Shown: positions 1 to 64,000 of the stretch, one piece after another | Position numbering within the stretch: position 1 is the stretch's first letter | Layout of the letters: the number at the start of each line of letters is the position of its first letter | NCBI GenBank assembly: GCA_026770705.1 | Contig: JANJGN010000001.1 | Span: 68,510,001 to 68,574,000, forward strand | Source: Isurus oxyrinchus | Taxonomy: Eukaryota | Length of the DNA: 64,000 nucleotides | Reading direction: 5' to 3' | Position numbers and translations under genes: made by a program | The notes under the pieces: model-generated | Told to the model about the DNA's origin: nothing | The model's database searches: none | What the model saw: only the letters and a program-made list of their open reading frames with translations

Positions 1-290
1 CTGTATCCATTTGCAGGCTCCTTGTGTCCCTCTACAGCTTACTTTCATACCTAGCTTTGTATCGTCAGCAAACTTGGATACATTACACTCAGTCTCTTTA
101 TCTAAGTAATTAGTATGGATTGTAAATAGCTGAGGTCCAAGTACTGATCCTTGTGGCATCCTAAAAGTTATAGCCTGTCAACCAAAATGATGTGTTTATT
201 CCAAATCTTTGCTTTCTGTCCTTTAAAGCAATCCTCCAGCCTTACCAATGTCTTGCTGCAAACCCATGCACCCTTATGCAGCAACATCTC
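1..290 (-). mobile_element. CR1 LINE reverse-transcriptase fragment
   Basis: Minus strand reads PQGSVLGPQLFTI...NVSKFADDTKL. Confidence 0.85.
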
Positions 291-1264
291 AGAACTGCAC
301 TGAAGTGACAGGCTAGTTTATGTCCTGAAGTGAAGGGAAAAGCAAAAAGATTTGAAAAGGCAGGAGAAGTGGGTGGGGCTGATGGAAATAAAGAAAAAGA
401 GAAGAACAAAAGCAAAGGGAAAGAGCAATTAAGTGAATGAGAGAAAAGAAATATGCACATGCACACTTATATCCTTATGAAATCCTTAGCAAGCTATGTC
501 AGGAGCTATGAGAGCCATTTTTTTACTTTGAAATGATGTGGCTCAAAATAATAAAATTGAGAACTGTTGTATTCATCTGTCGGGGATGGGGGGGTGGGGG
601 GGGTGGGGGGCGTCTTCTGACACACTTCTTTTGAGTGTTTTCCCACTATGGAAGTGAGGTTTAAAATTCTTAAGATTCATACACTTTATAAAATTGAGAG
701 AGCTTGTCTGTTGCAAAATAGCTATTTATAGATTCCTAATCCATGTCTTCCACGAGGAAACGGCAGCGCAGCTGCTATAGTGCATTATGGGCCAGGCAGC
801 TCAATTCATTCTGGTTCCATGCATCACATGAATATGCTGTGAAACAAGATTAAAACCTGATATAAGCAATGGGGAGCCATTCCTGCTGACGACAAGTATA
901 ATGGGAAGTCCCAAGCAACCTGCCCACAACTTCCTATTAATTGTAATGAATTGAAAAATCATGGGAGTCTGTCCGTGGATTCTGAATATCTTCAGCCAAT
1001 GGGAGAGGCACCCTTTAGTAGCATGAATGATTTTATTTTGCAAGTGTACAGCTGGTAACTTTGCTCAGAACCACTGTTCTCTAAGGAAAGCTGTCAATTC
1101 CCAACAAGTTAGAATGAATTAGCTGATTCTGTGTGAAGAAGGTATTTGTTGTGCCTGTCTCTAAAGTGAATACTACCAAACTTGCAAAGCAGCTGTATTG
1201 GATTTTCATTTTGACTAATAGGGAGGTCATTGGCAGTCTTACTTAAAGTGGTTCTATGACTTTA

Positions 1265-1683
1265 GGCTGTGACTCAGTTGGTAGAACTTACGCCTCTGAA
1301 TCAATAGTTGAAGTTCCACTCCACAAAAAATCTAGGTTGAATCTCAGTGCAGTACTAAGGGAATGCTGCACTGTCAGAGATGCTGTCTTTTGAATGAGAC
1401 ATCAAATCAAGGCCATGCCTGCTCTCTCCAGTGGATTTAAAAGATCCCGTGACACTCTTTTGAAGAGCAGAGGAGCTCTCCCGGGTGTCCAGACCAACAT
1501 TCAACCCTCAACCACCATCACTAAGGATCAGATTGTCTTGTCAACATCTCATTGCTGCTTGTGGGACCTTGTTGCTGTGTTTCCTACAACAGTATCTATA
1601 CTTCATTGACCACAAAGCACTTTGGGACATCCTGAGGTCGTGAAAAAGGATATATAAATGCACATCTCTGTTTTCTTTCTTTC
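1265..1683 (+). mobile_element. Deu-domain SINE (SacSINE1/AmnSINE1-like), decayed
   Basis: tRNA-like head (gactcagttggtag), central tgcagtactaagggaatgctgcactgtc...aaaagatcccgtgacact...gaagagcag domain, and a tail ...tatataaatgca shared with the L2 3' ends in this window. Confidence 0.75.
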
Positions 1684-2874
1684 CACCCCGCATCAGGAAA
1701 ATAGAGTTCTGTCCATTAGCCCTGGGACACCATGCAGGGAATGAGTGAGGATGCCAGCTGTTGTTCAGGTGGTGTGTGTGAGTTGTCTGCAAATCTTCCA
1801 CCTTAACACCTCCCCAAGTGGACTGAAAGTAACAGATGTCTGACCAGATCCAAACCATGGTATTGCTGTTGAATCCAGCATGGCTGGAGTTTTGTCCGCG
1901 ATGTGACGTTGATAAAGTCCTTTTGTCCTCTCAGCAATTAGAGTGACAATCGCCCTCCATAGTTTAGAAATCCAACCAAATTTATTGTCTGCCACTCTGA
2001 AGATTAAATGTACCTCCATGGGATATTTGCATTCTCAACACCTGAGCGTCAGTCCTGGAACTCCAAATTTCCCGAGTAGTTCCTTGTATCTAAAATTAGA
2101 GTTGCAATCTCGACTGTTCTTTACGATCATCAATGCTAAAATCCCCTTGCTTAACAGCTCTGAATGTCAGTTTAAATCCAAAGTGGATTCACCACAGACT
2201 CAGTTTAGCTCCAGTGCTCATTTCTAATGCAAATTTGAACTTCCAGAATATTTTCTCTGTCATTCAAGGCTAGTATTAACATTTACTGAGCACACAGTTG
2301 TACATGGCACATCACTAAATAGTTTGCTATTAGTTTGCCTGTGCTGGATTATCGACAAGTAAACCCAACAATTATTGATTTTTTCCTTTATAGAAAACAG
2401 ATGGAAGTACTTAAATAAATACATCCAGCTGCAGTATAGTTAACTTTTGGGCCCTGATGCCGCATTTAACTGAGGCAAATGACCAGCCCCCCAGCGCCCC
2501 CCCCCCCCCATCATTCGGTCTGAATTACAAACTGAGGTACAAAACACAGTCTAATGAATGGCAGTTCTCCTCGGTCATGCGGAAGATAACCGTGCAACTC
2601 GTCCTGCTCCCCAGGCACTGTGGAACTGTTTGTGATTGCAGCCACCGTTGGCTCCTGATTGAAGGAAACATTCCCCTCCATGGAGCTGCAAACCTTTGTT
2701 CGGTATACTTGTGAGTTGGATTGTTTATTCTCTTCTCTCCCACTGATATCAAATGAAAATGAAACAATTTAATTTGGAGGAAATCCAATTTCTATTGGAT
2801 AGAGTTGATGTGGAGGATCGTGCAACAATCTTTTTTTCACCTGTAATCCAGGGAGAGGATTTTTTTCCTTTATT

Positions 2875-3115
2875 ATTTCATGGGATATGGGCATCGCTAT
2901 CAAGGCATTTGCTGCCCATCCTGGATTGCACTTGGCTGCTAGCAAGCCACTCGGTTCATTTCAGGGCAGTTAAGAGTCAAGCACATTGCTCTGGACCTGG
3001 AGTCACACGTATATTAGACTATGTAAAGATAGCAGATTTCCTTCCCTAAAGGACATTAGTAAACCAGATGGTTTTTTACAATTGATGATAGGTTCATGGT
3101 CACCATTACTGATGC
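2875..3115 (-). mobile_element. Short SINE-like internal-deletion derivative of the tRNA-headed LINE family
   Basis: The reverse complement joins the LINE 5' domain (ccatctggtttactaatgtcctttagggaaggaaatctg, compare 17295-17333) directly to the LINE 3' tail (ggatgggcagcaaatgc...gcgatgcccatatcccatgaa, compare 20250-20305). Confidence 0.8.
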
Positions 3116-3305
3116 TACAATTCAATTATCCTTTATCCATAAATCTGAAAACCAAACACATCCAAGAACCACACGTTTAACCTCATCAAACTTTAGGAAG
3201 TCTAGTTGTTTGTCTGCACCATTTACCTTGTGATTTTTGTGGTGAAATTGTCAAAAAGAAACATTGCAGGTACCCTGTACTTATTATTCAGTGGCACATC
3301 TAGCC

Positions 3306-4547
3306 ATTTGTTACAATCTTCAGCCAGAAGTGCCGAGTGGATGATCCATCTCGGCCTCCTCCAGACGTCCCCAGCATCACAGATGCCAATCTTCAGCCAA
3401 TTCGATTCACTCCATGTGCTACCAAGAAATGGCTGAAGGCACTGGATATTGCAAATGCTATGGGACCTGACAATATTCCGGCAATAGTACTGAAGACTTG
3501 TGCTCCTGAACTTGCCATGCCCCTAGCCAAGCTGTTCCAGTACAGCTACAACACTGGCATTTACCTGGCTATGTGTAAAATTGCCCAGGTGTGTCCTGTA
3601 CACAAAAAGCAGGACAAATCCAACCCGGCCAATTACAGCCCTATCAGTCTACTCTCGATCATCAGTAAAATAATGGAAGGGATCATCAACAGTGCTATCA
3701 AGCAGCACTTGCTTAGCAATAACCTGCTCACTGATGCTCAGTTTGGGTTCCGCCAGGGCCATTCAGCTCCTGACCTCATTACATAGAAAGTAGGAGCAGA
3801 AGTAGGCCATTCAGTATGATCATGGCTGATCCTCTATCTCAACGCCATTTTCCAGTTTTCTCTCCACACCCCTCGATGCTCCTAATATCCAGAACATGAT
3901 CAATTTCTTTCCTGAATATGCTCAGTTGCCCAGCCTCCACAGCCTTCTGTGGTAGAGCCTTAGTTCAAACATGGACAAAAGAGCTGAACTCCTGAAGTAA
4001 GACTGCTCTTGACATCAAGGCAGCATTTGACTGAGTGTGGCATCAAGGAGCCCTAACAAAACTGGAGTCAATGGGAATCGGGGGAAAACTCTCTGCTGGT
4101 TGGAGTCATACCTAGCACAAAGGATGGTGGTTATGGTTGTTGGAAGTCAGTCATCTCAGCTCCAGGACATCACTGCAGGAGTTCTTCAGGGTAGAATCCT
4201 CAGCCCAACCATCTTAAGCTGCTTCATCAATGACCTTCCTTCCATCATAAGGTTAGAAGTGGGGATGTTCGTTGATGATTGCACAATGTTCAGCACCATT
4301 CGCGACGACTCAGATACTGAAGCAGTTCATATCCAAATGCAACAAGACCTAGACAATATCCAGGCTTGGGCTGACAAGTGGCAAGTAGTGTTCACAAGTG
4401 CCAGGCAGTGACCAACTCCTATAAGAGAGAATCCAACCATCGCCCCTTGATGTTTAATGGCATTACCACCATGGAATCCCCCACTATCAACATCTTGGGG
4501 GTTACCATTGACCAGAAGCTGATCTGGACTAGCCATATAAATACTGT
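3306..4547 (+). mobile_element. Internal RT fragment of the tRNA-headed CR1-group LINE family, interrupted by a CR1 tail
   Basis: ORFs 3337..3786 (GPDNIP...NYSPISLLS...QFGFR) and 4037..4411 (QG..LSP...FVDD); colinear with 18628-19720. Confidence 0.9.
3784..3956 (-). mobile_element. CR1 3' tail nested in the LINE
   Basis: Reverse complement of the typical tail gatcagccatgatc...gaatggcctacttctgctcctact; it splits the host LINE between attaca and gcctt. Confidence 0.75.
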
Positions 4548-4604
4548 GTGCTTTGTCTTAACTTTGCTACAAAAGTCTGAATCCACCAAAACGGCCAGCC
4601 TTGG

Positions 4605-5460
4605 GTGACTGATTCTGAAGGGACTTGACAGGATACACAGTGAAAGGCAGTTTCCCTTGGGTGGGGAATCTAGAACACGGGGCACTGTGTTGGGGTAAGG
4701 AGAGATTATTTAGGACTGTGATGAGGAGAAATTTCTTCAATCAAGCTTGTGAATCTCTGGTATTTTCTATTCTGAGGGTCCTGATGCTCCATATTTAGGT
4801 ATATTTAAAGCTGAGATTGACAGATTGTTGGGCCAGGATTTTTAGAATGGTGGAGTTTCCTTTCCTACTATCTGAAAAGTTGGTGGCAAACACATCTCCG
4901 CTGATAAATGGCTGCAGGGTAGCCTGTAACGCTCAAAAGAGCATTATTTGACTGGAAATGGTACTGCTATCCCTGACTGGGGAGGAAGTCTCACCTCAGA
5001 GATGCCAGCCAACCTGATTAATTGGTTGCCAGCTGTCTAGTCCCAGCAGCACTAGAAGCTGCAGTGGACTGAATTGGGACTGCAAGCAGGAAACGGACTG
5101 TCAGCAGGAAATGGCCCTTAAGTGGCCATTAATTGACCAGCTTAGGGCTTCAATTGGGACAGCGGTGGTGGGCTAGCCTGGGCATTGCGCACCCCTCCAT
5201 GAAATTGCAGAGAATTCAGGGTGGGTGGGAGCCTGGTGGGAAGGCCATCCAAGGAAATTAACACTCCCCCTCCCACCTGCAAACCCGCTGACAGGGGAAT
5301 GTAAAACTCTTGGTTTCTCAGGCACTTAACAGATATGGGGAGTGGGCAGGAAAGTGGCGCTCAGTGAGGCAGAAGATTTCCCCATGGTCATATTGAATCG
5401 AGGAGCAGGCTCAAGGAGCCATATGGTCTACTCCAACTCCATATTTTTTTGTTATGTTAT
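4605..5460 (+). mobile_element. CR1 3' end interrupted by a MITE (about 4830-5313)
   Basis: ILKGLDR...GESRTRGH...RRNFF-like coding remnant and tail atggtctactccaactcc; similar to 45822-46220. Confidence 0.75.
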
Positions 5461-5599
5461 GATAAACCATTAGAATATTTTTTTCTCAAATATGCATCAT
5501 GTTTTTCATGCAAATCTCTGCATGTTTCAAAAGTAAAATATTATTGCTTGATTGGTGTTCAAGAATACTCTGGGAAAATGGGAAAAAGGTTGAGTTGCT

Positions 5600-5775
5600 T
5601 AAATAAGAGCAAAAAACTGCAGCTGCTGGAAATCTGAAGTAAAAGCAAAAATGATGGAAAAACCCGCAGGCCTGGCAGCATCTGTGGAGATGGGCTTGAA
5701 ACATTAACTCTGTTTCACACTCCACAGATGCTGCTAGACATGCTGAGTTTTTTCAGCTTTTTCTGTTTTTAATTT
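5600..5775. mobile_element. Fold-back (inverted pair) of Penelope-type terminal repeat
   Basis: ggaaaaacccgcaggcctggcagcatctgtggag is inverted relative to ctccacagatgctgctagacatgctgagtttttt; same sequence as the Penelope tails at 8540-8608. Confidence 0.7.
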
Positions 5776-6289
5776 TGAATTGCTTAAAATTAGGTTTACT
5801 GTTTTTTGTGCATGTCAGGGAGGTTGAATTATCTGCCTTCCATAGGAGAGCTTTTGTGACCAAATCAGCCCCTTCAATAGCACTTCTATATCCAGTGATT
5901 GAAGGGATTATGACAGCTCTGAATACAAACTCCCTATTCCAACTAGAATGCTGGTCAGTTTTCTCCAAACACTGTAAACAAGAACTCATGGAAACTAAAT
6001 TAGACCCGTTGAAAAATATTTCTTTCAACTTCAGCTGGTTGTATCATGGATTTGTGCCGACTGGTTTCTTATGCCAACTGGGTGATTTGTTGTGACCTCT
6101 GCCTGCCTTAACTTTATCCAGTTGCAACTTCAAAGTACTACAGAGGTCATAGCAATGATGTGAGCCTTTTACAGAATATGCACATCTACACAAGCATTCA
6201 TAAACTTTCCTTCTCCTTCATGCCTTTCTCTAAACAACTAATGTAATTTTCAATGCAGTGGCTTCCTACAAATGCTTTAATGGGCAGTG

Positions 6290-6860
6290 CTTTTACAATA
6301 TAATAAATATGAATTTAGTTCTGAGGGATAAAGTGGGGCAAGTGAAACATTTGTAAGTGGGAGAGCATTTGGAGAACAGTGATCATGATAGCTTCAGGTT
6401 TAGCATAGTTATGGAAAAGAACCATGAACAATCAAGCATAAAAAATACTTAAAGGACCGTGAAGTAAGCTAAAAAGGGACCTTGCTCATGGGGATTAGAA
6501 TCAAAAAATGCTAGGTAAAACAATAATTAAACAACGGGAACCTTTTAAGGATGAGATGGTTTGGGTACAGTGTGGATGCATTTCTAGAAGTGATAAAGGA
6601 GAGGCCATCCAAAACTAGAACTCCCTGGATGACTAAGGGTATAGAGATGAAAATGAAACAAAAGGAGATTTATAACAAATTTAAGGTACATTAGAGAACT
6701 GGCCTGAATACAGTAAGTACAGAGGCAATCTGAAAAGGGAATGATGGGGACAAAAAAGGAGTCCAAGAATATATTAGCACCTAACATAAAAGAGAATCTA
6801 GAAGCGTTTTTTTTAATGAGCAAATAGTAAAAGTATGGTCAAAGGAAGGGTAGGTAGAGA
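6290..6860 (+). mobile_element. Decayed CR1 ORF2 fragment
   Basis: GEHLENSDH-like endonuclease C-terminal motif followed by the PW motif and an A-rich tether region. Confidence 0.6.
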
Positions 6861-7523
6861 TAATTCAAATTTGTCCTTGTTAATCAAGGTTGTTCTATTT
6901 TAAAGACATATTGAAGAACCAGCTGAGACTTTTGTGTGATTGTTACAAATAACAGGGCAATATTTGCAAAAGACCAATCAAGATGGTCTTCAATTCCTTG
7001 ACACAGGGTGGACAACTTAAGATGCAAAACTTTCAACAGCAGTAACTAAAGATGACCAAAACATTCACATGTGCACTATGCATAATCCCGTGCTTCACAG
7101 ATTGGACAAGATGAGCAGGTCCATAGACAATAAATAACGTTTGATTGTCTTGTTAGTAATCCAAGCATTCCTGATTTAGCCCCCAACAACTCTAGTCCAG
7201 CAATAGGCATAGCTCCCAATCTCAGAAGAACATTAACTTATGTGCTCTGTATCATTTCCATTCATGGCAACAACTTTGTGTTCTTTCTGAATGAAACATA
7301 GGGACAGTATCCCATTTAGCCCTGGAGCCTCTTCCACCATTCAATTAGATCATGGTGGATCTGTACCTCAAAACCATTTTTCGGCCTTTGATCCACATCC
7401 CCTGTTCTGATTGACAATTTAGTGTTAAGCTGCAAGTGGTTTTGTGCTTTACACTCTCATTCTCTGAAGACTAAATTAAAGGTGCCTAAAGGATCCTTGC
7501 AGTCAGCAGGAAGTAGAGGAGAT

Positions 7524-8611
7524 AAAAACAAAAAAAAAGGATCATCCTCCGCCATTTCCGCCAACTCCAGCATGATGCCACCACCAAACACATCTTCCCT
7601 TCACCCCCCTTATCGGCATTCCGTAGGGATCGCTCCCTCCGGGACACCCTGGTCCACTCCTCCATCACCCCCTACTCCTCAACCCCTCCTATGGCACCAC
7701 CCCATGCCCACGTAAAAGATGTAACACCTGCCCCTTCACTTCCTCTCTCCTCACCGTCCAAGGGCCCAAACACTCCTTTCAAGTGAAGCAGCATTTCACT
7801 TGCATTTCCCCCAACTTAGTCTATTGCATTCGTTGCTCCCAATGTGGTCTCCTCTACATTGGAGAGACCAAACGTAAACTGGGCGACCGCTTTGCAGAAC
7901 ACCTGCGGTCTGTCCGCAAGAATGACCCAAACCTCCCTGTCGCTTGCCATTTTAACACTCCACCCTGCTCTCTTGCCCACATGTCTGTCCTTGGCTTACT
8001 GCATTGTTCCAGTGAAGCCCAACGCAAACTGGAGGAACAACACCTCATCTTCCGACTAGGCACCTTACAGCCTTCCGGTCTGAATATTGAATTCAATAAC
8101 TTTAGGTCGTGAGCTCCCTCCCCCATCCCCACCCCCCTTCTGTTTCCCCCTTTTTTCCCCCTTTTTTTTCCCTATAAATTTTATAGATTTTTCTTTTCCC
8201 ACCTATTTCCATTATTTTTAAATATTTTAAAATCTTTTATGCTCCCCCCACCCCCACTAGAGCTGTACCTTGAGTGCCCTACCATCCATTCTTAATTAGC
8301 ACATTCGTTTAGATAATATCACCAACTTTAACTTTAACATCTATGTGTTCTTTTGTACCATTGTCACTGACATCTTTTGATGATCTGCTTCTATCACTGC
8401 TTGTTTGTCTACACAACCACCTCTCTCTCTCTCTCTATCTCTCCGCCCCCCACACACACACCTTAAACCAGCTTATATTTCAACTCTTTCTTGGACTCGA
8501 AATCAAGTTCTGTCGAAGGGTCATGAGGACTCGAAACGTCAACTCTTTTCTTCTCCGCCGATGCTGCCAGACCCGCTGAGTTTTTCCAGGTAATTCTGTT
8601 TTTGTTTTAGA
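7524..8611 (+). mobile_element. 5'-truncated Penelope-like element (GIY-YIG endonuclease plus tail)
   Basis: ORF 7783..8112 LVYCIRCSQCGLLYIGETKRKLGDRFAEH...GLN; 13-bp TSD aagtagaggagat at 7511-7523 and 8612-8624. Confidence 0.92.
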
Positions 8612-9284
8612 AAGTAGAGGAGATTTGCACCGTCTGAAGTGGATTCAAACCCAGGACTTGAGTGAGAAGCCCTAATGAGCTAACCTGTTTCATAACTCTC
8701 CAATAGGTTGCATTAAATAATTCTGCACATTGCTTTTAAACATTTTGCTGTAAGATTTTTTAAAATAATGGTTCAATATAAAAGTCAGTATAAACATTGT
8801 GCAAATTAATAGCATTGTGAATTATTCATGATAAGACCTTCTAATGTCCTTGCCTTTTGAGCATGCAAGTTAGAAAAATAAGAGGCCAGGCTTTCTACTT
8901 GTGTATTCGCCAGCCTGCGATTTGCCTTTCTGTTGAAATGAAAACAATTTTTAAATTTGGAAATATTTTTAAATCAAATATTGATTTGATTGCTCGGTAT
9001 TATTAATGGAATCTTGCAAAGTTATTCTTGCATATTCAGGAAGTTTCTTTTACAGCTGTGCAAGACATATATTTAAAGGTCAAACACTGTAATGCACCAG
9101 TTAAAAGTAATGATGTGGTGGGAGGTATTTGGATGTAATGTAAGGCGAGGGACTGGATACCAGACGTTGAAATTCCATCCTTTTGTTCCCTGAAGGCCTG
9201 ACTGTTCCAATTCTCTTCTGACTGGCCTCCCATCTCCATTTCAGCTCTTATAAAACTCTGCTGCCTGTATCCTATCCTGCACTG

Positions 9285-9740
9285 TCTTAACCCATCACCC
9301 CGTCTTTTCACTGACCTACATTAGCTCCAGATGCCCAAATGTCTCAAGTTTTTAAAAAAAAATCACCCTTTTTCTTAAACCCCACTTGACTTTAATTGCT
9401 TCTACACCTTAACATGCTCGAGGCTTACAACCTCCTACTCTGTTTCAAATTTGCTATGTTCTTTTGCTTATGTTCCTTTCCCTACTCATCATCATTGGCA
9501 ATCATGCCTTAAAACTGCTTAGATCAGACACACTGAAATTCCATTCCTGAATTCCACTGCCTCTCCACTTCCCTCTCTTCCCTTAAGACCCTCCTTAAAA
9601 TCCATCTTCTTTGACAAAGCTATATAGTCACCCATCTTAAAAGCTCCTTTTTTGATTTAGCGTCTGTCTTTTTGACTGTGCCTCTGTGAAATACTTTGGG
9701 GTGTTTTTCTATCTTAAAGGTTCCATATAAATGCAAGTCA
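9285..9740 (+). mobile_element. L2-type LINE 3' end, decayed
   Basis: PITP..DLHW-like remnant, FK.LLK.HLF-like end, tail aaaggttccatataaatgcaagt. Confidence 0.65.
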
Positions 9741-12700
9741 TGCATAAAGCACACATTCCAGAATAAGGGAGAATGTATGGAGTATAGTAAGACTTTTTTT
9801 CATAAGACTTTATTGGGCCTTTTAATATGGATCCGGGTTTCTGTCTCAGGAACTGTATTTGAAATTCTTGTACTGTAGTTGATTAAATTCTGCAACAGAA
9901 CTTGAAATTTTCAGTTTGTGTAAAATGCGATTTTTACCAAAGTTTGCATCTTTTGTTACTGCACATGTATGCATAAGAAGATTAAAGGTTCAATCGAGGA
10001 AATGAATTGTTATGATATATGTAGAAATGTAATCTGGATTAAGTGCTTTGTGTGTTTATTTAGCAAAAGTAATCCACTACTCCAGAGGAGCATGTGATGG
10101 ATTTTTCCTATTCTGATACCAATTATACCTTCAGTGCAAAAATGCCCCTTGGATAGACTGGGAAAGGATAATTAAATTTAACAGCTTTCTGAGAGGAAAT
10201 ATTCTGATTGATGGGGGTCCAAGGGCAACTCTATACTCCTGATTGACAAAGCACATGCTTGGCCAATATATTGCTGTTGCTCATCTGAGCAGGGACTTGC
10301 ATTATCCTGATGACCCCTAGACTCAAGTAAAAAGTCAAAAACTCCTACAATGTCCTATGGTTATATGCCCTTTCAAACTCATACTTGTTCTGCATATCAG
10401 TTGATGCTGCGAAAAATGAGATTTTTAGAATAGTGACAGTTCTTCATCTGGTGAAAATATATAATGCACGATTTAGCCGGACGGATTAAAAATTCTTCTT
10501 TTCCAGTCTTTCATGTTCTGCTTTTATGGTACAAACTGATTTGAGGTTTCTATCAGGATGACTCCCATTAGGAGATGCCAGCATGGTAAAGGATTAGATT
10601 ACAGATCTAATAAATCTTTACTTGGTCTTAATCAGTGATCCATTCTCTCTCCTAGCTTTATAATAGTTAACATTGGTGACCTGAATCCAGTTTCCAGCAT
10701 ATACATTTACAAAACTTATCTTACAAGCTACAAATATTGGCACCAAAAATAAATTTACCCTGAGGTTACTAATGTTTTTACTTCCTTTGAGGATACCTTT
10801 TGGTGTGCCTTATTTCTGCTACTAGGAGGCTATGTTTGTGTTTACAGTGCTACTTGTTTGTTTCAGTTCCTTCTGTTGAAATTAAGTCATTTATAATGTG
10901 CTCAACAATGTGTCAGCCAATATGTCACACCTGTACAGCTGGGGCTATACAGCAACAATAATTTGCTGTTTACTGATTGCTTCACTGTTGGAATATTCAC
11001 AATGTGTTAGCTTGAGAAAGCTTAAAATTAATGAATAGAACTTACCATTAAGAAATAACTAATTTTATTGACATGGTAGCAATCAAATTTTTCTTGTGTT
11101 ATTCATATGGCAGCAGAATAGGCATCAAGCATAAATTTAATACACAAAGTAAGTGCAAACTGGAAATTGAAACTGGACAAAAGCTTGCCTTCAAGTAGAC
11201 AGCTATCATATATTAAAAATATTCATCTGCATGTGCTTTCTGTCCATAGTGTCCATTACTAATTCCTTTGTCCGCAGTTATACTGGAAACTGGCTATGTA
11301 AACTCGTAATGCTGTAATTTTAATATCCTGCCATGGGGAAAAGTTATTGTTATGTTGTAGTTCATCATTGCCTTGCTTAGGGTGGTCTCTGCTGACTTCC
11401 CTGTGATTAAAAGTAACTGTTTCATCTGGCATTAATTTGTATTACATCCCCGCGGAAAATTGGTATGCATTTTCCTGATTGATTTTTGAATGATGGTGGT
11501 ATGGACTCAAGCTTGTGCTGATTGAATTTAGCCTATACCCATCAGCACAGGAAATAATCATATAATGCTTTGTGTTCATTTGAAACAAAGTGTGTCCAGA
11601 AAGGGAGAGGTGTAAGTCAAATTGTTTGATGCTTACTTTGGTTGGTGCATTTTTTTTTGCCTGTTAATCAGGCTGCAAATAATTAGGTCAGATCAGGGAC
11701 AGGGAAAACCTTGCTGTTCCAACCTACTTAAATGATACTTCCCTATTTCTGTCAATCATAAATTACCATCATTATCTTTGGAGAAGTTCACAGGCTGCTC
11801 CATCTTGTCACTGGGTCATTTTATAGTAACAAGTAGAACTCATGAAGGGAACAAAGGCGGAACACTCTAGGTAAGAGTTCATGGTACCTGCTATAAACAT
11901 CTATAGTGAATTCAGTTTGGACTTCTATTGCCTATTGTGAATATTAAGTAAGACGTTAATCCCTTTCAATGAGATAAATGAAACAAGCAGCCAGTAATTT
12001 GTAGATGTATGGAATTCTGGAGGTAATAAAATGCTTTAATTTAAGATTAATTACATTTCTCCACAATCAAGACTATTTACAGTCTTCATATTTTGTATAG
12101 ACTGAAACCCTCTGAGAGAATGCTATAAATGAACTGATGGATTTGTGCAGTCTTCAATATGTGAAAGACATTCTTCTGAGCTTGGTAGCAAATTGCACTT
12201 TTCACAGTGTGCTACTTAATGCCCAATAAATTACTGGGTAGATTTCGAGAATTAGTATTCCATATGGATAGTTGTGCTTTTACAGAGCAGATTCTATTTG
12301 CTTTTGTTTAAAGGGCATTGTCTCAGATGAGTGATTTATCAATAAGATTAATAAAGCAGACAACTTTAAGGCTCTTTCAGTGTGAAGGCAACTTTGAGTG
12401 CTTTTAATAACCTCAACCAGCACTCCAGAATCCTGTCAAAGCTGTTTGTTTAATTGTAAATTATACTAGAGGATGCGGGTGCTTCTGATCAGCATCAGTG
12501 AAATGGTCTCACACCAGACATAGAGAGGTACCTAAGGCTTGCAGCACAGATGGGAAGACATTGACTTCAGTAACAGTCTGTGCTGCGGGACTTCTGCAGA
12601 AAATAGAATAGCCATTTTGCAATATATTCAAATCTTCCCAAATTTAGTTTTGACTTTTTTTGAAAATCTATTCCCTGATATTAAAAACTGGAGACTGGGA

Positions 12701-13569
12701 AGAAGTCTTTGCCTAGTGTTTTCGAGTCTAATACAGCTCTTTGGCGTTTTCAGTTTTTTTCACTTTTAGAAGCAATCCACAGTAAATAAAATTTCCAAAT
12801 CGCTTGCTGTGACTTTGGAAGAAGAAAGACAAGCAGGGAGATTGGGAGAACCCCGCCAAAATTTCAGGATATTTTATTTAGTGCAGATGCACTCATTCCC
12901 CATTCCTCTATTGTGTCCTGAAGATATTGCCTTTTGCTGGGGTATGGCACCTTCCTAATATGCCCAGTCAGTGTCTGACCCTGGATAGTGACTTCTGGTG
13001 GACTGTTCATTTTTGGGAGGACCTCAAAGGTGAGCCTAATCCTGCCCGTATCATAAGTGGGCCCAATCCTGCCATATCAAAGGTAGGCCAAATCCTGCCC
13101 CTATCAACGTTCACACATGCGCATTGCCAGCAAACTGGAGTTGGGGAATCTCCCTTGGTCTGTTTCTAACCTCCTGATCATTCACTATGGATTGTTGGAA
13201 GTTCAAGCTTACAAATTCCCTCACGCTGAGCTCCCAATTTCAGCTGTAACAATTTTAGAATTTAATGAGGACTGTGCCAACTCTTTCTCATGTAGGGTGG
13301 GAAAGAAAGAGGGCCCAATTTTAACTCTGTGCGAGTGGCTGAGTTTTGAATAGGTTAAAATCAGGCAGAGAGAGAGTTGCTAACGCTTGTTTCAGAATTG
13401 CTTTGCCGTAAGTCTAGGAATGGATCTATTGCCTGTTCTTTCATCTAGGGTATTTCTTAACTCAAGTAGATCCACGAAATAGAAAATTGGGGCCATAAAC
13501 TTAGATCGAAGCTGAAATCCCATCTCATCATGAACCCAAATGTATGCTTTCTTTGTTAGACTTGCTGCA

Positions 13570-14066
13570 TTCCTAGCAGGTCTTCCACCTTCCACCCTCT
13601 GTAATCTTGAGCTCATCCAAAACTCTATTGCCAAAATCCAAGTTTATACCAAGTCCCATTCATACATCACCCCTTGCTTGCTGATCTACATGGGTTCCTG
13701 TTCAATTTAAAAATTCTCATTCTTGCTTTCAATTCTTCCAACCGAACAACTCTCCAAGCTATCTTTATGCCTGCAATTCTGGCCTCTTGCATCTTCCTGA
13801 TTTTCTTTCCTCCACTATTGGTAGCCATACCTTCAGCTGTTGAGGCCCTAAGCTCCAGAATTCCTTCCCTAAATCTCCATGTCTTACTACCTCTACCACC
13901 TCCTTTAAGAAGCTCCTTAAAACCTAGTTCTTTGACCAAACTTTTGATCAATTACACTAATATCTCTTTATGTGGTTTGGTGCCAAATTTTTGTATGATA
14001 ATCGCTCCTGTGAAGCATCTTAGAACTTTTTGGTATCTTAAAGGCACTGTATAAATGCAAGTTGTT
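13570..14066 (+). mobile_element. L2-type LINE 3' end, decayed
   Basis: LELIQNS...ITPLLADLH..F.LKILILAF remnant; tail aaaggcactgtataaatgcaagttg. Confidence 0.7.
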
Positions 14067-14424
14067 TCTGTCCTACATCCCTTGCCTCCTGACATTGTTA
14101 ATCCACGATGGCCTTAAGTACAGGCAAAGCATCATGTTAGATCATTCTTATGCCCTGTGCTAGATAGGGAAGTTTTTCAACAGTATACTTCTGACATGGA
14201 ACTTCACCCTCTGGTGGCACATGTCTGAAATTCAGATTGCATTGCAAATAATTTTCTGGCAGTCATGGTTGGAAAATCATGCACAGTGCATGCCCAATTT
14301 CCAATATGTGGATGCATTGTTGAAGCTCTTCGTTGATGTTACAAGTTGGAAAATTAGCTCTTCACTGAATACACAGTTTTTATTGATACAAAAAATGATC
14401 AGTTTTCTTTTTATTCTATTTAAG

Positions 14425-14589
14425 ATAATCCTTGTCAGTTCATCGATGAATGATCGTGATCAGAGTCTCTTTGTGAGCATGGATGAGGGAGCCAACTTTC
14501 AAAAACAGCAGATCTTCTTCTCTCTGGAGACATTGGTTTTTCACCCCAAAGAAGAAGATAAATTGCTTGTGTACAGCAAGGAGGCTCGG
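14425..14589 (+). CDS. SORCS2: SORCS2-like VPS10-domain receptor, internal coding exon (165 bp, phase 0-0; about exon 4 in mammalian numbering)
   Basis: ttaag|ATAATC...GCTCGG|gtaagt. Translates IILVSSSMNDRDQSLFVSMDEGANFQKQQIFFSLETLVFHPKEEDKLLVYSKEAR, which contains the BNR/Asp-box SxDxGxxF and closely resembles SORCS2 as I recall it. Confidence 0.93.
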
Positions 14590-14650
14590 GTAAGTATGGC
14601 CATACACTGGATCCTTTCTCCTCTAGTGCAAAAACACCGCTAACACTCAC

Positions 14651-14991
14651 TAGGGTTGCCAACCCTCCAGGATTGTCCTAGAGTCTTCAGGAATTAAAGA
14701 TTCATCTCCAGACTCCAGGACACTGCTGAAAGCATTAAAAATACATATTGTTTCCCATTATTTTTGAATGCTTTTGTTTATTGGTTATAAAATATTGATG
14801 ATGGGGGAAAATGGCTGTTTGATAGTCAAGAAGTATCTAATCAGGTAATGAATTGCCAAGTTCCAATTAGCATGAGGAGGTGGTGGTCTGCGAGGATGGA
14901 AGTGTCTGTTCACCAATGATGGGAGTGTAATTGAAGATATAAAGTCATGTGATGACACCCAGAATGTGTTCAATGAGAGTTGGCAATCATA
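14651..14991. mobile_element. Non-autonomous DNA transposon (probably hAT-type MITE)
   Basis: Imperfect TIR tagggttgccaac / gttggcaatcata; degenerate 8-bp flanks acactcac and gccctcat. Confidence 0.55.
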
Positions 14992-15499
14992 GCCCTCATT
15001 TCTGGAGCTGGAAGCTCAGTGCCAAATTATGAGGGAGGAAGGTGGAGAAAAATTATAAATTAAAATTTTATCCAGTACATAGTGAGAAAGAATTATAGTT
15101 TTGGGAGTCCTACCATTGCATGCAACCTTTATTTATCTGTACTTTTGTTGTGCAGGCACTTATCTCAAAGGAATATTGCTTCCTATGTTGGTAAGCTATA
15201 GCTTAGTCCCAGCACAGTGAACAGCCCTTTCTGCAAATTCTACTTAATTATTGCCACTAGGGACAGCTTCTGTAGTAGTAGGTACCACAGGTTAATTTTG
15301 TACCAAAGCCGAATGTGTTTAATTTCTCTTGAAGCTGTAAACAAACATTATTTTCTCAGCAACAGATGCCAATAGGATGTGATGACACACTCACGTCATT
15401 GCACATTCCGCTTTTCACAACAACACTTTTATTTGGTTGTCATAGTGTGCATTATAGAAAACCTATAAGTCTTGTGTTTGGGTGTGTGTGATGCTGCTA

Positions 15500-16440
15500 G
15501 AAGAGGAAGAAGGAGGAGGGAGAGAATGGTTCTCAGCAGGAGGTCATATCTATCCATCCAAAGTGTTGAGGGAACAATTTTCCTGCCTGAACCTCTCTGC
15601 AGGAGGCCGTATTCATCCAGAGTGTTCAGGGAACAATTGTGAGATTTGTGCACATCATTAGTAGGTCCTCGCAGAAATCTGCCAACTGCTGCAGCCATAA
15701 CTTGAACCTTCAAGGAGGACAAAGGCATTTCCTGTGAAGGTGATCAAAGCTATTAACATTTACTTATCTGTCTCCTTATGTATCTGGCTACATCCTTGGC
15801 TGTTGCGGGAGATATTAGCAATGTCTAGTAGTTTGCCATTCACTGTTGTGTAAGGATGGTCAGTGAGGCTCTCTATTCAAACAGAGCTAAACTAATTTCA
15901 TTTCCTCTTCCCAGAGAGAAGCAGGAAGAATGACCATGTGGCTTCACTAGGATTACAGGCTTCTGTGTGTTGCAGGGTGCCATTGACTACTTGCATAAAG
16001 AGATTCTATTCCCTCAGCCTAACTGGTGTGATAGTGTGAATTATGCAGGTCATCCTGGCAGCAGTCATGATGCCTTCATTTTGCAACAGTACATTGTGTC
16101 AGCTGTATTTTAACCACTACGCAAACCAAATCGTGGCTACTGGATGACGAGGACTACCCTCTGACAATATGGCTTATGGTTGTGGTTCACAACTCACACA
16201 TGGGAGAAAATGCATACATTGACAATATGCTGCCAGAAAAACGATAATAGATCAGACAATTGATGTGCTGAAGCTAATGATTCACTGCCTGGACCACGCT
16301 GTAAGGAGCCTGCAGAACTCAGTTGAGTGGGTCTCAAGATCCATGGTGGTATGTGGCATGCTGCAAAATCTTACCATCATGACAACAGTTATTGCCACCA
16401 AGTATCAGGTGAAAAGCTGAGGAGCCAAGCCTCATGATGC
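15500..16440 (+). pseudogene. Decayed PIF/Harbinger (HARBI1-like, DDE_Tnp_4) transposase
   Basis: Broken motifs in the expected order: LQGAIDYLH (GAIDCTH type, ~15970), PGSSHDAFIL (~16053), WLLDDEDYPL (WLLGDxGYP type, ~16133), IDQTIDVLK (IERTFGVLK type, ~16247). Confidence 0.75.
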
Positions 16441-16504
16441 ATTCTTGGCTGAGAGCACAGACATACATTATTCTATTGAAATAGCTGCATCCAAGGGAAA
16501 ACAT

Positions 16505-16623
16505 GGGTGGAATTTTACTGCAGCAGGATTTTATGTTCCGCCAAAGTCAATGGTGTTTAGAATGGCTTGCCACATTTTAAACTGCCCCCTCCCCACCATG
16601 CCAAGGCCATAAAATTCCGGCCC
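16505..16623. mobile_element. Tiny Harbinger-type MITE
   Basis: Termini gggtggaatttt / aaaattccggccc. Confidence 0.55.
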
Positions 16624-17130
16624 ATTGCCTGATTAAGGGCACTTTCTCTTAGATCTATTATGTCAATTGCACAATATTTAAACAAGTTAAAGAGGTGTCA
16701 ATGCTTATAATTTCTTCTCTTGATATTTTTAAGGTTTGGTTGATTGACACTTTTAAAGGGCTACAGTAAAAGCAGTTTTTTTAAAGAAGGTTATGAATGA
16801 ATTACTTTTTAAAAAGCTTTTCCACAGATGCCATTGTTACGATAGGGTTCATTGGTTATACACAGTGCATACACTTGGTGAAATGGCTATAGAAGTGCCA
16901 TAGGTTGGCATGGAGTGTGTGAGGGCCATTGGGGTGTGTAGAGGGGCATAGGTTGGCATGGGGAGCAAGACTGTTAAGTATGAATCATGATTTCAGACTG
17001 CTTGCTGGTAGGTGAATGTTGGAATTGTGATGATTTGAGCAGTGGCTGAAGCCAGTGTTGCGTGTGAGGCCATTAAAATTCTTGTAACATTGTATCCAGG
17101 TCCTTGGGGCAAGACTCCTGGCATTTTGTT

Positions 17131-20100
17131 GGGGGATGCGGAGGTGTAGTGGTATTGTCACTGGACTAGTAATCCAGAGACTCAGGGTAATGCTCTGGGG
17201 ACCTGGGTTTGAATCCCTCCAAGGCAGATGGTGGAATTTGAATTCAATAAAAATCTGGAATTAAAAGTCTAATGATGACCATTGTTGTAAAAACCCATCT
17301 GGTTCACTAATGTCCTTTAGGGAAGGAAATCTGTAGTCCTTACCTGGTCTGGCCTACATGTCACTCCCACAGCAATGGCCTAGCAAGCCACTCAGTTGTA
17401 TCAAACCGTTACAAAGTCACAAAAAAAGAATGAAACCTGATGGACCACCGTAAACGACAATGGCAATCTCAGCCCTGTCAACCCTGCAACGTCCTCCTTA
17501 CTAACAGCTGAGGGCTAGTGCCAAAATTGGGAGATCTGTCTCACAGACTAGCCAAGCAACCACCTGACATAGTCATCCTCACAGAATCATACCTTACAGA
17601 TAATGTCCCAGATACCACCATCTCCATCCCTGGGTATGTTCTGTCCCACCAGCAGGACAGACCCAGCAGAGGTGGCAGCACAGTGATATACAGTCGGAAG
17701 GGAGTTGCCCTGGGGATCCTCAACATCGACTCCAGACCCCGTGAGGTCTCATGATATCAGGTCAAACATGGGCAAGGAAATGTCCTGCTGATCACCACCC
17801 TACCTAGCTAACAAATCAGTGCTCCTCCATGTTGAACACCACTTGGCCCTGCAAGGGTGCAGAACGTACTCTGGGTGAGGAACTCCAACGTCCATCACTA
17901 AGAGTGGCTCAGTAGCACCACTACTGACCAAGCTGGCCGAGTCCTAAATGACATAGCTATTTGACTGGGTTTGCGGCAGGTGGTGAGGGAACCAGCAAGA
18001 GGGAAAAACATACTTGACCTCATCCTCACCAACCTGTCTGCTGCAGGTACATCTGTCCATGACATTATCGGTAGGAGTGACCACCGCACAATTATTGTGG
18101 AGACAAAGTCCTGCCTTCACATGGAGGATACTCTCCATTGTGTTGTGTGGCACTACTGTGCTAAATGCAGATTTCAGACAGATCTAGCAACTCAAGACTG
18201 GGCATCCATGAGGCGCTGTGGGCCATCAGAAGCAGCAGAATTGTACTCAAACACAATCTGTAATCTCATGGCCCAGCAAATGCACCACTCTACCATTACC
18301 AACAAGCCAGGGAATCAACTGTGGTTCAATTAAGAGAGTAGGAGGGCATACCAGGAGCAGCACCAGGCATACTTAAAAAAGAGCAAGTCAACCTGGTGAA
18401 GCTGTAACACAGGACTACTTGCGTGCCAAACAACAAAAGCAGCTAGTGATAGACAGAGCTAAATGATCCCACAACCAACAGATCAGATCTAAGCTCTGCA
18501 GTCCTGCCACATCCAGTCGTGAATGGTGGTGGACAATTAAACGCCTCACTGGAGGAGGAGGCTCCACAAATATCCCGTCCTCAATGATGGAGGAGCCCAG
18601 CACATCAGTGCAAAAGATAAGGTGAAGCATTTGCTACAATCTTCAAGTAGAAGTGCCGAGCGGATGATCCATCTCGGCCTCCTCCAGGGTCCCCAGCATC
18701 ACAGATACCAGTCTTCAACCAATTCGATAGACTCCAAGTTATATGAAGAAATGGCTGAAGGCACTAGATACTGCAAAGGCTCTGGGCCCTGACAATATTC
18801 AGGCAATAGTACTGAAGACTTGTGCTTCAGATCTTGCCGAACCCCTAGCCAAGCTGTTCCAGTACAAGCCACAACACTGGCATCTGCCCAGCTATGTGGA
18901 AAATTGCGCAGGTATGTCCTGTACACAAAAAGCAGGACAAATCCAACCTGGCCAGTTATCACCCCATCAGTCTACTCTCGATCATCAGTAAAGTAATGCA
19001 AGGGGTAATCAACGGTGCTATCATGCAGCACTTGCTTAGCAATAGCCTGCTCACTGATGCACAGTTTGGGTTCTGCTAGGACCACTTAGCTCCTGACCTC
19101 ATTACAACCTTGGTTCTAACGTGGACAAAATAGCGGAACTCCCGAGGTGAGGTAAGGTGAGATGCCATCAAGGCTGCATTTGACTGAGATTGTCATCAAG
19201 GAACCCTTGCAAAAACTGGAGCCAATAGGAATCATGGGGTGGTGGGGGAGGGGGCTCTCCACTGGTTGGAGTCATACCTAGCACAAAAGAAGATGGTTGT
19301 GATTGTTGGAAGTCAGTCATCTCAGCTCCAGGACATCACTGTAGGAGTTCCTCAGGGTAATGTCCTTGGCTCAACCATCTTCAGCTGCTTCATCAATGAC
19401 ATTCCTTCCATCTATGTTTAGAAGTGGGGATGTTCGCTGGTGATTGCACAGTGTTCAACACCATTCATGACTCTTCAGATATTGAAGCAGTTCATGTCCA
19501 AATGCAGCAAGACTGTACAATATCCAGGCTTGGGCTGACAAGTGGCAAGTGACATTCATGCACACCAGTGTTAAGCAATGGCCACCTCCAGCAAGAGAGA
19601 ATCCAACCATCGCCCCTTGATCTTCAGTGGCATTACCATCTCTGAATCCCCCGCTATCAAAATCCTGGGGGTTACCATTGACCAGAAACAGAACTGGACT
19701 AGCCATATAAATACTGTGGCTACAAGAGCAGGTCAGAGGCTAGGAATCATGTGATGAGTAACTCACCTCCTGACTCCCCAAAGCCTGTCCGCCATCTACA
19801 AGGCACAGGTCAAGAGTGTGTTGGAATACTCCTCACTTGCCTGGGTGAGTGCAGCTCCCACACACTCAAGAAGCTTAACATCATCCAGGACAAAGCAGCA
19901 AGCTTGATTAGCACCACGTCCACAACATTTACTCCCTCCACCACCGACGCACAGTAGCAGCTGTGTGTACCATCTACAAGATGCACTGCAGGAATTCACC
20001 AAGGCTCCTTCGACAGCACTTCCCAAACCCACAACCAAGGAAAAGGGCAGTAGACAAATGGGAACACCACCACCTGGAAGTTCCCCTCCAAGTCACTCAC

Positions 20101-20314
20101 CACCCTGACTTGGAAATATATTGCCGTTCCTTCACTGTTGCTGGGTCAAAATCCTGGAACTCCCTTCCTAACAGCACTATTGGTGTACCTACATCACATA
20201 GACTGCAGCGGTTCAAGAAGGCAGCTCACCACCACCTTCTCAAGGGCACATAGGATGAGCAATAAATGCTAGCTCAGCCAGCGATGCTCACATCCTGTGA
20301 ATGAATAAAAAAAA
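17131..20314 (+). mobile_element. Full-length, decayed, single-ORF CR1-group LINE (APE + RT) with a tRNA-derived 5' head
   Basis: tRNA-like head 17131-17220. APE motifs VLLTN..GLVPK, DIVILTES, LDLILTN, SDH; RT motifs GPDNI, YHPISLLS, QFGF, GVPQGNVLG, FAGD (a decayed FADD). 3' tail gcaataaatgct...catcctgtgaatgaataaaaaaaa. No room for an ORF1. Confidence 0.9.
17141..17217 (+). promoter_or_regulatory. Putative type-2 Pol III internal promoter (A box/B box) in the tRNA-like head
   Basis: A box-like ggtgtagtggta, anticodon-like arm ctgga-ctagtaa-tccag (17161-17177), B box-like gggtttgaatccc (17205-17217). Confidence 0.7.
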
Positions 20315-21134
20315 GTTTGGCCTCCATGGCTGCCTGCAGCAACAACTTTCTCATCATGTGTCTGGAGGGTATCCTGCTCCCCTACATATGCAAGACATCA
20401 CTAGCCCTTTCCCTCTCCTTCAGCTAAAACCTCCAGCCCAGTTTTGGAATGCCTGGGTGTCTGGTAGCTCCCATGTTCGGCCATTCTCCTGTCTTTTGTA
20501 GTTCTGATTTAGCACCCAAAAAACTTCCAGCACTGATCACAATTCATTTCCCCTTTAAGTGGTGCAGTGTAGCTTTAAGTAGTGCCAACAAATCATTTTT
20601 GGGAGCTCTGTTGATGTGTGCAGCTAGCTAACATTGCATTTAGCACTGCCTGCATGCAAAGAAACAGGCAGCACAACGATGGCATCCTAACTGCATTATG
20701 TCCAATAGATGCCAAGTCCCCATCCAATTCGGCTATCAAAGAGTCGTATACAGTAATATTGACAAACATACATGTATTTATGGTATTTCTTGAATGCAGG
20801 AGTCTCTTGTTTGCATAGTATTTTTTTTTCACACAGCAAAATGTCTTGGCCTTTTCTGGTTGCACGGACTTTTGCTGAAACATAATTTCTCAGGCACCAG
20901 CTGCCCTCCAATACTTTATCTCGGCAGTCATTTTTCATGTGAGTCTAGTGAGAATATGTTAGGTGAATTGGCGAGATTATCACTGCTGTACTTGATCATG
21001 TGCTTACTTAATAACCCCAGGCCACCATTCACATTGACCTTAGTGGAACATTAAGTGTGTGTAAAATGAGCTGCTGATTCACTGTGAGCCTATGAGCAAA
21101 GACCAATTTCACCCTTCACTGTTTTGGAAACTTT

Positions 21135-22345
21135 TTTTGCATTCATGGGATGTAAGCAAGGCCAGCAATTATGCCCCATCCTGTATTGCAAATGAGAAGA
21201 TAGTGATGAGTCATCTTCTTGAACCGCTGCAGTCCATGTGGTGTAGGTACACCCACAGTGCTGTTAGGGAGGGAGTTCCAGGATTTTGACACAGTGACAA
21301 TGAAAGGATGGCAATATATTTCCAAGTCAGGGTGGTATGTGATTTGGAGGGAACTGGCATGTGGTTGTGTTCTCATACACCTGCTGTCCTTGCTCTTCTA
21401 GGTGGTAGAGGTTGTGGGTTTAGAAGGTGTTGTTGGAGGCGCCTTGGCTAGTTGCTTCAGTGAATCTTGTAGTTGGTGTACACTATGCACTATTGGTGGA
21501 GGGAATGAATGTTTAAGTTGTGGATACGGGTGCTGATCAAGTGGACTGCTTTGCCTGGATGGTGTCAAGCTCCTTGAGTGTTTTTGGAGCTGCATTCATC
21601 CAGCCAAGTGGAGAGTATTCCATCACAGTCCTGACTTGTGCCTTGCAGATGGCGAACAGGCTTTGGGGAGTCAAGAGGTGAGTTATCTCCACAGAATTTC
21701 CAGCCTCTCACCTGTTCTTGTAACCACTGTACTTATAAACTTATAAGACTGGTCCAGCCAAGACCCCAGGATGTTGATGGTAGGGTATTCAACAATGACA
21801 ATGCCATTGAATGTCTGGAGGAGATGGTTAGATTTGCTCTTGTAGAGATGGCCATTGCTTAGCTCTTGTGTTACATGAATGATACTTGCCACTTATCCAC
21901 CCAAGCCTAAATGTTGTCCAGGTCTCGCTGCATGTGGGCACAGATTGCTTCAGTACCTGAGGATCCACGAATGGTGCTGAACATTGTGCAGTCACCAGCG
22001 AACACCCCTACTTCTGAATTTATGGAGGGAAGGTCATTAATGAAGCAGCAATGGTCATTCGGCCTGGAACACTAGCCTGAGGAGTTCTGCAGCAATGTCC
22101 TCAGACGGAAATATTTGGCCTCCAACAACCACAACCATCTTCCTTTGTGCTAGATTTTATTCCAGCTGGTGGACAGTGTCTCCCCTGATTCCCATTCATT
22201 TTGCTAAGGCTCATTGATTCCACGCTGGGTCAAAGCGCAGTCATTTTCACCTCACCACACCTCTGGAATTCAGCTGTTTTGTCTGTGTTTGGACCAAGGC
22301 TGTAATGAATTTTGGAGATGAGAGGTCCTGTTCTACAAGTGCTGC
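21135..22345 (-). mobile_element. 3' part of the same tRNA-headed LINE family
   Basis: Reverse complement of about 19090-20305, including VTVSKSWNSLPNSTVGVPTPHGLQRFKK and the tail. Confidence 0.88.
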
Positions 22346-22398
22346 CTAAAATTTTAACCGAAACATAATAAAATTTAACTTTCATTCTGTTTGCCAAA

Positions 22399-22982
22399 TC
22401 ATTTTTTAAAAATTCAATCCCCTCTCAAAAATGGACACGGTAAAGTGAAAGAAGGCACAAGTTTAAAATACTTTCACTCATCCGTTTTAAATTGGAAAAG
22501 CAATTTATGAATAATAAATGAAAAAAAAATTACAGGCGAGATGGGAAACGTGAACAAGAGGAGAAGGATTTTTAAAATTCTTTCATGGGATGTGAGCCTT
22601 GCTGGCTAGGCCAGCATTTATTGCCCATCCCTAATTGCCCTTGGGAAGGAGGTGGTGAGCTGCCTCCTTGAACCGCTGCAGAGTACCTGCACCACATGGA
22701 CTGCAGCGGTTCAAGAAAGCAGCTCACCACCACCTCGAGGGCAATTAGGGATGGGCAATAAATGCTGGCCTAGTCAGCGAGGTGCTCATCCCATGAAAGA
22801 ATTTTTTAAAATCCTTATTTTTCCCTTTATCATGTTTTCCAATTTGGCCTATAATTTTGTTCACTTATTCATAAATTGTTTTTTCAATTTAAAACAGATG
22901 AGTGAAAGTATTTTAAACTTGTGTCTTCTTTCACTTCGCCATATCCATTTTTGAGAAGGGACCAAATTTTTTAAAAAAATGT
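22399..22982. repeat. ~590-bp imperfect palindrome (inverted duplication of a LINE tail plus flank)
   Basis: Arms are reverse complements, e.g. aagtttaaaatactttcactcatc / gatgagtgaaagtattttaaactt and gcatttattgcccatccctaattgccct / agggcaattagggatgggcaataaatgc; spacer about 22682-22701. Confidence 0.92.
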
Positions 22983-23616
22983 TGTTGAAAAGGTTGGGCC
23001 TTCAAGCCAGTCTAATCTGAAGCATCCACTCAAGAATGTAAGTACCAAAGTCTATTTGTGGTATTTAAAGGGTCAAAGTTGCAAGGTGCAATCAGAGGAT
23101 AAAGAAATGGCATCAAGGATATTTTGTATCAAAATGGAAAGGCTGGAAATGATATTCAATTACGACAGTTCTGGATGATTCCCCATAGCCAATCTTCCAG
23201 TGAGGAATGATATTTTCAGGATTTGCATCATGAAAAATAGTGTGTGTACATCTGTGATTTCCTACAGTGCAGACTCTCTGTATTCATGATCACAGAATAA
23301 GCCCTAATTTTCCACCATCTGTGCTATTTATTCATCTGATTTCAACTTTGGCAATGATGTTGTGCAACACACAGAATATCAGACCAGTGATAACACCAGA
23401 TGCTCCTCCCTGCCTTCCATCGGAAGAGCCTATCTACAAAGCTAGCAAGTGGATTACAGACTCAAGCTAAAGGTGACACATGATGACAAAGAGGAGTTCT
23501 TAGTCGCCAAAGGACATATTGATAGCTGACACTAATTTGTAATCTACAGTACCAGCATGTATCATTATGCAGCAATTTTACTGAAACTATTTAAAATAAA
23601 TCTGTCATTTTTCCAG

Positions 23617-23690
23617 CTATATTTTTCGACTGATCTTGGAAAGAAATGGGAGTCACTGCAGGAACGAGTGACAAAGGAGCGATTTTATTG
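23617..23690 (+). CDS. SORCS2: SORCS2-like internal coding exon (74 bp, phase 0-2)
   Basis: ttttccag|CTATAT...TTATTG|gtgaga. Translates LYFSTDLGKKWESLQERVTKERFY(W), with an Asp-box SxDxGxxW; in frame with the previous exon. Confidence 0.93.
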
Positions 23691-25778
23691 GTGAGAATCA
23701 CTTTATTTATTCGGCTGAAGATATAATTTCTTACATCTTTGTATGAAGACATTGATTGTAATGAAACATTGTACCCTATACATTGTACTTCAGCACTCTC
23801 TGATGGAAGCAACCTGTGTTTCTTTGTTCCTGAATACTTGAGATTTTATTTCCAACAAATGTTGTAATAGATGATGGAAACGTTACTTGCTAAACTGAAA
23901 GGTAACCTGGTGTCATTGAACTTCAAAGCAAGAGGTGCTTTTGTTTAACTTGCAGATTCAGTTTTAGAAGTCTTCCAACTGTGATTGTCTGTGTTTGTGC
24001 CTGTTGTTGGAAAGGAATAAAGGGCAGACCTGATGTCTGAAATGGCCTATTTTTACAAACTTTAATACTCTGAAAATATATGCATTTTCTCTTGCAATCT
24101 CCAGTAACTTGAGCAAACTTGTAGCAGAAGGAGAATGAAGTAGGCCGGGCCCTGAATGTGAGCTCTGCATTCAATTTCCATTCCATTTGTTTTGCATCCT
24201 CCCCAAACATGGTCCCTTACATGGGATGGAGGTTACTGTTTGGAGGGGACTCCAAGGACGGCAGTTTCTTCAGCCTTGGCCTGGGATTTGCCAGGCTGCC
24301 AGTGAATGATCAGATGAAAGGAGATGTCCCAGACAATGGAAGGGAATAAGTGTGGTCCACATGTGAGAGTCAAGTAAAATTCCAGGTCCCCAAAGAAATG
24401 CTGCCAAAAATGTATTCCTTTTGGTGCAAAGTAGCTGAGATGTGTAATGATTTAAGTGCCTGTTATTGAGTATCAAATTACAGATCCTGGTGAGTTCAGT
24501 CTGGAGGATCCAAGCACCTACATCCCTGTATTTAGACCTGCAGATTTTCAGATTTCATGTTATAAAAGCAACTGGTCCTTAATGGATTGAAATCATTTCC
24601 TCAGATTCTGTCAGGTTATTATAAAGAATAGTGCAAGTAGAAATGAGCTTCCCATGAATTGCACCACAAGGCCAGATGAAAGTAAAACCCTTGTGATTCA
24701 TTGTTAGGGCTTCCGATGGAATCTGAACCTCTAAAAGCATTACTACTTTTTGACAAATTCTTACCTATTATACTTAATGAATATAGGAGAATTATAAATT
24801 CAAAAAGCAGAATGCATGATGTACTGTCTTTCCTATGTAAGTGGAGTGTGTTTTTATACAATAGGCACAGGGGTGTTGTATCTGAAATAACAGATCAGCC
24901 TTTTCTGTATTTTACAATTGTAAACATTGCCTTCCTTTTTTGTTATGAATTATTTGGTCCTTCATCAATTATTCAGAGGTTTTTTTTACACAGGTTTGCT
25001 GCATAAAAAGGTAGTCTTCATAATACTTTGGGTACTGTCCATATGTTATTAATGTTGCAACACTGAAGAAAGTTATCTCTGAACATCCACATATAACAGG
25101 AGTGTGGATTTTCTGCAATTTTCATGGATAAAATGGGAATTTTGAGTGGAGTAAGAATTTCATCTGCGAGACTTGCATATACTTGATTCACTGAATTTTC
25201 TGGAGGTCAGACTTAATTTTGTATGCTATTCAAGCTCCTGGTGTATAATATGCCAGTTGTTGGGGGTTTGGTATTTTTGGAAATATCTGGCAGTGCTGTT
25301 AGGAGTTAAAGGTTGACAGCAGCATTTGAAAAGAGAGTGCATTTTTTGATGGATAAAAGCACAAACACATTACAATTCATTGCCACAGTGGAGCAGAGGT
25401 GTCCATGAGCCCATTGAACGGATAATGCATCAGTGTAACAACTGCTGAGAAGAAAAGAAGTAGAGGAAGATTCCCTATTTGGCACTATTGTGCGGTCAAA
25501 TTGCACTGGGAATGTGGGTGGAGATGCTGGACATTGCTGATGTTATTTCAGGCTAGAAATGTAGGAGTAGTTTCGGGACTTCAGCCAAGATTCAGACAGC
25601 CTACCAAATGATACCAATATATCAAGCAAATTTGCAAAGTATGCATATCAAAAGTTTTTCTCTCACACAGACTATCTTACAGTCATTTGAATGCTTACCA
25701 TGTATGTTTATTCTGCACCAATGCATGGGGTTCCTAAATGTCTGCAGCATTAAACTGCTTAACAATCATAGAATCATA

Positions 25779-26294
25779 GAGGGGAATTTTACCCCTCAAA
25801 ACAGTTGGGTTCCGGTCATGTGGGCTGTAATTCAAAGGATCTCAAACCTGAACCTAACCCTCCTTCCAAACTACCAAATTTTGGTTCTAACCGAAGCAGG
25901 ATGAGGAGCAAGCAATTAATCTACTCCCAGGAGGCAAGTTTCCCATTTAAATATCATATTGAGGCTATGGACCTCACATTTTATTTGTCTTCCAGGTTTA
26001 TCCCTGGCCATTCCTCATTGTCTACTCACCTTGGTGACGCTGGCGAGTTGCTGACAGCTCGGGGAAATAGATCCGCAGGCTGTTAAAGCCAGAATTATGT
26101 TGATTAAAACACAACTTAATGAGCTATTTGAATATTTAACTACTTACCCGACAGCTGTGCAGAAGTTCTTCATTTGCCTTCAAACCTATGTGAATGAAAG
26201 CCTGAAGTAGGCTCCCAACCTGATGTAACTTTTGGGGGAGTTAACTCTTCACACACACCCTTACCTGCCTCAGCTTGTCTGGGAAAATTCTCCC
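25779..26294. mobile_element. Harbinger-type MITE
   Basis: Termini gaggggaatttt / aaaattctccc. Confidence 0.5.
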
Positions 26295-27400
26295 TGATTT
26301 GCCTATAGTAAATCTGTGCTGCCTGTCCCTTATTAACCCATGGTTTTCCAGGTGAACTAATTTTGCCCTTGATAGTGATCTCTAGTAATTTTCGCACCAC
26401 TGACATTAGATGACTGACACGTAGTTACCAGATTTATCCTCTCCCTTTTTGAACGTAAGTATAATGTTTATAATTCTCCAGTCCTCTAACACCAGTCATT
26501 TTTCCAAGGAGGATTGAAAGATTGTGATCAGAACTTCTGCTACCTCCACCTAGCTTCCCTTAGGCTACATCCACCCTGAACTAAATGGCTTGTTAACTTG
26601 TGAACTACACCCTCTTTCTCTACTGTAATGTTAGCTGCTTCCTCTTTCTTATTCAGTAACTCGGTAATGCCTTCTGTTAAGATTCCCTTTTGTCCTTAAT
26701 TGGCTCCAACATTGTTAACTATGCGTTTACTTTTATATGCTTTATTATTTATGGGTTTTACTTTGTTATTGCTAATCTTTTTTCTCACACATTCTTTGTC
26801 CTTCTTTTATTCACTTTCATTTTTCTCCAATCCCTCTGTATTTTACCAGGTTTTCTGTATATTCTATATTTGACATTTGGTCATGAACTTAAATGTCTTT
26901 TTTAACTGTTTAATTTTAACTTCAATTTCCTTTGACAACCAGGGAGCTCCAGCTTTGGATACCCTATCTTTCCTCCTTTTCTAACAATTTCTGCCTTGAA
27001 GACCTGACATTGCACGTTTACTATTTTTTGGGCCAACCTCTATTTCTAGCCCGCCTCTGTTAAATTGCTGAAATTGTCTCTTGTCCAGCTGGGTATTTTC
27101 ACCTTTGATCTTCATCTGTTTCCATAGCTAGTTTAAACCTAATTATATTATGATCACTATTACCTAGGTGTTCTCCCACTCAAACACACTCTAAATGTCT
27201 TAATTCATTTCCTAGGACTAGATCCAGCACTCCTTTCCTTGTTAGACTAGAAACATACTAATTAAAGAAGCTCTCCTTTATAAATTTTAGAATTCTTCGC
27301 CCTCCTTGCCCTTTTACACGGTTTCCACCCCCACAAAGTCCATTTTAGGGTAGTTGAGTTCCCATACTATTACAGCTCCATATGTATACCTTGAAGCTAC
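26295..27400 (-). mobile_element. Decayed CR1 fragment
   Basis: Minus strand contains GEHLGNSDHNII and PGNYVS..SVVRKLLE.IIK remnants. Confidence 0.65.
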
Positions 27401-27423
27401 AATTCAAGCCAGGCTTTGTTATA

Positions 27424-27565
27424 ATAAAATAAAAGCAAAATACTGCAGATGCTGGAAATCTGAAACAAAAACAGAAAATGCTGACAGAGCTCAGCAGGTC
27501 TAACAGCATCTGTGGAGAGAGAAAGAGAGTTAACGTTTCGAGTCTATATGACCCTTCTTCAGAGC
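27424..27565 (-). mobile_element. Solo Penelope terminal repeat with hammerhead motif
   Basis: Minus strand CTGAAGA-agggtc-atata-gactc-GAAAC-gttaac; imperfect flanking direct repeat aagccaggctttgttat / aacccgggttttgttat. Confidence 0.75.
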
Positions 27566-28544
27566 AAACCCGGGTTTTGTTATGCTTGCCTGCAACATTC
27601 ATTGTGATGTGTAAATTCTGCTGATAGCAGCATAAAGGCCTGTTTCTTTGAGCATTTCTATTTTTAAAAAAGCTAGCCTAAAGTTGACCATGTGCTTGCT
27701 ACCTTCATTGAACTAACAGGCACTGGGATATAAAGTTAAGATGAACTTAATTATTGAGCAGTAATGGATGCCATCATCTATTTGAGAATGAAGTTGAATG
27801 TATCTGTCTGATGGGATTAGTTTTTTCTCTGGGAATCTATGTTTGGGTAAGTGACAATTTAAAAACTGTGGCTGCAAATTTCCTTGGGGATTCACCTAAT
27901 CAGCCACTGTAACTTTGGTAGGAGATCATCAGGAATTCCAGATAGACATATAAACAGAGTGTTAATTGACTTTCCATCCAAATTACAGCAGCTGCTTGGG
28001 AGAACACCAGAGGAAATCCACGGACTATGTTTATTATACAACTAACATTTCAGCTTCCTTTGTTTGAAATTCTCCCCTCATATTGTATGGTGGCATTGCA
28101 ATGAGAGATGCATTAAATGTGCCTTTGTTCGGATCAACTGAATGAAGTAATTAGCAGCATTACAAGTACCACAGGTGTGGCTGTTTCCATATCTCAAAGT
28201 GCATTTTAAAGAAACACTTATAAAGCTGTATGAAATCGGGTGTACCGATTTTCATTGAAGCACTTGATATTTTAAGGAATATACAGGCTAAGCTTAGACT
28301 TCTCTCAAATTATGGAACTTTAGGATGCTACGGAAACAAAGATGATAGCTGTAACCACACATCTACAAAGCTAAATATGAATGAATAAATCTGAAATGGT
28401 TACAATTTAGATCGTCTATTGCAAAACTACTTTCGGGAAGTTTCAGATGGTTTTGGCAAAATAGAATTTTTAAAATTTTTGTATTTTTTAGCATGCATTA
28501 TTGCCTTATTGGGTAGATATCCATCAGTTTGACATTGTAATAAG

Positions 28545-28745
28545 AACAGAAAATGCTGAAAAAACTCAGCAGGCCTGGCAGCATCTTTGCAGAGAGAAAC
28601 AGAGTTAACGTTTCGAGTCTCTATGACTCTGAAGAGGAGTCCTACAGCCTCAAAGTGGTAACTGTTTTTCTCTCTCCACAGGTGCCAGCATTTTCTGTTT
28701 TGATTTCAGGTTTCCAGCATCCACAGAATTTTGCTTTTATCTTAG
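28545..28745. mobile_element. Fold-back pair of Penelope terminal repeats
   Basis: Left arm in minus orientation (acagaaaatgctg...gtttcgagtc), right arm in plus orientation (ctgaagaggagtc...cagcattttctgt). Confidence 0.7.
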
Positions 28746-30029
28746 AGTTTGAGATTGTATTTTGGCCCATACCTTGGTGATTTTTGGTGTTAATTATACA
28801 ACGAATTGGAGGATGGGAATTATTTACAATTCATCTTGGGCTGTTGCTAGGAGTGGTTGTCCCACAGGAGTACTGTTGTGACAGTTGGCTGGTTGAGGTG
28901 TTCTATTAAATCCACACAGTGGGGCACATACCAAGGGTGGTGAAAGGTTTCTCTGAATCCTTTGAATGGAGGGCACTTTACTTGATTGGCTGCAGACGTC
29001 TGTGATTGATAATTTAACAGGCAGAGATTTCACCTGATGAATTTAAAATGACAATTCTCGAATAAATACTGAGGTAGTCAGCACAACTGTGACTCTCCAT
29101 CACCAGCTGTAAGGCTGGGTATTTTTAAGTTTCTTGCCAGCTTGACAAGTGAAATCAGACTGGTATATGGTTAACAGCTATATTCAGAAAGAATGCAAGT
29201 TACATTTTTATTAGTTTACATATTGAGGAGTGGAGAGAAAATATACCCCATTATGAAAACTGTTTATTGTTCCTTCATTTATTTCACACAACTAAAACCA
29301 TTTGCTTGTTCAAAACTTGTGTTTCAATTTAGTAACTGTGCTTATCTGGTCCATCAAGCGTAAAGAGAGGAGTATTCATTTGGCAGTACATCAGTTCTCT
29401 TCAGGTCGTTATAACACATGAAATCCATTTACAGGAGTGATGAATGAAGCTGCAACCAAGAAGTTATCTAGCATTTAAAAAAAACACAAACCATTGTTGA
29501 TAGTTGGATACAGTGAAACTTGTTTTGGAACACTTGGTGGTATAATAATGTTTGTTTATCTTCTGGGACTTTCTTCCAATGCAATCAAACTGAAGTAATA
29601 AGGGATTCCCTTCCTACTCACAAATGAGTTTGAATGATGTCAGTGCATTGTTTCCAGCAAAATTGGTAGGCAATTAACTTCTTCTGAAAGGAGTTGAATA
29701 ATTATCCATTTTGAGCTTATTGGTATCAATATAGACTAAGTTAAACAAATATTCACAGCACATAATGGTTCTTGTTGGGGAGGGGCTGGAAGATGGACAG
29801 CATGCTCAGAATAGAGCAATATCCTAGAGTCCTGCTTGAATGTCTTTTTGGAACCAGGGAGCATTAATGAAGAATATTTCCAGAAGATTAAATGGATGGA
29901 ATGGAGTCTGTGACCCTAGGATAGAGGGGTCCACCATCTGGGGAAGTAGGGGACTTAATAGTATTTTGTCGTTTCTATCCTTTATGTATGATTGCATTTA
30001 TATGAAGCTTGCTGTGTCTGCTCGCCACA

Positions 30030-30972
30030 GAACTCCTAGCCTCTGACCTGCTCTTGTAGCCACAGTATTTATATGGCTAGTCCTGTTCAGTTTCAGGTCA
30101 ATGGCAATCACCAGGATGTTGATATTGGGGATTCAGTGGTGGTAATGCCTTTGAATGTCAAGCGGAGATGGTTAGATTCTCTCTTGTTGGAGATGGTCAT
30201 TGCTCGGCACTTGTGTTGTGGTGCGAGTGTTACTTGCCACATACAGCCCAAGCCTGGATATTATCCAGATTTTGCTGCATTTAGATATGGACTGCTTCAG
30301 TATCTGAGGAGTCGCGAATGGTGCTGAACATTGTGCAATCATCAGCAAACATCCCTACTACTGATCTTATGATGGACGGAAGATCATTGATGAAGCAGCT
30401 GAAGATGGTTGGGCCTAGGACACTATCCTGAGGAATACCTGCAGTGATGGCCTGGAACTGAGATGAGTGACCTCCAACAACCACAGTCATCTTCCTTTGT
30501 GCTAGGTATAACTCCAACCAGCAGAGGGTTTTCCTTCTTATTCCCATTGACTCCAGTTTTGCTAGGGCTCCTTGATGCCACACTCAGTCAAATGTGGTCT
30601 TGATGTCAAAGGCAGTCACCCTCACTTCACCTCTGGAGTTCAGCTCTTTTGTCCATGTTTGAACCATGGTTGTAATGAGGCCAGGAGCTGAGTGACCCTG
30701 GCAGAACGCAAACTAGTCACCAGTGAGCAGGTTATTTCTGAGCAAGTGCAGCTTGATAGTACTGTTGATGAACCCTTCCATCACTTTACAGATGAACAAG
30801 AGTAGATTGATAGGGCGGTAATTGGCCAGGCTGGACTTAGTCCTGATTTTTGTGTACAGGACATACCTGGGTGATTTTTCACATGGTTGGGTAGATACCA
30901 GTGTTGTAGCTGTACTGGAACTGCTTGGCTAGGAGTGTGGCAAGTTCTGGAGCACAAGTCTTCAGTACTATT
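30030..30972 (-). mobile_element. RT fragment of the tRNA-headed LINE family
   Basis: ORF 30281..30583 GIPQDSVLGPTIFSCFINDLP...MFADDCTMF. Confidence 0.9.
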
Positions 30973-31079
30973 GAGGTGGTCTTACAGAGGTGGCCTTCAT
31001 GATGGTGCACATATGTATTCACAAGATCAGTAGCTTGGGGGTCAAGTATGACAGCAAGTTGCAAACAATCTGGTTCAGC

Positions 31080-33620
31080 AATTTCGGGCTCAGCACGATG
31101 CCGAACTCTTCTTCCCCCGCCTTCATCTCCGTGCTCACTTCTTTGGGCAGGGGTCCTCTCCCCGTTCAATGGATCCTTTTACCCGCCTCCAATATTCTCC
31201 CTCCACCTGGACCCCTCCCTCTGGTTTCTTACCTTCTCTTGATCTTTTCATTGAGAACTGTCAGTGTGACATCAGTCGTCTTAATTTCTCTGCTCCTCTC
31301 ACCCACTCTAACCTGTCTCTCTGTACTTGCTGCACTCTGTTCTCTCAGGTCCAACCCTGACATTGTCATCAAACCTGCTGACAAGGGTGGTGCTGTTGTT
31401 GTCTGGGACACTGACTTCTACCTCGCAGAGGCTGAGCGCCAAGTCACAGACACTTCCTCCTACCTCCCCCTGGGCCATGACCCCACCACTGAACATCAAG
31501 CCATTGTTTCCAGGACTGTTATGACCTCATCTCCTCAGGAGATCTTCCTTCCACAGCTTCCAACCTCATAGTCTCCCAACCTCGGAAGGCCCGCTTCTAT
31601 CTCCTTCCCAAAATCCACAAACAGCACTGTCCTGGCAGACCGATTGTGTCAGCCTGTTCCTGCCCCACAGAACTTATTCCTTGCTATCTTGACTCCATTC
31701 TCTCTCCCCTTGTCCAGTCCCTTCCCACCTACATCCGTGATTCCTCTGACAGCCTACATCATAACAACAATTTCCAGTTCACTGGCCCCAACCGCCTCCT
31801 CTTCACCATGGATGTCCAATCCCTCTACACCGCCATCCCCCACCGGGATGGTCTGATGGCTCTCCGCTTCTTCCTTGAACAGAGGCCCGAACAATCTCCA
31901 TCCACCACTACTCTCCTCTGGCTGAACTTGTTCTCTCACTGAAAAATTTCTCCTTAAATTCCTCTCACTTCCTCCAAATAAAAGGTGTGGCTATGGGTAC
32001 CCACACGGGCCCCAGTTATGCCTGTCTCTTTATGGGGTATGTGGAACATTCCTTGTTCCAGTCCTACTCCGGCCCCCTCCCACAACTCTTTCTCTGGTAC
32101 ATCGATGATTGCTTCAGTGCTGCTTCATGCTCTCATTGGGACCTGGAAAAATTTATTAATTTTGTTTCCAGTTTCCACCCCTCCATCATTTTCACATGGT
32201 CCTTCTCTGACACTTCCCTTCCCTTCCTTGACCTCTCTGTCTCAATTTCTGGTGATTGACTGTCCACCAATATCCATTATAAGCCTACTGACTCCCTCAG
32301 CCCCTCACATCCTGTTTCCTGTAAGGACTCCATCCCATTCTCTCAGTTCCTTCGCTTCCGTTGCATCTGTTCTGATGATGTCACTTTCAAAAAACAGTTC
32401 CTCTGACATGTCTTCCTTCTTCCTTAACCGAGGTTTTCCACCCATGGTGGTTGAGAGGACCCTCAACCTTGTCCGGCCCATCTCCCACGCATCCCCCCCT
32501 CACACCTTCTTCTTCCTCCCAGAACCAAGATAGGGTCCCCCTTGTCTTCACTTATCACTCCACGAAACTCTGCATTCAAAGGATCATCCTCCGCCATTTC
32601 CGCCAACTCCAGCATGATGCCACCACCAAACACATCTTCCCTTCACCCCCCCGGGCGGCATTCCACGGGGATCGTTCCCTCCGGGACATCCTGGTCCACT
32701 CCCCCATCACCGCCTACACCTCAACCCCTTCCCATGGCACCTTCCCATGCAACCGCAGAAGGTGCAACACCTGCCCCTTTACTTCTCCTCTCCTCACCGT
32801 CCAAGGGCCCAAACACTCCTTTCAAGTGAAGCAGCGTTTCACTTGCACTTACCTCAATTTAGTCTACTGTATTGTGGTTTCCTCTACATTGGAGAGACCA
32901 AATGCAGGCTGGGTGTCCGCTTTGCGGAACACCTTCGGTCTGTCCCCAAGCATGACCCAGACCACCCTGTCGATTACCATTTCAACACTCCACCCTGCTC
33001 TCATGCCCACATGTCCATCCTTGGCCTGCTGCATTGTTCCAGTGAAGATCAACGCAAACTGGAGGAACAGCACCTCATCTTCCGACTAGGCATTTTACAG
33101 CCTTCAGGACTGAATATTGAGTTCAACAATTTAGATCATGAATTCTCTCCTCCACACCCCCTTTCCGATCCCCCTTTTTTCCAATAATTTATATAGATTT
33201 TTCTTTTCCCTCCTATTTCCATTATTTTCAAATGTATTTCCATCCATTGTTTTATCTCTACCTCTTAGCCTATTTCAATCCCTTCCCCCCACCCACCCCC
33301 ACTATCTGTAATTTGCTCGTCCTGCTTTCTACTCTTAATGTCAGCTATTAGCACATTTCTTAGCTAATATCACCACCATCATAACCTCTTTGTCCTTTTG
33401 TCTATGTCATCTTTTGGCAATCTCCACCTATCACTGGCCCTCTATCCAGCTCTACCTGCCCCACCGCCGCCCCCCCCCTTAAACCAGCTTATATTTCCCC
33501 TCTTTTCTATTTTTCCTTAGTTCTGTCGAAGAGTCATACGGACTTGAAACGCTAACTGTGTTTTTCTCCGCAGATGCTGTCAGACCTGCTGAGTTTTTCC
33601 AGGTATTTTTATTTTTGTTT
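31080..33620 (+). mobile_element. Penelope-like element (RT + GIY-YIG), frameshifted, nested in an L2-like fragment
   Basis: IKPADKGGAVV, MDVQSLYT, AMGT..GP, YIDD, YIGETK motifs; TSD tggttca(g/c)c at 31071-31079 and 33621-33629. Confidence 0.92.
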
Positions 33621-33790
33621 TGGTTCACCCTCAGACAGTTGCCAGGGAGAGGGATGGAGCTGGTAGCTAGGGAATGGAATTTGTGGCAGGGCTGAAAACA
33701 ATGATGATTCCCTATTTTTGATTTATTGATGACCATCTCATATTAATAACCTGTACCTCCGCACATCCCCACAAGTGAGAACTTTTTTCT

Positions 33791-34489
33791 GGGGAAGAAT
33801 TTTACTTACCTGACCCACAGCATGTTGGTCAGGATGCTTGCCCAGAGGCCAGCCTGATTGACATCCTGGGCATCCAGTTAGGTGGTGAGCCCATTGGTTA
33901 AGGCCGCAACAGCAGGTCCAGGGTGGAAGGGGAGGAAAAGGTTCAATTGGGCTTGGGGAAGTGGGGGGGTGGGGAGATGGGTTGTTTGCGGGGGGTGGTG
34001 ACTGGTGTAGAGAGAAAGGGCTTGATTGGGGGGAATATCATTGGAGGTGGGGCAGAAAGGGGTGGTACGACTTGGGAAGGGAGGTAGGGGTGTTGATTGA
34101 CCCTCCATCCTCCTGCTACCCCAATCAGGTGGGCTGCAGATCTCAGCAGATTGAGTGGTGTGGGGTATCCAAGGCCTGGTGGTGGGGAGGAAGGGAGATC
34201 GGAAGACTCATGGTAGGAGTGATGGTCTCGCTGTGGAGGGGTGAGTGGGTGGGTGATGGGCGTGAATTTTGGTGGAATGGGGCATGCCTAATCAAAAAAG
34301 CTTCTGAGGCAGGCACCTGGATCCGGGGTGGGGTTTGCTGTAAAGGCACTTACCTCCAAAATCCATACATCCTTGCCTCGATGAAATCCTGCACTCAGAA
34401 AAATGGGTTTGAATTGGAAAACAGATTTCTCAAACTTTAATTTCCCCACCCAACCCAAACCCATCTGTTGTTAAGTTAAAATTATCCCC
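33791..34489. mobile_element. Harbinger-type MITE with G-rich interior
   Basis: TIR ggggaagaatttta / taaaattatcccc with 3-bp TSD tct. Confidence 0.65.
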
Positions 34490-34494
34490 TCTGT

Positions 34495-34990
34495 GTTTAT
34501 CTAAACCTTTCCTAAAGACCTCTATTAGGGTACTTGTCAGCCTTCTCTTTTCAAGAGAAAAGAGTCTTGGCTTGTTCATCCATTCTTGTTGGTTATAATG
34601 TCACATTTCTGGCATTATCCTTGTAAATCTCCTTGAATTTTCTCACATGCTTCAACATCCTTTTTATAATATGGAGACCAGAACTGTTCACAGAACTTCA
34701 AGTGTGATCAACTGAGGTTCAATATAAATTTTGCATTACCTCTCCAATTTTCTAATCTACTCTAGGAATAAACCCGAATGCTTGGCTTGCTTTTTTAATG
34801 GCCTTATTAACCTCTGTCACTGCTTTTAATGATTTATGTATATGTACTCCCAGATCCTTTTGCTTCTCTACCCCAAATAGATTTGTATTTTCAAATTGTA
34901 TGTGGGCATGACCTCTTTATTTTACTTAGCAAAACGTAATGCCTCACTCTTATCTGGGTTGCCATTGATTTGCCAGATTGCCCACAAGGT
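34495..34990 (-). mobile_element. CR1 RT C-terminal fragment
   Basis: Minus strand contains the QFWSPYYKKDV motif. Confidence 0.65.
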
Positions 34991-35979
34991 GGAAGTGACA
35001 ATTCAGTGAATGAGTGAAGGCAGTTTAATATTGCAGTAACAGTGTCAGATTTCCCCAAGCTCATATTCAGCTGGCTGCAAGTTGATTGTGAAGCATTTGG
35101 GACTTGCTAAGACTGGCTGATGAGAAATGGTTTTCCATTGTATTGTCTCAAATGCTTCCCCCCACTCCCAAAAAAGTCCGATTGTAACTTTTCCGCTATC
35201 CTCCTGTCCACGCTACAGGTGTGAAAATATTTGAATCGCAATAAAAAAAAGCAGCATGAACTGATGTGGCACATTTGCAATTGTAGCAGCTCATTGTGCT
35301 AGAGAACAACCATTGGTTTGATTTCAGCACCGTATAATGTAAAGTAAGATGTGTTATAGGATTGCATCATTTGCTTGAGTTTTGTTTTATAGCACGCCTT
35401 GAAATAGAGCATCCTTCCTTCAGCTATTATATGAGAGAACCTTGGACCTCATGAGGTCAATGACCAGAAGTGAACTTTCAAACACATTGGAGCTCCAGCA
35501 CAAACAATTGCCACTGTTATTAGCTCAGAGTTTTTCCACCTCTAAAAATGCATTTACTTTCCCAGCTGTTCAAATGCCAGATTTTGAGTTTAAACATTAT
35601 GGTAACCACTACAGCCTTTTAAAAAAAAACCTGCCGGACTCCACATTTCTTAAAGGTAGAGACTTGCCACGTGAAGGGAAATTACGCCCATTCCCTCCCT
35701 TCCACCAATTTGTCCTTGGCGTAGCCGTTCTGAGTACTTCTGAGTTGGTCTTACTGTGGAACACAATTTTTTATGGTGAAATCTGAGGAAGTTTAATGGT
35801 GGGCAGAGGGTGAGGGGAGCGACTAAACTGTTCTCAAGAGATAGGTCAGTTGTTTAAGGATGTTAATAAGTCTATTGTAGAGTAAAGTGTTAATATTAGG
35901 AGCCCCTGATACTGATGTAAAACAGAACTGTTGCTTGTGGGGAAAGTGATGTCCCTTGGAGAGAAATGAGTGAAGCCAT

Positions 35980-38400
35980 TTAATAAGTAAGACAAAAAGG
36001 GATGCAGGGAAACAAAAGCCTGCGAAATCGAGAAAAAGTGCGCCAATCTTGAGATGCTTTAGGTGTGGTGGGAAAACCCTGCACAAGCGGGAAGAATGTC
36101 CAGCAGGGGGAGCTGAGTGCCACAACTGTGGGAAGTTCAGACATTTTAAAATAGTCTGCAGATCCAAAGTTCCTATAGCTCATAGGAAAAAAGAGATAAA
36201 AATGAAAGCAAGTAAAATCCAAGAAGTGGAAGAGCCACAGAAAAAACAAATAACTTTCTTCAGAGAAGTTCTGAAGCAGAAAGTAATTCCTGGAACATTA
36301 AATTAGAAGTTGATGGTCACCCCACGAATTCAGGCCAGATACTTGATGCAGGTGTTTCAGTATTATCTGATGAAGTTAAATGGCTTATAAATATCAATTA
36401 CAGCCATCCTGCATCCAGTTGCAAGGTACAGGAGGGACAACACTGAAAGTAATAGGCCAACACTTGGCAAGATTGTGATGCAAGTATAAAGAAATTGTGG
36501 AATCCCTGGTAAAGAACCAATAATGATCATTACTGAGCAGAAAAGCTTGTTTGCAGCTGAGGCTCATTTACAAGTTTGATGAAATTGTTGATGAGCATTC
36601 TCGTAATGTATTCAGGAATGAATTTTCCTTCCTATTTTCAGGCTTAGGGAAGCTGAAAACAGAATATCACATAACCCTGAGGGCAGATGCTTATCCTATA
36701 TGTCTCTTCACTGTGAGGACAGTCCCTCACCAGCTCTTAGACTAAGTCAAGAGTGAGAATGAATATATGTTACAACAAGGGGTCATCTCTCCAGCAACCA
36801 TATCAATTAAGTGATGTTCTGTAATGATCACAGTACCAAGTTCTAGTGCACTAGACTTGCCAACAATTGTAGTAGCGGACACATCATCTACAGGCTTGGG
36901 AGCAATGCTGTTTCAAGTTCAGAAAAATGGATAAAGAAGACCAGTTTATTAGGCCTCAAGATCTCAGACACAGAGAAGAGGTGTGCAACCATTGAGAAAG
37001 AAGCATTAGCAGCTACATATGCCTACAAGAAGTTCTCTGATTATGTTATGGTATTAAGGTTTAAGATTGAAACTAACCATAAACTTTTGGTTACTCTTAA
37101 CCGTAAGGAAATTGCAAAAATGTCACCTAGAATTCAATGTTTCAGACTGAGTCACATGAGATACGATTCATTTACTGAGTACATTCAAGGAAAGTATCAG
37201 ATAACAATGGATGCATTATCAGGAATACTAGTAGAAGAAGTCAAGCTGAAAGATTAAAATTTTATCGAGGAAGTAGAAGCATATACTTTGCTAATCACCA
37301 AACGCTTAGAAGTCACTGAGAAAAGATTATAAGAAATTAAGTAAGCACTTAATGATGATGATGAGTGCATCAAAATAAGAGAGTATTGCCAGAAAGAATG
37401 GCCAGAATATACTCTAAATAATCCAATATTTGGAACAAAGAAAACACCCCTCAACCATCAACGATTTCTCTAAAACATTTTGAATTGACATTCTACTGAA
37501 AATCTATCAAGGTCACTTAGGAATAGCGAAATGCAGAGCAACAGCTCAACAGTCAATTTGGTGGCCAGCCATCAGTCATTCCAGTTAAATGTTAATCGCA
37601 AATTACCTTACGTGTGCAGTGCATAGCCAGCAGCTGAGTGAGCCACTTTTACCATATACCTTTCCTTTGAGACCATGGGAGTGCCTGGTATTTGAGTTCA
37701 AAGGCAAAGCTTTCATCATTGTCATTGATTACTACTCCAGATGGTTTGAAATGAGTAGACTGCACAGCACCATGACGGAATCAGTCATTACACCATGAAG
37801 AAGAATCTTCACAACACTGGCATCCCGGATGTTGTGGTGTCAGACAACAGTTCTCAGTTTGCTAACGAGCTATTCCATAATTTGCACAGAAATTTTGTTT
37901 CACGCACGTGACTAGTTTGCCTAGATATCCTCAGTCAAATGGAGAAGCAGAAAAATTGATGAAAAAGAATGAAGACATTAACTTAGCCTTTCTTAACTAC
38001 CGAAGCTTACTGCTAAAAAAAAATAAATGGGTTCTTGCCATCAGATCTATAGACGGGCAAGTAGCTGTGAGCGCAACTCTCAGCTCTACAACAAACAGTA
38101 CAACCTAACATTACCTCATATGATCATGAAAGAATTAGGAACTGTGGGGAGCAACAAAAGGACAGTGATGCTTGTAATTTCAATTTTAGGCATAGAGCAC
38201 GAGACTTGAAAGTGCTGCAGCCAGGGAGAGAATTTGGATACAAGATCAACAGAGGGAAGGCATTATAATAGAAAGAGGTCCACAGACAAGATCTTATAGA
38301 ATTGCAGTGCACCAGGGAAATATCAAAAGCAACAGAAGAGCCTTTTGATATCATTGGGAAGGAAACCATTGCAACCTTGGATGTACTAGAAAGATTGGAA
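35980..38400 (+). mobile_element. Decayed Gypsy/Ty3 LTR retrotransposon internal region with most of RT deleted
   Basis: Gag knuckles CFRCGG..H...C and CHNCGK..H...C; protease remnant; RNase H ADTSSTGLGAML and IEKEALA; integrase IDYYSRW, VVSDN, YPQSNGEAE. Order is PR-RT-RH-IN. Confidence 0.85.
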
Positions 38401-38427
38401 TGAAAATAAGGAACCAGAAGCATGTCA

Positions 38428-39100
38428 GGTAGAAATTTCCCCCCATCAGGGGGGTTGTGCAGTGGCAGGCACGAACCTGATCAGGGCTGTGCCACCATTT
38501 TACATGTGTGGGCCAATTAAAGCCTAGAAGCGCTGAGTGTTCCCTGTGCAGGCAGGGAGGGGGAGGCGGGGGGTGGGGGGGGAGGTGGGGTGGAGATTCC
38601 CTGAGTTGGGGCCTGTGCTCTTTTGCGCATGAGTGTGAAAGTGCGCAGAAATCTCCCAGAGGCACCTCTGTGCCTCAGGGAGATTTGTTTAAGTTTTAAA
38701 CATCTAAATAAAGAAATTAAAAACTTTTAAAACACGTCCCCTCATGCAACAGTGTCAGATGAGCTGGGACATGTCAATGAATTTAAAAAAAAAAAAATTT
38801 ATTGAATTTTTAAACACTTCATGAAGCCTCATCCCACCTGTGGATGAGGTTCCATGAAAAGTGCGAAGGCTGCCACCTGGGCTCTTCGCTTGCCAGCCAA
38901 CCTTAAAGTTGGGCAGGTAGCTCATTTAATTATTTAAATTAGTTTTTAACAGACCTTAATACACCTTTGACAGTTTGGCAGGCACGCAGATCTAAATGAC
39001 GCACAGTGATGTCGAGGACGCCTGCCCAACATCACCACGCGTCATTTTACGTATTGGAGAGCAGGCCCCGCCCCCACTTGCTGACCCAAAAATTCTACCC
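38428..39100. mobile_element. Harbinger-type MITE (same family as 43435-44109)
   Basis: Termini ggtagaaattt / aaaattctaccc; colinear with 43435-44109, including the internal palindrome catgaa.cctcatcc...ggatgaggtt.catg. Confidence 0.8.
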
Positions 39101-42100
39101 GTAGAAATTTTCCAACCACTCAGGAGCACCTGGTGCTGATGTAACTATGATGCAATGTCACATGATAAAAGACTGAGAAGTACAACCTTGTGCAGAGTAA
39201 TGAGATGTGTATATGTAGGTCTGTAAATAAACAAGAATGGTTATTACAGATAACAGTCCATGGTAGCGTTCTTAGAGTAACAGACAAACCCTAAAGAAAC
39301 CCCATCTAGACCTGAACCCAAGACAAAACAGCTATGTACCTATGTGATTCCCACCCTACCCCATGATCATTTCAAACCTACAGCCCATGATCTCCTCACA
39401 ATTTCCTCATGACTTCCCCACCCTGATCCATAATTTTCTGCTGACCCACAATGTCTCCACCATCTCCTCACATCCTACCATCTTCCAATCTCCCGCTGTC
39501 CTTTTCTCCCTTGACTCATGACCTCTTCCCCCACCCCTGACCTATGAACTACTCCCAATCAAGGATGTCTCCCTGACCCACAATCTCCCTCATAATCTCC
39601 GCCTCCCCAACCCACCATCTCCCCCAATCCACAATCTGTATCAAGCTGTTTATTTTTGTCAAGCAGCAGTTAAGTAAAGCATTGGCCCCAGAACATGGTT
39701 AAGGAATGTATGCAACATATTGTGATGATCAGGCTTTTGATATGTGAATCTCTTCAGGATTTTGAAGAATTTGATACTAAAGCAGGAAAGGATTGTGGAA
39801 TGGCCTAAATGCACCTTTTTTTCCTCTAAATGATATTTTATATATAAGCTTTATATATATGTATATATATATATATAGTGCATATCATGCAATTATGTGT
39901 TTTGTCAGAAATGGTTTTCAGTTTAGAGATTTTCTTTCTCCCACCCCTTCCTTTTGCTTTTCAGTTTTTTCCCTTTGCTTTTCAACCTCATATCATTTCC
40001 ATTTCCACTAAGACCCAGGTGGGCAATTGTCTGCTTAGCAATGTCCATGCAGAAAAAAAATTGATCTTTTTCATTTTTCCCAGTCCAGTAACTCACAAAA
40101 TCTGACTTTAGAGACGTAAAGGTAGATAGTGAAGTCTCAGGAGAGTGAGCATCAGGTAGAAGGATCATGCAAGGAATAGGAATGAAGATCAAGCAGAACT
40201 CAAGGACCAGAACACAATTCAGGCAACATTCTGAAGAGGAGTAAGTTGATAGATCAGGAAGACACAGGAGAAAAACAGGCAGGCAAACAGATCGAGAGAC
40301 GAACTGGAATAAAGCTCAGGCAAACATTTTGAATGATTTTCCATTTTTATTTGTTGTGTACTTTCCAGCTACTGAATGTGACAGTGTGCAGCTCTTATAT
40401 TAATGAAATTTTACCCTCTGACCCTCCCTTGGGTGATTTAAAATTCCTCCCCTTTCTCCTGAAAAAAATGTTGTACAGTGGGATCAGCTTTTCTCTCTCA
40501 TCTCCAAAAGAAAACCTTGAAAGTCCTTCCGAGATTGGGAACTTACCATACAAGGAGATTGTCCAACAGAAACTGAGTTCTGTATTTTTAATGGGATTGA
40601 TATGTCTGAATAAGCACTGCAAACTGTGTGGTAGTAATTAATAACTTTATTTTCAGACTAGAATATTTTGCCAAAGAATAACAAACCAACATAAAGGAGG
40701 TCTTGAAGTGTAATTACTACAGTGTGCTTACAGGAGGCCATCTAGTGTTCAGTTAATAACATACAAGTGTCATGCATATCACAAGTGTTTATTAAGAACT
40801 GAAGTATGTTGTGAGAGATAACATCTACCAGCTAAGTGATAATTGTCAAATGTAAAATGCGCAAGATTTCACCTAATGATGTGTAAAACATCATAAAATG
40901 TAAGAAATAAGCTTGTTCTACATAACGTGTTCAAATTCCAATGTTTATTTCATTTTGTCTGTCTGAAAGGAATATTTGCCAAAGTAATACAATATTGCTG
41001 GAAAAGTTGAAAAGCAAATACAAAAACAAATTTAAAATATTTTGACAAGGTATAAACCAGATTGAAATATACAGGTTTCCACCATTAAAATAGTGTAGAG
41101 AAAATATAAACATATTGAACGTTCAAATGATAATATCATTTACTGACATTTCCAGGCTGTTTGTAGTCAATGGGTATGAAATCTAGTCCACAGTCTTACT
41201 CTGTGAGTAGTTGCTAGGCTCGTGTATATTGAATGTCTTGGTTTTAATATGTTAAGATAGTATTTAGTCTTTTTTAAAAAGTCTTATTTCCATTATCATA
41301 ATTGAGTTAAAGCTCAATCGCAACTATAAAACCCAAGGAACATATTTTCCCACTTAGGCAAACAAAATGCCTGCTAGCAGTACATGGTCAACTAGCTTGG
41401 CAGGGGGATGGGAACCAGAGAGGGAATTCAGAGAGAAGAGGAACAAAGCTGGTAATGGTTGGAAGAAAAGTAGCAAGGGAAATTGGAAGGCAGTGGAAAC
41501 AAAAGCCAAGATTAAAATAGGGTCCAAATACAGAAAAATATTAAAAAGGCAAAATTAAAGGCTCTTTGTGAATGCACGTAGCATTTGCCACAAGGTAGAT
41601 GAATTGACGGCGCAAATAGACCTAAACAGGTATGATTTAATTGCCATTAGCCAGATGTGGCTATGAGGTGACCAAGGCTGGGAACTGAATATTCAAGGAT
41701 ATTAGACATTTAGGAAGGATAGGCAAAATGGAAAAGGAAGTGGGTATTACTGTTAATAAAGGATAAGATCAGTACATTAGTGAGAGGGGATTTTAGATCG
41801 GAAGATCAAGATGTAGAATCCATTTGGATGGAGCGAAGGTAAAAATAAAAGGGGAAACAAACATTGGTGGGAGTTCTTTATAGGCCACCAAACAGGGGTA
41901 GCAATGTAGGACACAGTATAAATCAGGAAATTAGGGGTGCATGTAACAAGGGTAATACAGTAATCATGGGGGCCTTCAATCTACATATAGACTGGGTAAA
42001 CTTAACTAGCATTCGTACTGTGGAGGATGAATTTTTGGAACGTATGCGAGATGGTTTTCTAGAACAGTATGTTGAGGAACCAACTAAAGAACGGGCTATT

Positions 42101-43434
42101 TTAGATCTAATATTGTGCAATGAGCAAGGTCTAATTAATAACCATTATAAAGGAGCCTTTACGAAAGAGAAATCATAATATGATAGAATTTTATCTTAAG
42201 TTTGAAAGTAGTTCAGTCCGAAACTAGGGTCTTAAATCTAAACAATGGAAACTATGAAGATATGAAGGGCAGATTGGTTGTGGAACTACAGTAAAGGGTA
42301 TGATGGTAGACAGGCAATGGCTAGCATTTAAAGAATTAATCTATAGTTTACAACAATTTTACATTTCTTTGAGGCACAAAAAGCCAACAGAAAAACTGAA
42401 CAAACCATGGTTAACGAGAACCTAAAGATTGTATTAGATCAAAGAAAGAGGCTTCTAAAAGTTGCCAAAAAATGCATAGTAAATCTGAGGATTGGGAGCA
42501 TTTTAGTATTCTGCCAAGGATGAAGAAAGGGAAAATAGAATATGAAAGTAATCTACCGAGAAACATACAAATGGACTGCAAAAGTCTCTATAAATATGTA
42601 AATAGGAAAAATTAGCAAAGACAAATGTGCCCAATACAGGCAGAGACAGGAGACTTCATAATGGGGAATAAGAAATTGGCAGAGAAATGAAACAAATACT
42701 TTTGTGTGCGTTTTCATGGAGGAAGATACAAAAAACCTCCCAGAAATGCTTGAGAACCAAGGGCCTAGCGAGAAAAAGGAACTGAAAGAAGTTAGTATCA
42801 GTTAAGAAGTAGCACTAGAGAAATTAATGGGATTGAAAGTTGATAAATCCCCTAGACCTAATGATCTACATACCAAAGTATTGAAAGAAGTGACTGTAGA
42901 GATGGTGGAAGCATTCGTGGTTATCTTCCAAAATTCTATAGATTCTGGAACTGTTCCTGCAGAATGCTACCTCATTATTAAGGAAAGGAGGGAGAGAGAA
43001 AACGGGGAGCTACATACAAACCTGTTAGCCTGACATCAGCCTGGAATCTATTACAAAGCGTGTGATAACTGGACACTTAGAAAATAATGATAGGATTGGG
43101 TATAGTCAACATTGATTTATGAAAGTGAAATCATGTTCAACAAACCAGTTATGCATGTATAGTGGCAGAATGGATGTGGTGTATTTGGATTGTCAGAAAG
43201 CTTTCAAAAAGGTCCCACATAAGAGTTAGAACACAAAATTAGAGCATGTGGGATTGGGAGAAACATACTGTCATGGTTTGGAAGTTGGTTAACGGACAGA
43301 AAATGAGAGTAGGAATAAATGGGTCATTCCCAGGTTAGCAGGCTGTTACTAGTGGGGTACTGCAAGTATCAGTGCTTGGACTCCAGCTATTCACAATGGA
43401 TATTAGTGATTTGGATGTAGGGACCAAATGTAAT

Positions 43435-44109
43435 GGGCAGAATTTTGCCCTTGATGGGTGGGCCGCCGAACTCCGCCACCGAAGCGGGCCCCGCCGCCAT
43501 TTTAAGTGGGCGGGCCAATCAAGACCTGCCCAGCAGTCTACCTGACGGAAAGCACTATGTGCTTCCTGTGCAGGGGGAGGGATTCCCCAATTGTCAAAGT
43601 GTGCTCTTTCGCGCATGCACGCAAAAGAGCGCACTGCTCCCTGAGACTAAGTGCTGTCTCACGGATATCACTGACAGTGCTTCAAAGTTTAAAAATAGAA
43701 TAAAAAAAATATTAACATGTCCTCCTCATGTGACAATGTCACACGAGATGGGACAAGATAATACATCTCACACAAAGTTTATTAAAGATTTTTAAAACGG
43801 ACATGAAACCTCATCCCGCCAGTGGATGAGGTTTCATGTTTTATCAGAAGCCCGCTGGGGCTCTTGGCCTGCCCGCCAGCCTTAAGGTTGTGCGGGCAGG
43901 GACTTTAATTGGGTTAATGATCATGTCAATGGCCTCAATTGGCCATTGACAGGTCGGCGGGCAGACAGCTGATTTCCCTGTCCGCCCGCCTGCCGGAATA
44001 TTTAAATGGACTGGGATGACATCGGGGGTTCCTCCCGACATCATCCCACATCATTTTCCCGTCGGCGAGTGGGCCCCGCCCCCAAATTGCCGATGGGAAA
44101 ATTCTGGCC
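43435..44109. mobile_element. PIF/Harbinger-type MITE nested in CR1
   Basis: TIR gggcagaatttt / aaaattctggcc with 3-bp TSD aat; removing it restores the CR1 sequence aaatgtaatatttccaag. Confidence 0.88.
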
Positions 44110-44634
44110 AATATTTCCAAGTTTACTGCTGATACAAAACTAGGTGAGAATGTGAGTTGTGAGGAGGATGCTAGAGGCATCAATGGGTTTTAGACGGGCT
44201 AAATGAGTGGACAGATGGAATGTAATGTGGAAAAATGTGATATTATCCACAATAACGGGAAAACGGAAAGGCAGAGTGTTTCTTAAATGGTGAGAGATTG
44301 GGAAGTGTGGATGTCAAAAGGGACCTGGATGCCCTTGTTCATGAGTCACTGAAAGCTACCTTGTAGGTGCAGCAAGCAATTGCGAAGGCAAATGGTATGT
44401 AGGCCCTTATTGCAAGAAAATTGCAGGACAGGAGTAAAGATGTCTTGCTGCAGTTGCATAGAGCCTTGGTGAGACCGCACCTAGAATATTGTGCACAGTT
44501 TTGGTCTCCTTACCTAAGGAAGGATATATTTGCCATAGAGGGAGTGCTTTGAAAGTTCACCAGACTTAATTCCTGAGATGGCAGGATTGCCCTATGAGGA
44601 GAGATTGAGGAGACTAGGCCTGTATTCTTTAGAA

Positions 44635-45813
44635 CAGGCTTGTCCAACTTTTCACTTGAAGGGCCACATTTCCATTTTCTTCTCACTCAAGGGGCTGATA
44701 AGCAAATTTCAGAAAGATAAGGCTTGGCACAGCATTAAACATTAATTTCAAAATTAAGTTACAGTATGAGGAAAAGAAAGAACTTGCTGAGCAAAAATAA
44801 AGCAATGTCAAAGCAAAAAATTGATAATTAATAAAGATCAACATTAGAGTGTGAGAGGGACAGAGTCTGTTTGTCTGCTCACTCATTCACCCTCACCCAC
44901 CTTGTGAGTTGGTGTGATTGTGTGTTGGTTTGTGAGGATTAGTGGGAATCCTGAGACTACAATTGAGGTAGACACACAGACACTCATTCCCACACGTGCA
45001 CACAAACTCACACACTCACTCGTTCTCTCTCCCACAATCACTCACACTCTCTCCCACAGTCATTCACTCACTCACTCTCCCATACTCACTCTCTCTCCCA
45101 CATGCCTGGGCAGCAAGTCTTTTCCCTCCCCAGCCTGGCCTGGCACAAAGCAATTCTCTCCTGGCACGGCCTGGCCCGGGATGGGGCGAGTTTTTCCCAG
45201 CCCAGCAATGAGTAAGCCTCTCTTGGCCTGGCACAAACAAGTCCCTTCTGGGCCGGCATGGAGCAAGTCTCTTCTGGCCCAATCTGGCATGACACTGGTG
45301 CCAGTCTCTTCCGGCCTGACACTGGAGCGAGTCTCTTCCGGCCTGACACTGGAGTGAGTCTCTCCTGGCCCGGCACTGGAGCGTGTCTCTCCCGGCCCGG
45401 CACTGGAGCGAGTCTCTCCTGGCCCGGCACTGGAGCGAGTCTTTCCTGGCCCGGCACTGGAGTGGGTCTCTCCTGGCCCTGCACTGGAGTGGGTCTCTCC
45501 TGGCCCGGCACTGGAGTGGATCTCTCCCGGCCCAATCCAGCACGGCACTTGTGCCGTCTCTCCCGGCCCGGCATGATGCGAGCCCCTCCCGGTCCCCTTC
45601 CCCAAAGCCCATCCGCTGCCACCAGTGTTACCGCTCCTCCAATCACAGACTACTTCTCTCCCACATTTGTGCCATCAGCAGCAAACACTGGAGATGAACA
45701 GCCTGTGATTGGAGGAGGTGTTTTTTTCAGAATCTTCTACTGCAGTTAGCATTTTGACAACTGCCTCTGGAGGCCACATTGCGGCGCTTCAGGCTACCTG
45801 TTGGACAAGCCTG
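44635..45813. mobile_element. Non-autonomous hAT (Charlie/Buster-like) element nested in CR1
   Basis: Perfect 14-bp TIR caggcttgtccaac / gttggacaagcctg; 8-bp TSD ctttagaa / ctctagag with central TA; CR1 coding sequence resumes on both sides. Confidence 0.88.
45290..45572. repeat. GC-rich 27-bp minisatellite (about 9-10 units)
   Basis: Unit ctggagcgagtctctcctggcccggca; 9-aa periodicity in overlapping ORFs (LQCRARRDS). Confidence 0.92.
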
Positions 45814-46926
45814 CTCTAGAGTTTAGAATAATGGGAAATGATCTCATTGAAACATACAAATTTCTTACAGGGCTGGAGAGTGTAGATGCAGGAAGGATGT
45901 TTCCCCAGGGTGGGGAGTCTAGAACCAGGGGATACAGTCTCAGAATAAGGGGCAGGCAATTTAGGACTGAGGTGAGGAGGAATTTCTTCACACAGAGGGT
46001 GGTGAATTTTTGGCATTCTCTACCCCAAAGGGCTGTGGAGGTTCAGTCATTAAGTATGTTCAAGCCAAAGATCGAAAGATTTCTATATATTAATGACATC
46101 AAGGATTATGGGGATGGTGCGGAAAAATGTTGTTGAGTTAGAAGATCAGCCATGATCTAGTTGAATGGCAGAGCAAGCTCGAAGGGGCGAATGGCCTATT
46201 TCTGCTCTTATTACCTATGTTCAGACTGAAGTTTTGGCATTCTGAGTTATAAAACAGTGTCACTTCAGGAAATACACTGTTAAATATAAAATGAACATCA
46301 GCTGCAAAATCCATACCTTAAAGGAGACAGTTTGAGGTTTAGAAATATACTAGATTTAAACAGCACTAATGACTCCTCTCTCCACTCATCCATAAACAGA
46401 AAGGTGTTTTGATTTGTCTCCCTCTTCGTAAATGATGGCATCTCTCCCAACCCCTTGGCATTTGTGGGATCCAATTTTTTATTAATAACCCCATTGCAAA
46501 CTCGAGATAGGATGAACTAAAAGAGTTAGCTTATTGCACACGTTCAAACTGTGAAAGGAGTGTCCCAATGACACCTCCACACTTAGACAATAAAGAGAGG
46601 GATAGAGAAAAGAAAGCTTTACAGTACGGAGACCACAGAAAAACTAAATATTTGTTTCATGGGAGTTCCAGAGTCCAGAATTAAAGTCCAATGAGTTATT
46701 CCTTTACGGATGTTGGTTGGCTGAAAACTGATGTTGCATAATTCATTTTTCCAGTGGTGTTGACTTCACACAATGAGATAGGCATGCAGAGGTAAGTCAA
46801 TCTTGTAAGTGATGGTACAGAACTTCGTCAGAAGCAGGGTAGATGGGGCCAGGTGCCCAACCCTGGGCCAGAGCTTCTTTGGTGTGGCCTGGTAGCCAGA
46901 TGTTAAACAGCAGTCTGAGCTATGCA

Positions 46927-49211
46927 AAACAAAAACAAAAACAGAATTACCTAGAAAAAGTCAGCAGGTCTGGCAGCGTCGGCGGAGAAGAAAAGAGTTG
47001 ACCTTTCAAGTCCTCATGACCCTTCAACAGAACTAGGTGAATCCAANNNNNNNNNNNNNNNNNNNNNNNNNNNNNNNNNNNNNNNNNNNNNNNNNNNNNN
47101 NNNNNNNNNNNNNNNNNNNNNNNNNNNNNNNNNNNNNNNNNNNNNNNNNNNNNNNNNNNNNNNNNNNNNNNNNNNNNNNNNNNNNNNAAGCAGATCATCA
47201 AAAGATGTCACAGACAACAGAACAAAAGAACACAGAGGTGTTGAAGTTGGTGATATTATCTAAACGAATGTGCTAATTAAGAATGGATGGTAGGGCACTC
47301 AAGGTATAGCTCTAGTGGGGGTGGGGGGGGGCATAAAAGATTTAAAAATATTTAAAAATAATGGAAATAGGTGGGAAAAGAAAAATCTATACAATTTATT
47401 GGAAAAAACAAAAGGAAGGGGGAAGAAACAGAAAGGGGGTGGAGATGGAGGAGGGAGCTCAAGACCTAAAGTTGTTGAATTCAATATTCAGTCCGGAAGG
47501 CTGTAAAGTGCCTAGTCGGAAGATGAGGTGTTGTTCCTCCAGTTTGCGTTGAGCTTCACTGGAACAATGCAGCAAGCCAAGGACAGACATGTGGGCAAGA
47601 GAGCAGGGTGGAGTGTTAAAATGGCAAGCGACAGGGAGGTTTGGGTCATTCTTGCGGACAGACCGCAGGTGTTCTGCAAAGTGGTTGCCCAGTTTACGTT
47701 TGGTCTCTCCAATGTAGAGGAGACCGCATTGGGAGCAACGAATGCAGTAGACTAAGTTGGGGGAAATGCAAGTGAAATGCTGCTTCACTTGAAAGGAGTG
47801 TTTGGGCCCTTGGACGGTGAGGAGAGAGGAAGTGAAGGGCCAGGTGTTACATCTTTTGTGTGGGTATGGGGTGGTGCCGTAGGAGGGGGTTGAGGAGTAG
47901 CGGGTGATGGAGGTGGACCAGGGTGTCCCGGAGGGAGCGATCCCTATTGAATGCCGACAGGGGGGGTGAAGGGAAGATGTGTTTGGTGGTGGCATCATGC
48001 TGGAGTTGGCGGAAATGGCGGAGGATGATCCTTTGAATGCGGAGGCTGGTGAGGTGATAAGTGAGGACAAGGGGGACCCTATCATGTTTCTGGGAGGGAG
48101 GAGAAGGCGTGAGGGTGGATGCGTGGGAGATGGGCCGGACATGGTTGAGGGCCCTGTCAATGACCGTGTGTGGAAAACCTCGGTTAAAGAAGAAGGACAT
48201 GTCAGAGGAACTGTTTTTGAAGGTAGCATCATCAGAACAGATGCGACGGAGGCGAAGGAACTGAGAGAATGGGATGGAGTCCTTCCAGGAAGCTGGGTGT
48301 GAGGAGCTGTAGTCGAGGTAGCTGTGGGAGTCGATAGGTTTGTAATGGATATTGGTGGACAGTCTATCACCAGAGATTGAGAGAGAGAGGTCAAGGAAGG
48401 GAAGGGAAATGTCAGAGATGGACCACGTGAAAATGATGGAGGGGTGGAGATTGGAAGCAAAATTAATCAATTTTTCCAAGTCCTGACGAGAGCATGAAGC
48501 AGCACCGAAGTAATCTTCGATGTACCGGAGAAAGAGTTGTGGAAGGGGGCCGGAGTAGGACTGGAACAAGGAATTCCACATACCCCATAAAGAGACAGGC
48601 ATAGCTGGGGCCCATGCGGGTACCCATAGCCACACCTTTTATTTGGAGGAAGTGAGAGGAGTTGAAGGAGAAATTGTTCAGTGTGAAAACAAGTTCAGCC
48701 AGATGGAGGAGAGTAGTGGTGGATGGGAATTGTTCGGGCCTCTTTTCGAGGAAGAAGCTAAGGGCCCTCAGACCATCCTGGTGGGGGATGGAGATGTAGA
48801 GGGATTGGATGTCCATGGTGAAGAGGAAGTGGTTGGGGCCAGGGAACTGGAAATTGTTGATGTGACGTAAGGTGTCAGAGGAATCATGGATGTAGGTGGG
48901 AAGGGACTGGACAAGGGGAGAGAGAAGGGAGTCAAGATAACGAGAAATGAGTTCTGTGGGGCAGGAGCAAGCTGAGACGATCGGTCTACCGGGACAGTTC
49001 TGTTTGTGGATTTTGGGTAGGAGGTAGAAGCGGGCCGTCCAAGGTTGGGCGACTATCAGGTTGGAAGCTGTGGGAGGAAGATCCTCAGAGGAGATGAGGT
49101 CAGTGACAGTCGTGGAAACAATGGCTTGATGTTCAGTGGTGGGGTCATGGTCCAGGGAGAGGTAGGAGGAAGTGTCTGTGAGTTGACGCTCAGCCTCCGC
49201 GAGGTAGAGGT
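46927..49211 (-). mobile_element. Penelope-like element (RT + GIY-YIG), relatively young
   Basis: ORFs 48463..49236, 47847..48635 and 47459..48460 give RT and GIY-YIG with few frameshifts; 16-bp TSD cagtctgagctatgca at 46911-46926 and 49212-49227. Confidence 0.93.
47047..47187. other. Assembly gap (141 N)
   Basis: Run of N inside the Penelope 3' region; the sibling copy has (CT)n/(CA)n microsatellites at the equivalent position (8421-8461). Confidence 0.99.
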
Positions 49212-50126
49212 CAGTCTGAGCTATGCAGTTCAGCAAGGCATAATTAACTTGTTCAACAAGTCAGAGGCTTGGGTCATGTGACATTGCCTCACCGTAAGAT
49301 GTTCAACAAAAGATGTTTATCCAAGGTCTAGAATTCGACTTGGTCTTCAGGACTGCCACTATGGGTGAAAAGGGAACTTGAGAGGCCATTGTCTTAGTAG
49401 ACGTTCTGTCTCTGTTGGCAAGCCTGGGTTATCAAATACAAAAGGCCTTTGACGTAGCTTCCTTTGAAGTTGAGCTTTGCAGTCCCCCGGTGATCGTTGG
49501 TCACTCCTCAGAGATAATGAGGTATGAGATTTCCAAAACTGCCAATTGGTTTCTTTTGTTCTGGGGTCACAGACAAACACAGTTTGGGCCATTTCAAAGG
49601 CCTTTGTTCAGCTTCAAAAATTTTAGAAATAGCAATGAGCCCATCTATATATCATATATATATTTCATTAAAATATACAGCGAGGTTTTAGTCCCTCACA
49701 TACCAAACATTACACCAATAATTCCACCAGATGTTTCCAAATCATGATATTTCCATCTGAAATTATTTTAAATATATTTTGTTTACATTTTGCAAACACT
49801 TAGAGAAACAGCAGAAGAGAATGGAATACCTGTTACTATGACACAGCTGATGGTATATGCTGAACTGTTCAAATCCCAGACGCAAACTTGAAACAACTCT
49901 CATAACCGACTTTTGCAATTTGTATGTTTCAAGATGCAGGCTTTGAATTCAGTTATAATAAGACCACCAAGTCTCAAGAGGTTTTTTTAAAACTAAGTTA
50001 ATCATTTAATACTTAAAAAATGGCAAGCACATATGACTTCAAATTACTACTATAATAGCTTCTAAAAAAACCCTAATTAATCTGACTCTCAGTTACACCT
50101 CTGTTAAGGCAACAGTAAAACACATA

Positions 50127-50749
50127 TGGCAAAATTCTTAGTTCGGTGGACAGGCGTGTGCCCTGCCTTCTCAAGCGTAAAATAGCACACGTTGACGTCA
50201 GGCAAGCATTTCGATGTCAACGCGCAGTCGCGTGATATTTCAGTCAGTGGGCACACGCCAGAGTCGAAAGCATGCCCACCGACAATTAAAAGTCCTGTTA
50301 AGGCCATTAACGCTATTAGAAGTTTTTCGTTGCCCATCCAACCTTGCGGTTGACAGGCAGGCGAAAAGGCCAAGCGGCCTTTGCACTTTTTAGGAAACCG
50401 GGATGAGGTTTCCTAAGACAAATAAAAAGTTTTAAAATTTAATTAATAACATGTCTCTGTCCATGTAGGAGACATGTTTTATTACATTTTTCAATTCTTT
50501 ACCTTTTTTTTCCAAAATGCTTCACCTCCATGAGGCAGCATTGTGCCTCAGGGAAATTCTGAAGCTTGCGCGTGCACAAAGTTTGCACTCGCTCTGCTCA
50601 ACCTCCTCTCCCCTCCTACCCCATCCCCCCATCCCGCTTGTGTTTCACGAAGGCCTGCCAGCATGAAATCACCTTCCGGCCTTGATTGCCAGGCGACGGG
50701 CGGCTTCCCAACTGCCCCCACTGAGCCCGAAAAGGACTAAATTCTGCCC
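50127..50749. mobile_element. Harbinger-type MITE (inverted relative to 43435-44109)
   Basis: Termini tggcaaaattc / aaattctgccc, 3-bp flanks ata; internal sequence is the reverse complement of the 38428 and 43435 copies. Confidence 0.75.
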
Positions 50750-51328
50750 ATAGATTTAAACAGACTACTGGCAAAGCACACTCTGGACAGTCACATTCAA
50801 AATAAGTTTCTTTCAGCTCTGAGTTCTTACAGACAGTGGTTTGAGGCTGACAGGCTAGAGGCTTTAGATGTTAGAATCCCTGTCCTTTTGCCACCAGCCT
50901 TCTCTTCCTTTATAGGTTTTTTGAACTTTACCTCTTCTAACGATAAAACCCTTTCATAGCTCCAATTTTTTATTAGTAAACTTTCAAAAAAATAAACATA
51001 TTGTTCGGCTTCTTCTGGCTAGATGTAATATTTTACCCATTCTTTTGAATGGTTTATTTTAAAAATTCAAATTTCACCCTTTACACTTCACCTTCTAACT
51101 TCCCTATGTTTACCTAATTAACATTTCAAACCTACTTCTCTTCCAAACATCAAAGCCTCTAGACCATCTGTCTTTAATCCAATTAAGGCACACACACACA
51201 CCACTAGACCTCCATTTTAAAATAATTTCCAATAACACTATAGATATCTTCTTGACGGTAATTTGTTTTATAGGTCGAATTCCTCATTGTAATTGGGAAG
51301 AAACAGTAATGATTATTTCTTGTTCCAG

Positions 51329-51393
51329 GTCTGTGACAGGAGTTGACAGTGACCCTGATTTGGTTCACATGGAAATTCAAGACAACAGTGGAG
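51329..51393 (+). CDS. SORCS2: SORCS2-like internal coding exon (65 bp, phase 2-1)
   Basis: ttccag|GTCTGTG...GTGGAG|gtaaag. Completes the TG|G Trp codon, then SVTGVDSDPDLVHMEIQDNSG. Confidence 0.92.
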
Positions 51394-51969
51394 GTAAAGA
51401 TTGGCCAATGATACCCTGTTTATGATACCTGTGGTAAACCTGCATGCTGTATAGTGTACTGGTGATATGTTGTATTCAAAGCGACAGAGACATGATAGTT
51501 ACAAGTGATGTGCTATAACTATGTGGTTGAGCTGAATCAGTGATCAATGGGAGTATAAAATGAGTGATAGCAGATTGGCTGTAATTATAGACCTCACCTT
51601 TTTTTTTGAGAAACTCCACTTTATTGGAGAGCGGTAGGGTTACAGCCTTAAAGTTACACCATAAATATTAGAGTAAAATATTATATTTAGAATTTGAGCT
51701 CGATAGGCCAAATGGTGGCCTCCTGTGCCACAATGACTTCATTAATGCATTTGTATACAAGTATGCTGGCTGCTATTTTAATGAAGCTGTTAATTATTAT
51801 GTGTCTGCGTGCTAATATTCAGTCAGCTCAATTTCAAGATCTTTATTGGTTTGTGCAATATTCAGCATAATGTTTTGTAAAATAAACTTTTCTGGAACAG
51901 GTTTATTATTTGGAATACTAGCAAGCTACAGGTTTCTCCATCTTTATTCTTTCAATTATCTCAAACAAT

Positions 51970-52678
51970 GGGCGGTATTAATTGGAGGTCTTGCTCACCA
52001 GCTGTAGAGCCCGCAAGAGCCTTGCATCGCATCCTTTGGGGAAGGCCAGTCAAATTAAGTGCCAAATGTGCACTTACCTGAGCAGCGGCGGATCTGCACC
52101 AGGATCGAGGACTCTGGTGGTGGAAGTCCCATCGCGTAAGAGCTTCCGGTCAATCAGAGGCTGGTAACTTTACATTGCTTGACAGGATCGTTGGAGAGGC
52201 AGTGTCTGTTGCCGATACTGCACACACCTGAGGCTTAGGATCGTCATGGACCCAGTCACAGGTGAATGGTGATGGGAGGGTCGGGCAAGGGTTGGGGGGT
52301 TGACAGGATGGGCAGGGTCTGAGAGGGTCCCCCCCTGCACCCTGCCCTTCTTGATATCATATTCCTCGATCAGGCTTTGAGTGCCTTTGAATGAGGCAAC
52401 CCCACCCCACCCCCAGAAACCTGCAAGAAGAATGCCACTGCCTGCTTTTGGACTTTCCACTTGGTGACTGCCCCGCTCGCCACTGGGTGATAACCAGCAG
52501 AAGTAGATCAGTTGTCCACTTAAAGACCTTAGTTGGGTTGGGACGGGAAGGCGTCCACGGTTATTTCCACAATGGACTTAATCGGGTTAGTGACGGGAAG
52601 GTGGCTGGCATCCTCTTGCCTGTTTATATGCTGCTCTGTCACCAAACTCCCCAAAGGGGAGGGCATTAAATTCCACGC
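51970..52678. mobile_element. Harbinger-type MITE, related subfamily
   Basis: Termini gggcggtatt / aattccacgc; GC-rich interior resembles the 4830-5313 element. Confidence 0.55.
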
Positions 52679-53363
52679 ATTGGATTTCTGAAATCAGCCA
52701 TGTCTCCAAGATAGTGCAGAGTGCAGGAAACAGAAGAAGGAAAGATTATCTGAGACAAAATTAACCGGGACTGTTCCTATATTTTCCAGAGGTCTGTTCA
52801 AGGACAAAAAGCAGTACCTCAGGAAGTGGTTGTTTGTCTGCCGTCATTGTGAGGACCTGGTGGATGCACAGAATATTTTAATGATAGGAGAAAATAATAA
52901 TCTTAAAGTTAATGGAAGTTACAGTTAAAGGAAAATAAATATAAAAATGTACTAGTGAAAAACAGTATACTATAGCACTGCCATTGACAACAGTCTTAAG
53001 TTCAGCTTCAGTGCTATCATGTGCTGCTGCCTCCACAGAATCAAAGAACCAGTTCAGTGGGGGCTTTTCCTGGGCTCCATTGAAGGCAACTGAATCATAA
53101 GAAACAAATGTACAGTCAGTACAGAGTACCATTGGACTTCTGAGTTTATTGCTCAACCCAGGCTGCAAAGTCATTTCTGGCTTGAGAACCTGTGAACACC
53201 TTTCCCAACAATTGTGAATGATCCATGCCCAAAAATGAAAGCTAAGATTTATGATTTTTAAGCAAGTGAATATACCCAAGATTAGTGCAGACATAAAGGA
53301 AACATTAGACTTGTTTCTAAAAGCATGATCTAGTGTTTGGATACTTGACTGGTCAACCGTTAT

Positions 53364-53973
53364 TTAACACTGGTGAGGTCAAGTTTTAATTAATTCTTTA
53401 AAACAAATCAGCAACAGTACTTGCTACATGGTGGAGCTGCTATGAGCTATATTGTTTTTGAGGAATATGGCTTCATGCTAACTAAAATAACCCAGCTTTT
53501 TTGAGGCTAAAACTAAGTACATCTTTTTAAGGTAATTATGGTTGGCATTTATTTTGATTTGATTATTAACATTTTTATTAACCACAGCTGCTTCTGAAAA
53601 ATAATGGTTTTGATGATTAATGATTGTATGCATGATGAATATTATCGTAGTTGTAATAATCAAGAAAATAAACTGTGTGCGCTTTTTAGGGTATTTTGTC
53701 TAGATGGAGAACAAATATTAGCCTGTGCAAGTGGGGATGATTAATACAGAGCAGCACTTTGCAAGATGTTTGGGTGCTTATGCAGGCTGGAATACTGCAT
53801 ATATAATGCACCTTTCAAGATTCAGTCAACAAACCTGCCAACTCACAGGTTTACTTCTGGGGTGCACATGCAATGCCAATGAAATATTGCACTGCTGTTT
53901 GTCTGTCATAAATCTACAGTATCCATTAACCACAGGCAGTTTAAGCCTATGATGTCATCTGTTAAGCAGTGAT
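53364..53973 (+). repeat. Copy 1 of a ~620-bp direct duplication
   Basis: Colinear with 55813-56445 from ttaacactggtgagg to ctgttaa.cagtgat. Confidence 0.92.
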
Positions 53974-54459
53974 CCCTTTATTTATGAAGGGGGAATTCTT
54001 TGATGGCGTGTTTGAGATGTTGGGCTAGTTAACAGGATAACACAGCTAATTATGAAATACATTCGCCTTTTTCACCTCATTGCAAGGATTGCTATCACTT
54101 AGATGTTTCCATTTTAGAAATGGTTCTGTAATGTCTGTTTTATGTGAAAGAAAAAAAATCCACCAATCGTATCACCTGTGATCAATCAGAATCTTTCTCA
54201 TTGACAGAGTACAAGGTCATCTCTCTGTTTTCCAGAAACACTGGAGAAAAAAAGATATAAAAAGAAAACCAGTTAGCTGGCAGTATACCTTTGAGGTAAT
54301 CTGAGCCAAGGGCTTTGAAGTAGAATTGAAATGTTGTGGTCTTTGCATTGTCTTGCATAGAGGATTTTAAAGTTTGAAAGCAGCAGGCAGGCTCTTTTTC
54401 TGCAGTTGATTATTTATTTATTGAGAAATATTGAATATGTTTTACTTTTTTTCATGCAG

Positions 54460-54578
54460 GCTTTCTTTATGTCACCTGCCAAATTTCAAACTGCACTGAA
54501 AAAGCACTAAAAGCTCATTTCTCTGGAAATATAGATCAGAACTCGCTGCTTGTCAATGATGACTACATTTTCATTCAG
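54460..54578 (+). CDS. SORCS2: SORCS2-like internal coding exon (119 bp, phase 1-0)
   Basis: tttttcatgcag|GCTTTC...ATTCAG|gtaatt. Translates (G)FLYVTCQISNCTEKALKAHFSGNIDQNSLLVNDDYIFIQ. Confidence 0.92.
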
Positions 54579-55078
54579 GTAATTAATTCACATAAACTTT
54601 ATTACCTGTGCCTTATTAATATATAAAATCATTATAAAGGAGACATAGAAACAGCAGTGCAGCAATTGTAACACATTGGACAGGCGCCCTTGTAGCTGAA
54701 GTAAAATTTAATTGCCAGGGAGTTAAGTGTTCACCTTTAGGTTGGTTCATTGTTGTGCTAAGTAGAGTTTAAAACAATATAAACAGATGTGTATTGTTCT
54801 GGAAACAGCCCAGCTCCTCAGAGATCAGTGCTGTGCAGCAGATGCACTCTGCTGAGGTTACCTTTGCTGAGATCAGCAGTGAGTCAGCTTGATGCTTCCC
54901 TGAGTTCAATGACCAGGCTGAGAGACCCAGGGGAGAGCCTTTCAAATATTTTCAATAAAATCCAGCAAACAAATTAACTGACAATTAACAAATGTTAAGG
55001 AGCATTTCTGTGCTTTCAGTGCATATGTGGCTTTCTATGCTTTTACATAGGCTGCATCGCCCACCTATTTAAGATGGT

Positions 55079-55177
55079 AAACAAAAACAGAATTACCTGG
55101 AAAAACTCAGCACGTCTGGCAGCATTGGCGGAGAAGAAGAGTTGACGTTTCGAGTCCTCATGACCCTTCAGCAGAAC
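55079..55177 (-). mobile_element. Solo Penelope terminal repeat (~100 bp)
   Basis: Nearly identical to 46930-47032 and to the reverse complement of 8507-8608. Confidence 0.85.
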
Positions 55178-55812
55178 GATGCAAATCTAACTCCTATGAC
55201 ATATATAGGAATCTCAATCACAATTTTAAGGTACAGCTAGATGGAGTATGCATTGTCAATGCTCCATCCAGTTGCACCAGTGTTAAGTGGCATAAGCCGC
55301 AGTTATTAAAGGAATTATTGATAGTTGTTCAAAAAAAATGGCTGGGATTTTTTTAACTTTTAATTTTGTGGGACCAGGAGGTTCAGGAAGGTCCACAATA
55401 ACATTCTGTCCCACAGCCATGAGTGGCTCTGCAGAATCACCCCCACCCCCACTCCCAGTTTCCCAGCTACACCCCCCAACCACCGATTAAGCCATTTCAT
55501 AGGTCCGGTTTGCTTCTGCCTGTTGGGTACCTAAAATCAGATGCTCTTCAGAAATTATTTTATATTAAACTGTCTATATATACTATCCCAATGTGTATGC
55601 CAACCCTTGAAGTTAAGCTTGTGGCAGACAGTAGTGGAGAGCCCATTAGCGTAATTCTCAAGTAGCATGTTGAGGAGAATGAGCGCATTGATCTATGAAG
55701 ACAAGTTCAAGAGGGTGGCAACAGCTCCTGTATAGGTAAAGTATTGAGATGTTGGGATATGAATTTGAAGATAGAATTGCATCACTAGTATATAATACTA
55801 ATAAACTGTTAG

Positions 55813-56445
55813 TTAACACTGGTGAGGTAAAGTTTTAATTAATTATTTGCTTTAAAACAAAACAACAGCAGTACTTTCTACATGGGGAGCTCTTATGCGC
55901 TATATTGTTTTTGAGGAATACGGCCTCATGCCAATTAAAATAACTCAACTTACTTTGAGGTTAAAACCAAAAGTACTTCTTTTTAATGCAATTATGGTTG
56001 GCAGTATTTCGATTTGATTATTAGCATTTTTATTAACTGCAGCTACTTCTGAAAAATAATGGTTTTGATGATTAATGATTACATACATGATGAATATTGT
56101 TGTAGTTGTAATTATCAGAAAAAAAACAAGTGTGCTTTTTAGGGTAATTGCTTTAAGCAGATTATTTTGTCTAGATAGAGAACAAATATTAGCCTGCACA
56201 AGTGGGAATGATTAATGCAGAGCAGCACTTTGCAAGATGTTTGGGTGCATATGCAGGCTGGAATTCTGCATATATAATGCACCTTTCAAGATTCAAATGA
56301 ACAAGCCTGCCAATTGACAGATTTGCTTCTAGGGTGCACATGCAGTGCCAATGAAATATTGCACTGCTACTTGTCTGTCATAAACCTACAGTATCCATTA
56401 ACCACAGGTAGTATGAGTCTTTGCTGTCACCTGTTAAACAGTGAT
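55813..56445 (+). repeat. Copy 2 of the ~620-bp direct duplication
   Basis: Colinear with 53364-53973, with scattered substitutions and small indels. Confidence 0.92.
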
Positions 56446-56469
56446 GCACATTAGGATTCATATAACTCC

Positions 56470-57410
56470 ATGTGCTGTGGGATTTATCAGCAATTTTGTA
56501 AATATGGCCCTAGCCATTTGATCCCCTTGGAAGCTTGATGCACAAATAGAGCGCATCAAAGCTATCCTGCAGGACAGTGGCTATTCTGATCAGATCATTG
56601 TTCATTGTGTATCATGTAAACTCACAAATGGGCCAAAGGCCATCATTTTTGGATCTGTAAAGTGCCCAGTCTACCTCAAATTATCCTAGAAAGGCAAAGT
56701 ATCTCAAAAATATGAACAATGGATTGAGCAAGCTGTTTCATGCTGCTACTATGCAGTGGTTATGTGAGTGGTATTTACCACTAACAGGATGCTGCCATCA
56801 GCCCAGAAAGATATTTTGTCTACCACACAATTGAGCAACGTCATGTATGAAGTTTAGTATTGGTGCAATGCCAGGTACATGGGCCTTACATTTCAATGAT
56901 TGGCTGATTGAATCAAACAGCATTTTCCATTGATTGTTCGTAATAAACATAGTACAGACTGTACTTGATTAGTCCGCGCTTGCAAAACCCAAATAAAACA
57001 TCCACTGTTAGATGTGATTGCCCATTTGGGCAGCACTTGGTAAACAATTCTGAATGTGCTAATAGCTCTACTAACAACCAAGTTAAGATAATTAGTCAAG
57101 TACGTAACTCATTTACGCTTCCTAGAAGTGACATGCATTCATAGGCAGGCACCCATTTTCTGCAAACAAAAGGAATATTTTCAAGCCATGCACCTTTTTT
57201 AAATTACCCTGAAGCTTGGGGAGCCTATTGTTCCCCGTTGCTGTCTCCATGGCAATGTCTTGGCCAATCAGAGTTGACTTGCCGACCAATCAGCACCCTT
57301 TTCTCCTGTAATATAAGTTTTTGTGTTCATTTGAAATTTGGCATTCTTGCATTTGTCCTGATGAGTGCAAGACAAAGATCTTTGGCAACATGCCTCTCTT
57401 TTCAGCATTA
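56470..57410 (+). mobile_element. Decayed Penelope-like element, second family (3' part)
   Basis: KLDAQIERIKAILQDSGYSDQII (RT thumb) and SNVMYE...ARYMG...RLAD.IKQH (GIY-YIG) remnants; tail with CTGATGAgtgcaagac at 57358. Confidence 0.75.
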
Positions 57411-58461
57411 TAAAAGTTATATTCCTCTACAAGCCCTTGCAGTTTTTTTTTGGTCATTTGCTTTTATCCCAAGGTCTTTCTTTGATTTTTAAAAATTTAT
57501 TTTTATACATTTGTCTACTATCTTCTCCTCCTTTGTTTTCCTTTATCATACCTTAACCTAAGCCACTGAGTCATTTAAATCCAATTTTAAAATTAACTTT
57601 CCACTTTTTTGGGGCAACCACTTAGTTTTCACACTTCAAAATCTATCTTGAAAAGTGCTACCTTATTTTCATCATTTCAACCCTCTGGGCTTTAAATTCT
57701 GCTTTTTTTAAAGCATGCTGTTGTATATGCATTCATTTGTTTTTCTATCTCTTGCTCCTACTCTTGCCTCACATTCATTACAGTATTTCATATATTTGCA
57801 GCCACTTCTGCTTCAAAATGTTCCCGTTTTCTCAGTTTTCTATCATTTGTGAGTTGCTACATGATATTTGATTAAGAATGACTTTTAGTTACTAATTTAA
57901 TATGCTTTGTGCATAAACATCACATGAGGATTTACCACTCTGAAGAACTTATTCCATAGATGAGTGCATTCCTGTTTGAGAATCAGGTCTGGTCTGGTCA
58001 GATATATTTCATTAGAAATCACCAAAATGTGGTATGATTCTGAGATTCTACTTATTAGTGTATCGCGGCGGTTCAGGAGTTAGGAACCCACAGCAGAGAG
58101 TAGATCATTCTGCACAGAGAGTGGAAGTAAGTTATAAGGGCAGGCTAACTTCAGAGTACTGTCATGACCCAGATTACTGAATGGTTACTGAGTGACACTG
58201 ACCCAGTTAGGTTAAATTATCTGTCCATCCCCATGGTTGGAGAGCCCTAACAAGGAAGGGAAATAATGGGACAAGACTAAAAAAAGAGAGAAATATCTTC
58301 AAATTCTAAACATTACCAATGATCTAGGTTCATGTTAAAGCTCACTTTTTTTTAGTTTGTCAGTGGTTAGCTAAATAATTTGTATATCTTCATGCTTTTA
58401 TTAATTTCTCCATTTAAGTATTGATTACCTGATTACTGACAATCTTGAACACTTTTTTCAG

Positions 58462-58551
58462 GCAACTTCTGAAAATCGGACAAAGTATTATGTCTCTTAT
58501 CGGAGAGGTGCGTTTGTTCAGATGAAATTACCCAAATATGCCCTACCGAAG
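58462..58551 (+). CDS. SORCS2: SORCS2-like internal coding exon (90 bp, phase 0-0)
   Basis: ttttttcag|GCAACT...CCGAAG|gtaact. Translates ATSENRTKYYVSYRRGAFVQMKLPKYALPK; YVSYRR...MKLPKYALPK is characteristic of SORCS proteins. Confidence 0.93.
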
Positions 58552-58905
58552 GTAACTGCTTTAAGCAAATTAAGCTCTTTATGAAAATTGCAATAATATT
58601 TATTGGACATATATATTGAAAGTCTTGCATATAGAGCACATGTTCACCTGTCATATTTTTGTTAATAACACACCTAAAGTTATATAAAAATTCTCTATCT
58701 CTATGAGCAATGCCACAGAAGATTTGTTGGTATATTTTGCTGTTTAATACTCAACCATTTGCAACAGTAAAAAGGATAAGAAGACTGATGTGGATTCACT
58801 GTTGTGCATCCTCCATCAGCAATACTTAGTCAGTGCATATAACTAGAGTTAGTGTTACAGTAATATGAGAATGGGTATTATTTCTTAATGTTTTGGGGAA
58901 TATTG

Positions 58906-59824
58906 TGTTATTCTATAAAGAAGGCTGGATGTGTGTGTGAGTTAATAAAGCAGGGCAGAATTTGATAAGAGTCGGGCTGTCTGGGGGTTTGGAAACATGA
59001 AAAGGATAGAGGTGTTAAGTTTGAGGCACAAGTAAATAGGTTAGATCTAACATTTGCATTTTTAGATAAGTTGAGAATTTGTTTGGATGTCAAAGGGGAG
59101 TCAGAGGTAAAAAGAAAAATGTTTGTATCTTGCAGGCGTTCATAGGTAAACAAGTAGTGGGGATATGATATTTAATTGATCCAAAAGTAAAGACAAGATG
59201 GAAACATTAAACATCTTATATTTGGAAGGGTTTGAGTTTCAAAGAGGTGTGAGAACAATGGAACTGAGATGAAAGGGCAAAGAGCTATATTAGAGCAACT
59301 GTGGATATCTGGCTTTAGCTGTTGAGCTAGGTAGTTGTTGAACTGGAGATAGCTGGAGCTATTTGAACTGTTGAGATAACTGGAGCTTTGAGCTGAGAGA
59401 GGATGCAGTTTGAATCACCCATCCTATCAAGCCAGAAAAGTCTTGGGCTGCAGCAAGCAGTTTAATCTGAAGTGGATTCCACCACAGAGTGCAAGAGGGT
59501 AAAGGTCATGTGGTACACCTTTATTGAAGCTACAGCAGTTTGCCTTGTGTAATATTACTGGATTTCATAGTTAACATCTATAAAGATGTGTTGCCTGGAA
59601 GGTGTTTATTGGTGGGTTTGGCCAAGTAGAGTGTTTTTGGTGGAATGTTTTATAAGGCTAACCACAATTATGTAACTGTAATCTTGTGTGCTTAAGTTTT
59701 CTTTTTTTTTGTCAATAAAATGTCGTTGTCAGTACATAGTCTTCTTGGTTTCAGAATATAAAAAAAAGGTCATGACCCATAAGCCAAGTTTCCCTCAGAT
59801 TTGGTTTGTGCAGCGGTCATAACA
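58906..59824 (+). mobile_element. Possible solo LTR
   Basis: tgtta...taaca termini, internal AATAAA (about 59714) and LTR-like composition; no convincing TSD. Confidence 0.35.
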
Positions 59825-60034
59825 GTGAGCACGTTTTCATTGGTGGCTAGGGAATTTTAGCCTGGTACACTAGAAATTTGAGGAAAAAAGACTTTTATTG
59901 GAAAACAGTATACAAATAGAAGACACATTTCTTTTGGCTGTTCAGTGAGTCAACCAGCAGCAAAAGTATAGCCAAGCTTGGTTTTATTGTCTGATATTTA
60001 CGTTACACACGCTTTGAAGATTCTTTACTGAAAA

Positions 60035-60190
60035 GAGAGACATATTGCTGAGCATTTTATCTTGCACTCATCAGGACAAATACAATAAAGCCAAATTTCA
60101 AACGATCAGAATAATTTATACCATGGGAGAAAAGCGTGCTGATTGGTCGACAAGTCAACTCTGATTGGCTGAGGTGTTGTCGTGTAAATA
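60035..60190 (-). mobile_element. Solo terminal repeat of the second Penelope family
   Basis: Reverse complement of 57245-57405 (ccaatcagagttgacttg.cgaccaatcagcac...tgtcctgatgagtgcaaga). Confidence 0.8.
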
Positions 60191-62689
60191 GTGTGGAGCA
60201 ATGGCTGTTTTGCTCTAAAGAGAAAGCTGCTGTTTAAGTTGTCAGTCGAGCATTGATGCCACTGCCAGTCAACGTGCTACTGGCTTTCATTGACATTTAG
60301 TGTTGCACACCTCAAGTCTGACAGAAGTGAAAACTTTGAATTGCATTTTCATTTGACATCAGAAGAATCTGAACAGATAGGAAATCATGGACGAGGGCTG
60401 CTTGCCTCTGCTGAAGGGAATTAAGGTGCACTTGGTGTTACAAATGCTTAACTCATGAGATTTTAGACATTTCTGTTAGAATTTTAATTGTCCCTATAAT
60501 GGGCTTAATATAAGCGCATCTCAAACTTTTCATCCTTTGAAGGCTTAATTCGTGTTGGTACAACCCTGGGCTAGAAAAATGACGAGATCAAACAGGGCCC
60601 CCATACACAGCTATTCAGAATGATATATTTTCAGAATAATATTTTATCAAGCTAAAACATAGGACTTCCCAAAGTCATGATAGGAGTGTTAGCGTACTTT
60701 GAGAAGCAAAATGACCAGCCCTCCTTCCTGGTTTTACAAAATCTTCTTCTGACCCTACTTGTATGTGTATGTATGGGGATATTGAACAAAGATAAGATTA
60801 AAGTCAGCTATGTTGCTCCCCACAATAAAATAATGAGTTGAAACTCACTGTCAAGACTCCTAAAGAATGGCAGTTCTAGAACAATGCTTTTATCACATGT
60901 GGAATTGAACCCCCAGGATTAGATGCCACCTGCAGACAATACTTTACCATCTATAGAGTAAGAGGGGAGAAAAATTGAGTGGGGAAGTAAAATTAAAATT
61001 CTATCAAATCATTACTGAACTCATAAATACATATGTGGCCTTCTCTGAGTTATTTGGTGCAAAATATCCCGAATACAGATTTTGGTTTGTGTTGTTTTTC
61101 AGGTGCAATTAATCAATGAAGCCTAATCAAAGAAAGTTGATCAAAAAAGCAAGTAAATTATCTTTTAGGAAAGCATTTGCTTTTAAATAATACACATCTA
61201 TCAGTCTGGAAATTGCTTTTTAACTCTCTCACAGGGAATTATTCAAAGCTCTTTAATACATTTATGTTACAAGAAAGAGATTTAAAACCATACTAAGAAA
61301 ACTTCAAGCTGCAATCTTTAAAAGAAGGCCACCTTTGTAGTTCGAACAGAAGTTTTAACCATGGAGCCTCAAAGCATTGAAGGGCAACCTTTGCACAGTA
61401 GTTTACTTAATGTTTTGAATGATTAAACATTTAAAAGGCAGGCACTAAATCACTGTCACAGTGCTGATCAGAATTTCCTTCCCTTTAGATGGACTGAGCT
61501 CTGAGATGGGGGTCACAGGTTAAATCACAAATTAATGGATATATTTGTTTGAAATGTGATAGCTTAGCTTTGATACAGTGACGCTGATTGCCACAGATCT
61601 TGTATGATCATCAATCACTGTATCCCATTGGCCGCTGACAGAGACATGAAAACATTTTATGCTTAAATAACTCTGCTTGCATTAAGGACCAATCAGGCAA
61701 CCACCAATTTCAGAAAATGTAATCTTAATGGCACATTAGCCATGCCTAGCTGGAAGGCCAAATGGCAAATAGCATTGCGTAACTTCTATACTCTAGGGGT
61801 CTGCAAGGTACATACATGAGTCATTCTACACACACTCCATCAACTTTGGACCATTTTAATTTTATATTATTTTGTATCTTTTATTGAAAAGACATCTGCA
61901 TAATTTTGTGTTAAGTTTAACCTGACATTAACCGTATTGTGTAAGAAGAATATTGCTCCTTTTGTTAATGAGTACATTTTAAGGAAGTAGTCCCAACACC
62001 TTAAAGATATAAATACATAATGCCATTCATTTACTGTATCAGTGATTTGTAAATGTTTTTGATTTTGGAAGTTCTGATAGATGACTCTTTTGGACACATT
62101 CAGCATCCTAGGTCTGTTTCAGAATGGGGCTTTTTGTTACGATAGAATGAAGAGCCTTTGTCCTTCCCCCATTTTGAAATGTGCTAGTGAAAGTTTGTTT
62201 TATATTGTAACCTGTGAGAGTTGTGGATTTTATTTTCTCCCTGTTTGGTTCTCTCCACTCCTGACTCTTGCTAGGATGCAATTCCTTGTGCACAAACCAT
62301 CCTTTGGTAGATTTTGCTGTGTGAGCTTGATCACAGGTTATTCAAACTAGCTCTAAGTTGGGCCTCAGGCCTCACCTAAATAATCAGGACCAACTGCAAG
62401 AACTTGTTGCAGCTCCACAGGCAGCTCCCTGATTAGTGTTCCCCATTTTGGGCTGCCTGCCTCTTTATTTTCAGGCGATCTTTGGCGAAAAACAGGCATC
62501 ACATTTATCAATTTCTGTCCATATTTTGTACCATTGGAAACAATATGTAAGGGAACAGCAGCCATGGTGACGCAAAGTCTCCTGTGACTGAACTTCTGCG
62601 GAGTGGCAATCACAGACTACCACTCTGCTCCTACTTTTTTACCTTGAAATCCTTCAATCCTTCCTTGTCTGACCTTCCGACTCAAGGCC

Positions 62690-63600
62690 GGTAGAGAACT
62701 ATGCAGGGCAACTCTGTCCCAGGGCCTTCTGTCGAGGGCTTCAGAGTCGGACGCAAGGAGGCCACATCTTTTTTATGGTACCAGCTTCAGTAAATCAAGG
62801 TTTATAGGTTCAGCCACTTTCAAGCCAGGGAAAAGGTAGGTTTGTAAAGTAACTGGTTAGAATTTGGGGGAATAAGGTTGTGGTCGGGCACTCAGTGGTG
62901 GTTGGGGGGAGGGCAGTCAGCAGAGGGGAAGGTCAGGTCATTCCTGGTAGGGTAGTCCCGTGGGGGGATGGGGGAGTTCCGCGGGAGTGGTGGGGTAGTC
63001 GGTGAGGGGAGTGGGGAAGCTCTGCAGTTTTGGCGGGGGGTGGCGGGGGGGGCGGGGAGTCCTGTGGGTGGGGGAGTTTGTTGGAGGGAGGAGGGATAGG
63101 TAGCAGGGGTGGTTGAGGAGTCCTGTTGGTGTGTTGGGGTGTGTATCGGGGGAGTCCCCTGGGGGTTTGAGAGTGGTGGGGTGTGTATCAGGGTTGTGGG
63201 GGTGTCACCGGGGGGTTCAGGGGTGTGGGAGATGTCCCCTGGGAGTTCGGGAGTGTGGGTCTGTACTTGGTTAACCAGAAATTAGAAAGTGGTTTTAATT
63301 CTTCTAACTTCTTCCGGGTAACTATTGAAGTAAGACAGTTAGAACTATCTGAAGTTTGCGATGTAAATCGCATTGCCAGATGGTTCGCAGTGCAGGGCAA
63401 TCGCCATGCAAACCTTACCTGGGAATGTTCAGGACAGTATGGGGATCCCCAGTGCATCTTTGGGGTGCGCCCCCCCCCCCCCCCCCCCCCCCGTTATGCT
63501 GCCCTGGAGCTCAGAAGTTACTGCCCCTTGTCACCAGAAAACCATCAACTCAGAACTGACGAGTTACCTGGAAAATGACTCCACAAGGGATGAATTTTTC
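62690..63600. repeat. GC-rich repeat-like block with a long G-tract interior and a poly-C run
   Basis: Many GGGG tracts at 62900-63250 and a C run at about 63470-63492; architecture resembles the MITE interior at 33900-34270. Confidence 0.45.
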
Positions 63601-63840
63601 TATGGTGCATACACTGATGGTCTAGGGTGTAAATCGCCTTATTAGTATTTGGCAGGTACATTGGGGTAGATCATGACTTTGTGCAATAGTATAAAATGTC
63701 AACTGTCTATTTTACATTCTCTCGATTCATATTTCCAATTCCCTGAATGGAAATAAAAATTTAGAAAGATGTAAGATAGGTTTGATGATTCACAATCTCT
63801 CATTTTGCCCTATCAAGCAAAGTCAAGATCTATCCCATTG

Positions 63841-63939
63841 CAACACACAAACAAAAATAGCTGGAAAAACCCAGCAGGTCCGACATTTGTGGAGAGGAAT
63901 ACAGTCAATGTTTCGAGTCCATATGACTCTTCATCAGAA
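63841..63939 (-). mobile_element. Solo 99-bp Penelope terminal repeat with canonical hammerhead core
   Basis: Minus strand CTGATGA-agagtc-atatg-gactc-GAAAC; perfect 13-bp TSD atctatcccattg at 63828-63840 and 63940-63952. Confidence 0.85.
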
Positions 63940-64000
63940 ATCTATCCCATTGGATCCTAGACGTTTTTTGCTGTTGTCAGAATTTGCTTGTCCTTCAGTA

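What the first reader, a model, noticed from the sequence alone, without database searches (positions are those of the whole stretch)
17131..20314. Candidate RNA polymerase III-transcribed autonomous LINE: tRNA head, single APE-RT ORF, no oligo-T terminators
Seen: the element begins with a tRNA-like head (A box ggtgtagtgg, ctgga/tccag anticodon-like arm, B box gggtttgaatccc). The APE domain starts only about 360 bp from the 5' end, so there is no ORF1, followed by RT and an A-rich tail. In a line-by-line manual scan I found no TTTT on the sense strand across ~3.2 kb, while AAAA runs are frequent. The other family fragments (3306-4547 excluding its insert, 21135-22345, 30030-30972) also lack sense-strand T4, whereas the ordinary CR1 at 41370-46222 has many. 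Established: four or more T residues terminate vertebrate Pol III, SINEs use tRNA-derived A/B boxes, and LINEs normally use Pol II 5' UTR promoters. Inference: the whole protein-coding element was under selection to be read through by Pol III, i.e. a self-sufficient 'SINE with its own RT'. A rough expectation at ~23% T is several T4 runs. The first downstream T4 is in the flank at 20442.
Basis: partly seen in the sequence, partly recalled or inferred. Interest (0 to 1): 0.9.

Follow-up and report, generated by a model that had tools for sequence, protein, structure and literature searches.

The report
tRNA-headed shark LINE lacking T-runs
This is a worn-out copy of a very abundant shark jumping gene that starts with a tRNA-like signal and has purged runs of T from its coding strand, which suggests but does not prove that RNA polymerase III copied it, something not described for a protein-coding jumping gene.

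Summary
Window 17131-20314 (+) is a decayed but full-length single-ORF APE-RT LINE; it aligns to residues 16-977 of a 983-aa relative. It begins with a weak tRNA(Thr)-like head (Rfam tRNA 12 bits, below threshold; ARAGORN finds none) and has 0 T4+ in 3184 nt.

The head is not a chance neighbour:
- The partner SINE equals 17131-17397 joined to 20230-20314.
- Eight whale-shark gene-model fragments read through the same leader into the APE, and four of them start in the SINE-shared body.
- First readers of this scan noted the same build at 8 or more other places in this genome (unchecked).

In 547 in-frame codons TTT occurs 2 times against 11.5 in synonymous shuffles (0 of 1000 as low). None of 32 xTT codons is followed by T. 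AAA, CCC, GGG and pyrimidine tracts are as expected. Thirteen sister LINE ORFs and two other LINE-like elements in this window show no comparable loss.

Eight paper searches listed no such LINE.

The parts
17131..17139 (+). First bases of the element, ahead of the tRNA-like fold; likely transcript start zone
   Evidence: BLAST self-hit limits. In run X8, 869 contigs have loose ends before 17143, with low agreement among them (0.44), meaning different flanks. Most of these contigs are probably SINE copies.
17140..17221 (+). tRNA(Thr)-like head: acceptor GGAGG/CCUCC, anticodon loop CUAGUAA, A-box-like 17142-17152, B-box 17206-17216, about 20 extra nt before the T arm
   Evidence: Rfam tRNA model positions 1-71 match at 12 bits, E 5.3, below the gathering score of 29. 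ARAGORN finds none. Fold -35.8 kcal/mol, z -2.1. Motifs.
17222..17397 (+). Body shared with the partner SINE. This copy lacks two short stretches that other copies have, at about 17281 and 17367.
   Evidence: SINE-form joint 17397->20230 in X1 contigs, and loose-end clusters at 17281 and 17367. The SINE copy at 2999-3081 matches 17285-17367 at 83%.
17398..17429 (+). Short LINE-only leader between the SINE-shared part and the start codon
   Evidence: Whale-shark fragments P0005 and P0152 read through it. There are eight upstream ATGs in 17131-17429.
17430..20253 (+). Decayed single ORF, APE then RT. The ATG at 17430 is the start used by whale-shark models P0010, P0023 and P0153. In this copy the ATG at 17440 is the one in frame with the APE.
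   Evidence: P0060 residues 16-977 map to 17455-20238 in frames 1/2/3/1. Pfam Exo_endo_phos, Exo_endo_phos_2 and RVT_1 hits are weak. At least 20 stops. Translations.
20230..20314 (+). 3' tail shared with the SINE: two AATAAA (20261, 20304) and a terminal A run
   Evidence: Joint 17397->20230. Further tail copies at 22569-22681 (-) and 22683-22802 (+). AATAAA positions.
20442..20445 (+). First T4 after the element; where a Pol III transcript of this copy would be expected to stop
2890..3130 (-). 5'-truncated copy of the partner SINE (body plus LINE-type tail)
3305..4548 (+). 5'-truncated copy of the same LINE family (RT part) with an insert at 3784-3957; 0 sense-strand T4+
21161..22329 (-). 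Older 5'-truncated copy of the family (73.5% identical); 0 sense-strand T4+
30026..30973 (-). 5'-truncated copy of the family (81.5% identical); 0 sense-strand T4+

Best explanation
SHOWN. The stretch is a dead, full-length copy of a very abundant elasmobranch LINE with one ORF (endonuclease plus reverse transcriptase). Its own 5' end is a tRNA(Thr)-like A/B-box head followed by a body of about 180 nt. Its partner SINE is the same element with the ORF cut out: 17131-17397 joined to the last 85 nt. In the coding part, runs of T on the sense strand have been removed at codon junctions, beyond what protein sequence and codon usage require. Runs of A, C and G and pyrimidine tracts are untouched. 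Sister LINEs and other LINEs of this genome do not show this.

INFERRED. The family's full-length RNA was made by RNA polymerase III from the internal promoter in the head. Because the promoter is inside the transcript, every new copy carries it. Selection kept the 3.2 kb free of T-run terminators, so the polymerase reached the tail and stopped at the first T-run in the flank (20442 in this copy). Translation of such an uncapped RNA would have to start internally, past eight upstream ATGs, and needs no ORF1 protein. I put the architecture at about 0.85. The confidence given here (0.5) is for the Pol III step.
For: Anatomy.

Head and LINE are one unit:
- The SINE-form joint 17397->20230 is seen in DNA contigs.
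- No SINE tail lies between the SINE-shared part and the ORF, and no second tail follows 20314.
- Of 29 close protein fragments mapped, 8 extend upstream of 17512, and all 8 match this leader. Four of them reach the SINE-shared body: P0001 at 17307, P0012 at 17320, and P0005 and P0152 at 17375. By eye, P0012 also reads the B box.
- Seven of the 8 fragments are whale shark by accession.
- First-reader notes describe the same build at 8 other places in this genome (unchecked leads).

T-run loss:
- P(T) 0.221, P(T|T) 0.164, P(T|TT) 0.096, P(T|TTT) 0 of 11.
- On 547 in-frame codons, TTT occurs 2 times against a shuffle mean of 11.5; 0 of 3000 and 0 of 1000 synonymous shuffles are as low.
- 0 of 32 xTT codons are followed by a T, and 0 of 17 TTx codons are preceded by a T, although 15.9% of codons start with T and 22.7% end with T.
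- AAA, CCC, GGG, Y6+ and Y8+ are at expectation.

Controls:
- 14 of 32 sister loci have an ORF of 895 aa or more. All 14 have 2-22 T4+, at 0.63-1.58 of the mononucleotide expectation.
- 13 sister ORFs put through the same shuffle give TTT at 0.82-1.23 of the mean.
- Another LINE of this window (47462-49236, minus strand) gives 23 against 25.4, and the CR1-like ORFs give 31 against 30.9.

Plausibility: Kroutter et al. 2009 (PMC2666806; abstract and passages) found that Pol III-made SINE transcripts retrotranspose without ORF1p. They also used the presence of T4 terminators to argue against Pol III for SVA.
Against: - No transcript data. All runs on offer were contigs, which cannot show starts, strand or caps.
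- The head fails the tRNA detectors, so promoter strength is unknown.
- Only two copies are shown to carry the B box together with the APE: this one, and P0012 by eye.
- The share of full-length copies with a head is unknown.
- Depth at 17451 is far lower than at 17535 (35,388 against 2,254,602 in X1). Two listed contigs stop aligning near 17470-17476. So many copies differ from this one in the leader, through an indel or something else.
- T4 alone is not significant once TT and TTT are accounted for (dinucleotide shuffle 6%; synonymous shuffle 11%).
- Selection against T4 alone would not obviously remove T3.
- From recall: no natural Pol III transcripts of 3 kb are known to me, and Pol III RNAs lack a cap and are poorly translated.
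- The tail carries two AATAAA, as Pol II mRNAs do.
- The tested copy is decayed, and only 547 of about 940 codons were usable.
Confidence: 0.5

Rival explanations
1. The head-bearing LINE is a real family, but Pol II transcribes it, as in other LINEs. The tRNA-like head plus body is simply its 5' UTR. It might act as a TFIIIC-bound open-chromatin site, as an RNA end-processing or stability module, or as a relic. On this reading the T-run loss reflects another RNA-level pressure, such as U-tract binding proteins, pausing or decay.
For: The tail has two AATAAA. LINEs are held to be Pol II units (Kojima 2018, Discussion). T3 as well as T4 is depleted, which a strict T4 terminator rule does not require. 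The sister LINEs have the same single-ORF build without any tRNA-like head: 0 tRNAs in 32 loci and 0 A+B box pairs.
Against: No other LINE tested shows the T-run loss, so a general Pol II or mRNA pressure does not explain it. Pyrimidine tracts and ATTTA are not significantly depleted, which argues against splice-site or ARE avoidance. Eight upstream ATGs are awkward for cap-dependent scanning. A T-run purge coinciding with an A/B-box head at the exact 5' end would have to be accidental.
Confidence: 0.3
2. The master LINE has no head; its 5' UTR is the 'body'. Head-bearing LINE copies arise again and again when the reverse transcriptase, copying a LINE RNA, switches within the shared body onto an abundant SINE RNA. 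On this reading they are dead-end chimeras.
For: Template switching onto small RNAs and SINEs is documented for L1, with the Alu portion sense-oriented and full-length (bioRxiv 10.1101/2025.02.02.635956, passages). Kojima's model builds SINEs by adding a head to a bipartite LINE. The SINE and LINE here share about 180 nt in which a switch could occur.
Against: It leaves the family-specific T-run purge unexplained. No loose-end cluster at the head/body border (about 17222) is among those listed, whereas one at the head's 5' end is (only the best supported of 13,146 are shown, so this is weak). All 4 whale-shark fragments that reach that far continue into the shared body. Only P0012 extends far enough to test the head, and it appears to have it.
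Confidence: 0.13
3. Chance or one-off event: a SINE lying next to a 5'-truncated LINE, or a single SINE/LINE chimeric insertion.
For: Only one head-plus-LINE copy lies in this 64-kb window.
Against: The LINE part is not truncated; it covers residues 16-977 of 983. The SINE part lacks its own tail at the junction. The same junction and leader recur in whale-shark fragments. The SINE itself is exactly the two ends of this element.
Confidence: 0.03
4. A site-specific LINE that inserts into the SINE at a fixed position, as Tx1-type elements do with their targets.
For: A follow-up note reports a Tx1-type LINE behind a tRNA-Thr-like head elsewhere in this genome (s1-871382).
Against: After the A run at 20314 the flank is unrelated sequence. 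There is no remainder of a SINE and no second tail.
Confidence: 0.02

Closest known systems
tRNA-derived SINEs that share a 3' tail with a partner LINE, e.g. the HE1 SINE / HER1 LINE pair of sharks and rays (Ogiwara et al. 1999; seen only as a table row and reference in PMC3747384; the paper itself is not held)
   Same: tRNA-like A/B-box head; the tail is identical to that of a CR1-group LINE; huge copy number in elasmobranchs.
   Different: Here the head and body also sit on the protein-coding LINE. I had no HE1 or HER1 sequence, so I could not test whether this is that pair. HE1 is listed as a V-SINE.
Bipartite non-autonomous LINE derivatives and SINEs built from them (Bov-tA/Bov-B, RTE and Vingi cases; Kojima 2018, PMC5786205; abstract, Introduction and Discussion read)
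   Same: The SINE consists of the LINE's 5' part plus its 3' end (joint 17397->20230).
   Different: Kojima found such 5' contributions only for the RTE and Vingi clades, assumed the LINEs are Pol II units, and placed the tRNA head on the SINE alone. Here the autonomous element carries the head. By its relatives it does not appear to be RTE-like, but the clade was not formally assigned.
Single-ORF LINEs of the L2/CR1 group (UnaL2, ZfL2-2; recalled, not checked here) and the 32 sister loci fetched
   Same: About 3.2-3.7 kb; one APE-RT ORF starting about 25 residues before the endonuclease; no ORF1.
   Different: The sisters have no tRNA-like head and have normal T-run counts.
Chimeric U6/L1, tRNA/L1 and Alu/L1 insertions made by template switching (bioRxiv 10.1101/2025.02.02.635956; passages)
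   Same: A small Pol III RNA or SINE lies in sense orientation at the 5' side of LINE sequence.
   Different: Those are single events with a truncated L1 and a full-length Alu. Here the LINE is complete, the SINE tail is missing at the junction, and the junction recurs in another species.
R2, a LINE made by co-transcription with rRNA by Pol I and released by a ribozyme (recalled; ribozyme-bearing LINE 5' ends are mentioned in Kojima 2018)
   Same: A precedent for a LINE whose RNA is not a capped Pol II product.
   Different: R2 depends on its target gene's promoter. Here the promoter would be internal and portable.
Marked Alu and other Pol III-driven reporter transcripts (Kroutter et al. 2009, PMC2666806; abstract and passages)
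   Same: Pol III transcripts are used efficiently by LINE ORF2p without ORF1p, and T4 runs must be absent from whatever is to be read through.
   Different: Those are engineered, non-coding and mobilised in trans. This is a natural element that would encode its own enzyme.

Membership tests
Autonomous APE-type LINE (CR1/L2 group, single ORF) | Apurinic-type endonuclease domain at the N-terminus | tested here: met
   Pfam Exo_endo_phos E 0.005 and Exo_endo_phos_2 E 0.026 on the pieces, both below the curated cut-offs. P0060 and P0139 align from residue 16/21.
Autonomous APE-type LINE (CR1/L2 group, single ORF) | Reverse transcriptase domain downstream in the same ORF | tested here: met
   RVT_1 E 0.0014 and 0.004 on two pieces. 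P0060 residues 513-853 map to 18879-19904.
Autonomous APE-type LINE (CR1/L2 group, single ORF) | Assignment to a named clade (L2, CR1, Rex1 and so on) by RT phylogeny | not tested
   No reference set of named clades was on hand.
Autonomous APE-type LINE (CR1/L2 group, single ORF) | Pol II promoter in the 5' UTR | not testable with these tools
   No raw RNA reads.
tRNA-derived SINE (SINE2) | tRNA-derived head with A and B boxes | tested here: inconclusive
   The B box matches 10 of 11 and the A box 9 of 11 to recalled consensus motifs. Rfam tRNA scores 12 bits against a gathering score of 29. ARAGORN finds none.
tRNA-derived SINE (SINE2) | Short and non-coding | tested here: not met
   3184 nt with a complete APE-RT ORF. 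The short partner (17131-17397 plus 20230-20314) does meet it.
tRNA-derived SINE (SINE2) | No internal T4+ terminator, with a stop in the flank | tested here: met
   0 T4+ in 3184 nt; first T4 at 20442.
One-off SINE/LINE chimeric insertion | 5'-truncated LINE joined to a complete small RNA or SINE; single locus | tested here: not met
   The LINE is complete. There is no SINE tail at the junction. The same leader and body occur in whale-shark fragments.
Site-specific LINE in a SINE/tRNA target (Tx1-like) | The rest of the target follows the LINE's 3' end | tested here: not met
   Unrelated flank after 20314.
HE1 SINE / HER1 LINE of elasmobranchs | Sequence identity to the published HE1 and HER1 sequences | not tested
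   No reference sequence was available, and the paper is not held.
Pol III transcription unit | Transcript with a 5'-triphosphate start about 10 nt before the A box; sensitive to Pol III inhibitors; bound by TFIIIC/POLR3A | not testable with these tools
   Contigs only.

The most novel reading that the evidence does not exclude
An autonomous, protein-coding LINE family of sharks that carries a portable internal Pol III promoter and is transcribed end to end by RNA polymerase III. Its 3-kb ORF is kept free of T-run terminators, it is translated without a cap, and it retrotransposes without ORF1p. In effect it is a SINE that encodes its own enzyme, and its partner SINE is its ORF-deleted offspring.
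Probability: 0.45. Interest if true: 0.92.

Novelty: new variant of a known kind. Interest (0 to 1): 0.8.

Why it matters
SINEs and LINEs are told apart by polymerase (Pol III against Pol II) and by coding capacity. Kojima's 2018 paper on SINE origins, whose Discussion I read, states that LINEs are Pol II units and that SINEs cannot encode a protein.

A LINE that owns a tRNA-type promoter and has purged terminators from a 3-kb ORF would blur that line in several ways:
- It would give a natural case of a long, translated Pol III transcript.
- It would offer a simple origin for its SINE, by deletion of the ORF, rather than by assembly from parts.
- It might help explain the very large copy number of this family in shark genomes.

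Even if Pol II proves to be the polymerase, the family-specific removal of T3+ at codon junctions is a clean selection signature that needs an explanation.

Tried and rejected
- Detecting the head as a tRNA. ARAGORN on the window found 0 genes. Rfam on 801 nt gave no tRNA hit. Rfam on 121 nt gave tRNA at 12 bits, E 5.3. I therefore call it tRNA-like, not a tRNA gene.
I therefore have no DNA of a second full-length copy. The evidence from other copies is at protein level (whale-shark models) or from contig summaries.
- The search for homologous proteins with P0012 (6 hits) and P0152 (10 hits) added only P0151, P0152 and P0153.
- Read laying. Depth is summed contig depth, so I did not use it as copy number. 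It lists only the best supported of 13,146 loose-end clusters and 32 of 643,234 pieces. It could not count LINE copies with or without a head.
- T4 alone as a statistic. I rejected it as too weak (6% in dinucleotide shuffles; 11% in synonymous shuffles) and replaced it with TTT and codon-junction counts.
- Splice-site, pyrimidine-tract or ARE avoidance as the cause. Y6+ 13 against 13.2, Y8+ 4 against 2.6, ATTTA 0 against 1.3; none significant.
- Target-site duplication. GTTGG before against GTTTGG after the element is too short to use.
- The search of earlier findings by sequence was blank, and a longer word query was blank.
- Literature. Eight searches listed no LINE with a tRNA head or Pol III transcription. 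I saw listings and abstract starts only, except for the papers named elsewhere in this report. One search was badly chosen and returned HER1 receptor papers. PMC6274825 (passages) and PMC4824008 (passages) held nothing on the point.
- Sources not seen. I did not ask for supplements, which are closed. Kojima's supplementary lists, and Repbase and Dfam, which I cannot see, may hold a description of this family.


Full report
WHAT IS THERE

Window 17131-20314 (+) is one repeat unit; BLAST against the window gives its limits. It has these parts:
- Nine bases, then an 82-nt tRNA-like fold at 17140-17221.
- A body at 17222-17397.
- A 32-nt leader.
- A decayed ORF from the ATG at 17430 or 17440 to the stop at 20251-20253.
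- A tail that ends in AATAAA and an A run at 20314.

The full-length relatives P0060 (983 aa) and P0139 (967 aa) align from residue 16/21 to residue 977/845, across frames 1, 2, 3 and 1. So the whole APE-RT protein is represented, and only about 300 nt precede it. Pfam sees endonuclease and RT only weakly on the stop-free pieces. The copy is dead: there are at least 20 stops in the four frame segments, plus frame changes.

THE HEAD

ARAGORN finds no tRNA in the window. Rfam's tRNA model aligns end to end (model positions 1-71) to 17140-17221, but at 12 bits (E 5.3 on 121 nt; gathering score 29). The alignment has an acceptor stem GGAGG/CCUCC, an anticodon arm with loop CUAGUAA (AGU, Thr), and an extra stretch before the T arm. 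The B box at 17206-17216 matches 10 of 11 positions of the consensus I recall. The A-box-like site at 17142-17152 matches 9 of 11. 'tRNA-like head with A and B boxes' is fair. 'tRNA-derived' is plausible but not shown.

DOES THE HEAD BELONG TO THE LINE?

1. The junction is not that of a chimera. No SINE tail lies between the SINE-shared part and the ORF, the LINE is not truncated, and nothing SINE-like follows the A run.

2. Laying the contigs of two DNA runs and two possible RNA runs at 80% likeness showed a huge family (771,896 contigs laid in X1). It also showed a joint 17397->20230 with two letters between. The partner SINE is therefore this element's 5' 267 nt plus its last 85 nt. A 5'-truncated SINE copy lies at 2890-3130 (-).
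   - X8 has 869 loose ends before 17143 with low agreement, which marks a common 5' border with varied flanks. Most of those contigs will be SINEs.

3. A search of 1.84 billion representative proteins with the APE N-terminal piece gave 18 hits below 1e-10, all of them short fragments.
   - I mapped 29 close fragments onto the element.
   - Eight extend upstream of 17512, and all eight match this leader.
   - Four reach the SINE-shared body: P0001 from 17307, P0012 from 17320, and P0005 and P0152 from 17375.
   - The N-terminus of P0012 reads, by eye, the translation of the B box.
   - Seven of the eight are Rhincodon typus gene models by accession. The eighth, P0153, is also from EukProt.
   - Fragments with unrelated N-termini (P0003, P0004, P0008, P0014, P0015, P0016, P0018, P0020) join inside the APE at 17545-17617, so they are ordinary 5'-truncated copies.

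4. The scan's own first readers described the same build, 2.8-3.55 kb long, at eight other places in this genome. These are unchecked notes and I use them only as leads.

Against a simple picture, depth at 17451 is about 60-fold lower than at 17535 in X1. Two listed contigs stop aligning near 17470-17476. The whale-shark models carry extra residues just there, so an indel in this copy's leader is the likely cause. I could not verify this.

T-RUNS

The element has 0 T4+ and 18 A4+.
- Mononucleotide shuffles: mean 5.8 T4+; 0.2% of 2000 reach 0.
- Dinucleotide-preserving shuffles: mean 2.6; 6% of 500 reach 0.

So T4 alone is borderline. The loss starts earlier: P(T) 0.221, P(T|T) 0.164, P(T|TT) 0.096, P(T|TTT) 0 of 11. 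For A the same series is flat or rising. The four other family fragments behave alike, with 0 of 15 TTT followed by T, though they overlap one another and are not independent.

I took eight stop-free in-frame stretches (547 codons, 1641 nt) and shuffled synonymous codons among positions.
- TTT: mean 11.5 against 2 observed. None of 3000 shuffles and none of 1000 was as low.
- T4+: mean 1.8 against 0 (11%).
- The two TTT that remain are Phe codons.
- None of 32 codons ending in TT is followed by a T, and none of 17 codons starting with TT is preceded by a T. Yet 15.9% of codons start with T and 22.7% end with T. By my arithmetic that is about 5e-5.
- AAA (32 against 36.9), CCC (27 against 26.9) and GGG (29 against 28.3) are at expectation. 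So are pyrimidine tracts (Y6+ 13 against 13.2; Y8+ 4 against 2.6).

The purge is therefore specific to T homopolymers, acts at the nucleotide level, and is on the sense strand only.

CONTROLS

A second metagenome scan, with P0060 plus P0139, fetched 32 sister LINE loci. They are at most 54% identical to this element's pieces, so they are not this family.
- Fourteen have ORFs of 895 aa or more. Their T4+ counts are 2-22, at 0.63-1.58 of the mononucleotide expectation. L001, with the same T content (23.5%), has 7 T4+ and 40 TTT.
- Thirteen of them, put through the same shuffle, give TTT at 0.82-1.23 of the mean. Three are mildly low (P 0.01-0.04).
- None of the 32 has a tRNA by ARAGORN or an A+B box pair by my pattern. 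My A-box pattern was too strict to catch the shark head itself, so that null result is weak.

Within this genome:
- The RT-bearing ORFs at 47462-49236 (-) give TTT 23 against 25.4 and T4+ 4 against 4.1.
- ORFs of the CR1-like element give TTT 31 against 30.9 and T4+ 7 against 5.6. The frames of the latter are not verified.

MECHANISM

The best reading is that the head is a portable internal Pol III promoter, and that the ORF has been kept readable by Pol III.
- Shown: the head is at the exact 5' end, the family shares it, and selection acts against sense-strand T-runs in this family only.
- Inferred: the polymerase, the stop in the flank (20442 here), cap-independent translation past eight upstream ATGs, and independence from ORF1p.

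Kroutter et al. 2009 (abstract and passages) give experimental colour. Pol III-made SINE RNAs insert faster and need no ORF1p, whereas a Pol II-driven Alu behaves like a pseudogene transcript. The authors also reject Pol III for SVA because SVA holds T4 terminators.

Points against:
- No natural 3-kb Pol III transcript is known to me (recall).
- T3 depletion goes beyond a strict T4 rule. Weak non-canonical terminators are known (recall).
- The tail has two AATAAA. From recall, some Pol III SINE RNAs are polyadenylated through such signals.

The rivals are Pol II with another pressure against U-tracts, recurrent template switching in the shared body, a one-off chimera, and site-specific insertion. 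They are weighed in their own sections. The last two are contradicted by the junction anatomy.

There is one: 17440 is in frame in this copy, and 17430 is the start of three whale-shark models.

COMPARISON WITH WHAT IS KNOWN

The element works like a SINE at its front and like a single-ORF L2/CR1-group LINE in the rest. The SINE-as-two-ends-of-a-LINE pattern is known for RTE and Vingi (Kojima 2018). In those cases the tRNA head sits on the SINE only and the LINE is taken to be a Pol II unit.

Sharks have a published tRNA-headed SINE and partner LINE (HE1/HER1, table row in PMC3747384). I could not compare sequences, and the paper is not held.

Eight searches of the paper library listed nothing on a LINE with a tRNA head or Pol III transcription. 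Repbase, Dfam and all supplements were out of reach, so 'not described' is provisional.

VERDICT

- The architecture is real at family level (about 0.85).
- Pol III transcription is the leading explanation but unproven (about 0.5).
- This is a new variant of a known kind now, and would be a new kind of retrotransposon expression if the polymerase is confirmed.

Noticed in passing
window 22402-22977: A long palindrome. Arms 22402-22514 and 22865-22977 are 88% complementary. Inner arms 22569-22654 and 22725-22810 consist of two LINE/SINE tails lying head to head. It looks like an inverted duplication centred on a tail, or two tails inserted back to back.
   Followed up: partly
window 8640-8690 (-): A second, different tRNA-like head, with an A-box-like TAGCTCATTAGG and a B-box GGTTTGAATC 31 nt apart. 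Another repeat body follows it. It is probably another SINE family.
   Followed up: no
window 47462-49236 (-), beside the N run 47047-47187: Another LINE with long open RT-bearing ORFs (333, 262 and 257 aa; RVT_1 E 1.3e-4) and normal T-run counts. I used it as a same-genome control. The N run was left alone.
   Followed up: partly
window 14221-14640 (+): A 140-aa ORF with a weak Sortilin-Vps10 match (E 6.3e-5, below the cut-off). It may be a host exon.
   Followed up: no
run X20 (coral metagenome, metatranscriptomic RNA-Seq): 3110 contigs of this shark repeat family were laid, 212 of them 99% or more alike. This means shark or ray nucleic acid is present in a coral sample, as environmental DNA/RNA or as contamination.
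   Followed up: no
proteins P0014, P0015, P0018: These gene models join apparently host-like protein sequence to a 5'-truncated piece of this LINE's endonuclease (junction at 17554). This is either annotation read-through or exonised LINE fragments. I did not look up their source.
   Followed up: no
loci L001-L016: Metagenome contigs of 3.2-5.5 kb each hold one intact APE-RT ORF of 895-1235 aa from unknown eukaryotes. Several contigs are about as long as one element, as if an active LINE had been assembled as a consensus.
   Followed up: partly
window 17281 and 17367: This copy lacks two short stretches that most family members have. Loose-end clusters mark them: 1940 and 1237 contigs at 17281 in X1 and X8, and 23 contigs at 17367 in X20. 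It also probably lacks some codons just after the start codon, compared with the whale-shark models.
   Followed up: partly
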